Assembly: GCF_000968055.1 (NCBI RefSeq)
Contig: NC_022538.1
Span: forward strand, 755,499 to 779,498
Source: Alteracholeplasma palmae J233
GTDB taxonomy: Bacteria > Bacillota_I > Bacilli_A > Acholeplasmatales > Acholeplasmataceae
Length of the DNA: 24,000 nucleotides
Direction: 5' to 3'
In this document: in pieces, positions 1 to 24,000 of the stretch
Position numbering within the stretch: the stretch's first letter is position 1
Layout: each line of letters opens with the position of its first letter
The notes under the pieces: generated by a model
Told to the model about the DNA's origin: nothing
The model's database searches: none
What the model saw: only the letters and a program-made list of their open reading frames with translations
Made by a program: the position numbers and the translations under genes

Positions 1-1
1 T

Positions 2-448
2 GAAATAGAAATTACAAGAACTGGAAAAGCAAATAATATTGCAGATTTAGTTAATCTATCTATATCAGGATATCAAATACAATTTGATCCAAAAATTAAA
101 ATGTATTCAGTAAATGTACCAAACAGTCTCAATGAATTAGTACTATCTGCTAATGCTAGCGAAACATCTAACATTGATGTTAGAGGATATAACCAAGGAA
201 AAGGAATTGTAACATCATCTATTAAGGACATTAAGACAGGTCAAAATGTTATTGTCATTGAAGTAACATCAGAAGATGGATTAACAAGTGAAATCTACAC
301 AATTACAGTTACAAAAGATGCCCCACAAGACTTCTTATTCCTAATCCTACTTATCGCAAGCTTACTATTATGGATTTTAACTATCCTTTATATCGCAGTT
401 AAGAGACAAAGAGAAAAAAATAAAGACAAAAACGAAGTTATATTCTAA
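2..448 (+). CDS. C-terminal end of a surface protein (cadherin-like beta-sandwich repeat plus C-terminal transmembrane anchor); 5' end lies upstream of the window
   Basis: Frame 2 is open from nt 2 with no stop before the ATG at 101 used by the ORF track, so the gene starts outside the window. 'LSISGYQIQFDPKIKMYSVNVPNSLNELVLSANA...EVTSEDGLTSEIYTITVTKD' fits the cadherin-like beta-sandwich repeat pattern of Firmicute surface proteins. It is followed by a hydrophobic helix FLFLILLIASLLLWILTILYIAV and a basic tail KRQREKNKDK. Confidence 0.6.
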   Translation, partial: EIEITRTGKANNIADLVNLSISGYQIQFDPKIKMYSVNVPNSLNELVLSANASETSNIDVRGYNQGKGIVTSSIKDIKTGQNVIVIEVTSEDGLTSEIYTITVTKDAPQDFLFLILLIASLLLWILTILYIAVKRQREKNKDKNEVIF

Positions 449-466
449 AACAAAAGGAGAAAAATA

Positions 467-1795
467 ATGATATATCTAACCTATGCAGAAAGAATGATTA
501 TAAGTCTATCAACAGTAGTTGTATTAGCTGTCCTTATCTTTATCTTCATCTTACTGTATAAAAAACAACGAATCAAAATGATAAAAACAAAAATGCTTAC
601 TATGAATGATGTCGTTAAATATAAACATTTCATGCCTTTTGTTAAGTACCAATTAAAACAAGAAGAAGATTTTTCAATTATCTTACTTCATGTGAATAAT
701 CTAGACATACTAGCAAAACAATATTCAAACTATATGGTAACTGCATACTTACGTAAACTTGCTAAAAACGTAAGTATGCACCTTACTTATGGTGCTAAAT
801 TAGCTCAAACGCCTCAAAGAGACTTATTTGCTATATACATACCAAAAGAAGAATCTTTAGATCTTCTTTTATTAGCATATAGTATGAAGGATGCTGCTAA
901 TGAAAATCTATATATTAAAAACGCAGTTGCTATTAAGAAAAATATCAGTATAGGATTTGCCATCAATGATAAAACAAATACGTATACTGAATTAATGGAT
1001 AAAGCAATGATGGCATTAGTACAATCTAAACGTCAGTTAGGTGAAGTTGTTTATTATGATGAAGATGTTGCGACCTCTATTATTGATTATAGAACAGTTG
1101 TTAGAAACCTACGCTTAACAACTACTCAATACAAATTATATGATACCTACATGCTTGCAACAGAAGAAATGAAAAACTATACACTTAAAGTAAAAGTGAA
1201 TCATTTAGAAGAAAAAGAATTCTTAAAACAAATCCCTTTAAAAGATCAAGGATGGGTTAACTTTTGGTTAATAGAAAATATTTTTAAAGAAATAACAAGT
1301 AAAAAGTTAAATGATGAATTAGAAATACCAGTGCTACTTAAGACTCTTGAATCTGAAAATATTGCAGAGGCAATTGAAAACTTATGCATAGCATACGAAA
1401 TAGACCCACAAGGAATCACTGTTAGTTTAATGGAAAGTGAAATTATAGCTTCGCAAAAAGTTGTAGAAAACATCTTAAAATTAAAAGAATTAGGTATGAC
1501 GATTGCTTATAATGTGACAAATATTTCACCTGAAATATACCACAGCATTCAAAGCTATCATGCAACCATTATCAACTTAACTAAAAAATTCATTGATGAA
1601 AATAAAGATGCTTTAGATGAACTATTATATTTTGCTAAATTCAATCATTTAGATATTTTAGTATCATCAAATGAAAACCTAGATAAAGTATATCTAGAAA
1701 ATTATCATGCTACATTATACTCAAAAGTATCTTCTAAAAATACCTTATTTATCGATAGAAAATCACAAAAAAGAGCAAAGGATGTTAAAAAATAA
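467..1795 (+). CDS. Membrane-anchored protein with degenerate GGDEF-like and EAL-like domains (probably catalytically inactive)
   Basis: SD 'aaaggag' lies 8 nt upstream of the ATG at 467. There is an N-terminal TM helix (ISLSTVVVLAVLIFIFILLY). The middle region aligns by eye to a GGDEF fold: 'FSIILLHVNNLDILAKQYSNYMVTAYLRKLA' versus the D-x-D-x-FK-x-IND-x-GH-x-GD block, 'QRDLFAIYIP' in place of GGDEF/GGEEF, and 'ISIGFA...LMDKAMMALVQSK' versus 'SIGVA...LLKRADxALYxAK'. The C-terminal half has an EAL-like layout ('VSLMESE' for E-x-TE, 'GMTIAYNVT' for G-x-x-x-A-x-DDFG) with catalytic residues replaced. Confidence 0.5.
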   Translation: MIYLTYAERMIISLSTVVVLAVLIFIFILLYKKQRIKMIKTKMLTMNDVVKYKHFMPFVKYQLKQEEDFSIILLHVNNLDILAKQYSNYMVTAYLRKLAKNVSMHLTYGAKLAQTPQRDLFAIYIPKEESLDLLLLAYSMKDAANENLYIKNAVAIKKNISIGFAINDKTNTYTELMDKAMMALVQSKRQLGEVVYYDEDVATSIIDYRTVVRNLRLTTTQYKLYDTYMLATEEMKNYTLKVKVNHLEEKEFLKQIPLKDQGWVNFWLIENIFKEITSKKLNDELEIPVLLKTLESENIAEAIENLCIAYEIDPQGITVSLMESEIIASQKVVENILKLKELGMTIAYNVTNISPEIYHSIQSYHATIINLTKKFIDENKDALDELLYFAKFNHLDILVSSNENLDKVYLENYHATLYSKVSSKNTLFIDRKSQKRAKDVKK

Positions 1796-1797
1796 TT

Positions 1798-3294
1798 ATG
1801 GAACATTTCTCACAATGGTTTATTGAGTTTTTCAAAAAACTCTCACAAGACTTATGGGCTCTTTTATCTGGATTTTTTAAAGGTATCTATAACTTATTTA
1901 TAGGAAACCCAATTAATTATTTCAAAGATTTTAACGTACAATCAAAAAACTTCACTGCAGGAGACTGGGCATTATCAATTATGTTTATTACCATCTTTTT
2001 TGTAGTAGTAGTTTTACTCTTATTAGTGATTTACCAAATCATTAAAAGATATATAAGATTTACTAAAATAGAACAAGATAAGATTGATTTATTACATAGA
2101 CAACATCAACTTGAATTAAGACTAAAAAATGGTTCTATTCAAGCAAAAAACTCATCTATTTTTAATTCAAATCCTAAATCTAAAAAAGAAGCTCAAAATA
2201 AAAAAGGCAACAGATTTGTTAAATTATCTAATATTGATGAAAAATATAAATATAGTGTTCTAGCAACGCCTATGCTAGAAGAAGAAAAATTAAGTTTACC
2301 TCAACTAGTCACTAGATTTAGAAATTATTCAGCTTATGAACATAAACTATTTTATACTGAAAAAACGATTGCTATCTTCTTAGCAGGTATGGCCACATCT
2401 AAAACAATGATTCTAGAAGGTATCTCAGGTACTGGTAAAACCTCTTTACCATATGCCTTTGGTAAATTTATTTCACACGATTCAAGCATCATTTCTGTTC
2501 AGCCATCTTGGCGTGATAGATTTGAAATGATGGGATATTTAAATGAATTTACTAAAAAATTCAATGAAACTGAATTCTTAAGATCAGTCTATGAATCACT
2601 CTATAGAACAGATATTAATCTAATCGTATTAGATGAAATGAACCTTGCCAGAGTTGAATACTATTTCGCTGACTTTTTATCATTACTTGAACTTCCAAAT
2701 CCTGATGAATGGTTATTAGATTTAATCCCTGAACAAATTGTTGGGGATCCAGTTCAACTTAAAGAAGGTAAAATTAAAATTGCTCAAAACATCTGGTTTA
2801 TAGGAACAGCTAATAAAGATGACTCAACATTTGCAATTACTGATAAAGTATATGATAGAGCAGCTTCAATTGAAATGAATGATAAAGCACAAAGATTTGA
2901 TGCCCCTGAAACTAAGGCAATGAACCTTTCTTTTGACTACTTACAAAACCTATTTACTCAAGCAGAACAAAACCATTTTATTTCACCTAGTAATTTAGAT
3001 GCATTAGTAAAATTAGACACATATATTACTGAAAAGTTTGAGATTACATTTGGTAATCGTATTATGAAACAACTTAATACCTTTGTCCCAGTCTTCATGG
3101 CTTGTGGACAAGAAGAAGTAACTGGAATTGACTATATTATTGCTCGTAAAATTATCCGTAAGTTTGAAACACTTAACTTACCATTCTTACAAAAAGAATT
3201 ACAAGACCTTCTCCTTTTATGCGATAAACTATTTGGAAAAGATAAACTCATTGAAACTAAGAAATTAGTCAATAAATTCTTAAGACAAGTCTAG
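1798..3294 (+). CDS. Membrane-anchored McrB-family (AAA_5-type) AAA+ NTPase
   Basis: The ATG is 2 nt after the upstream stop, consistent with an operon. TM helix WALSIMFITIFFVVVVLLLLVIY. Walker A 'GISGTGKTS' (nt 2419-2445). 'SVQPSWRDRFEMMGYLN' parallels McrB 'QFHQSYSYEDFIQGYRP'. Walker B 'LIVLDEMNLARVEYYFADFLSLLE' parallels McrB 'IIDEINRANLSKVFGE..MLME'. 'IGTANKDDS' parallels McrB 'IGxMNTADRS', the NxxD guanine-specificity-like motif. Confidence 0.65.
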   Translation: MEHFSQWFIEFFKKLSQDLWALLSGFFKGIYNLFIGNPINYFKDFNVQSKNFTAGDWALSIMFITIFFVVVVLLLLVIYQIIKRYIRFTKIEQDKIDLLHRQHQLELRLKNGSIQAKNSSIFNSNPKSKKEAQNKKGNRFVKLSNIDEKYKYSVLATPMLEEEKLSLPQLVTRFRNYSAYEHKLFYTEKTIAIFLAGMATSKTMILEGISGTGKTSLPYAFGKFISHDSSIISVQPSWRDRFEMMGYLNEFTKKFNETEFLRSVYESLYRTDINLIVLDEMNLARVEYYFADFLSLLELPNPDEWLLDLIPEQIVGDPVQLKEGKIKIAQNIWFIGTANKDDSTFAITDKVYDRAASIEMNDKAQRFDAPETKAMNLSFDYLQNLFTQAEQNHFISPSNLDALVKLDTYITEKFEITFGNRIMKQLNTFVPVFMACGQEEVTGIDYIIARKIIRKFETLNLPFLQKELQDLLLLCDKLFGKDKLIETKKLVNKFLRQV

Positions 3295-3302
3295 GTTAAA
3301 TT

Positions 3303-5093
3303 ATGAAACGTAAATATGATTCAGAATTATTCTTAGAAAAAGTAAGTAATTCAATTGAAGAGCATGAACTTAATTTAGATTTTCCAGAAGTTTTTTATGA
3401 TGCCTTAACAGAAGGTAGTGCCAAAAGAAAACAAAGACAACATTTTGAATATAAAAAATTTGATGATGCGTGGCTAAAAAATATAGAAGCTTATTTTCCT
3501 AGTATTGATAGAATTACTAGAAATCTTAAATCGACTTTAAGATATGAAAGTGAAATCTTACCAATTGAAAAAACTAGAAAAACTAATCCAGAATCTATTA
3601 GACACTTAACTCAAAATACAAGATATATCAAAGAAATCAACGAAGATGATGAAATCATCCCAGAAAAAGTATTAAACATATTATCTGAAATAGAATATGG
3701 AATCTATGAAAATAGATTTATTATGACACTTATTTTCAGATTAAAAGATTATTTATATAACCGTCTTAAAGTCATTAAAGAACAAATGCATGGATTTAAA
3801 GAAACAACATTTGAATTATCAAATGATTTTTCGTTTAATCATGCAGATTATGAATTAGAAGTAAATCTTAAAGCCAAAGAAACAATTGATTCTAATAAAG
3901 AAGATGACCATAATAAAAGTGTTTTAGAAAGAACAGAAAGACTCTATCAACTTGTCTCTAGATTAATTAACAGTGAATTTATGCAAGTAATGAAAAAGTA
4001 TAAAAAAGTTAAACCGCCTATTATGAAAACACAAATCATCTTAAAGAACCCAGACTTTAGAAATGCCTATATGCTTTGGTTATACTTAGATAAAACACAT
4101 ATCTTAGATTATGAACTACAAACAGAAACAAAACAAAAAAGATTTACCCAAGAATACTACAATCATCTTAACCAAAGCTTACTTGTATTATTCTCAACAA
4201 TCTTTACTTACAGTGAGTTAGGTAGTGAAATAACAGATGATAAATTATTTACTTCATTAAAAAAAGCTAAAGAAGAATTAACATATGCTAGTAATCTAGA
4301 TACTAATATCCCTATTCATGATATAGAACCACAAGAAGCAACCGAATTCTATTTAAGAAAAGCTAGAACCTTATTTAATAAACATTACCAACAAATTATT
4401 GATAATAAGAACCCTCAACAAACAAGCGTTAAACAAGTTTTAATGGAACAATATAAACTAGTTGATCAAATATACCAAGACTACTTTGAGATTAATCAAG
4501 ACAGTGATGTTTTCTCACAACTTATTATGTATAAAGATCCAGTTAAAGCTTATGATGAGGCAAAAACGAGATACGATGTAGCAAAGGCTGCTAGACAGCT
4601 TAAAGAACAAATGTATCATGAGTCCTTAGAACTTGAAAACAAATGGATTGATGAGGTCAACAAACGTCAAGAATTCGCGATTAATGAATTACAAGCTGAA
4701 TTAACTTCTGTAACAAGTAAACAAATTGAAGAAATTCAAAAGAAAACTAAAAAAGAAGAAACTCAGTATGAAAAGAAATTAAATAAAGATAGAAAAGTAG
4801 CACTTAATAAACAAAAAGTACTTACAGATATTAAGTACCGTGAAATTAAACTTAAGTATGATGCTGATTTGAAGAAGTATAAAGAAAAAGAAAAACTAAG
4901 ACTTCAAAAAGAGAAAGAAAAATTAGCGTTAAAACTTAAAAAAGAAAAAGAAAGATTAAGAGTTAAGGCAACAAAAGAAAAATTAAGAGATAAAGAAATG
5001 CTTCAAGTGAGAAAAGATAATAAATTAAAGGCATATAAAGAAAAAATAGATGCACAAAAAAAGAAAGTTTCTAAAAACAATAAACAAAACTAG
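3303..5093 (+). CDS. McrC/DUF2357-like N-terminal region fused to a long Lys/Glu-rich coiled-coil tail; no recognisable PD-(D/E)xK motif
   Basis: The gene starts 8 nt after the McrB-like gene. 'IEYGIYENRFIMTLIFRLKDYL' (nt ~3705-3719 encode YENRF) resembles the ENRF(L/I) motif of McrC/DUF2357 partners of McrB-type NTPases. 'LKNPDFRNAYMLWLYL' resembles the following conserved helix. The last ~140 aa are KEKEKL-type heptad-like low complexity. The family call is from motif memory only. Confidence 0.35.
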   Translation: MKRKYDSELFLEKVSNSIEEHELNLDFPEVFYDALTEGSAKRKQRQHFEYKKFDDAWLKNIEAYFPSIDRITRNLKSTLRYESEILPIEKTRKTNPESIRHLTQNTRYIKEINEDDEIIPEKVLNILSEIEYGIYENRFIMTLIFRLKDYLYNRLKVIKEQMHGFKETTFELSNDFSFNHADYELEVNLKAKETIDSNKEDDHNKSVLERTERLYQLVSRLINSEFMQVMKKYKKVKPPIMKTQIILKNPDFRNAYMLWLYLDKTHILDYELQTETKQKRFTQEYYNHLNQSLLVLFSTIFTYSELGSEITDDKLFTSLKKAKEELTYASNLDTNIPIHDIEPQEATEFYLRKARTLFNKHYQQIIDNKNPQQTSVKQVLMEQYKLVDQIYQDYFEINQDSDVFSQLIMYKDPVKAYDEAKTRYDVAKAARQLKEQMYHESLELENKWIDEVNKRQEFAINELQAELTSVTSKQIEEIQKKTKKEETQYEKKLNKDRKVALNKQKVLTDIKYREIKLKYDADLKKYKEKEKLRLQKEKEKLALKLKKEKERLRVKATKEKLRDKEMLQVRKDNKLKAYKEKIDAQKKKVSKNNKQN

Positions 5094-5115
5094 ACAAAAG
5101 AGCCTTATTATCTAG

Positions 5116-5143
5116 TTGAAAAGTAGTTTAATTATGATACAAT
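5116..5143 (+). promoter_or_regulatory. Sigma-70-type promoter-like element (TTGAAA - 16 nt - TGaTACAAT)
   Basis: -35 TTGAAA at 5116-5121, a 16-nt spacer, the TG of an extended -10 at 5135-5136, and -10 TACAAT at 5138-5143. It sits immediately upstream of the hairpin terminator at 5172-5198. Confidence 0.4.
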
Positions 5144-5171
5144 ACATATGAAAAGTCTTAATATACGAAAG

Positions 5172-5198
5172 AGCAAGGATGAGGGTCCTTGCTTTTTC
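5172..5198 (+). terminator. Rho-independent terminator
   Basis: An 8-bp GC-containing stem, 'agcaagga' (5172-5179) paired with 'tccttgct' (5186-5193), has loop 'tgaggg' and is followed by a T-run (5193-5197). The stem can extend by A-T pairs on both sides. Confidence 0.65.
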
Positions 5199-5294
5199 TT
5201 TTAAACTTATCTGATAATATATTTAAGTTAAATAATAAAAGAAAATTAATCAAGCGATTTAGTTTTTAGATTAGTAAATAAACTATACAAAAAT

Positions 5295-5323
5295 TTGACA
5301 AAAGCTCTAAGAACATATATACT
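5295..5323 (+). promoter_or_regulatory. Sigma-70-type promoter of the ATPase/RloB-like operon (TTGACA - 17 nt - TATACT)
   Basis: Consensus -35 TTGACA at 5295-5300, an exact 17-nt spacer, and -10 TATACT at 5318-5323. It lies ~38 nt upstream of the SD-supported ATG at 5361. The TTG that the ORF track uses as a start is the first triplet of this -35 box. Confidence 0.6.
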
Positions 5324-5360
5324 ATTAGTGATGGATATTTTATCCAAGGAGGTATTTGCG

Positions 5361-6644
5361 ATGATTTTAAGTTTTGCTGTTAAAAACTATAAGTCAATTA
5401 AAGATTTATTAATATTAGACTTTACAACTGAAAAAAGTGAAGTTCAACCTAAGTTTGAAGCATTAGTAAAAAAAGAACAAGGACAATTAGTTACAAGGCT
5501 TAATTTTTTATATGGAAAGAATGGTTCAGGAAAAAGTAGTATAGTAGATGCATTAAAAGCATTATGTAAATTAGGAATATCAGATAACAATAAAACATCT
5601 GAGTCTGAGAAATTGATCATTAAGCCGTTTAAATTTTTAGAAGTTCTAGAAAGTAAAACCTTTTTTACATTATTGTTTGTAAACAACCAAAAAAAATATA
5701 GATACTCAGTTAGTTATGATGTTAATAAAGAAATAATTGATGATGAGCAGTTGAAATATATTGAAGATGATAAGGAAATAATCATTTTTTCAAAGTTAGA
5801 AGATCAATTTTTAAATTTGAATCAATCAGAATTAGAGAGATTAAAAACTTATAAATTAGAAAAAAACAGCATTTTAAGAACCCTCAGTAAAGAAATAGAA
5901 ATATCTAATATTAATATAAAAGCACATATAGATAATGTGTTTTCCTTTATAAACAAAATATATTTTAACTTTACTAAACTTAATTCAACGCAGAGTATTA
6001 AGCAATTAATAAATAATCCTAAAAAATTAAATGAAATTAAAAGTAAAATTAAAAAATTTGATTTAACTATTTCAGATATTAAAGTTGAAGAAAAAGATAT
6101 AAATCGTGAAGAATTTAACAGTAAATATAGTTCTTTTTTTGATGAATCTGATGAACAAATTAACAAAAGTCTTAGAAAAGTAATAGACACATTTTATGAA
6201 TTACAAAAATATAATTTAGAAATTATGCACGATCAAAATGGATTAAATTACCAAGAAGAATCAAAAGGAACGCAAAGAGCCTTAGACATTTTATTCTCAG
6301 TTTACAACATTGATTCAGGAGTTTTTATTATTGATGATTTTGAAAATGATTTACACTCTAAAAGTGCTCAAGAATTAGTTAAGTATCTCGCAAAAGAATT
6401 TATTACTCACCAATTCCTTTTTGTTACTCACGATCTAGAAATGCTAGACTTAAAAGAAGTCAAATTTAAACCACTGCACTTTTTTGCAGAAAGAGATACT
6501 AAAGATTTTTCAACAACAATAGAACGATTAACTACTTTTAAAGATTTAAGAAGCGATAGTAGAAATAGTTGGAAGAATTTTTATGAAAATCATAGACTCA
6601 CCCAATTTCCTAATATTAGCATTAATGATAAGGATGGTTTTTAA
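5361..6644 (+). CDS. ABC/AAA_21-AAA_15-type ATPase (RloA/AbiLi/AriA-like) of a two-gene defence-type module
   Basis: SD 'aaggagg' (5346-5352) lies 8 nt before the ATG at 5361. The N-terminus 'MILSFAVKNYKSIKD' is typical of this ATPase class. Walker A 'GKNGSGKSS' (nt 5514-5540). There is a long helical insertion. The C-terminal region has the signature-like 'SKGTQRAL', Walker B/D-loop 'VFIIDDFENDLH' and H-loop 'FVTHD'. Confidence 0.75.
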   Translation: MILSFAVKNYKSIKDLLILDFTTEKSEVQPKFEALVKKEQGQLVTRLNFLYGKNGSGKSSIVDALKALCKLGISDNNKTSESEKLIIKPFKFLEVLESKTFFTLLFVNNQKKYRYSVSYDVNKEIIDDEQLKYIEDDKEIIIFSKLEDQFLNLNQSELERLKTYKLEKNSILRTLSKEIEISNINIKAHIDNVFSFINKIYFNFTKLNSTQSIKQLINNPKKLNEIKSKIKKFDLTISDIKVEEKDINREEFNSKYSSFFDESDEQINKSLRKVIDTFYELQKYNLEIMHDQNGLNYQEESKGTQRALDILFSVYNIDSGVFIIDDFENDLHSKSAQELVKYLAKEFITHQFLFVTHDLEMLDLKEVKFKPLHFFAERDTKDFSTTIERLTTFKDLRSDSRNSWKNFYENHRLTQFPNISINDKDGF

Positions 6645-7453
6645 TGAATGATCTTATTAACAGTGTTGAAAAATACAAAAATAACAAGATTAGAACAACT
6701 AAAAGAATCCATGTATTTTATGAAGGCAGAGTAACTGAAAAAGATTTAATTGAATTATTTAATAAAGAGATGACTAGGCTCAATATTAAAGAAGATATTT
6801 TAAGTTTTATCGATATTAATGTTTCTAGTGAACCCAATAACGATTTAAATTATATTATTAAAACAGTTAATAAAAAAAAGAGTTATACCAATACAAGCGG
6901 TAATCAAATCTATTTTTATAAAGGAGACTATGTTTTATATTTACATGATTTTGATATCTACCATGATTACAGAGACTCAAAAAATGAAGCAAATGAAAAC
7001 AGAGTTAAAACAGCTATTAGGAATTTTGATATTAAATTTAAAGAAGTTAATCAAAATAAAAAAATAACTTTCTTAATTATTCCCAGTTTTCCATCAATAG
7101 AGTATCCTATAGCATTAGGATGTATAGCAACTGAAGAACTTAGAAGCATTAATATTTCTAACAAGCAAGATTGTATTGCTTATATTAACCAAAAAACAAA
7201 ATTTAGAATAACAGAAAAAGTAAAAGATTTCACAAATGTACTTTTAAGCAGAGCTTATTCACATGATAGAATGATATTTAACTGTAGTTTTGATAGAGTT
7301 AATAAAAAACTACTACAAAATTTAAAAGAATTTAATTCAGAACTATTAGCAAATGGTATAGATAAGTTTGTAGCAAATAGAAATAGGTCTTTTTCATATC
7401 TAGATGGAATAGTGGGAATTATTAATGATTTCTATATGAGTATTACTAAATAG
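6644..7453 (+). CDS. RloB-like / Toprim-type protein (AbiLii/OLD-Toprim-like partner of the ATPase)
   Basis: The start overlaps the upstream stop by 1 nt (TAATG), indicating translational coupling. 'RIHVFYEGRVTEKDLIELF' (nt 6710-6739) matches the RloB N-terminal 'CEGxxTExxYF' Toprim-Glu motif. 'VLYLHDFDIYHD' matches the acidic DxD block. 'FLIIPSFPSIEYPIALGC' matches RloB 'SNPcFElWlllH'. The size (269 aa) fits AbiLii/RloB proteins. Confidence 0.65.
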   Translation: MNDLINSVEKYKNNKIRTTKRIHVFYEGRVTEKDLIELFNKEMTRLNIKEDILSFIDINVSSEPNNDLNYIIKTVNKKKSYTNTSGNQIYFYKGDYVLYLHDFDIYHDYRDSKNEANENRVKTAIRNFDIKFKEVNQNKKITFLIIPSFPSIEYPIALGCIATEELRSINISNKQDCIAYINQKTKFRITEKVKDFTNVLLSRAYSHDRMIFNCSFDRVNKKLLQNLKEFNSELLANGIDKFVANRNRSFSYLDGIVGIINDFYMSITK

Positions 7454-7523
7454 TTCTTTTATGATGAACTTAACATTCCACTTGTTAATTTATTATGTAA
7501 AGAGTAAGTATGACAACTTTAAG

Positions 7524-7552
7524 AACAAGTATATATTTTATGCTTGTTTTTT
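7524..7552 (+). terminator. Weak rho-independent terminator candidate
   Basis: Stem 'aacaag' (7524-7529) pairs with 'cttgtt' (7543-7548), followed by a T-run to 7552. The stem is short and AT-rich and the loop is long (13 nt). Confidence 0.4.
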
Positions 7553-7634
7553 CTTTAAAATACAAAAGATTTAAATTAATATAATATATATATGAATTAT
7601 GGTAAAATTTATGTAATAGTAGGAGGTTTACAAT

Positions 7635-8846
7635 ATGGCAATCAGACATTCTTTAAAAATGAAAAAAGTTACAATTGAATATTTAGACCAATATAACGAA
7701 TTACTAAGATATGTATTTCAAGTGACTAATAGAGATTTAACACAGACTGGTTGGCAAGAAGATGAAATACTAAAAGATAAAACACCAGCACTTGAAAAAT
7801 CAAATGTTATTGGATGGTTTGATCAAGATAAATTAGTTTCTCAAATTGCTATTTACGACTTTAATGTTAGAATTTATGGTAAAACCTTTAAAATGGCAGG
7901 AGTAACTGGAGTTGGTACTTTTCCAGAATACTCAAATAAAGGGCTTATGCAAAAACTCATCTATCAAGCATTAGTTGAAATGAGAGACAAAAAACAAACG
8001 ATCGCTTACTTATTCCCATATTCAATTCCATACTATAGAAAAAAAGGATGGGAACTCATTTCAAATAAAATAAGTTATGAAATTAGTGACTACCAATTAC
8101 CTAAATATAAGAAAGTCTTAGGAGATGTTGTTAGAGTTGATCCTGAAGGAGAAGAAATAAGACAAGCTTATGAGTCATTTTCTATGCAAACTCATGGTGC
8201 TCTTTTAAGAGATGATATCGCTTGGAGTGAGTATTACCGTTGGGATAGACCAGATATCATGGCAGCTATTTATTATAGTGAGAAAGAAAAAATAGAAGGG
8301 GCATTGATTTATTATATAGATAACGAAATCTTTTATATTAAAGAAATGTTTTTCCTAAATGAAGATGCTAGAACTGCTTTATGGAATTTTATTAGTGCAC
8401 ACTTTTCTATGATTAGCAAAGTTAAAGGTGATACTTATACAAATGAACTCTTATCTTTCTTATTAGAAGATGCTGATATTAAAGAAACCATCTCACCATA
8501 TTTTATGGCAAGAATTGTTGATGTGACAGATTTTATTGAAGCCTATCCATTTAAACAAGATACACATGATAGAAAATGGATTTTCAACTTACAAGATCCC
8601 CTTTTAGAATGGAATACAGGAACATTTGAGTTAACTATTACAAAAAAAGGTAAAGCTAAAATAACAAAAGTGAATATAAAGACAGAAGACTCAATTGACA
8701 TACAGTCACTTACTACCATGCTTTTAGGTTATAAACGACCTGAATACTTAAAACAAATTAGAAGAATTGTTGCTAGTGATGAAACAATAGATATGTTAGA
8801 AGATGCAATTGAACAACAAGAACCTTATTTTTCAGACTATTTTTAA
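7635..8846 (+). CDS. GNAT-family N-acetyltransferase, Eis-like (GNAT plus SCP2-like C-terminal region)
   Basis: SD 'aggagg' (7621-7626) lies 8 nt before the ATG. The GNAT acetyl-CoA block is 'MAGVTGVGTFPEYSNKGLMQKLIYQAL...YLFPYSIPYYRKKGWE'. The ~400-aa length and the C-terminal tail ending in 'PYFSDYF' are typical of Eis-type enzymes. Confidence 0.7.
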   Translation: MAIRHSLKMKKVTIEYLDQYNELLRYVFQVTNRDLTQTGWQEDEILKDKTPALEKSNVIGWFDQDKLVSQIAIYDFNVRIYGKTFKMAGVTGVGTFPEYSNKGLMQKLIYQALVEMRDKKQTIAYLFPYSIPYYRKKGWELISNKISYEISDYQLPKYKKVLGDVVRVDPEGEEIRQAYESFSMQTHGALLRDDIAWSEYYRWDRPDIMAAIYYSEKEKIEGALIYYIDNEIFYIKEMFFLNEDARTALWNFISAHFSMISKVKGDTYTNELLSFLLEDADIKETISPYFMARIVDVTDFIEAYPFKQDTHDRKWIFNLQDPLLEWNTGTFELTITKKGKAKITKVNIKTEDSIDIQSLTTMLLGYKRPEYLKQIRRIVASDETIDMLEDAIEQQEPYFSDYF

Positions 8847-8870
8847 AATTTAAAACAAAGAGAGGCATTT

Positions 8871-10238
8871 ATGGAAAAACTAAAAAGAAAATATAATTTA
8901 CTAACAACAATTTCATTAGTAATAGGAATTGTTATGGGATCGGGGATTTTTCTTAAAAATATATCAATTTTAAGAAATACAGGAGGAAACATTTTACTTT
9001 CATCATTAGTCTTTATTATTGTAGGAATCATAATGATTGTATCTGCATACTCTTTTTCGTTAGCAGCGACTAAAATAGAAAAAGTGAATGGTGTTATAGA
9101 TTATATAGAAGATGCTGTAGGATCTAAGGGTGCCTATTATGCAGGGTTTTACTTAAATTTTGTTTATCTTCCTATAATTGGCGCGATACTTTGCTATTTA
9201 TCTGCAAGTTTTTTTAGGCAACTAGTAGGAGTAGAAAACTCATGGTTTGTTATTTATATGGGAGTTATTTTTATGTCACTATCTTTTTTAGTGAATATAG
9301 CAGCCCCAAAAATAGCAGGAAAATTTCAAGTATCAACAACTATTATTAAATTAGTTCCTATCTTGATTATGGGGACAATAGGAATTGTTATAGGCATTCA
9401 GTCGGATACTACTGTAATTGTTGAAATTGCGGAGACAAAGAATATCAAATTCTTTGATGCTTTACTAGCGGCAGCTTTTGCTTATGAGGGATGGATTATT
9501 TCTACAACAGTCAATGCTGAGGTAGAAAATAGTAAGAAAAATCTGCCTAGAGCACTTATTATAGGCTGTATCACAGTAATTGTTTGTTATGTTATTTATA
9601 ACATAGGAATTACTTCAATCATAGGTTCTAAGGCTATTTTAGAGTCAGCAAATGATCAAAGCATAGTTGAAAATGCTTTTACTAAACTATTCTTCAATAA
9701 TCCAATAGGGGGAAAGTTATTTTTACTATTTATATTTATTAGTTGTCTTGGAGTATTAAATGGTCTTACAATGGGAGTTACACGTGGAATGTATTCGTTA
9801 GCGGTTAGAAACCAAGGACCTAAACCAGAAGTCTTTAAAAAATTAAATAAAAAGACAAATACATCTATAGCAAGTGGCATTTTAGCATATATATTAACCT
9901 TTTTGTTTTTCTTATATTTTGTTTTAGCGCTTAGTTTTAATAAAGTTTCAGCTAATATAGATGAAATATCAATTGCTTTTTTATATGCATTCTACTTAGT
10001 TATATACTTTAATATTATGAAAAATTATAAAGAATTATCTTTTTTTAAAAGGTTTGTTATTCCAGGACTTGCAATCCTAGGATCACTTTTTTTAATCTAT
10101 GCATCATTTAATGTTTTATATACTACCTTAGTGGACAAAACATTAACGATTCACCAAAGAATACCCTATATTTTAATTATCATTGTTATTTCAATTATTA
10201 TCGCAAGAGTTTTTTATAAAAAAGATAAAATTAAGTGA
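8871..10238 (+). CDS. APC-superfamily amino-acid permease
   Basis: SD 'agagagg' precedes the ATG. The product is a ~12-TM hydrophobic protein with an N-terminal 'GIVMGSGIFL' motif (the GSGIF signature of amino-acid/polyamine/organocation permeases) and 'FAYEGW'. Confidence 0.75.
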   Translation: MEKLKRKYNLLTTISLVIGIVMGSGIFLKNISILRNTGGNILLSSLVFIIVGIIMIVSAYSFSLAATKIEKVNGVIDYIEDAVGSKGAYYAGFYLNFVYLPIIGAILCYLSASFFRQLVGVENSWFVIYMGVIFMSLSFLVNIAAPKIAGKFQVSTTIIKLVPILIMGTIGIVIGIQSDTTVIVEIAETKNIKFFDALLAAAFAYEGWIISTTVNAEVENSKKNLPRALIIGCITVIVCYVIYNIGITSIIGSKAILESANDQSIVENAFTKLFFNNPIGGKLFLLFIFISCLGVLNGLTMGVTRGMYSLAVRNQGPKPEVFKKLNKKTNTSIASGILAYILTFLFFLYFVLALSFNKVSANIDEISIAFLYAFYLVIYFNIMKNYKELSFFKRFVIPGLAILGSLFLIYASFNVLYTTLVDKTLTIHQRIPYILIIIVISIIIARVFYKKDKIK

Positions 10239-10272
10239 AATATAATTGAGTAGAAAAACGCATTAAAATAGG

Positions 10273-10308
10273 AAACATGCTACAATAATACATATAGCAT
10301 GTTTTTTA
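10273..10308 (+). terminator. Rho-independent terminator
   Basis: A 10-bp stem, 'aaacatgcta' (10273-10282) paired with 'tagcatgttt' (10295-10304), is followed by a T-run. Confidence 0.7.
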
Positions 10309-10357
10309 ATTTAATAAGACCTGTAAAATATTTTTATAAAATTAAAGGAGAACAGAT

Positions 10358-10762
10358 ATGAGCTTTTTAAAACTATTTGGTATTTCGGTTCTGGTATTTT
10401 TTGTAATTGATATTATTTGGTTAGCTTTAATATCAAGAAATTTGTATCAAAGTCAAATAGGGTTCTTAATGAAAGAAAAAGTTAACTGGGCTGCAGCAAT
10501 CATCTTTTATTTTATCTTTATTGCAGGAATGACTTATTTAATTTTAATGCCTTCAGTTGAACACAATTATAGTTATCTAAGAATCATGATAACAGGGGCG
10601 GTCTTTGGCTTAGTATGTTATGCAACATATGATTTAACTAATCTAGCGACATTAAAAGACTGGCCACTTAAAATAACGATTATTGATCTTATTTGGGGGA
10701 CAACCCTAGGTTCTGTAACAAGTCTTATTACAATATATTTATACAAACTTATAACAAAATAA
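10358..10762 (+). CDS. Small 4-TM membrane protein (DUF2177-like)
   Basis: SD 'aaaggag' precedes the ATG. The product is 134 aa with four hydrophobic helices. The DUF2177 assignment is from memory of size and topology only. Confidence 0.5.
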   Translation: MSFLKLFGISVLVFFVIDIIWLALISRNLYQSQIGFLMKEKVNWAAAIIFYFIFIAGMTYLILMPSVEHNYSYLRIMITGAVFGLVCYATYDLTNLATLKDWPLKITIIDLIWGTTLGSVTSLITIYLYKLITK

Positions 10763-10774
10763 AAGAGGTAACTT

Positions 10775-12544
10775 ATGGAAATCACAGTATTAACAACGGA
10801 TTTAGTATATCAATCATTTATACTTGCTGCTAAGAATGTTATTAAAGAAAAAAAATTATTAAATGATTTAAATGTGTTTCCGGTTGCTGATAGTGATACA
10901 GGTAATAACTTAGCATCATTAATGGCATCTATTATTGAAAAAGCACAAAAAAGTGATAACTTAAATGATACATTAAATTCAATTTCTAATGCAGCAATCT
11001 ATGGTGCTAAAGGTAACTCAGGAATTATCTTTGCTCAATATATACAAGGTTTTTCTGAACAAGCAAGAAGTAATCAAATTACTATGGAAGAATTTAGTGT
11101 AAGGTTAGAAGAAGCTTTTCAAAGAGCATATGAGGCGATTTTACATCCAGTAGAAGGAACCATTATTACACTGATGCGAATTTTTTCTCAAACTGTAAAA
11201 AAATTATTGAATAAATCAGCTAATTTCGCTGATTTACTTAATAAAAGCTATGAAGAATTATTAATTGAGTTAGATAAAACACCTGAAAAATTACAAGTCT
11301 TAAAAGACAATAAAGTAATTGATGCAGGTGCTAAAGGATTTGTTTTATTTATTGAAGGATTTATAAAGGCTTTAGAAGGAACTGAAATAGAACTCTCTAA
11401 AGAATATATCTCTGAAATAAGTGAACAAAAAGGGCATATTGAAAAATCTAGTTTTAGATATTGTACAGAAGCATTAATTAAAAACGATCATAAAATGAGC
11501 GCAAGTGAAATTAGACAAGAACTCAGCCAATTAGGTGATTCATTAGTAGTCGCTAATACAAGTGATTACATTAGAGTTCATATTCATAGTGACAATCCAG
11601 AAAAAGTATTTAATACGCTCAGTCAAAAGGGTTTAATTGTTGAACAAAAAATAGATGATATGAAAAGACAATATGAAGTTGCGAATAAAAGAAAAAACGA
11701 TATTGCCTTAGTAACCGATTCTATTGCAGATTTACCAAAAGAACTAATTGATAAATATCAAATACATGTACTACCAGCAACCATTACTATTAATGAGATG
11801 ACATACTTTGATAAATTAAGTATCACTAATGAAAAGATTTATAAAAACATGGAAGAAAAAGATTTTTATCCATCTTCAAGTCAACCTAATATCAAGGTGA
11901 TAGAAAATTTACTAAAATTCTTAAATGAATATTACAAAGAAATCATTATTCTTAGCGTCTCTAGTAAAATGAGTGGGACATATCAAGTTTTTAGCCAAGT
12001 GGTAAAAAATTTAAAATTAGATAAAGTGACTTTAGTAGATAGCAAACGTAACTCAGGTGCTGAAGGACTATTAGTTTTAAAAACAGCGTTAATGATTGAT
12101 AATAAAATGAGTAAAGAAAAAATATTAGAAGAATTAGAAAAAGATATTCTAAAATCACAAATTTTAGTCAGCGTTAAAAATCTTAAATACATGGTGAGAT
12201 CAGGTAGACTAACAAAAACTAAAGGATTATTAGTTAAATTGTTAAATGTTAAACCAATTGTTAAAATTAATAACGAAGGTATTGGTGAAATTACAGATAA
12301 AGCATTTTCTATTAAAAAAGCGAATCAAAAGCTTTTGGATATGATTAGAAAAGTTCACCAAGAAAAAGAAATTATTTATTATAACATCGTCCATGCAGAC
12401 GCATTAGATAGAGTTAAAGAATATGAAAAAGAATTAATTTCTATTATAGGAACTAAACCCAATTATATTACAGAAATATCATCTGTTATCGCAATGAATT
12501 CAGGAATAGGTTCGATTGCGGTTTCATATATAACTAAAAAATAG
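10775..12544 (+). CDS. DAK2 (FakA-type kinase N-terminal and middle domains) fused to a DegV (FakB-type fatty-acid-binding) domain
   Basis: SD 'agaggt' precedes the ATG. N-terminal DAK2 motifs are 'DSDTGNNL' and 'GAKGNSGII'. The middle region 'FRYCTEALI...LGDSLVVANTSDYIRVHIHSDNPEKV' is like the FakA/YloV central domain. The C-terminal half is classical DegV: 'IALVTDSIADLPKELIDKYQIHVLP', 'SSSQPN', 'SVSSKMSGTYQ' and 'LVDSKRNSGAEG'. Confidence 0.75.
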   Translation: MEITVLTTDLVYQSFILAAKNVIKEKKLLNDLNVFPVADSDTGNNLASLMASIIEKAQKSDNLNDTLNSISNAAIYGAKGNSGIIFAQYIQGFSEQARSNQITMEEFSVRLEEAFQRAYEAILHPVEGTIITLMRIFSQTVKKLLNKSANFADLLNKSYEELLIELDKTPEKLQVLKDNKVIDAGAKGFVLFIEGFIKALEGTEIELSKEYISEISEQKGHIEKSSFRYCTEALIKNDHKMSASEIRQELSQLGDSLVVANTSDYIRVHIHSDNPEKVFNTLSQKGLIVEQKIDDMKRQYEVANKRKNDIALVTDSIADLPKELIDKYQIHVLPATITINEMTYFDKLSITNEKIYKNMEEKDFYPSSSQPNIKVIENLLKFLNEYYKEIIILSVSSKMSGTYQVFSQVVKNLKLDKVTLVDSKRNSGAEGLLVLKTALMIDNKMSKEKILEELEKDILKSQILVSVKNLKYMVRSGRLTKTKGLLVKLLNVKPIVKINNEGIGEITDKAFSIKKANQKLLDMIRKVHQEKEIIYYNIVHADALDRVKEYEKELISIIGTKPNYITEISSVIAMNSGIGSIAVSYITKK

Positions 12545-12556
12545 GAGGAATTGATT

Positions 12557-13339
12557 ATGTTTTTTGCAGTAACTGGAATTGCTTTATTTGTCTTCTTTTT
12601 AATTGCCTTTATCATTGGTCAAGTAAAGAAGAATAATGGTTTAATTGATATTTTTTGGGGACTAGGTTTTGTAGTAGTTGCCTTAACAGGACTTATCTAC
12701 AAAAATAACTACAGTCTATTATCATTAGTTATAGTTGGAGTAACGCTTTTATGGGGACTTAGACTAGGAATCTATTTATTTATACGTAACTGGAATAAAA
12801 AAGAAGACTTTAGATATGTTAAAATGAGAGAAAAATGGAAAACACATCTTAAAACTAAAGCCTTTTTTAAAGTCTACTTAACACAAGCGATTATATTATA
12901 TGTTGTTTCAATGCCAATTCAATTAACTTTATATTTTGATATAAAAGTTGATGAATTATTACAATATATATTATTAGGAGTAGGTGTATGCTTCTGGTTA
13001 ATTGGATATTTCTTTGAAGTTGTAGGAGATACTCAATTAAGAAGATTTATTAAAAATCCAAACAATAAAGGAAAAATTATTCAAACTGGTGTATGGAAAT
13101 ACACAAGACACCCTAATTACTTTGGTGAAGTAGTTATGTGGTGGTCAATCTTTGTAATCTCACTAGCTACTTTAAATATCAATGTGATATATGGTATTGT
13201 TAGTCCAATTATTATGACATTGTTATTATTATTTGTAAGTGGTGTACCTTTATTAGAAAAAAGATATAGAGATCATGCTGAATATCAAGAATATGCTAAA
13301 AAGACATCTATCTTTATTCCATGGTTTCCTAAAAAATAA
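12557..13339 (+). CDS. DUF1295 / steroid-5-alpha-reductase-like polytopic membrane enzyme
   Basis: SD 'aggagg' (12543-12548) lies 8 nt before the ATG at 12557. The TTG at 12551 used by the ORF track is too close to the SD. The product is multi-TM with '[19 protein letters not shown]', the RHPNYFGE motif of this family. Confidence 0.65.
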
Positions 13340-13351
13340 ATATTAAAAGAT

Positions 13352-13379
13352 AAAGCTCCTTAGTTCAAAAAGGAGCTTT
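13352..13379. terminator. Bidirectional rho-independent terminator between convergent genes
   Basis: A 10-bp stem, 'aaagctcctt' (13352-13361) paired with 'aaggagcttt' (13370-13379), is flanked by an A-run upstream and a T-rich run downstream. It lies between the 3' ends of the DUF1295-like gene and the recombinase gene. Confidence 0.7.
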
Positions 13380-13393
13380 ATTATTTATAATGG

Positions 13394-14302
13394 CTATAAT
13401 TTATTTCGATAATTAAATTTTGCTAGAACTTGGCGCTTTCTTTTATTTGTAACCTCAGTATAAATTTGAGTAGTAGAAATACTAGCATGTCCTAATATTT
13501 CTTGGACTGATCTTATATCTGCACCATTGGCTAGTAAATTAGTCGCAAACGTATGTCTTAAATAATGAGGAGTAGCAGAAGGATTAATTTTAGCTAAATC
13601 TCGATATTTAGAAAAAACATCTTCAATTGCATAAATTGACATTGGATTTAAATATCTATTTATAAAAACAGATGAATGATTCACTGTAAATGTGTTTCTT
13701 AGTTTAATAAAATTTTTTAACCTATCCCAAGTAATTTGAGATGAAATATATACTAATCTTTGTTTTCTTCCTTTACCATGAATGAGTATAGTATGTTCAT
13801 GATATATAATATCTTCAAGCTTTAAAGCAACAACTTCATGTATTCTCATACCAGTAGTAATAAGTAAATCTAAAATAGCGGCATCCCTTATAGATATAAA
13901 TTGATTAAAAGAAGACTTTGTATTTTCCAAAGATGAATCAATTACTTTTAAAAGATTAGAGACTTCCTTAACTGTGAGTGTTTTAGGAAGTCTTTTCTCT
14001 TTTTTAAAACTAAATTTTAGTTTAAGTAAAGGTGTTGATTTAATTAAATTATCTTCAAATAGACAATTATAAAACATATTAATAGCTATAAGTTTTCGTT
14101 TAATAGAAGTATCTTTTAAGTTGCGTTCATTTCTAAGATGATTTAAATAACTAATAATATTTCTTTTTGTAATATCCACTTGTTCAAAATTTACAAAGTC
14201 TACTAAGTCTGAGTAGTAAGCTTTTATAGTTTTTGAAGATAAATTCTTAGAGTTTTCTATCTTTTCTAGAAAATAATTGATTTGTTTCGTTGTTTTCGTC
14301 AT
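13394..14302 (-). CDS. Tyrosine site-specific recombinase (XerC/XerD-like integrase family)
   Basis: SD 'aaggag' precedes the ATG. The N-terminal SAM-like block is 'TIKAYYSDLVDFVNF'. The catalytic region has 'TTGMRIHEVVALKLEDI' (Arg I), 'HGKGRKQR' (Lys), 'HYLRHTFAT' (HxxR) and 'LGHASISTTQIYTEV' (His/Tyr nucleophile). Confidence 0.85.
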   Translation of the reverse strand: MTKTTKQINYFLEKIENSKNLSSKTIKAYYSDLVDFVNFEQVDITKRNIISYLNHLRNERNLKDTSIKRKLIAINMFYNCLFEDNLIKSTPLLKLKFSFKKEKRLPKTLTVKEVSNLLKVIDSSLENTKSSFNQFISIRDAAILDLLITTGMRIHEVVALKLEDIIYHEHTILIHGKGRKQRLVYISSQITWDRLKNFIKLRNTFTVNHSSVFINRYLNPMSIYAIEDVFSKYRDLAKINPSATPHYLRHTFATNLLANGADIRSVQEILGHASISTTQIYTEVTNKRKRQVLAKFNYRNKL

Positions 14303-14394
14303 GTAATATTCTCCTTAGGACAGTTTCGCCCTACTCAATTGTATCAAATAGTGATAATATATAGACAAAATTTATTTTTACTATATTTGGTATA

Positions 14395-14419
14395 AATAAT
14401 AACAAATTATTGGAGGGAA
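14395..14419 (+). repeat. Left arm of a perfect 25-bp inverted repeat (AATAATAACAAATTATTGGAGGGAA) containing the SD of the 14421 gene
   Basis: This is the exact reverse complement of 17410-17434. It ends 1 nt before the ATG at 14421. An extended -10-like 'TGgTATAAA' (14388-14396) abuts and overlaps its outer end. Confidence 0.9.
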
Positions 14420-14420
14420 A

Positions 14421-16187
14421 ATGAAAAAATATAAACTGGCAAATAGAACTAAAACATCTTTAAATATATTCTTTATGTTATTGTTTTCTATTGGAATCAC
14501 CTTCTCATATTTTTATAGTAATGAAAGTAGTAATTATGTAAAAATAATTGCTGTAATTTGTGAAATATCGGCAATGGCATATTTTGTTATTCCAACTATT
14601 ATTGGAAATATATATTATGATGAAAAATATATAAAAATATCGACTGATTTATTTACTGATAGAAAAGAGACTATTAAGTTTGTAATTGATGAATTATATA
14701 CTATATTAAAGAATAAAAATTTAACAAAAATCATTTCTATAAAAACAAAAGATCAAAGTGGTGTCGGAAAAACAGAACTATTAAGAAAAATTAGAGATAT
14801 ATTTTATAACAAAGAACTTGCTAAAAAATATCTATCTGATGACTTTTACAAGTGGACGTATATAAAGAAAAAGATAGGTGATGCACATCTTGTTGATTAT
14901 AATCCTGATACATTTAATTCAATACAATATAATTATCCAAAAACAATATTTAAAATAAATCTTTTACTAGTGGATAATATGCCAGTTTTTTACGGTGATA
15001 TTAATAAAGATAATATAATTGTTTATTGTAAAATTACATCCGAAGAAGAATCTGTTTTATCTAATATGACAGTTACTGATATTAAGACACTCTACTCTAA
15101 AAAATTCTACAGAGATTTATCTGACGAGGAGGCTAGTATTGTTTTTGAAATAACTGGTGGAAATGTAAAAAATATTAATAAAATTTTACATGATGAATCA
15201 ACATTTACTTCATTTATTAAAAACCACAGAACAATTGCTGAAATTGAGTTTACTATGCAAATTGGAGATTATAAAAAAGCAAAAGAAATGTTAGATAATT
15301 TAAGTAGTAACCCAGCATTTATTAGACAATTAAGATTAAATGTAGATTTGGAGTTTGAGTATAAATTTTTAGAGGCTGATTTAACCCACTTGCAAAATAA
15401 TTATGTCGAATCAGTTGAGATGTTAGAGGCCCTTTTATCAAATATAATAATAGTAAATGATGATTTAAAAGCCAACAAAATAATAGAAAAAATATCCCAT
15501 ATAAAAAAACATATGGGAAAATTTAAGGAGGCACTAAAGTACATTTCTTATTTAGATAAAAATGATTTTACTTTAAGATCTCTGAGTTTATTATTACTTT
15601 CTTACACACAATATGATAATGAAGAGTATTTAAAGGAGTTTCTAAATAGTATAGATTATATAGAAATCAATAAGATTACATCAAATCATTTTAATGATCC
15701 TTACAAAACTTATAAAGGAGTAGCATTGATTTACAATAATCTAAAAATGAATAAACATGAAGAGATTAGTTTTGAAAATGCACACTCGGTTATAAATAGC
15801 ATTATTCAAATATATGAAAAACATAATAGCAGATTTATCACTAATTGCTATTTTATTAAGGCAGAGTTTTACAGACACCAAAAAAGATATGATTATGCGA
15901 TAATCTACTACTCAAAATGTTTAGATATATATATAATGAATAATGACTTTGATATATACTCTCTTGTTTACTGTATGATCAGGTATATTGAGATAACACA
16001 ACATAAAGATTTTAAACTAATCAATAAGATAGACTTAGAAAAAATAAAGACCATATGTACTGATAAAAAAATGTCATACAATTTAAAAATAGCGCATCAT
16101 TTATCAGAAATTATTGATGGTGTGAATTCTGAATCACTGGTTGCAAGTAAACTTTTTTTTGATAAAAATATTTTCCTTATTCCATAA
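14421..16187 (+). CDS. Membrane-anchored P-loop NTPase (NB-ARC/STAND-like) with a C-terminal TPR-like helical-repeat region
   Basis: Two N-terminal TM helices (LNIFFMLLFSIGITFSYFY; IIAVICEISAMAYFVIPTIIG). The P-loop is 'KDQSGVGKTELLRKI' (nt 14757-14780; GVGKT as in NB-ARC proteins, but the first Walker-A Gly is replaced by Asp). A Walker-B-like 'INLLLVDNM' follows. 'FEITGGNVKNINKIL' sits in the position of the GxP/'GLPLAL' helix. The C-terminal ~300 aa have repeated Y/L/A-rich helical pairs typical of TPRs ('YDYAIIYYSKCLDIY'). Confidence 0.45.
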   Translation: MKKYKLANRTKTSLNIFFMLLFSIGITFSYFYSNESSNYVKIIAVICEISAMAYFVIPTIIGNIYYDEKYIKISTDLFTDRKETIKFVIDELYTILKNKNLTKIISIKTKDQSGVGKTELLRKIRDIFYNKELAKKYLSDDFYKWTYIKKKIGDAHLVDYNPDTFNSIQYNYPKTIFKINLLLVDNMPVFYGDINKDNIIVYCKITSEEESVLSNMTVTDIKTLYSKKFYRDLSDEEASIVFEITGGNVKNINKILHDESTFTSFIKNHRTIAEIEFTMQIGDYKKAKEMLDNLSSNPAFIRQLRLNVDLEFEYKFLEADLTHLQNNYVESVEMLEALLSNIIIVNDDLKANKIIEKISHIKKHMGKFKEALKYISYLDKNDFTLRSLSLLLLSYTQYDNEEYLKEFLNSIDYIEINKITSNHFNDPYKTYKGVALIYNNLKMNKHEEISFENAHSVINSIIQIYEKHNSRFITNCYFIKAEFYRHQKRYDYAIIYYSKCLDIYIMNNDFDIYSLVYCMIRYIEITQHKDFKLINKIDLEKIKTICTDKKMSYNLKIAHHLSEIIDGVNSESLVASKLFFDKNIFLIP

Positions 16188-17406
16188 ACAAGTCATTTAT
16201 AATGTAGGATGCTTGTTTTTTTGAAGAAATTTCATAGCACAGTGAACGTATTTTATTCTCATTAGGAAACTCTCTTGATATTAAGTAAATTAGTTCTGCA
16301 ACTTTATTTAAATCTCTAGTATTAAAATTATATCTAGCAATTTCTTGAGTTCCCAACCTTATTCCTGTTAATAACCTAGATTTTCTTTTATTTAGTGTTA
16401 TATTGAATTTTGTCGCATTAATATATAATATATCAGCCGTTTTCTCACTAGTTTCAATAAAAATTTGGTGTGTTTCACTATAAATATTTCTGTTAATTTT
16501 ACGTACAGTTAAACCTTTTTCTTCTAACAGTTTACCTAACAGGTTAGATGTCTCTATTATTTTATTTTGATAAGCTATTCCAATTTCTTTAAGTTCAATT
16601 AAAGCTAAAAAAAGTGAAGCAATATTATTAGGCTGAATATTTCTTAAATATGTTGGTGATATTGAAAAATCTATTTTTTCAATATAATCGTTGTTATTTG
16701 TCATAATTATCCCACAAGTTGGACCTGGGAGAGTCTTATGAGTTCCTCCAATAAGCAGTAAATTATCAACTAAATTCAAGGGGTTTTCTAATAGACCCGC
16801 ACCAATTAACCCCAAAGTTTGAGAGGCATCGTAAATAATTCCTTGATTAGAGGTTAATTTTATCTTTTTTATGTCTGGACTTTTTATTAAATCAGATTGG
16901 CATATAATAATAAATTCTATATCTTCATCTCTCAAAATCTGATTTAGAAGTGTATAGTCTATATCATAATTTACATAATCATATGGTATTGGTTTATAAT
17001 TAATCCCATAGTTTTCAAGTATTTTTGTTAAAGACGGATGCCCTCCCATATCTTTGGTTGTAATTAGTACTTTTTTTACATTTTTCAATAGGGACATTGC
17101 TAGTATAGAAAAACAATTCATTCCGGATAAGGTTCTACAATCAGTATATTTCACATTGTATATTTCTTTGCATATTCCAGATACTAGTTCCATTAACCGA
17201 TAAATATAGTCACTTCCAATGTTGTCTTTATCGATTATTCTTTTCTTATAACCTTGTATGTATTTACCTTCAAATTCTGATCGCAATCCTTGCTTAACAA
17301 AATCAGAAACATATGTTTCTGCAGCACATAATGGAATTTTAATATTATTGAACCTTGTATATTCTTTGTATAATTTTTTGAATTCATCTAGAAAACTAGT
17401 GCTCAT
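16177..17406 (-). CDS. Divergent serine-hydroxymethyltransferase-fold (fold-type I) PLP-dependent enzyme
   Basis: 'IPLCAAETYVSDFVKQGLRSEFEGKYIQGY' parallels SHMT 'LIASENxxSxxVxxAxGSxLTNKYAEGY'. 'LLLIGGTHKTLPGPTCGIIM' (nt 16721-16750, minus strand) parallels the SHMT PLP-lysine motif 'TTTTHKTLRGPRGG'. 'DMGGHPS' parallels 'SHGGHLTHG'. The canonical 'RYYGG' block is not recognisable. The SD lies inside the right IR arm. Confidence 0.7.
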   Translation of the reverse strand: MSTSFLDEFKKLYKEYTRFNNIKIPLCAAETYVSDFVKQGLRSEFEGKYIQGYKKRIIDKDNIGSDYIYRLMELVSGICKEIYNVKYTDCRTLSGMNCFSILAMSLLKNVKKVLITTKDMGGHPSLTKILENYGINYKPIPYDYVNYDIDYTLLNQILRDEDIEFIIICQSDLIKSPDIKKIKLTSNQGIIYDASQTLGLIGAGLLENPLNLVDNLLLIGGTHKTLPGPTCGIIMTNNNDYIEKIDFSISPTYLRNIQPNNIASLFLALIELKEIGIAYQNKIIETSNLLGKLLEEKGLTVRKINRNIYSETHQIFIETSEKTADILYINATKFNITLNKRKSRLLTGIRLGTQEIARYNFNTRDLNKVAELIYLISREFPNENKIRSLCYEISSKKQASYIINDLFME

Positions 17407-17409
17407 ACA

Positions 17410-17434
17410 TTCCCTCCAATAATTTGTTATTATT
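17410..17434 (-). repeat. Right arm of the perfect 25-bp inverted repeat (plus strand TTCCCTCCAATAATTTGTTATTATT) containing the SD of the 17406 gene
   Basis: This is the exact reverse complement of 14395-14419. It ends 3 nt before the ATG at 17406 on the minus strand. Confidence 0.9.
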
Positions 17435-17900
17435 AAGAGGAAACTTATTGAATTGATTATAGTTCCATTTGTCCTAAAGAATATATTGAAGTTGATCTCA
17501 AAAAGAATGACCGCAGATTAAAAGAATTATGTTCATATTAATGTAGAAAGTAGATATTTGCATTGGTTTAAGTAGAGTATCAAATTATTTTAGTATATCT
17601 AATTTATTAGGTTGATTAAAGTAGAAACTAATTATAGAGGATGATATTCTCAAACACCAAAGTGAAAAGTACTTCAGTTCTTTGTGATATAATAGAAATT
17701 AAGCTATCGGAGCACTTAGTAGAAGAAGGGTGAAAACATTAAAATTACTTGAGAATAAAATAGATACAACCAAAATGAAAAAGCCTTCATTTTTGATGGT
17801 CTTAACTGGAAGCAGTTATTCATATATAAGAGAAGGTGGTATATTAGTAGTCTCTATAGCATCATTAAAAGATTAAATATTATTATACTTAAATAGAAAA

Positions 17901-17929
17901 AAGGATATCTTCACATTTAAGATATCCTT
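17901..17929. terminator. Bidirectional rho-independent terminator
   Basis: An 11-bp stem, 'aaggatatctt' (17901-17911) paired with 'aagatatcctt' (17919-17929), has an A-run upstream and a T-run downstream. It lies just past the 3' end of the TetR gene. Confidence 0.7.
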
Positions 17930-17955
17930 TTGTAATATAAAGGTTATTTATAAAA

Positions 17956-18525
17956 TTATGCAAAGCTCTTAATAATAGATTCCAATAAATTATCAAGTTG
18001 TTCTTTACTAGCATAGAACTTAGGCTTAATTTGTGTATACATATCACACATTTGGAAAAATAATTCCATAGTAATAGAAGGTCTGATGAGTTTTGCTTCT
18101 AAACATGAGGTATATAATTTAATCATTGCAGGATATGAACCTTGATACAGGTTTAAAACATAATCTTTTATTTCTTTATTTAATCCAGAATAAACATATT
18201 CTTGAATCGATTCTTGGTAAGGATTTTCAGTAAAAGTATTAAAAGTAAACTTAAAGTAGTTCATGAGCTTATCATAGGCACTACAATCACTTTCTAAAAT
18301 TTTAACAACAGAACAAATCGCTTCATTGGCATGAAGTTTTAAAACCTCGGTTATTAAAATATCTTTACTTCCAAATATATTATAAATAGTTACTTGAGAG
18401 ACATGAGCTCTTTTTTTTATATCATCAATTGTAATATGATGAATACTTTTTTCTTTTAATAGTAACTTAGTAGCTTCTAAGATGTCATTTCTTTTTTTTA
18501 GCGTTCTTTCAATATGTTTTCCCAA
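17956..18525 (-). CDS. TetR/AcrR-family transcriptional regulator
   Basis: The HTH block is 'ITIDDIKKRAHVSQVTIYNIFGSKDILI'. I moved the start to the TTG at 18525 because GGAGG (rc of 18534-18538) lies 8 nt upstream of it. The ORF-track TTG at 18546 is upstream of that SD and has none of its own. Confidence 0.8.
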   Translation of the reverse strand: MGKHIERTLKKRNDILEATKLLLKEKSIHHITIDDIKKRAHVSQVTIYNIFGSKDILITEVLKLHANEAICSVVKILESDCSAYDKLMNYFKFTFNTFTENPYQESIQEYVYSGLNKEIKDYVLNLYQGSYPAMIKLYTSCLEAKLIRPSITMELFFQMCDMYTQIKPKFYASKEQLDNLLESIIKSFA

Positions 18526-18708
18526 TATAAACACCTCCGTTAACAATGTGAATTATAACATAAAAAAATAAATAAGTCTTTTAATATAGGCTTAAAGAAA
18601 TATGTAAAACAACTAAATCGTATTTATAATATGCTAATTATCTTCACATATTTGAATATAACTATAATAAAAGTTTTAATTGTGCTAAAATATATTTAGG
18701 TGAATCAA

Positions 18709-20448
18709 ATGTTAGAAGAAAAATTAAAAAATCTACCCCTTAACCCAGGTTGCTATCTAATGAAAAATAAGGATGGCTTGGTTATTTATGTAGGTAAAGC
18801 TAAAATATTAAAAAATAGAGTGAAAAGTTACTTTACTGGTTCACATAATAAAAAAACAGCTCTTTTAGTTTCTGAAATAGCTGATTTTTCATATGTAATG
18901 ACTAACAGTGAACAAGAATCACTTATTTTAGAAGCTAATTTAATTAAACAATATTCACCTAAGTATAATATTAGATTAATGGATGATAAAACGTATCCTT
19001 ATATTGAAATAACAAGTGAAAAAGATCCAATGTTAGTCGTTTCTAGATATAAAGAAGTTCCTAAAAATGCTATTTTATTTGGACCTTATCCTAACGCCAC
19101 AAGCGCTAAAGAAACAGTTAAACTTCTACATAAATTATACCCACTTAGAAGATGTAACCCAATTGCACCTAAACCATGTATTTATTATCATATTGGTCAA
19201 TGCTTAGGACCTTGTTGCCACAATGGTGAGATAGACTATAAACCGAATATAGAATCTATTACTAGATTTTTAAAAGGTGATAATAAAGACGCTTTAAAAA
19301 GACTTAAAATGCTCATGGAAAAGGCATCTGAAGAGTTATCATTTGAAATGGCTATTGAATATCGAGATATGATAGAACATGTTAAAACCACAACAGAAAA
19401 ACAAGTCATGCGTATTAATGACTTAAAAGACAGAGATTTTATAGCCTATACTCATAATGAGGATGATATTGCAATACACATTCTAAAAATGAGACAAGGA
19501 AGAATCTTAGATACGCATCAAAGTGTCTTTTCATATATTGGAGATATTAAAGAAAATGTTTTAACCTATTTAGTTCAGCATTATCAAATAGAACTGAAAC
19601 CAGAAGAACTGGTTGTAGGTGAAACTTGGGAAAATGATGATTTAGAAACATTGTTAGAAACTAAAATCTATATTCCTAAAAAAGGTGATAAGAAGAAGTT
19701 ATACAATTTAGCATTAGATAATGCTAAAGAGGATCTTCTAAAACATCACTTAGTCTATAGAGTAAAAGATGAACTCAAACAAGAAGGTATGAACCAATTA
19801 TCTAAAATATTTGAAAAAGAAATTCAGCATATAGAAGTATTTGATAACGCTCAATTATTTGGAGTTGCCCCAATTTCTGCGATGATTACTTATAAAAACT
19901 TAAAGTTTGATAAGAACTTATATCGTAAGTATCACATAAAAACGGCAGTTGAGGATGATTATCAATCATTTAAAGAAGTTATTTATAGAAGATATCAAAG
20001 ATTATTAATAGAAAATAAAACGATGCCAGATCTAATTTTAGTAGATGGTGGCATTGGACAATTAAACGCAGCTTTAGAGACTTTAAATAATCTAGGGTTA
20101 AATATTCCAATAGGCGGACTTAAAAAGAATAATAAGCACCAATTAGAAGCCCTAGTCATCCCTAATGAAACTATCTTCTTAGATAAAAAATCTGAATTAT
20201 TTAAATTATTATTAAGCTTAAGTGAGGAAATCCATAGATTTGCGATTACCTTCCATAAGAAAACAAGAACAAAACAAGCTAATCTATCCGTATTTGATAA
20301 AATACCTGGATTAGGTGAAAAAAGAAAAAAAGCATTATTACAAACTTTTTCTGGCATCGATGAAATTAAAAATGCTAGTATCAAGCAACTCACAGATATC
20401 GGCATACCAGAAGCAGTCGCAAATAATCTTAAAGAGGTGTTAAAGTGA
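18709..20448 (+). CDS. uvrC: Excinuclease ABC subunit C
   Basis: The GIY-YIG N-terminus is 'PGCYLMKNKDGLVIYVGKAKILKNRVKSYF...YNIRLMDDKTYPYI'. The Cys cluster is 'CNPIAPKPCIYYHIGQCLGPC'. A UVR domain, an endonuclease-V-like region and C-terminal (HhH)2 'IPGLGEKRKKALLQTF' follow. The ATG at 18709 is preferred over the GTG at 18700 because the SD 'aggtga' (18698-18703) lies 5 nt upstream. Confidence 0.9.
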   Translation: MLEEKLKNLPLNPGCYLMKNKDGLVIYVGKAKILKNRVKSYFTGSHNKKTALLVSEIADFSYVMTNSEQESLILEANLIKQYSPKYNIRLMDDKTYPYIEITSEKDPMLVVSRYKEVPKNAILFGPYPNATSAKETVKLLHKLYPLRRCNPIAPKPCIYYHIGQCLGPCCHNGEIDYKPNIESITRFLKGDNKDALKRLKMLMEKASEELSFEMAIEYRDMIEHVKTTTEKQVMRINDLKDRDFIAYTHNEDDIAIHILKMRQGRILDTHQSVFSYIGDIKENVLTYLVQHYQIELKPEELVVGETWENDDLETLLETKIYIPKKGDKKKLYNLALDNAKEDLLKHHLVYRVKDELKQEGMNQLSKIFEKEIQHIEVFDNAQLFGVAPISAMITYKNLKFDKNLYRKYHIKTAVEDDYQSFKEVIYRRYQRLLIENKTMPDLILVDGGIGQLNAALETLNNLGLNIPIGGLKKNNKHQLEALVIPNETIFLDKKSELFKLLLSLSEEIHRFAITFHKKTRTKQANLSVFDKIPGLGEKRKKALLQTFSGIDEIKNASIKQLTDIGIPEAVANNLKEVLK

Positions 20449-21278
20449 AATATCAAATTACAGAAGTTGACTATACAAATAAAGTATTTTATTGTATTGT
20501 TAATGGAAAAAAGGAAATGTTTTATCTACCTAATAGACTATCAAAAGTATTTATGGAACATTTAGAAGAAGGTATGTTTGCCTCTTTTACGGTCTTAGAA
20601 AAAAGAAAAAAACATTTAAATCAGTATGCGTATCAAATTTCATACTTCACACAAATAGTAAGTTATCATCCAAGAAAAAGAGTTTTATATGATTTAGAAA
20701 ACTTAAGATCTCAAATGAGACAAGTTGTCAAACAATACTCTCATTTCTTATTTATAGATTTTGAAATGACTATGCCACACTATCATCAAAAAGAGTTTAA
20801 ACCTGAATTAATTCAAACAGGTTATGTTTTAACGGATGCTGCTGGGAATACCATTTTAGAAGACGGATACTATATTCTGCCAGTTGAAAAAGAAAGTATT
20901 AATAAGCGAACTAAAAAATTCTTACAATTAGATGAAGATTTATTTTTTGAAAAAGCAGTACCATATGCTAACTTTTATGAAAAACTTAAAAAAATTATCA
21001 AAGACTATCGCCCTCAACTAGTTGTATGGGGTAAAAATGATATTACTGCTTTACAAGAATCATATGATTTGCATAAAGTAAAAAGAATTACAAATGATAA
21101 AAGTTTTATTGATTTATTAAAATTACACAAAGATTATTTTAATTTAAAAGATGATATTGGATTATTTAAAGCATATAAACTTTATTATGATAAAAATGAA
21201 TTTCAAGTTCATGATGCTAAAGTGGATGCTTCTGTAACAAAATATGTATTTGATGCATTTTTAAAACAAATGAAATAA
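20445..21278 (+). CDS. DEDDh 3'-5' exonuclease (KapD/ERI-1-like) with an extra ~95-aa N-terminal domain
   Basis: The GTG start overlaps the uvrC stop (GTGA), and the SD 'agaggtg' lies upstream. Exo I is 'FLFIDFEMT', Exo II 'VVWGKNDITAL' and Exo III 'HDAKVDA'. Confidence 0.7.
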   Translation: MKYQITEVDYTNKVFYCIVNGKKEMFYLPNRLSKVFMEHLEEGMFASFTVLEKRKKHLNQYAYQISYFTQIVSYHPRKRVLYDLENLRSQMRQVVKQYSHFLFIDFEMTMPHYHQKEFKPELIQTGYVLTDAAGNTILEDGYYILPVEKESINKRTKKFLQLDEDLFFEKAVPYANFYEKLKKIIKDYRPQLVVWGKNDITALQESYDLHKVKRITNDKSFIDLLKLHKDYFNLKDDIGLFKAYKLYYDKNEFQVHDAKVDASVTKYVFDAFLKQMK

Positions 21279-21295
21279 AAAGAAGGTATGAGCAT

Positions 21296-23038
21296 ATGCA
21301 GTTTATATTTAATAAAATGGAAAAATATAAAAAAAAGGTAATCGGGTTACTTATATTTAAAGTAATTGGGACTTTAACAGATTTAGCTATTCCTTATTTA
21401 ACTGCATATATGATTGACCAATTAATCCCAACTTCAAGTAAAGATGATATTACTAAAATCATCTTACTTGGTATTCTTATGTTACTGGTTGTATTATTTG
21501 GATGGTTTTTCAATATGAAAGCTAATCGTATGGCAGAATATGTTGCTGCTTACACAGTAAGAGACATCCGATATGAGCTTTTTTCTAAAATAGAAACATT
21601 ATCTGCTAAACAAGTAGACGAATTAACTCAAACTTCTTTAATCTCAAGAATGACAACAGATACTTATAATATCTATAGTGCAGTAGGGAGTATACAAAGA
21701 CTAGGTGTGAGAGCTCCTATTTTGTTTATAGGTGGAATTGTAGTTTCTTTCTTTTTAGATTGGGTTTTAGCACTTATCATGGTCGCAATGATTCCTTTTA
21801 TCATGTACTTTTCACTTAGAACATCTAAAATGGGAAGACCTTTATATACTGATATTCAAGTGAAAGTAGATAAATTAATTAGAACTTTACGTGAAAATAT
21901 AACAGGTGCTAGAGTAGTAAAAGCCTTATCGATGGTAGAACATGAAAATTATAAGTTTGATCTTAATAATAAAGAAGTAGTTGAAAGTGAACTAAAGGCT
22001 ACTAAGTCTATGTCTAAAATTAGACCATTAGTCGATGTTATTATGAATTTAGGATTAGTAGTTGTACTTATTATAGGTGCTTATAGAGTGTTTAATAGTC
22101 AAACAAAAGTAGGAGAAATACTCGCTTTTGTTACTTATTTCACCATTATTTTGAATGCAACAATGTCACTTACAAGAGTTTTTATTCAAATGTCAAAAGC
22201 AACCGCTTCTAGTCTTAGAATCATCGAAGTTCTAGACTTTAAAACAGATATGAAAAATGGAAATATGGAAGTTTTTGAAGTCAATGAAACACCACACATA
22301 GAGTTTTCACATGTTTATTTTTCATATAATCAAAAAGGTGATCATCTAGAAGACATTAACTTTAAATTATATAAAGGACAAACCCTAGGTATATTAGGGG
22401 CAACAGGTTCTGGTAAAACAACTATCATCAATCTTATTATGAGATTTTACGATCCTTATCAAGGTGAAATTAAAATGTTTGGTAAAAATCTTAAAGACCT
22501 TGACTTAAGTGCTTTAAGAAAAAGTATCGGACTTGTCTTACAAACAGATTTAATTTTATCTGATACAATTTATGAAAACATTCAATTTAGTAGAAAAGAT
22601 ATTTTACCAGAAGATATTGAATTAGCTAAAACAATCGCACAAGCTAATTTTATTGATGAAATGCCAGAAAAAAATTATGAAAAAATGACACAAAGAGGAA
22701 CTAATATCTCAGGTGGACAAAAACAAAGACTTTTAATCGCAAGAGCTGTTGCCGGCAAACCTAAACTGTTGATTTTAGATGATGCATCTAGTGCCCTTGA
22801 CTATCAAACAGATATGAATATGAGATTATCACTTAAAGAACATTTAAGTGAAACAACTAAAATTATAGTGGCACAAAGAATAAGCAGTATTAAAGAAGCT
22901 GACTTAATTTTAGTGATTGAAGATGGAAAAATTATTGCAAGTGGTACACACGAAACACTAGAACAAACTTCAGAACAGTATCAAAACATTATTAAACATC
23001 AACTAGGAGGTGAGTTAAATGAATCAACAAACCACTAG
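21296..23038 (+). CDS. ABC exporter half-transporter (fused TMD-NBD, multidrug/lipid exporter type)
   Basis: A six-helix ABC_membrane region is followed by Walker A 'GATGSGKTT', the signature 'ISGGQKQRLLIARA' and Walker B 'LLILDDASSALD'. Confidence 0.85.
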   Translation: MQFIFNKMEKYKKKVIGLLIFKVIGTLTDLAIPYLTAYMIDQLIPTSSKDDITKIILLGILMLLVVLFGWFFNMKANRMAEYVAAYTVRDIRYELFSKIETLSAKQVDELTQTSLISRMTTDTYNIYSAVGSIQRLGVRAPILFIGGIVVSFFLDWVLALIMVAMIPFIMYFSLRTSKMGRPLYTDIQVKVDKLIRTLRENITGARVVKALSMVEHENYKFDLNNKEVVESELKATKSMSKIRPLVDVIMNLGLVVVLIIGAYRVFNSQTKVGEILAFVTYFTIILNATMSLTRVFIQMSKATASSLRIIEVLDFKTDMKNGNMEVFEVNETPHIEFSHVYFSYNQKGDHLEDINFKLYKGQTLGILGATGSGKTTIINLIMRFYDPYQGEIKMFGKNLKDLDLSALRKSIGLVLQTDLILSDTIYENIQFSRKDILPEDIELAKTIAQANFIDEMPEKNYEKMTQRGTNISGGQKQRLLIARAVAGKPKLLILDDASSALDYQTDMNMRLSLKEHLSETTKIIVAQRISSIKEADLILVIEDGKIIASGTHETLEQTSEQYQNIIKHQLGGELNESTNH

Positions 23039-24000
23039 AAGATCAGGAAATGATGGCACTCAACGTGCTAAAAATAAAAAATATGTGATTAAACGCCTAT
23101 GGCATTATCTTTCTTTTTACCGATTAAAATTATTGACAGGTTTTATTCTAACAATACTTGCTAACTCTTTATCTTTAGTAGGACCTTACTTAATTGGAAA
23201 AATGATTGGGGCCATGGAAAATGGCGTTGAGTTTAGATCAGTTTATATTGTAGGCTGTTTAATGGTTGCTTTTTATGTTATTAGTGCAATACTTAACTAT
23301 TACTTATCAATTGCAATGGCAAAAATTGCTCAAGGAGTCGTTTATAAATTAAGAGAAGATTTATTTAGTAAAATTACAAGAGTCTCTGTTTCTTATTTTG
23401 ACACTCACCTAACAGGTGATATCATTAGTAGAATGAGTTATGACATTGATACTATCAGTACATCATTAGCAAGTGATGTGATGAGCATTATTACAAGTTT
23501 TATTACTTTAATCGTGTCATTTGTTATGATGATGATTATGTCACCTGTATTAGTTTTAGTATTTATACTTACGATTCCTTTAACTTTCTTTGTTACAGGA
23601 AAAATGTCTAAATCAATTAAGAAACGACTCAGATTAAGAAACCAACAATTAGCTTACTTAAATGGCTATACTGAAGAAATGATTACAGCACAAAAAACAA
23701 TACAATCTTATGTGCAAGAAGATAATATATTAGAAAAATTTGATGAAATTAACTTAGAAACTGCCAAAAGAAGTTATCATTCAGGTAAGTTATCTACAAT
23801 AGTTGGACCCACTGTTAACTTTATTAATAACTTATCAGTTGTTTTAGTCACAACTGTTGGCGGTATTTTAAAAGTCTTTGGATATATTGATCTAGCAAGC
23901 CTTTCTAGCTTCATGCTTTATTCTAGAAGATTTTCAGGACCAATTAATCAAATGAGTAATATAGTTGCTGATATCCAAAGTGCGTTAGCTGCTGCTGAAC
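23019..24000 (+). CDS. Second ABC exporter half-transporter (TMD portion; 3' end beyond the window), likely heterodimer partner
   Basis: This gene is not in the ORF track because no stop falls in the window. SD 'aggagg' (23005-23010) lies 8 nt before the ATG at 23019, and the start overlaps the upstream gene by 20 nt. The frame is open to nt 24000. The translation 'MNQQTTRRSG...LWHYLSFYRLKLLTGFILTILANSLSLVGPYLIGKMIG...' is a typical type-I ABC exporter TMD. Confidence 0.8.
   Translation, partial: MNQQTTRRSGNDGTQRAKNKKYVIKRLWHYLSFYRLKLLTGFILTILANSLSLVGPYLIGKMIGAMENGVEFRSVYIVGCLMVAFYVISAILNYYLSIAMAKIAQGVVYKLREDLFSKITRVSVSYFDTHLTGDIISRMSYDIDTISTSLASDVMSIITSFITLIVSFVMMMIMSPVLVLVFILTIPLTFFVTGKMSKSIKKRLRLRNQQLAYLNGYTEEMITAQKTIQSYVQEDNILEKFDEINLETAKRSYHSGKLSTIVGPTVNFINNLSVVLVTTVGGILKVFGYIDLASLSSFMLYSRRFSGPINQMSNIVADIQSALAAAE

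Follow-up and report, generated by a model that had tools for sequence, protein, structure and literature searches.

What would a McrBC-type NTPase pair do if it were tied to the membrane, lacked a visible nuclease, and were encoded behind a surface protein and a catalytically dead GGDEF-EAL protein? The question is raised by positions 467 to 5,093 of the window, by which we mean the whole 24,000-nucleotide stretch of the Alteracholeplasma palmae J233 chromosome analyzed here (NC_022538.1:755499-779498). An original prediction from the sequence alone had described such a set of genes, and we followed it up computationally.

Layout and conservation of the operon

This region covers the distal portion of an operon for four membrane-associated proteins, a giant cadherin-like surface protein, a GGDEF-EAL protein (GE), a McrB-like NTPase (B), and a McrC-like protein (C), whose genes are separated in that order by 18, 2, and 8 nt. 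An open reading frame (ORF) scan, direct reading of the sequence, and helix prediction bore out all of the ORFs, gaps, motifs, and membrane helices that had been proposed.

2..448, + strand: 3' end of the giant cadherin-like surface-protein gene, entering from upstream with its stop at 448; it encodes the last Cadherin-like domain (Pfam), a membrane helix (nt 332-388, hydrophobicity), and a 19-aa basic cytoplasmic tail ending VIF
449..466, + strand: intergenic spacer of 18 nt with the ribosome-binding site (RBS) AAGGAG at 454-459 (direct sequence reading)
467..1795, + strand: GE, a 442-aa membrane-anchored GGDEF-EAL pseudoenzyme (ORF scan, Pfam, motif comparison)
1798..3294, + strand: B, a 498-aa membrane-tethered McrB-type AAA+ NTPase (ORF scan, profile matches, AlphaFold)
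3303..5093, + strand: C, a 596-aa nuclease-less McrC-like protein (ORF scan, DUF2357 matches of homologues, AlphaFold)
5172..5202, + strand: terminator-like hairpin AGCAAGGA-TGAGGG-TCCTTGCT, then TTTTTCTTTT (sequence reading)

The hairpin starts 79 nt past the stop codon of C and is probably the end of the operon; the scan reported the same inverted repeat on the - strand. The next gene has a promoter-like site at 5295-5323 (11/12 matches), an RBS, and an ATG at 5361.

The surface-protein fragment in the window matches Pfam PF12733 (Cadherin-like, E = 1.7e-9), with the hydrophobic helix at its residues 111-129 and the basic tail behind it, as expected of the membrane-anchored end of a cadherin-like protein. 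Its sequence is identical to the C-terminus of the full-length protein P0245, which is approximately 3,384 aa long (~3,400). In nine loci, the helix (LLIxSLLxWIxT) and basic tail are kept and are far more conserved than the ectodomains, which are approximately 25% identical.

A synteny check had been suggested, and the order giant-GE-B-C was found in at least 12 other loci (L001-L004, L028, L082, L084, L085, L087, L088, and L089, with L083 repeating the arrangement of L082) from Acholeplasmatales/Izemoplasmatales-like genomes and metagenome contigs; this recurrence indicates that the arrangement is more than chance. Gene order and tight spacing are kept across related loci, and no fewer than 12 divergent loci, among which B identity falls as low as 54-58%, retain each of the four ORFs intact. 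Genes downstream of the module vary. In the window, an AbiL-like defense pair, consisting of an AbiLi-like ATPase and a weak RloB-like gene (PADLOC, Pfam), lies immediately downstream of C, and elsewhere unrelated housekeeping genes occupy this position. No nuclease, HEPN, or other effector was found in the module, either in the window or in the related loci examined.

The NTPase and its partner

B contains the motifs GTGKT (residues 211-215), QPSWRDRFEMMGY (235-247), LDEMNLARVEYYFADFLSLLE (278-298), and GTANKDD (336-342), and its features are as follows.

1801-1944, + strand: N-terminal amphipathic helix (AlphaFold)
1966-2037, + strand: membrane helix (AlphaFold)
2038-2142, + strand: helical stalk (AlphaFold)
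2143-2217, + strand: disordered linker (AlphaFold)
2218-3291, + strand: AAA+ module (AlphaFold)
2419..2442, + strand: Walker A GISGTGKT, residues 208-215, invariant in 35 homologues
2629..2643, + strand: Walker B LDEMN, residues 278-282, with D279 and E280 invariant in 35 homologues
2812..2823, + strand: McrB signature N339-K-D341-D342, of the NxD(D/E) type, with N339, D341, and D342 invariant in 35 homologues

The profile search suggested for this protein recovered McrB: the only PDB family matching B by sequence was McrB itself (6hz4, E = 1.4e-3, residues 183-373), and hhalign of the B family profile against E. coli McrB returned a probability of 93.6% (E = 2.2e-7). In the PDB profile match and hhalign, LDEMN aligns with IDEIN of E. 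coli McrB. GTANKDD aligns without gaps with GTANHDE of a CoCoNuT-type GTPase and also with GLMNTAD of E. coli McrB, so that NKDD is readable as NxxD too. B further matches the PADLOC candidate model PDC-M26A (E = 1.9e-39) and is 37% identical (E = 7e-59) to a plasmid CoCoNuT-type GTPase; by sequence, the plasmid CoCoNuT-type GTPases appear to be its closest non-membrane relatives. The AlphaFold model (pLDDT 79.8) gave RavA, dynein, MCM, BchI, and NorQ as best Foldseek matches. Hydrophobicity and the model agree that residues 1-140 comprise two long helices, one of them membrane-spanning, and a disordered linker, with a single strong hydrophobic helix at residues 60-78 inside a continuous predicted helix from 54 to 115. 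No DNA-binding family was matched in Pfam or in further profile searches. B is a membrane-anchored McrB-type AAA+ NTPase, with a transmembrane helix where the DNA-binding N-domain would be, just as had been claimed.

C, which carries the motifs YENRFI (135-140) and KEKEKL, itself matched nothing in Pfam (E ≤ 0.1), NCBIfam, PADLOC, or PDB. The relationship to McrC was reached through its homologues: 13 of 53 full-length homologues pass the Pfam cut-off for DUF2357 (PF09823; best E = 2.2e-11), and those 34-41% identical to C score 33-44 bits, where the cut-off is 23.3, so the family match of C is one of transitive homology. Pairwise BLASTP of C against an annotated DUF2357 protein beside a CoCoNuT-type GTPase (E = 0.003) aligned YxIYENR and NxPxFR...LWL, and the conserved block at residues 238-263 aligns with ITNILGNDPHYRRVARLWL of the plasmid DUF2357 protein.

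3426..3884, + strand: DUF2357-equivalent region, residues ~42-194 (Pfam matches of homologues mapped onto C)
3705-3719, + strand: invariant YENRF (invariant columns)
3792-3887, + strand: long, helix-flanked beta-hairpin, residues 164-195 (AlphaFold secondary structure)
4014..4091, + strand: second conserved block, PPIMKTQIILKNPDFRNAYMLWLYLD, residues 238-263, with invariant P239, K242, T243, I246, N249, W259, and L262
4539..5087, + strand: C-terminal continuous helix of 183 residues, 413-595 (AlphaFold, composition, heptad analysis)

In the AlphaFold model of C (pLDDT 81), the hairpin and a helix bundle are followed by helices, and the chain past residue 225 is helical with one strand; a Foldseek search with the whole model found nothing significant. 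The C-terminal helix is 43% E/K/R with a net charge of +22 and may form a coiled coil or stand as a single alpha-helix. Not one of the 53 homologues matches a nuclease family, a D...(D/E)xK pattern is absent from the invariant columns, and hhalign of C against E. coli McrC detected no similarity. On this homology, C is a predicted member of the McrC N-terminal (DUF2357) family without a nuclease fold, in agreement with the partner role first assigned to it.

A degenerate GGDEF-EAL protein and a larger parent cluster

497-553, + strand: GE membrane helix, residues 11-29 (hydrophobicity), with YKKQRIKMIKTK directly after
650-1036, + strand: GE GGDEF-like fold (Pfam GGDEF, a weak match at 8e-6)
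1259-1600, + strand: GE EAL-like fold (Pfam EAL, a weak match at 3.2e-5 that falls below the curated cut-off)

Motif comparison showed that in GE the GGDEF motif has become QRDLF and EAL has become TLK, the loop N is lost, and DDFGTG, EGVE, and QGxxFxxP are replaced by YNVTN, SSNE, and TLYSK. GE retains no signature for a diguanylate cyclase, a phosphodiesterase, or an EAL-type c-di-GMP receptor (GG(D/E)EF; EAL, N, ExxE, DDFGTG, KxD, EGVE, QGxxFxxP). It is also the fastest evolving of the four genes, with 39, 35, and 22% identity to three orthologues. A membrane protein with degenerate GGDEF and EAL folds was therefore described correctly in the original prediction, but the proposed role as a c-di-GMP receptor is unsupported, since every c-di-GMP- and metal-contacting EAL residue is replaced; to judge from these replacements, a scaffold, the alternative then offered, seems the better reading.

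A cluster of approximately 13 genes, much commoner than the window-type module, joins the same GTPase pair to a giant secreted protein, pilin-like proteins, EAL proteins, and signal peptidases of the SipW type. SipW-like genes are present in 71 of 76 full-type loci and lie immediately upstream of B in 62, and EAL genes occur in 22 of the 34 full-type loci having enough upstream sequence. Peptidases of the parent clade match NCBIfam SipW (3.2e-20) and TIGR02228 (6.6e-18). Near the N-terminus of the pilin-like proteins, T(F/Y)AWF(T/S) motifs follow a hydrophobic helix; Pfam, NCBIfam, and PDB profiles gave no match to TasA or camelysin. Two paralogous proteins encoded by the full cluster, of 475 and 860 aa (Pfam EAL 8.8e-57 and 5.5e-63), largely retain the signatures missing from GE: E(S/A)L, N, KxD, and QGYxFSKP are still present in a full-cluster paralogue, and one EAL-domain protein has an intact phosphodiesterase signature.

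This larger cluster corresponds to CoCoPALM, which Bell et al. (2024; PMC11090510) named in three sentences as a branch of the McrBC systems with an NxD motif, calling the N-terminal domain of its GTPases FtsB-like. The terms "GGDEF," "Acholeplasma," and "Mollicutes" are absent from the searchable text of that paper, which mentions neither a c-di-GMP (EAL/GGDEF) link nor a reduced, adhesin-linked form (PMC11090510). The suggestion of an uncharacterized machine thus needs qualification: it holds in that this is not a classical restriction system, but not in the sense of a wholly unknown class. To our knowledge, CoCoPALM has never been characterized since its naming.

In a tree of B proteins, which contains large clades of Acholeplasmatales/Izemoplasmatales-labelled genomes, those of the window type group as one clade lying within the full-cluster B proteins. 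A full-type paralogous cluster is present in the same genome, and that locus apparently carries a signal peptidase too. No signal peptidase was found in the four-gene module, among the window ORFs scanned, or in related window-type loci. The window locus is, as this tree places it, a derived, reduced, adhesin-linked offshoot of the larger cluster.

Function of the module and comparison with known systems

We favor, with moderate confidence, the view that the module is a reduced, adhesin-linked CoCoPALM variant whose most likely role is in deploying surface proteins at the membrane. B would form a hexameric ring at the cytoplasmic membrane face, held there by its membrane helix and stalk. McrC stimulates nucleotide hydrolysis by McrB, and the beta-hairpin and helix bundle of C, its DUF2357 domain, may engage the B ring and stimulate hydrolysis likewise. 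As there is neither a DNA-binding domain nor a nuclease, the output would be mechanical or organizational, not nucleolytic. The surface protein encoded alongside would receive it by way of the membrane helices and the long helices, and its insertion, anchoring, clustering, or turnover would thereby be controlled. The adhesin is a putative target, operon co-inheritance being the one link that joins it to B, C, and GE, and GE, blind to c-di-GMP, would be what structurally remains of the receptor or phosphodiesterase by which the parent system is coupled to c-di-GMP. Loss of nuclease and DNA-binding domains, the membrane anchor, and co-inheritance with an adhesin and a dead c-di-GMP protein together indicate that surface proteins, not foreign DNA, are most likely handled. 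Envelope, defense, and signaling roles had all been left open earlier; synteny and inheritance favor the envelope.

Counting against this reading, all McrBC systems whose characterization is known to us are defense systems. The nearest relatives of B, the CoCoNuT-type GTPases and PADLOC candidate PDC-M26A, are likewise defense or putative defense proteins, which also counts against an envelope role. So do the AbiL-like pair next to C, the negative profile, Foldseek, and hhalign results for C itself, the negative searches for FtsB homology in the N-terminus of B and for TasA homology in the pilin-like proteins, and the absence from the window locus of the signal peptidase genes by which CoCoPALM is defined.

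The weaker rival, which we regard as unlikely, makes the module a non-canonical defense against phages or plasmids within the CoCoNuT/McrBC lineage, in which the GTPase pair senses infection, for example at a surface protein serving as phage receptor, and acts through a distantly encoded effector or membrane disruption. McrBC ancestry, the closeness of the B core to plasmid CoCoNuT-like GTPases, and the PDC-M26A match are consistent with it, as is a related ATPase core on one viral contig and one phage record; full-length relatives, however, were found on neither plasmids nor phages. The AbiL-like pair directly downstream also points this way, but it is served by a separate promoter-like site and lies beyond the terminator-like hairpin that follows C, and at other loci the downstream genes are housekeeping, not defense, while the module co-travels with surface-protein genes. 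The module and loci examined encode no effector, and the large order-labelled clades of the B tree and the full-type paralogue in the same genome argue against it further.

It is very improbable that the locus is instead a decaying duplicate of a full CoCoPALM-like cluster that has lost its peptidases and pilins and has little or no function of its own. The loss of all signature residues from the fast-evolving GE, the missing peptidase and pilin genes, and the complete paralogous cluster in the same genome fit such decay, but the four intact ORFs in divergent loci, the invariant NTPase motifs of B, the invariant YENRF and PIMKTQ blocks retained in C, and the preserved order and tight spacing amount to conservation unexpected for pseudogenes. 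Scarcely credible is a cell-division or membrane-remodeling device whose FtsB-like membrane helix and coiled coil bring the GTPase to the place where a wall-less cell divides: the FtsB-like label of Bell et al. (PMC11090510) and the run of the B membrane helix into a long stalk helix suggest it, but aligning the family profile with E. coli FtsB by hhalign found no homology for the B N-terminus (0.4%), Pfam gave no FtsB/DivIC match at E ≤ 0.1, and no division genes were present among the neighborhoods examined.

Beyond surface-protein deployment by the reduced variant, we tentatively propose that a McrB ring and McrC activator may have been exapted as a cytoplasmic motor or organizer of c-di-GMP-wired surface-protein deployment, with no nucleic-acid role; in its full form the module would drive or gate pilus-like fibers that depend on SipW, and in its reduced form it would serve one giant membrane-anchored adhesin in wall-less bacteria. 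If true, the exapted GTPase module would represent an envelope machine of a new class.

Among known systems, classical McrBC of E. coli K-12 shares an AAA+ GTPase with Walker A, Walker B, and an Asn/Asp signature, and a partner gene immediately downstream. It differs in that its modified-base-reading, DNA-binding N-domain is replaced in B by a membrane helix and stalk, and in that C has no PD-(D/E)xK nuclease and no detectable similarity to E. coli McrC; B without a DNA-binding domain and C without a nuclease exclude a classical restriction system.

CoCoNuT systems combine CnuB/CnuC with the CnuH helicase and the CnuE HEPN effector, whereas the window has no helicase, HEPN, or other nuclease. 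Plasmid GTPases of approximately 790-800 aa match the ATPase core of B at 35-38% identity (E ~ 1e-51); their genes are followed by a DUF2357 gene and preceded by genes for a large AAA-domain protein and an approximately 490-aa protein, in four-gene sets that we call CoCoNuT-like solely on the order of the genes. The YxIYENR and NxPxFR...LWL blocks of C recur in the plasmid DUF2357 protein. Window B, however, has a membrane anchor, not a cytoplasmic coiled coil or CSD, and its module is chromosomal, syntenic in one bacterial order, and accompanied by surface-protein genes.

Degenerate GGDEF-EAL c-di-GMP receptors control adhesins and pili in LapD/LapG/LapA and FimX. In Lap, such a membrane protein is encoded with a giant adhesin, and FimX acts on the hexameric assembly ATPase PilB. 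The likeness to the window locus is one of analogy, with homology shown for the domains alone; the parent cluster, for its part, pairs EAL proteins with an NTPase and pilin-like genes. GE has no periplasmic or HAMP module and none of the c-di-GMP-binding EAL residues, and no LapG-like protease is encoded at the window locus.

With CoCoPALM, the window locus shares a McrB-like GTPase, likened by its N-x-D-(D/E) motif, an N-terminal membrane helix and helical stalk fused to that GTPase, and a McrC/DUF2357 partner that ends in a long helix or coiled coil and has no nuclease. Unlike CoCoPALM, it is without the defining signal peptidase and pilin-like genes, and its operon encodes instead a giant cadherin-like protein and a fully degenerate GGDEF-EAL protein.

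Layout of the operon and its surroundings

The operon comprises four + strand ORFs arranged head to tail, with successive gaps of 18, 2, and 8 nt, in a window with a G+C content of ~27%. The genes were delimited by an ORF scan of the window, in which all of the motifs quoted in the original prediction were found, and the hairpin was read from the sequence.

up to nt 448, + strand: 3' end of the upstream gene, encoding the giant cadherin-like protein
467-1795, + strand: 442-aa ORF, the GGDEF-EAL protein (GE)
1798-3294, + strand: 498-aa ORF, the McrB-like NTPase (B)
3303-5093, + strand: 596-aa ORF, the McrC-like partner (C)
5172-5202: GC-rich hairpin followed by a T-run, 79 nt past the stop codon of C
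5295-5323: promoter-like site, the best of the region (11/12 matches), followed by a ribosome-binding site and ATG 5361 of the next gene

Because the hairpin and T-run follow the stop codon of C and the next gene then has signals of its own, the operon probably ends with C. A promoter scan of the window showed no enrichment over shuffled sequence (51 sites versus 48.8 expected), and the hairpin alone was therefore counted as evidence.

Directly 3' of the module is a separate two-gene unit (5295-7453, + strand; likely true start ATG 5361) that resembles an AbiL-type defence pair and has a promoter-like site to itself (5295-5323). Its first gene encodes an AbiLi-like AAA_21 ATPase (PADLOC AbiLi, 4.7e-42; Pfam AAA_21, 8.8e-22), and the second, of 269 aa, overlaps the first and has a weak RloB-like match (E = 0.018). 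The window also encodes a three-domain acetyltransferase (7635-8846; Acetyltransf_9, Acetyltransf_17, and SCP2_2), whose domain order we take to be the Eis-type architecture, and a tyrosine recombinase (13394-14302, - strand; Phage_integrase, 3.9e-39) facing a 588-aa ORF (14421-16187, + strand) with no Pfam match at E ≤ 1e-5. The remaining genes are housekeeping ones (amino-acid permease, FakA/DegV, SHMT, UvrC, and ABC transporters).

The four gene products

B is a membrane-tethered McrB-type NTPase, as originally proposed. McrB (6hz4) was the only solved-structure family to match B by sequence (E = 1.4e-3, residues 183-373), and hhalign of a 35-homologue B profile against E. coli McrB returned a probability of 93.6% (E = 2.2e-7, 193 columns). 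The top NCBIfam match was also McrB, if weak, and the PADLOC candidate-defence model PDC-M26A matched at 1.9e-39. The B family shows no variation in Walker A (GISGTGKT), Walker B (LDEMN), or N339-K-D341-D342. An AlphaFold model of B (pLDDT 79.8) is divided into four parts:

residues 2-49: N-terminal amphipathic helix
residues 54-115: second helix, running on as a stalk
residues 115-136: disordered linker
residues 141-498: AAA+ module

The sole strongly hydrophobic segment, residues 60-78, is located inside the second helix and corresponds to the anticipated transmembrane helix. Since a K/R-rich segment follows it, the NTPase part is likely to be cytoplasmic by the positive-inside rule. Foldseek neighbours of the AAA+ module were RavA/MoxR, dynein, MCM, BchI, and NorQ, which belong to an AAA+ group that includes McrB; McrB itself was absent from the top 50 for the B model, probably on account of the long helices in the query.

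C appears to be a nuclease-less McrC-type partner. No match to C itself was obtained in Pfam, NCBIfam, PADLOC, PHROGs, or PDB sequence searches, and the predicted McrC/DUF2357 likeness emerged through its homologues: 13 of 53 full-length sequences (31-58% identical) passed the Pfam curated cut-off for DUF2357 (best E = 2.2e-11), over a region equivalent to residues ~42-194 of the window protein and including the invariant YENRF. Alignment of C to a Deinococcus DUF2357 protein (E = 0.003) placed YxIYENR and NxPxFR...LWL in register. As hhalign of the C family against E. coli McrC detected no similarity and Foldseek with the whole C model, a query dominated by the 183-residue helix, returned nothing at E ≤ 0.001, the McrC link rests on the DUF2357 family and not on E. 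coli McrC. None of the 53 homologues matched a nuclease family, and no D...(D/E)xK pattern is conserved in the family alignment, in agreement with the missing PD-(D/E)xK signature. The AlphaFold model of C (pLDDT 81.2) contains the following:

residues 164-195: long beta-hairpin of a helical bundle, followed by helices and a single strand
residues 330-342: low-confidence linker
residues 413-595: continuous helix, 43% E/K/R, net charge +22

Against the PDB, the C family profile matched only apolipoproteins and ATP synthase b, both via the charged helix, and these matches were set aside as compositional artefacts of that helix.

GE begins with a 10-residue N-terminus followed by one membrane helix, and its Pfam matches are weak (GGDEF, 8e-6; EAL, 3.2e-5, under the cut-off). 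Signatures were checked by alignment to paralogues that match EAL at 1e-57 to 1e-63. GGDEF is replaced by QRDLF, the EAL glutamate is lost (TLK), DDFGTG has become YNVTN, EGVE has become SSNE, and the loop asparagine and QGxxFxxP are replaced as well. Given these replacements, GE is predicted to be capable of neither making nor hydrolysing c-di-GMP, which agrees with the claim that both folds are catalytically degenerate. The replaced motifs include the residues by which EAL-type receptors hold c-di-GMP, and, judged from known motif roles, GE appears to lack what such a receptor needs. Of the two roles originally suggested for GE, receptor and scaffold, we therefore prefer the scaffold. GE is also the fastest-evolving gene of the module, as its identities to three orthologues indicate.

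Identity of window proteins to orthologues in the closest relative of the window locus (L087), Haploplasma axanthum (L082), and a complete Mycoplasmatota genome (L001)
B: 72% to L087, 68% to L082, 58% to L001
C: 59% to L087, 55% to L082, 41% to L001
GE: 39% to L087, 35% to L082, 22% to L001

Because the EAL domain is still recognisable in deeper-branching GE orthologues, the decay of GE appears to be progressive.

The window holds the last 148 residues of the giant protein, consisting of a Cadherin-like domain, a membrane helix, and a basic tail, and thus the expected membrane-anchored end of a cadherin-like surface protein. A homologue search with this fragment returned nothing; the full protein (P0245, 3,384 aa) was found by a search of the representative library. 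Its orthologues span 3,283-3,841 aa and carry many Cadherin-like repeats, and the giant is predicted to span the membrane as a type I protein with a very large ectodomain. A SipW-type signal peptide on the adhesin was considered and rejected, as the signal peptide of the closest orthologue is of the ordinary Sec type and lacks the AWF motif. P0245 as called starts MDLLAISAEEEDFG... and lacks the signal peptide that is clear in this orthologue; a wrong start call, or a gene that reaches further 5', is the probable cause. Nine loci share the membrane helix (LLIxSLLxWIxT) and the tail despite an ectodomain identity of ~25%, a pattern suggestive of a specific partner in or at the membrane. Scanning metagenomes for the adhesin N-terminus was dropped because of this low identity and the repetitive ectodomains. 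At L087, a second giant gene (1-6141, >2,046 aa) stops 5 nt short of the cadherin-like gene; its product terminates in two dockerin-like Ca-binding repeats (GDTNGDSRITAADTN... and DLNQDGRITAADTN...), which hint at a docked multi-protein surface complex.

Conservation and the parent cluster

The proposed four-gene unit holds together elsewhere: the order giant-GE-B-C recurs at twelve further loci (L001-L004, L028, L082, L083, L084, L085, L087, L088, and L089; L083 is a second contig with the same B protein and gene arrangement as L082). These include H. axanthum, the complete Mycoplasmatota genome, and Izemoplasmatales MAGs, with B identity to the window protein as low as 54% and with housekeeping genes, different at each locus, 3' of C. 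The window feature is real and conserved, and is neither an ordinary McrBC nor an artefact.

A scan of species-representative genomes yielded at least 600 stretches, at least 595 of which encode a B relative, and 80 loci were taken from it for neighbourhood comparison. A larger arrangement was present in 75 of the 80, of which L009 is typical:

1: ~860-aa membrane protein whose EAL signature is intact
2: ~475-aa membrane GGDEF-EAL protein
3: a ~250-aa protein followed by a pair of ~320-aa pilin-like proteins
4: ~240-aa SipW/archaeal-type signal peptidase I
5 and 6: B, then C
7 and 8: pilin-like protein, then a second signal peptidase
9: two further pilin-like proteins
10: secreted giant of 1,700-2,400 aa without a C-terminal anchor

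The pilin-like proteins of full clusters carry a T(F/Y)AWF(T/S) motif past an N-terminal hydrophobic helix, and a search for TasA homology gave no PDB match. The signal peptidases (SipW, 3.2e-20; TIGR02228, 6.6e-18) carry a membrane helix at the C-terminus as well as a helical, charged tail. A script divided the 82 loci with a B gene (the 80 fetched, L001, and the window) into six window-type and 76 full-type; L001 was scripted as full-type, its GE being nearer to the adhesin query than to the window GE, and is window-type by gene order. A SipW-like gene occurs in 71 of the 76 scripted full-type loci, directly upstream of B in 62, and EAL-family genes occur in 22 of the 34 loci having at least 7 kb of upstream sequence.

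The window module descends from this cluster of signal peptidases, pilin-like proteins, and c-di-GMP enzymes. In a neighbour-joining tree of B, all window-type loci form one clade nested among full-type loci and sister to an Acholeplasma group, and A. palmae has a full-type paralogue of B (P0093, 54% identical), preceded on a contig with the exact P0093 protein by EAL, GGDEF-EAL, and four small genes. From this nesting and the paralogue, the module appears to be a duplicated, reduced derivative in which GE, B, and C were retained, the peptidase and pilin genes were lost, and an anchored adhesin is linked to the rest.

Several features of the full-type clusters were recorded in addition. The ~320-aa pilin-like proteins with the N-terminal TFAWFT motif (L009 7160-9171 and equivalents in ~40 loci) share an invariant C-terminal RIWIEGWDA block (W293, G296, W297, and D298 in the ~40-locus alignment) and have no match in Pfam, NCBIfam, or PDB; as a group, they seem to form a family of surface proteins, associated with SipW, that has not been described before. 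The SipW-type peptidases flanking B-C in L009 (9247-9978 and 14191-14853) and in L006, from Acholeplasma granularum (9286-9969 and 13345-13935), each have a second membrane helix near the C-terminus and, after it, a cytoplasmic tail that is charged and prone to form helix (e.g., KHKLEEKYATDKEIAKRDLEVEKERMRAEILAELK); such tails might associate with the long B and C helices. In one full-type subclade (L010, L029, L034, L037, L038, L042, L043, L044, and L048), a ~250-aa pilin-like gene directly follows B and no McrC-like gene was detected; there, the GTPase may do without C, or a gene for C may lie elsewhere. In L006 (14666-16969), the large protein at the end of the cluster has the AWFT signal motif of the pilin-like proteins and a C-terminal chitin/carbohydrate-binding module (CBM_5_12, 1.5e-17), which suggests that the fibres or their tip bind polysaccharide.

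Function and relation to known systems

Three of the four products are membrane-anchored, and the window module contains neither a DNA-binding domain nor a nuclease. By the McrBC paradigm of a hexameric ring engaged through DUF2357, as summarised in PMC11090510, B would assemble into a hexameric ring, and the DUF2357 helix bundle and stalk of C would engage that ring and stimulate GTP hydrolysis. As a nucleic-acid module is lacking, B-C would have to spend its energy on protein or membrane partners, for which the candidates are the proteins always co-inherited with the pair. In the parent cluster these would be the peptidase-processed pilin-like subunits and the giant secreted protein, under c-di-GMP control. 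For the window module, the candidate would be the anchored cadherin-like protein, and GE would retain a scaffold role only. The controlled step might be insertion, anchoring, clustering, or removal of the adhesin. We consider a role in the envelope or in adhesin handling fairly probable as a whole, and any one specific step much less so.

A defence system would fit the McrBC ancestry, the PDC-M26A match in PADLOC, and the AbiL-like pair adjoining the module in the window; it is nonetheless unlikely, as the module has no effector, its neighbours elsewhere are housekeeping genes, and full-length relatives were not found on plasmids or phages. That the module is a decaying duplicate is highly improbable given intact ORFs and catalytic motifs invariant across distant genomes. 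Most improbable is a division-related role, whose sole point in favour is the FtsB-like architecture.

If the envelope role is correct, a McrBC motor has been reused to build or control the cell surface, an idea based on a conserved, membrane-tethered, nuclease-less pair inherited with adhesins, pilin-like proteins, SipW peptidases, and c-di-GMP enzymes. The pair would also give SipW-dependent fibre systems their first candidate NTPase. To our knowledge, the only role known for McrBC-type GTPases is that of defence motors directed at nucleic acids, and no NTPase has been assigned to characterised SipW/TasA-type fibre systems. The module bears on the display of giant adhesins by wall-less Acholeplasmatales, and its reduced form is a minimal system (one substrate candidate, motor, activator, and scaffold) that is simpler to test than the ~13-gene cluster. 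The c-di-GMP-controlled arrangement of the parent cluster resembles, by analogy only, the logic of FimX-PilB and LapD-LapA.

Bell et al. (eLife 2024; PMC11090510) surveyed McrBC systems and described a branch in which the GTPase carries NxD, usually followed by D or E, in place of NxxD. To this branch belong the CoCoNuTs and "another large clade," with the GTPase fused to an FtsB-like membrane-plus-coiled-coil domain, which was named CoCoPALM and deferred to a later paper. No such paper, and none on PDC-M26, was found in the literature; the name is in print, the analysis is not. The terms GGDEF, Acholeplasma, and Mollicutes are absent from PMC11090510, and no paper linking McrB-like proteins to c-di-GMP or SipW was found. 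A. laidlawii, unlike other mollicutes, encodes 14 GGDEF/EAL proteins (PMC2408644).

The NKDD of B aligns gap-free to the NHDE of a CoCoNuT-type GTPase, fitting the NxD branch, although it can be aligned to E. coli McrB as NxxD too. The nearest non-membrane relatives of B (35-38% identity, E ~ 1e-51) are on plasmids of Deinococcus, Rhodoferax, Polaromonas, and cyanobacteria; in the two inspected, from Deinococcus and Rhodoferax, the B-like gene is preceded by genes for a large AAA-domain protein and a ~490-aa protein and followed by an annotated DUF2357 gene, an order that we read as a putative CoCoNuT layout. The DUF2357 gene next to these B relatives is a further link between C and the McrC N-terminal domain family. 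The FtsB homology described for CoCoPALM was not reproduced for B, as hhalign of the B family against E. coli FtsB detected no similarity. Full-type clusters fit the CoCoPALM description, whereas the window module has three of the four features, the FtsB-like one in architecture, and, because the signal peptidase is missing, is a variant and not a typical member. Neither the c-di-GMP link nor the adhesin-only variant appears to have been described before, and the window form adds a new, reduced variant, linked to an adhesin, to a class that so far has a name but no characterisation.

What the first reader, a model, noticed from the sequence alone, without database searches (positions are those of the whole stretch)
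13394..17434. Recombinase-adjacent 3-kb two-gene cassette bracketed by a perfect 25-bp inverted repeat that carries both ribosome-binding sites: candidate invertible expression-swap element
- **Repeat:** AATAATAACAAATTATTGGAGGGAA (14395-14419) is exactly reverse-complementary to 17410-17434. Each arm sits directly in front of the start codon of one of two convergent genes (ATG 14421 on +, ATG 17406 on -) and includes its GGAGG.
- **Not chance:** A 25-nt exact inverted match 3 kb apart is not expected by chance, even in AT-rich DNA.
- **Recombinase:** A tyrosine recombinase gene is divergently placed 92 bp from the left arm.
- **Consequence of inversion:** Recombination between the arms would invert 14395-17434 and precisely exchange which ORF is joined to the left upstream region and which to the right. 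The left region has an extended -10-like TGgTATAAA at 14388-14396. The right region is a 520-bp ORF-poor stretch with a TATAAT on the minus strand at 17461-17456.
- **Precedent:** This resembles single-expression-site switching by Xer-like recombinases in Mollicutes (the vsa/hsd loci of Mycoplasma pulmonis) and RecV-type switches in Clostridioides. The difference is that here two unrelated enzymes would be toggled rather than antigen variants.
- **Alternative:** The repeat may be a shared 5'-UTR operator or leader that co-regulates both genes without any inversion.
Basis: partly seen in the sequence, partly recalled or inferred. Interest (0 to 1): 0.8.

Follow-up and report, generated by a model that had tools for sequence, protein, structure and literature searches.

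The report
Recombinase-flipped two-gene toggle cassette
A 3-kb block holding two back-to-back genes in Alteracholeplasma palmae belongs to a widespread, apparently undescribed family of DNA segments that a neighbouring recombinase flips end-for-end, which probably decides which of the two genes sits behind a fixed promoter.

Summary
A perfect 25-nt inverted repeat (14395-14419 / 17410-17434) carries both Shine-Dalgarno sequences. It brackets two convergent genes whose 3' ends overlap, 92 nt from a divergent Xer-like tyrosine recombinase.

Each arm has a 17-bp dyad core, AATAAT-AACAA-ATTATT. The same design (RATAAY-N5-ATTATY in inverted copies, with the spacer identical within a pair but different between lineages) flanks every homologous cassette recovered with both ends present. 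It also flanks unrelated convergent gene pairs beside all seven recombinase relatives examined (55-69% identity).

In four lineages, near-identical contigs from different samples carry the cassette in opposite orientations, with breakpoints inside the sites. Inversion is therefore shown for relatives and inferred for this locus.

The expression swap is plausible but unproven. The recombinase-proximal flank carries conserved promoter elements, and several distal flanks carry terminators.

The cargo is a membrane-anchored STAND-like P-loop/TPR protein and an SHMT-like PLP enzyme.

The closest known systems are Mycoplasma vpma/vsp (Xer1/Mbr) and the Ureaplasma mba/UU172 switches. This is a new variant of that kind: a minimal two-gene, whole-ORF toggle with non-antigen cargo. 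No orientation data exist for A. palmae itself.

The parts
13394..14302 (-). Xer-like tyrosine recombinase (302 aa), the putative cassette invertase
   Evidence: - PF00589 at 3.9e-39, plus SAM-like N-terminal domains.
- Below the NCBIfam XerD and XerC cut-offs: 231 vs 329.6 bits and 225 vs 335 bits.
- Positions matching the catalytic R153, K177, H246, R249, H272 and Y281 are invariant in alignment A3; the catalytic assignment is by correspondence to E. coli XerD, from general knowledge.
- All 7 family members examined lie next to site-flanked convergent gene pairs.
14303..14394 (.). 92-nt recombinase-proximal flank, read as a divergent promoter region. It holds a recombinase-directed extended -10 (reverse complement of 14338-14346, TGATACAAT). 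Cassette-directed -10 candidates are GATAAT 14353-14358, TATATT 14382-14387 and TGGTATAAA 14388-14396.
   Evidence: - Alignment A4 of six recombinase-proximal intergenic regions shows the conserved block ATTATATCA, which is the reverse complement of TGATATAAT.
- In L023, L037, L041 and L043 a cassette-directed TTGMAA-N17-TAAAAT/CATAAT/TATAAT lies 8 nt before the site.
- The length is conserved at 92-95 nt in five of the seven loci.
- Promoter activity is inferred, not measured.
14395..14419 (+). Left arm. It holds the 17-bp dyad core site AATAAT-AACAA-ATTATT (14395-14411) followed by the Shine-Dalgarno GGAGG (14412-16). Proposed recombination site.
   Evidence: -.
- The same site design bounds the inverted segments in relatives.
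14421..16187 (+). Cargo gene A: a 588-aa membrane-anchored P-loop NTPase with a TPR-like C-terminal domain (STAND-like). In this assembly it sits at the recombinase-proximal side.
   Evidence: - No Pfam, NCBIfam or PADLOC hit.
- Walker A GVGKT and Walker B LVDN/VDD are visible in the alignments.
- The AF2 model has pLDDT 84: two N-terminal helices, an alpha/beta core and helical repeats.
- Foldseek hits Rap/NprR, a STAND-TPR protein (6mfv) and MalT domain III.
16177..17406 (-). Cargo gene B: a 409-aa SHMT-like PLP-dependent enzyme, convergent with gene A and overlapping it by 11 nt
   Evidence: - PF00464 at 1e-21.
- Sub-threshold for true SHMT (153 vs 335 bits) and for fluorothreonine transaldolase.
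- PDB SHMT hits reach E=1.5e-26.
- The GGTHKTLPGP motif keeps the Lys, which I take to be the PLP-binding lysine of SHMT from general knowledge.
17410..17434 (-). Right arm. It is an inverted copy of the core site (17418-17434) plus the Shine-Dalgarno (CCTCC 17413-17417 on the + strand).
17435..17955 (.). Distal flank: a 520-nt stretch with no ORF of 60 aa or more. A terminator-like hairpin of the upstream TetR gene lies at 17899-17931.
   Evidence: - ORF list.
- No Rfam match.
- Terminator scan.
- It has a TATAAT (17461-17456, minus strand) 21 nt outside the arm.
- It lacks the -10-like hexamer found 7-8 nt from the site in recombinase-proximal flanks.

Best explanation
Region 14395-17434 is an invertible two-gene cassette.

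**Proposed mechanism**
- The adjacent Xer-like tyrosine recombinase binds the two inverted 17-bp dyad sites (AATAAT-AACAA-ATTATT).
- It exchanges strands in or around the asymmetric 5-nt spacer and flips the 3-kb segment.
- Each site is fused to a Shine-Dalgarno sequence and start codon, and the cassette has no internal promoter space or internal terminator.
- The flip therefore decides which complete ORF is joined to the promoter(s) in the fixed 92-nt recombinase-proximal flank.
- The other ORF faces the distal flank and is transcribed, if at all, mainly as antisense read-through.
- In the sequenced orientation the STAND-like NTPase gene occupies the expression site.

**Shown**
- The repeat and its anatomy.
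- Conservation of the site design, the recombinase family and the architecture.
- Inversion at such sites in four related lineages.

**Inferred**
- That this particular locus still flips.
- That this recombinase is the enzyme.
- The position of strand exchange.
- That flipping swaps expression.
For: 1. **The repeat is exact and far beyond chance**.

2. **The site design is conserved around homologous cassettes.**
   - Every homologous NTPase/SHMT-like cassette recovered with both ends present has RATAAT-N5-ATTATY sites in inverted orientation just upstream of both genes. These are L001/L004/L005, L009/L014, L010, L012/L015/L019/L020, L013, L016 and L017, down to about 24% identity for the NTPase gene.
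   - The spacer is identical within each pair and differs between lineages: AACAA, CAAAT, TGCTG, AGCTG, CTGTA, TCTTA, ATCTA, ACCCT.
   - The exact motif is otherwise almost absent from these loci.
   - Conserved dyad arms plus a pair-matched asymmetric spacer are what a tyrosine-recombinase core site needs. An operator has no such need.

3. **Opposite orientations are seen directly, with breakpoints inside the sites.**
   - L015/L012 versus L020/L019, at 99-100% identity. A second module in the same locus, with its own spacer CTCTT, is also flipped in L020.
   - L023 versus L024-26.
   - L041 versus L040.
   - L043-45 versus L046-47.

4. **The recombinase family travels with this architecture.**
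   - 7 of 7 members examined at 55-69% identity lie next to a convergent gene pair with overlapping 3' ends, bracketed by such sites fused to the Shine-Dalgarno sequence.
   - Five of them sit 92-95 nt away from the pair.
   - The cargo varies.
   - More distant recombinases (32-38% identity) accompany the GATAAT-type cassettes.

5. **Promoter evidence favours the recombinase-proximal flank.**
   - It has a -10-like hexamer 7-8 nt from the site in 6 of 6 loci.
   - Four of these have a full -35/-10 promoter.
   - Intrinsic terminators abut the opposite flank in L015, L013 and L022.

6. **Internal promoters are unlikely.** The site-to-ATG distance is 9-11 nt here, which excludes a promoter inside the cassette.
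Against: - **No orientation data for A. palmae itself.** The only other contig carrying this cassette (Logan SRR29904083) has the same orientation as the window.
- **Limited scope.** The rest of the genome could not be searched, so further copies of the site, or a second Xer, are unknown.
- **Promoter calls are consensus-based.** In 27% GC DNA such matches are near chance level (50 found against 43.7 expected).
- **A distal promoter is possible.** The distal flank has a TATAAT 21 nt from the arm, and L022's distal flank has a -10-like hexamer at the proximal-type position. In that case both genes would always be transcribed.
- **The pairing argues for co-function.** The NTPase/SHMT-like pairing is conserved over deep divergence, which suggests the two proteins work together. 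That fits awkwardly with strictly exclusive expression.
- **Distant relation to some cassette recombinases.** The window recombinase is only 32-38% identical to those beside the most similar cargo cassettes.
Confidence: 0.75

Rival explanations
1. The arms are a shared operator or leader. A dimeric regulator binds the dyad in front of both genes and co-regulates them, and this locus never inverts.
For: - The core is a 6-5-6 dyad typical of helix-turn-helix dimer operators.
- It overlaps the likely transcription start or 5'UTR of both genes.
- The conserved gene pairing suggests co-function.
- A TetR gene lies 520 nt away.
- The half-site GATAAT resembles Fur-box half-sites, at a different spacing (from general knowledge).
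Against: - No regulator gene is conserved next to the cassettes, whereas a tyrosine recombinase recurs.
- Spacers vary between lineages but are always identical within a pair, and identity runs beyond the dyad: 25 nt here, 45 nt in L023, at least 87 nt in L009. An operator does not require either.
- Relatives are found flipped exactly at these sites.
- A dual role, as recombination site and also regulator-bound, is not excluded.
Confidence: 0.07
2. The element is a locked or fossil switch. It descends from an invertible cassette but no longer flips in A. palmae, so both genes are fixed in the sequenced orientation.
For: - Both available assemblies show the same orientation.
- The cassette-directed promoter that sits 8 nt from the site in relatives is displaced here by about 30 nt of extra sequence.
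Against: - The arms are perfectly identical over 25 nt.
- The recombinase ORF is intact with all catalytic residues.
- Both cargo ORFs are intact.
- Two assemblies are too few to judge orientation frequency.
Confidence: 0.12
3. The inverted sites mark a mobile module, like the Xer-dependent pdif modules of Acinetobacter plasmids. Their main role would be to move the cassette between replicons, with inversion a by-product.
For: - The cassette occurs in unrelated genomic contexts and in distant taxa: Acholeplasmatales, Lachnospiraceae, Erysipelotrichaceae and Eubacteriales.
- The neighbourhoods are rich in IS elements and defence-type genes.
- Site types and cargo types are recombined across lineages.
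Against: - The one context difference found at a site edge (L001 versus L004) is an IS66 insertion with an 8-bp target duplication, not a site-specific junction.
- Integrating a one-site circle would give direct repeats, not inverted ones.
- The recombinase sits at a fixed 92-95 nt from the cassette, and the site is fused to the Shine-Dalgarno sequence. Both point to an expression switch.
- No empty site or excised form was seen.
Confidence: 0.04
4. The repeat is a chance match or a simple duplication of a ribosome-binding region, and any inversions in relatives come from RecA-dependent homologous recombination or misassembly.
For: - The DNA is AT-rich.
- Assemblers can break or misjoin at inverted repeats. 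Contigs L009, L010 and L014 end exactly in the repeat.
Against: - Simulated windows reach at most 19 nt against the observed 25 nt.
- In L015/L020 the shared identity at the breakpoints is only about 18 bp. That is shorter than typical assembly k-mers (the contig names seen here give k87-k141) and, from general knowledge, too short for efficient RecA recombination.
- Each orientation is backed by two independent assemblies.
- The dyad motif is conserved across cassettes whose proteins are only about 24-27% identical.
Confidence: 0.02

Closest known systems
Mycoplasma agalactiae vpma / Xer1 and M. bovis vsp / Mbr single-expression-site switching (PMC2268961)
   Same: - An Xer-like tyrosine recombinase gene lies next to the locus.
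- The recombination sites lie in the 5' untranslated region just upstream of the start codons (-1 to -72 in vpma).
- Inversion links a complete silent ORF to a promoter that stays outside the inverted DNA.
- The host is a Mollicute.
   Different: - vpma/vsp are families of about six or more paralogous surface lipoprotein genes that share 5'UTR and signal-peptide sequence.
- Here there are exactly two unrelated, non-lipoprotein genes, convergent with overlapping 3' ends.
- The conserved repeat here is essentially a 17-bp dyad plus the Shine-Dalgarno sequence.
- The family is found mainly in gut Firmicutes, not only in Mollicutes.
Ureaplasma parvum mba/UU376 and UU172/UU171 alternating expression by inversion (PMC3047005)
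   Same: - Two oppositely oriented neighbouring genes are expressed alternately after inversion at short inverted repeats.
- Xer-type recombinases are suspected.
- The UU172 repeat quoted in that paper contains GATAAT-TTAA-ATTATC, a very similar dyad.
   Different: [quoted passage not shown]
- The cargo there is surface antigens.
- The dyad spacer is 4 nt, not 5.
- The recombinase had not been identified in that paper.
Phage Mu G segment / Gin, P1 C segment / Cin, e14 Pin and the R64 shufflon / Rci (from general knowledge)
   Same: - A roughly 3-kb invertible segment holds convergently arranged alternative genes.
- It is flanked by short inverted repeats, with the invertase gene next door and the promoter outside.
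   Different: - Gin, Cin and Pin are serine recombinases that use 26-bp sites and an enhancer.
- Those switches exchange variable C-terminal parts of one protein (tail fibre or pilin) through in-frame fusion.
- They do not exchange two complete unrelated ORFs.
Invertible promoters: fimS/FimBE, C. difficile RecV switches, Bacteroides Mpi invertons
   Same: - Inversion between short inverted repeats, usually by a tyrosine recombinase (Mpi is a serine recombinase, from general knowledge).
- It produces ON/OFF heterogeneity in a clonal population.
   Different: - There the flipped DNA is a few hundred bp that contains the promoter or leader.
- Here the promoter appears fixed, and 3 kb of coding DNA flips.
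Housekeeping XerC/XerD-dif, and Acinetobacter pdif modules (from general knowledge)
   Same: - The recombinase is Xer-like in sequence.
- The inner part of the site (ATAA...TTAT) recalls dif arms.
- pdif modules are gene modules bracketed by inversely oriented Xer sites.
   Different: - The recombinase scores well below the XerC and XerD equivalog cut-offs.
- The site is 6-5-6, not 11-6-11.
- Only one recombinase gene lies next to the cassette here.
- No evidence of module transfer was found.

Membership tests
Tyrosine-recombinase invertible DNA element | A pair of inverted repeats bounds the segment | tested here: met
   An exact 25-nt inverted repeat lies at 14395-14419 / 17410-17434. It is far beyond chance.
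Tyrosine-recombinase invertible DNA element | A tyrosine recombinase with an intact catalytic set is available, usually adjacent | tested here: met
   - PF00589 at 3.9e-39.
- R153, K177, H246, R249, H272 and Y281 are present and invariant in the family alignment.
- The gene lies 92 nt from the left arm.
Tyrosine-recombinase invertible DNA element | Core-site anatomy: two inverted binding half-sites around a short asymmetric spacer that is identical in both partner sites | tested here: met
   - AATAAT-AACAA-ATTATT appears in both arms.
- Every complete site pair found in relatives shows conserved half-sites with a pair-identical, lineage-specific spacer.
- Binding and cleavage positions were not measured.
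Tyrosine-recombinase invertible DNA element | Both orientations exist in a population | not testable with these tools
   - For this locus there are no reads, and two assemblies show one orientation.
- For relatives the feature is met in four lineages.
vpma/vsp-type single-expression-site switch (Xer1/Mbr) | The recombination site lies in the 5'UTR directly upstream of each switchable ORF | tested here: met
   The arms end 1 and 3 nt before the start codons and include the Shine-Dalgarno sequence. Compare RS -1 to -72 in PMC2268961.
vpma/vsp-type single-expression-site switch (Xer1/Mbr) | A single active promoter lies outside the inverted DNA | tested here: inconclusive
   - There is no room for a promoter inside the cassette.
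- Conserved promoter elements lie on the recombinase-proximal flank.
- A distal promoter is not excluded, and the promoter scan is uninformative in this AT-rich DNA.
vpma/vsp-type single-expression-site switch (Xer1/Mbr) | The cargo is a multigene family of paralogous variable surface lipoproteins | tested here: not met
   There are two unrelated genes: a STAND-like NTPase/TPR protein and an SHMT-like PLP enzyme. Neither shows a lipoprotein signal or repeats.
Housekeeping XerC/XerD-dif chromosome dimer resolution | The recombinase reaches the XerC or XerD equivalog score | tested here: not met
   - TIGR02225 scores 230.9 against a cut-off of 329.6, and TIGR02224 scores 225.4 against 335.15.
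- The same holds for the eight relatives tested.
- Fast-evolving Mollicute orthologues could also fall short, so this alone is not decisive.
Housekeeping XerC/XerD-dif chromosome dimer resolution | A single 28-bp dif site (11-6-11) at the replication terminus, and conserved housekeeping synteny | tested here: not met
   - Two inverted 6-5-6 sites lie 3 kb apart.
- The family members share no synteny except the adjacent cassette.
- The terminus position and the presence of another Xer in the genome could not be tested.
Invertible promoter (fimS / RecV / Mpi type) | The promoter or leader lies inside a short invertible segment | tested here: not met
   The segment is 3,040 bp and is filled by two complete ORFs that start 1-3 nt after the arms.
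Gene-altering programmed inversion / shufflon (hsdS, Mu G, R64) | The inverted repeats lie inside coding sequence, so protein parts are exchanged | tested here: not met
   - The arms end before both start codons here.
- In relatives L023 and L037 the repeat does extend into the first 3-5 codons.
- Milman et al. (PMC9881135) do not describe this type.

The most novel reading that the evidence does not exclude
This locus may be one member of a large, so far undescribed class of whole-gene toggle invertons in Firmicutes and Acholeplasmatales.

- A dedicated clade of Xer-like invertases sits at a fixed distance of about 93 nt from a convergent gene pair with overlapping 3' ends.
- The 17-bp dyad recombination sites are fused to the ribosome-binding sites.
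- One flip would swap two complete, unrelated genes at a single expression site while transcribing the loser as antisense.
- The pairs are typically a large STAND/TPR-type NTPase or another large uncharacterised protein against a small-molecule-modifying enzyme (SHMT-like, glycosyltransferase, methyltransferase).
- The neighbourhoods are rich in defence-type genes, which suggests phase-variable conflict or surface-modification systems.
Probability: 0.55. Interest if true: 0.8.

Novelty: new variant of a known kind. Interest (0 to 1): 0.74.

Why it matters
**A different design from catalogued switches**
- Systematic inverton surveys have looked for flipped promoters or for repeated gene fragments (as summarised in PMC9881135).
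- A switch that exchanges two entire unrelated genes using only a 17-25-bp repeat would escape both search designs.

**The family appears widespread**
- Recombinase relatives at 53% identity or more filled the whole 120-row hit list.
- All seven examined show the same design.

**It is easy to test**
- The site, enzyme, promoter flank and cargo are compact and well defined.
- Natural flipped variants already exist in metagenomes.

**Possible payoffs**
- It would add a layer of heritable heterogeneity in gut Firmicutes and in Acholeplasma.
- It would raise the question of why a STAND-like sensor NTPase and an SHMT-like enzyme should be alternatives.
- It would offer a small orthogonal recombinase/site pair for synthetic toggles.

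Tried and rejected
- **Genome-wide 25-mer test.** It was not possible. The one genome-contig scan went to cassette homologues and did not return A. palmae. Within the window there are only the two copies.
- **Exact-protein look-up of the SHMT-like gene.** Nothing is on record.
- **PADLOC defence models.** No hit for either cargo protein.
- **Rfam on 13300-18700.** Only sub-threshold chance hits, so no known RNA lies in the 520-nt distal flank.
- **Leader hairpin idea.** The dyad folds at -0.6 kcal/mol, z = -0.03, so it was rejected.
- **Promoter scan.** It was uninformative in AT-rich DNA: 50 found against 43.7 expected.
- **Apparent recombination junction at the site edge (L001 versus L004).** It turned out to be an IS66 insertion with the 8-bp target duplication GATTATCC, so it is not evidence for module mobility.
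- **Viral contigs.** No cassette homologue and no close recombinase relative. The system is not obviously phage-borne.
- **First chance test.** It was confounded by palindromes and homopolymers. It was redone requiring at least 4 G/C per arm and at least 100 nt between arms.
- **Fur-box resemblance of GATAAT half-sites.** The spacing is wrong (6-5-6 rather than 7-1-7), so it was kept only as a remark.
- **Literature searches**. They found the Mollicute precedents but no description of this cassette family. Absence from the held library is not proof of novelty.

Full report
**1. The observation**

The window is 27% GC. It comes from Alteracholeplasma (Acholeplasma) palmae J233: the 588-aa ORF is 100% identical to a protein of that genome, on a 1,554,229-bp contig.

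- The sequence at 14395-14419, AATAATAACAAATTATTGGAGGGAA, is the exact reverse complement of 17410-17434. The match continues imperfectly to 43 nt at 81%.
- Each arm contains GGAGG and ends just before a start codon: ATG 14421 on the + strand and ATG 17406 on the - strand.
- The two ORFs are convergent and overlap by 11 nt: 14421-16187 (+, 588 aa) and 16177-17406 (-, 409 aa).
- A 302-aa tyrosine recombinase (PF00589 3.9e-39, with SAM-like N-terminal domains) is encoded divergently at 13394-14302, 92 nt from the left arm.
- The longest exact inverted repeat in the window is 25 nt, counting only arms with at least 4 G/C and at least 100 nt apart. In 100 simulated windows the mean was 14.1, sd 1.4, maximum 19.

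**2.

The first 17 nt of each arm form a dyad, AATAAT-AACAA-ATTATT. The pattern RATAAT-N5-ATTATY occurs only at these two places in the 24 kb, against 0.13 expected.

**3. The cargo**

- **Gene A (588 aa).** It has no Pfam, NCBIfam or PADLOC match.
  - Alignments show a Walker A (GxGKT) and a Walker B (hhhVDD) motif.
  - The AlphaFold model (pLDDT 84) shows two N-terminal hydrophobic helices, an alpha/beta core and a long helical-repeat domain.
  - Foldseek matches Rap/NprR-type TPR receptors, a STAND-TPR protein (6mfv) and MalT domain III.
  - I read it as a membrane-anchored STAND-like NTPase with a TPR sensor domain.
- **Gene B (409 aa).** It is a divergent SHMT-fold PLP enzyme.
  - PF00464 scores 1e-21.
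  - It scores 153 bits against a cut-off of 335 for true SHMT, and is also sub-threshold for fluorothreonine transaldolase.
  - PDB SHMT hits reach E=1.5e-26.
  - The THK motif, which by general knowledge of SHMT carries the PLP-binding lysine, is present.

**4. The cassette is a conserved unit that always carries its own inverted sites**

Homologues of gene A are rare. Wherever context could be read, the SHMT-like gene is convergent with gene A and overlaps it. This holds in pig and human gut metagenomes and in Lachnospiraceae, Eubacteriales and Erysipelotrichaceae MAGs.

Every cassette with both ends present is flanked by exact GATAAT-N5-ATTATC sites in inverted orientation, just upstream of both genes.

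| Locus or lineage | Spacer |
|---|---|
| Window | AACAA |
| L001 | CAAAT |
| L009 / L014 | TGCTG |
| L010 | AGCTG |
| L012 / L015 / L019 / L020 | CTGTA |
| L013 | TCTTA |
| L016 | ATCTA |
| L017 | ACCCT |

- The half-sites are conserved even where the NTPase is only about 24-27% identical.
- The 5-nt spacer differs between lineages but is identical in the two arms of every pair.
- Identity between arms often runs beyond the dyad: 25 nt here, about 30 nt in L001, 32 nt in L016 and at least 87 nt in L009.
- Contigs L009, L010 and L014 end exactly in the repeat, as expected when a repeat reaches the assembler's k-mer length.

Conserved dyad arms plus a lineage-specific, asymmetric, pair-matched spacer are the signature expected of a tyrosine-recombinase core site. 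Two independently evolving operators would not be expected to show it.

**5. Direct evidence of inversion in relatives**

- **L015/L012 versus L020/L019.** These contigs come from different samples and are 99-100% identical.
  - In L020 and L019 the segment between the two CTGTA sites is reversed relative to its flanks in L015 and L012.
  - For L020 both flanks were compared. L015 5106-5505 matches L020 6115-5716, L015 5488-8667 matches L020 2553-5733, and L015 8650-10246 matches L020 2570-970.
  - For L019 only the left-flank junction is shown.
  - The junction sequences show a clean reciprocal exchange inside the 17-bp site.
  - Each orientation is backed by two independent assemblies.
- **Second module in the same locus.** A 330-aa unknown gene and a methyltransferase are again convergent. 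They are bracketed by sites with a different spacer (CTCTT), and this module is independently flipped in L020.
- **Three further cases lie beside close relatives of the window recombinase.**
  - L023 versus L024-26: 2,769 nt are reversed at 100% identity with colinear flanks.
  - L041 versus L040: 947-3325 matches 6939-4562 at 99.96%.
  - L043-45 versus L046-47: the recombinase-proximal gene is the 888-aa gene in the first group and the methyltransferase in the second.

**6. The recombinase family**

- The window enzyme and eight relatives all score 220-250 bits against the XerC and XerD equivalog models, whose cut-offs are 330-335.
- Hits at 53-69% identity filled the entire 120-row list.
- I examined seven members: the window, P0125, P0135, P0177, P0206, P0190 and P0160.
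- All seven lie next to a convergent gene pair with overlapping 3' ends, bracketed by inverted RATAAY-N5-ATTATT sites that run directly into a Shine-Dalgarno sequence.
- In five of them the recombinase is divergent and 92-95 nt away.
- They share no other synteny.

The cargo varies:

| Locus | Gene pair |
|---|---|
| Window | NTPase / SHMT-like |
| L022 | SHMT-like 528 aa / 835 aa |
| L043 | methyltransferase + SHMT-like / 888 aa |
| L021, L041 | GT2 glycosyltransferase / 447-455 aa |
| L037 | 1197-aa AAA_16-like / GT2 |
| L023 | pentapeptide-repeat protein / 386 aa |

The GATAAT-type cassettes have their own, more distant recombinases at 32-38% identity: L016, L017, L015, and L004 behind an IS66 insertion.

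The association of enzyme, site design and architecture is therefore systematic. It argues against this being simply the housekeeping dif recombinase. I could not check whether A. palmae has another Xer.

**7. Where the promoter is**

- The arms leave 1-3 nt before the start codons, so no promoter fits inside the cassette.
- Alignment of six recombinase-proximal intergenic regions shows a conserved block, ATTATATCA.
  - Its reverse complement, TGATATAAT, is an extended -10 pointing at the recombinase gene.
  - In the window the block is ATTGTATCA at 14338-14346.
- In L023, L037, L041 and L043 a cassette-directed TTGMAA-N17-TAAAAT/CATAAT/TATAAT ends 8 nt before the site.
- The window and L022 have extra sequence between that block and the site. 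They still carry a -10-like hexamer 7 nt from the site: TATATT at 14382-14387 here, and TAAAAT in L022.
- Distal flanks mostly lack such an element. Several carry an intrinsic terminator within 10-25 nt of the site: L015, L013 and L022.
- In the window, the TetR terminator lies about 465 nt out, and a TATAAT lies 21 nt from the right arm.

The pattern fits one main expression site on the recombinase side. Read-through would run antisense across the other gene, because the 3' ends overlap and no terminator separates them. This step is inference. The consensus promoter scan is at chance level in this DNA.

**8. Comparison with known systems**

- **Closest in mechanism: vpma/Xer1 of M. agalactiae and vsp/Mbr of M. 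bovis.** They have an adjacent Xer-like recombinase, sites in the 5'UTR at -1 to -72, and inversion that links a silent ORF to a unique promoter (PMC2268961).
- **Also close: the Ureaplasma mba/UU376 and UU172/UU171 switches.** Two opposed neighbouring genes alternate. The repeat quoted in that paper contains GATAAT-TTAA-ATTATC, a strikingly similar dyad (PMC3047005).
- **Membership in the vpma/vsp family fails on cargo.** There is no paralogous lipoprotein family here, only two unrelated genes.
- **Architecture.** It is closest to the Mu G segment, but with a tyrosine rather than a serine recombinase and whole-ORF rather than in-frame exchange.
- **It is not an invertible promoter.**
- **It is not a gene-altering inversion of the type surveyed by Milman et al.** That paper does not mention such cassettes.

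I found no description of this family in the held literature.

**9. Verdict**

- The repeat is real.
- The element is very probably an invertible two-gene cassette operated by the adjacent recombinase. Confidence is about 0.75-0.8 for competence to invert, and lower, about 0.55-0.6, for a strict expression swap.
- It belongs to a widespread family that appears undescribed.
- Still missing are orientation and transcript data for A. palmae itself, and any knowledge of why these gene pairs should be alternatives.

Noticed in passing
L015:10230-12052 (also L012:6384, L020:970): A second invertible module lies in the same locus. It holds a convergent 330-aa unknown gene and a SAM methyltransferase, bracketed by sites with their own spacer (GATAAT-CTCTT-ATTATC). 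It is flipped independently of the NTPase/SHMT-like cassette in L020. A single recombinase gene lies next to both modules (L015:12229-13137).
   Followed up: partly
L004:3345-6180 (compare L001:11470): An IS66-family element (128-aa and 534-aa ORFs) is inserted into the outer half of the right recombination site. It has the 8-bp target duplication GATTATCC and separates the cassette from its recombinase gene.
   Followed up: yes
L007:207-3086 and L011:1-1274: The NTPase gene is truncated to its C-terminal 338-343 aa, next to a Mu-type transposase. The left site is lost, while the SHMT-like gene and the right site survive. This looks like a decayed cassette.
   Followed up: partly
L009 both ends (1-87 and 3087-3173); L010 and L014 ends: Whole contigs consist of just the cassette and end inside the inverted repeat. 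In L009 the repeat is perfect for at least 87 nt, which equals the assembly k. In that lineage the repeat includes about 65 nt of upstream, promoter-side sequence on both sides.
   Followed up: partly
Loci L021, L022, L001, L012, L040: The cassettes sit among defence or conflict-type genes: ThsB-like TIR, PNP_UDP_1-STALD, a FokI-like nuclease, a DNA methylase with MTaX1, a KAP NTPase, AAA-ATPase_like/PDDEXK_9, a PBECR4 nuclease and HTH-DUF3990. The 447-aa cargo gene of L021 has a weak CAP12/Pycsar TIR hit (E=2.9e-4).
   Followed up: no
window 17435-17955: A 520-nt stretch lies between the right arm and the TetR gene. It has no ORF of 60 aa or more, and the longest is 48 aa (17730-17876) with no Pfam hit. 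It has no Rfam match. Its origin is unexplained and could be a decayed gene.
   Followed up: partly
window 10775-12544: A single 589-aa ORF fuses a FakA-like Dak2 domain and middle domain to a DegV (FakB-like) domain. It looks like a fatty-acid kinase with its catalytic and binding subunits in one polypeptide.
   Followed up: no
PMC3047005, sequence quoted in its Discussion: The Ureaplasma UU172 inversion repeat contains GATAAT-TTAA-ATTATC. It has the same half-sites as the sites found here, with a spacer one base shorter. This hints that Mollicute Xer-like invertases share a recognition motif.
   Followed up: no
Distal flanks of window, L022, L023, L037: The sequence just outside the distal site (TTTCCTCTT, TTTGCCTCA, TTTCCTTAA, TTTCCTTCA) mirrors the Shine-Dalgarno side (the reverse complement of GGAGGGAAA is TTTCCCTCC). 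The distal site is therefore a longer dyad than the proximal one. The Shine-Dalgarno-like bases may be part of the recombinase-binding arm.
   Followed up: no

Follow-up and report, generated by a model that had tools for sequence, protein, structure and literature searches.

Two convergent genes of Alteracholeplasma palmae J233, one for a STAND-like NTPase and one for an SHMT-fold PLP enzyme, lie between the arms of a short inverted repeat and beside a recombinase gene. Why two such unrelated genes should be held together in this arrangement is the question raised by this locus, which we analyzed within a 24,000-nucleotide stretch of contig NC_022538.1 (positions 755,499 to 779,498; called the window here). 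Both ORFs were confirmed as real genes (Table 1), and the recombinase and the ORF-poor flank (17407-17955) were found as an earlier note on this DNA had described them. That note had also suggested that the pair is accessory DNA, more AT-rich than its neighbors and bracketed by a 25-bp inverted repeat. The accessory character stood, and the repeat proved to be exact (14395-14419 versus 17410-17434), covering a core site and a ribosome-binding site on each side. The extra AT-richness was only modest (GC of 0.22-0.25 in the pair region compared to 0.26-0.30 around it), and the repeat and recombinase are better read as the core of an invertible, exchangeable cassette than as mere context. In the far flank (17407-17960), we detected neither an ORF nor a relic of a cassette gene, and this flank does not resemble those of other loci. 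No Rfam family matched anywhere in the window, which excludes a known riboswitch as the explanation of the shared leaders. As developed below, positions 14395-17434 probably constitute a 3,040-bp invertible and exchangeable two-gene cassette that is served by the adjoining Xer-like recombinase and carries a predicted either/or phase-variable switch.

Table 1. Features of the A. palmae J233 cassette locus, in window coordinates
Feature	Coordinates	Strand	Basis or remark
Bidirectional terminator	13349..13382	.	Module boundary at the recombinase end
Xer-like tyrosine recombinase, 302 aa	13394..14302	-	Pfam Phage_integrase and Phage_int_SAM_1; presumed invertase/cassette-exchange enzyme
Recombinase-side flank	14303..14394	+	Candidate promoter toward the cassette, extended -10 TGgTATAAA at 14388-14396, read from sequence
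Left recombination core site, 17 bp	14395..14411	+	AATAAT-AACAA-ATTATT; repeat and motif search
Ribosome-binding site of the 588-aa gene	14412..14419	+	GGAGGGAA, inner part of the 25-bp inverted repeat; read from sequence
STAND-like P-loop NTPase, 588 aa	14421..16187	+	Membrane-anchored, with TPR solenoid
Tail-to-tail gene overlap, 11 nt	16177..16187	.	No space for a terminator
SHMT-fold PLP enzyme, 409 aa	16177..17406	-	PLP-binding residues kept, folate-chemistry residues lost
Right repeat arm, inner 8 bp	17410..17417	-	GGAGGGAA on the - strand, with ribosome-binding site GGAGGG of the SHMT-like gene
Right recombination core site	17418..17434	-	Exact reverse complement of the left site
Far flank, ~460 nt	17435..17898	.	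Non-coding host DNA, one TATAAT at about 17458-17463
TetR gene terminator	17899..17931	-	Shields the far flank against read-through

We examined the two proteins separately. The 409-aa protein matched Pfam SHMT (E=1e-21), and its AlphaFold model (pLDDT 91) returned the L-threonine transaldolase ObiH (7k34) and SHMTs as top fold matches, which bears out the SHMT fold originally proposed for it. The GGTHKTLPGP motif is kept, H223-K224 is invariant in the family, and conservation extends to the PLP-stacking His, the Asp to N1 and the carboxylate-binding Arg. The protein was named serine hydroxymethyltransferase in the original GenBank entry and hypothetical protein in RefSeq. Despite the first of these names and the Pfam match, it is extremely unlikely to be merely a divergent housekeeping GlyA of A. 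palmae, in agreement with the earlier note. Its PRK00011 score (153.4 bits) does not reach the NCBIfam threshold for the GlyA family (335), and RYYGG is absent. In alignment with bsSHMT, the catalytic E53 falls on a variable position (Q51 in the window protein), Y60 and Y61 correspond to D61 and N62/F, and the conserved Asn (N341, here N339) is followed by a loop ~6-8 residues shorter than in SHMTs. Moreover, the subfamily is sporadic and occurs as a cassette gene in Paenibacillus, Enterococcus and Lachnospiraceae. A literature search returned nothing on a canonical glyA of A. palmae. In its fold-type I SHMT fold and T-H-K Schiff-base lysine, the enzyme resembles SHMT and the L-threonine transaldolases (ObiH, fluorothreonine transaldolase), but, unlike SHMT, it does not conserve the catalytic Glu and Tyr-Tyr and has a shortened folate loop. 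Solved enzymes are only about 21-24% identical to it. Its substrate probably resembles an amino acid, and its reaction that of an aldolase or transaldolase.

For the 588-aa protein, the proposed architecture of two membrane helices, a P-loop module and a TPR-like region was borne out by motifs, AlphaFold and Foldseek, although the Pfam matches of the window protein remained below threshold (TPR and NTPase matches, with no NACHT, NB-ARC or ATPase_2 match). Hydropathy and the AlphaFold model placed two hydrophobic N-terminal helices at about residues 13-32 and 39-62. They are followed by the motifs FTDR, GVGKT (Walker A) and LLLVDN (Walker B), with a beta-alpha core in the model, and by an all-helical solenoid (~residues 218-582) for which Foldseek gave the STAND-TPR protein 6mfv (full-length) and Rap/NprR-type TPRs as best matches. 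The GK[TS] of Walker A is kept in most of 31 homologues and lost in a few. Domain profiles gave weak matches to Roq1 NB-ARC (E=0.03) and, in 4-5 of 16 members, to ATPase_2 and NACHT. Distant orthologues showed weak NB-ARC, AAA_22 and TPR matches, with clear TPR matches at loci L039 and L050, and the one at L038 scored above the Pfam ATPase_2 threshold (40.9 bits vs a cut-off of 33.2). The protein resembles STAND NTPases with TPR sensors (Avs-type defense proteins, MalT/AfsR/GutR-type regulators and PH0952) in its P-loop, upstream F-x-D-R, Walker B and C-terminal TPR-like solenoid. It differs from them in its N-terminal membrane helices, which take the place of an effector or DNA-binding domain, in the sub-threshold profile matches of the window protein, in the loss of Walker A in some cassette lineages and in having no PADLOC match, and it is much smaller than Avs proteins. 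The idea that the C-terminal tail docks onto the TPR region was dropped, as it could not be told apart from the dual-coding constraint of the gene overlap.

We next asked how widely the pair is distributed. The same convergent, overlapping pair was identified in about 25 loci, in Lachnospiraceae, Erysipelotrichaceae, Coprococcus, Paenibacillus, Enterococcus and Syntrophomonas, with an overlap of 11 nt in most lineages and of 6 to 27 nt in others. Co-occurrence of the two genes, which the earlier note had named as a check, was strict in many genomes, and the SHMT-like and STAND-like genes co-diverge (Mantel rho 0.75). The full architecture, consisting of an Xer-like tyrosine recombinase, inverted RATAAY-N5-RTTATY sites and the convergent pair, is present in about 20 Bacillota lineages. 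On plasmids, the only matches were ordinary glyA-type genes at about 25-28% identity, and a scan of viral contigs yielded no relative, so the cassette was found on neither kind of replicon. The longest contig measured 2.95-3.3 kb in 38 of 120 SHMT-like clusters and 3.7-4.0 kb in 12 more. These lengths match cassette sizes, and those cassette-sized contigs that we examined end at the repeats. The pair was presented in the earlier note as novel, and neither PADLOC searches with both proteins nor our literature searches revealed a previous description of it; the literature searches likewise found none of the cassette class, and a systematic inversion survey (PMC9881135) does not list the cassette families. 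The window cassette belongs to a family of invertible two-gene cassettes that is widespread in Bacillota (Firmicutes) and apparently undescribed.

The recombinase and its putative sites have features of a dedicated system. In the family alignment, the catalytic residues R139, K177, H246-x-x-R249, H272 and Y281 show no variation. The recombinase gene adjoins the pair in about 18 lineages, on the side of the SHMT-like gene in 11 and of the STAND-like gene in 9, and homologous recombinases are found beside other convergent pairs with the same sites. The core motif matched three times in the window, compared to 0.23 expected matches. In 18 loci, both genes are preceded by a RATAAY-N5-RTTATY site whose spacer is identical within each locus and different between loci; this includes loci with a repeat of just 17-22 nt. 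The outer base varies in step with the recombinase clade. Each core abuts the ribosome-binding site of one gene, with 9-11 nt from core to start codon. Two other readings of the palindrome were rejected: a Fur box, which has a spacing of 7-1-7 and not the 6-5-6 of GATAAT...ATTATC, and an RNA hairpin, given that the half-sites vary without compensation.

Comparison of related loci revealed what happens at these sites. Two lineages have the cassette in both orientations between identical flanks. Between loci L058 and L061, the segment aligns at 99.8% identity in the same orientation, whereas the flanks on either side match in reverse, and the junctions switch inside a 20-bp core (GATAATAAAGAGTTATTCGT). 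The same pattern was seen for L053 compared to L055 and L057. A sister segment, which carries another convergent pair beside a homologous recombinase, is inverted at 100% identity between L065 and L066. Both orientations are common within one species. At one chromosomal platform (L075 versus L087), the SHMT-like/STAND cassette has been swapped for an unrelated ATP-grasp pair exactly at the sites. Finally, the recombinase and cassette module is 99.95-100% identical between genomes whose neighboring housekeeping genes are at 67-86%. At the level of sequence comparison, these alignments show that site-to-site recombination flips the cassette in orthologous loci, that whole cassettes are replaced there by unrelated two-gene cassettes exactly at the sites, and that the recombinase and cassette module moves between genomes. 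The inversions were observed in orthologous and sister cassettes; none was seen in A. palmae itself because it is represented by a single genome.

What flipping would do depends on where the promoters lie. Since just 9-11 nt separate core and start codon, the only places left for them are the fixed flanks or positions overlapping the sites, and with promoters in the flanks, flipping would exchange them between the two genes. In orthologous modules, a near-consensus promoter (TTGnAA-17-TGnTAnAAT) is located 8 nt outside the recombinase-proximal site. When promoter calls, which are consensus matches in AT-rich DNA, were scored at 24 loci, the recombinase-side flank was better in 16, worse in 6 and tied in 2 (p=0.014). 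By this score the recombinase-side promoter of the window itself is weak, and its far flank has a perfect TATAAT; a generic search for sigma-70 sites across the window gave no useful signal in such AT-rich DNA (50 sites vs 44 expected). In many lineages, a strong recombinase-side promoter is predicted to read into the cassette, with arbitrary host DNA as the far flank. We infer that a flip selects the gene that faces the recombinase-side promoter. Because the genes overlap tail to tail with no terminator, transcription of the favored gene would run antisense through the other. The terminator-less convergent overlap, the position of the sites between flanks and ribosome-binding sites, and the recombinase-side promoter of many lineages together argue for either/or rather than joint expression. 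The predicted outcome would be a phase-variable, largely either/or switch between a state producing the membrane-anchored STAND-like/TPR protein and a state producing the SHMT-fold PLP enzyme, which is predicted to be folate independent. Not all lineages may follow this scheme. In L007 the repeat continues outward for at least 66 nt, and in L015 and L016 it reaches 42 nt inward, so that both genes may carry identical promoters, and in such lineages flipping would leave expression unchanged.

We weighed three other explanations of the locus against this switch. The palindromic repeat might be a transcription-factor operator that co-regulates both convergent genes, an idea compatible with the 6-5-6 palindrome in or close to the region where transcription of each gene would start. 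This is very unlikely: orientation variants switch exactly inside the palindrome, cassette replacements have their boundaries there, neither the constancy of the spacer within every locus and its difference among loci nor the covariation of the outer base with recombinase clade fits an operator, and Pfam and NCBIfam detect no DNA-binding domain in either cassette protein. A selfish, dif-module-like element, in which the inverted Xer-type sites serve solely to transfer the cassette from platform to platform and flipping is a side effect of no regulatory meaning, would account for the cassette replacement at an identical platform, for the recent transfer of modules between divergent genomes and for the merely loose agreement between recombinase and cargo phylogenies (rho 0.37). 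It would not account for the exact placement of the sites between flank and ribosome-binding site, which in most lineages holds at both ends, for the positionally conserved promoter directly outside the recombinase-proximal site or for the frequency of both orientations within one species, and we regard it as quite improbable.

The third explanation is a static sensor-effector pair, in which the STAND-like NTPase senses a signal such as phage infection and controls the PLP enzyme as its effector, both being co-expressed and inversion being incidental. Strict co-occurrence of the two proteins would indeed fit joint action rather than alternation and counts against the switch. This explanation is also favored by the co-divergence of the genes, by the STAND-plus-TPR architecture of the partner, by the possibility of identical promoter regions on both genes in some lineages, and by neighboring defense genes (AbiLi-like and PDC-M26A-like in the window, Septu and HEPN/MNT beside L058). 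Physical linkage alone, however, explains the co-divergence, the terminator-less convergent overlap disfavors strong expression of both genes together, some lineages have lost Walker A, and PADLOC matched neither protein to any family or defense-system model. Inverted sites and a dedicated recombinase are also conserved across deep divergence (34-78% identity among the SHMT-like proteins), which argues that flipping is under selection. We therefore consider a static pair unlikely and favor the invertible switch.

Across the cassette family, one gene encodes a STAND, TIR-like or pentapeptide protein and the gene facing it an enzyme, the observed enzymes comprising SHMT-like or aminotransferase-like PLP enzymes, an ATP-grasp ligase, a SAM methyltransferase and a GT2 glycosyltransferase. 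These cargo types and the nearby defense genes weakly suggest a conflict or defense function for the pair. More broadly, it is possible, if short of probable, that Bacillota carry a large unrecognized cassette system that combines a promoter-bearing Xer-like recombinase platform, two-gene cassettes that can replace one another (a small-molecule-type enzyme plus a STAND, TIR-like or pentapeptide protein), and flipping between mutually exclusive "enzyme" and "sensor/effector" states. If so, this three-part system would add both a novel type of phase-variable module for conflict or immunity and a novel way of exchanging gene cassettes.

Should the switch operate as proposed, it would toggle two complete, unrelated genes, as opposed to turning one gene on and off or shuffling paralogues, and would represent a new form of phase variation. 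Searches for invertons typically look for repeats spaced a few hundred bases apart and would miss 3-kb segments. The cassettes also break short-read assemblies, as in the 50 of 120 clusters whose longest contig is about cassette size. Exchange of cassettes at a fixed platform would provide accessory genes of gut and soil Bacillota with an integron-like route, and the pairing of enzymes with STAND, TIR-like or pentapeptide proteins offers testable leads for several protein families, including the predicted folate-independent branch of the SHMT fold.

Among known systems, close parallels in layout are the G segment of phage Mu with Gin and the C segment of P1 with Cin, in which a ~3-kb segment with convergent genes is flanked by short inverted repeats, with the recombinase gene just outside and a fixed outside expression signal. 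The present cassettes share the size and invertibility of the segment, the convergent genes, the short inverted repeats, the adjoining recombinase and, as predicted, an outside signal that selects the gene set. Gin and Cin are serine invertases, and the alternatives in Mu are homologous tail-fiber variants that share a constant 5′ part, whereas the present system has an Xer-like tyrosine recombinase, two complete genes that are unrelated to each other and have the sites upstream of them, and cassettes that can be exchanged as a whole. The Vpma/Xer1 and Vsa/HvsR systems of Mycoplasma, in the Mollicutes as is A. palmae, likewise have a dedicated tyrosine recombinase by the locus and sites in 5′ untranslated regions, which there hand a promoter between genes. 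Those systems shuffle paralogous surface lipoproteins, in contrast to the single pair of unrelated cytoplasmic or membrane proteins found across Bacillota. In integrons, a platform promoter lies next to the recombinase gene, and a tyrosine recombinase acts on discrete exchangeable cassettes at the platform. This likeness is functional only. Integrons use attC-type folded sites and arrays, whereas each locus examined here has one convergent two-gene cassette between 17-bp palindromic cores and inversion is regular. The pdif modules of Acinetobacter are bounded by inverted Xer-type sites as well, but the cassettes described here have a dedicated, adjoining recombinase and occupy chromosomal loci.

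Decisive evidence on the inverted repeat came from contigs of the same species recovered from different samples, in which the cassette of two convergent genes, encoding a STAND-like and an SHMT-like protein, occurs in either orientation between shared flanks. When two such contigs were compared (L058 and L061; L-numbers denote comparison loci from other genomes and metagenomes), a 3.07-kb segment matched on the same strand at 99.8% identity, whereas the flanks, 8.2 kb each, matched on the opposite strand. The same swap was seen for a 3.9-kb three-gene segment in L053 compared with L055 and L057. In these variants the junction sequences are exchanged within a 20-bp core that lies 20-30 nt ahead of each start codon. 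Many contigs contain nothing but the cassette and stop at the repeats; the longest contig among 120 SHMT-like clusters measured 2.95-3.3 kb in 38 and 3.7-4.0 kb in 12, and a flipping segment or long repeats would break assembly graphs at the repeats as seen. Taken together, these assembled sequences indicate that the repeat is a recombination site and that the cassette flips. We note that one contig end (L021) duplicates the site together with 120 nt of flank from the recombinase side, as would be expected if both orientations coexist in one sample.

Both reading frames in the window lie where the earlier note had placed them, convergent with an 11-nt overlap, and the 25-bp repeat that it reported is exact. 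Its ORF-poor region was also found, as no ORF occurs past 17406 up to the TetR gene; the extra AT-richness that it saw in the pair is real but only modest. The stretch that borders the cassette precisely on its far side lacks ORFs, Rfam matches and similarity to any sequence in the other loci; for a compact genome its length is unusual.

Coordinates of features in the window and in comparison loci, with the cargoes of related segments
Feature	Coordinates	Description
442-aa protein	467-1795	GGDEF match weak, EAL sub-threshold
Defence-like cluster	1798-7453	Lies upstream
498-aa protein	1798-3294	PADLOC candidate PDC-M26A, E=2e-39
596-aa ORF	3303-5093	Without family match
449-aa AAA_21 ATPase	5295-6644	AbiLi, E=5e-42
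269-aa ORF	6644-7453	Overlaps end of the AAA_21 ATPase gene; without family match
589-aa protein	10775-12544	Dak2, FakA middle domain and full DegV domain
Recombinase	13394-14302 (-)	Phage_integrase/SAM_1 protein (Pfam)
Inverted repeat, recombinase side	14395-14419	25 bp
STAND-like gene	14421-16187 (+)	588 aa; identical to a 'conserved hypothetical protein' of A. palmae J233
SHMT-like gene	16177-17406 (-)	409 aa; hypothetical in RefSeq, SHMT in the original record
Inverted repeat, far side	17410-17434	25 bp
Far-side stretch	17435-17898	~460 nt
Site-pattern match in uvrC	19843-19859	GATAACGCTCAATTATT
Third cassette gene, L053	9339-10001	Upstream of the SHMT-like gene
Third cassette gene, L020	5300-5986	Upstream of the SHMT-like gene
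Contig end repeat, L021	1-141 and 3189-3329	100% identity
L063 locus	5448-8441	1.56-Mb genome
Alternative cargo		Pentapeptide-repeat protein opposite aminotransferase-like enzyme
Alternative cargo		750-810-aa STAND/TPR-like protein opposite ATP-grasp ligase
Alternative cargo		SAM methyltransferase opposite 340-670-aa protein
Alternative cargo		GT2 glycosyltransferase opposite TIR-like protein
L074 bounded segment		Three co-directional genes instead, two with TIR and SIR2 domains

In all lineages for which enough flanking sequence is available, the same 17-bp palindrome, RATAAY-N5-RTTATY, lies ahead of both genes. Its 5-nt spacer is the same within a locus and differs between loci (17 distinct spacers in 18 loci), and repeats as short as 17-22 nt follow this rule too. 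The pattern occurs three times in the window against 0.23 expected, and two of these occurrences are the bracketing sites. The third, within uvrC, is probably a chance match, because its spacer differs from that of the cassette sites. A homologue of the window recombinase directly adjoins the pair in ~18 lineages, on the SHMT-like side in 11 and on the STAND-like side in 9, and of two recombinase clades PHYLRH goes with A...T as outer site bases and PHMFRH with G...C, with one mixed case. The earlier note had treated recombinase and repeat as mere context, a view that gives way to the recurrence of the same sites and recombinase and to a crossover inside the core. An identical 31-bp site, ACCTCCAAATAA-CTATAAA-TTATTTGGAGGT, is common to Paenibacillus amylolyticus (L039) and an Enterococcus species (L050); its arms also serve as the ribosome-binding site, and it touches or overlaps the stop codon of the recombinase gene. 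The second site in L050 appears degenerate, so that this copy may be locked.

The convergent pair, mostly with the 11-nt overlap, recurs in metagenome contigs from pig gut and other sources and in genomes of Lachnospiraceae, Coprococcus, Erysipelotrichaceae, Paenibacillus, Enterococcus, Neglectibacter and Syntrophomonas, which bears out the co-occurrence that the earlier note had made a test of its proposal. The two cargo genes co-diverge (rho 0.75), and recombinase and cargo trees agree only loosely (rho 0.37). Two lineages have a third gene within the segment, encoding a ~220-230-aa protein that combines two membrane helices with a PRTase-like motif, VVILDDVSKTGET; the Walker A/P-loop of the STAND-like partner has been lost there.

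The recombinase family is large (>3,100 clusters at E<=1e-30), and other convergent overlapping pairs adjoin close recombinase homologues, with the same sites abutting ribosome-binding sites. The pentapeptide/aminotransferase segment, too, lies in opposite orientations in L065 and L066, at 100% identity. In L053 and L055 cassette and recombinase gene are 99.95-100% identical, whereas identity is 86%, 68% and 76% in the adjoining pyrophosphatase, ComEC and radical-SAM genes. L075 and L087 occupy the same chromosomal platform (left flank 99.0% over 4.4 kb, recombinase flank 92%) with the same site and ribosome-binding site, yet hold between the sites a STAND-like/SHMT-like pair and an unrelated ATP-grasp pair, respectively. 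These alignments indicate that the module of recombinase and cassette is mobile and that the cassette is exchangeable. In L063, whose recombinase is 69% identical to that of the window, a PNP_UDP_1-STALD gene reads straight into the site of the cassette; on the opposite side of the recombinase is a ThsB-type TIR gene.

The STAND-like partner family is rare, with 120 clusters in a profile search of 1.84 billion representatives. Every member begins with one or two hydrophobic helices, followed by an F-x-D-R motif, a GxGK[TS] P-loop and an hhhhD[DN] Walker B, although in a few members the P-loop lysine or the entire loop has been lost. The model of the 588-aa protein (pLDDT 88) passes from a beta-alpha core into a helical solenoid, and Foldseek ranks the STAND-TPR protein 6mfv first and Rap/NprR-type TPRs next. 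The protein's own profile matches are all below threshold; among distant orthologues ATPase_2 passed, and NB-ARC, AAA_22 and TPR matched weakly. Membrane-anchored STAND-like NTPase with TPR, as proposed earlier, is a fair description as regards helices, motifs and fold, but not one that the window protein's profile matches carry. Its most conserved residues are polar and lie in the solenoid (H323, Y328, H360, H364, N475, E482, R485, Y497 and D509), which suggests a ligand pocket.

The SHMT fold assigned to the 409-aa protein was recovered (Pfam SHMT, E=1e-21; model pLDDT 91), with threonine transaldolase ObiH and SHMTs as closest structures at 20-24% identity. Stacking His H123, Asp D193, S171, H223-K224 and carboxylate-binding Arg R350 are invariant among 24 aligned members. 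Since the protein fails the NCBI GlyA model (153 bits against a cut-off of 335), aligns a variable position (Gln in the window) with catalytic E53 and Asp and Asn/Phe with Y60 and Y61 of the B. stearothermophilus SHMT, and has a shorter loop after N341 in that numbering, we conclude from these alignments that it is not an orthologous GlyA, regardless of another glyA in A. palmae; the earlier doubt about a housekeeping role was well placed. Outside the pair, the enzyme's closest relatives share ~40% identity with it and either are fused to a MobA-like nucleotidyltransferase or lie next to one (L027-L037, L042, L043, L046 and L051); they have LicD, TagF-like, GT2, RgpF and EpsG genes as neighbours. 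This sister branch therefore likely serves a pathway for a nucleotide-activated amino compound that decorates surface polymers, not one-carbon metabolism.

Since only 9 and 11 nt, containing GGAGGG, separate the window cores from the start codons, promoters are predicted to lie in the fixed flanks or to overlap the sites, and a flip would exchange the promoters of the two genes. Far flanks are unrelated host DNA across loci. On the recombinase side the flanks often contain a near-consensus TTGnAA-17-TGnTAnAAT promoter whose end lies 8 nt outside the site, and they scored better than the far flank in 16 of 24 loci, worse in 6 and equal in 2 (Wilcoxon p=0.014). As the genes overlap without a terminator between them, the favoured transcript would run antisense through the other gene. 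From these features we infer, and expect, that a flip would be largely an either/or expression switch. However, the window's recombinase-side candidate promoter is merely TGgTATAAA, its far flank holds a perfect TATAAT, and both genes may carry identical promoter regions in some lineages.

Hints of a conflict or defence role for the pair are the occurrence of STAND, TIR-like and SIR2 cargo in the cassette family, the sporadic distribution, and the neighbours: in the window, genes resembling AbiLi and PDC-M26A, and beside L058, Septu and HEPN/MNT. Against such a role, PADLOC has no model for either cassette protein, viral contigs yielded no relative, and plasmid matches were confined to ordinary glyA-type genes. 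Alternatively, the LicD/TagF relatives and a polysaccharide locus around L058 suggest envelope modification by the enzyme partners. Elsewhere in the window, the 589-aa protein appears to unite the two fatty-acid kinase subunits, FakA and FakB, in one chain, and the 442-aa protein may be a degenerate c-di-GMP protein, here in an organism related to Mollicutes.

The literature covered, in part, including a systematic inversion survey (PMC9881135), does not describe the pair or this cassette class, in line with the novelty claimed earlier; an earlier description is possible. Chemically, the recombination is of a known type. What appears to be new is the combination, on one platform, of invertible and exchangeable cassettes of two unrelated convergent genes, and the predicted switch resembles the Mu G segment and the Mycoplasma Vpma/Xer1 system.
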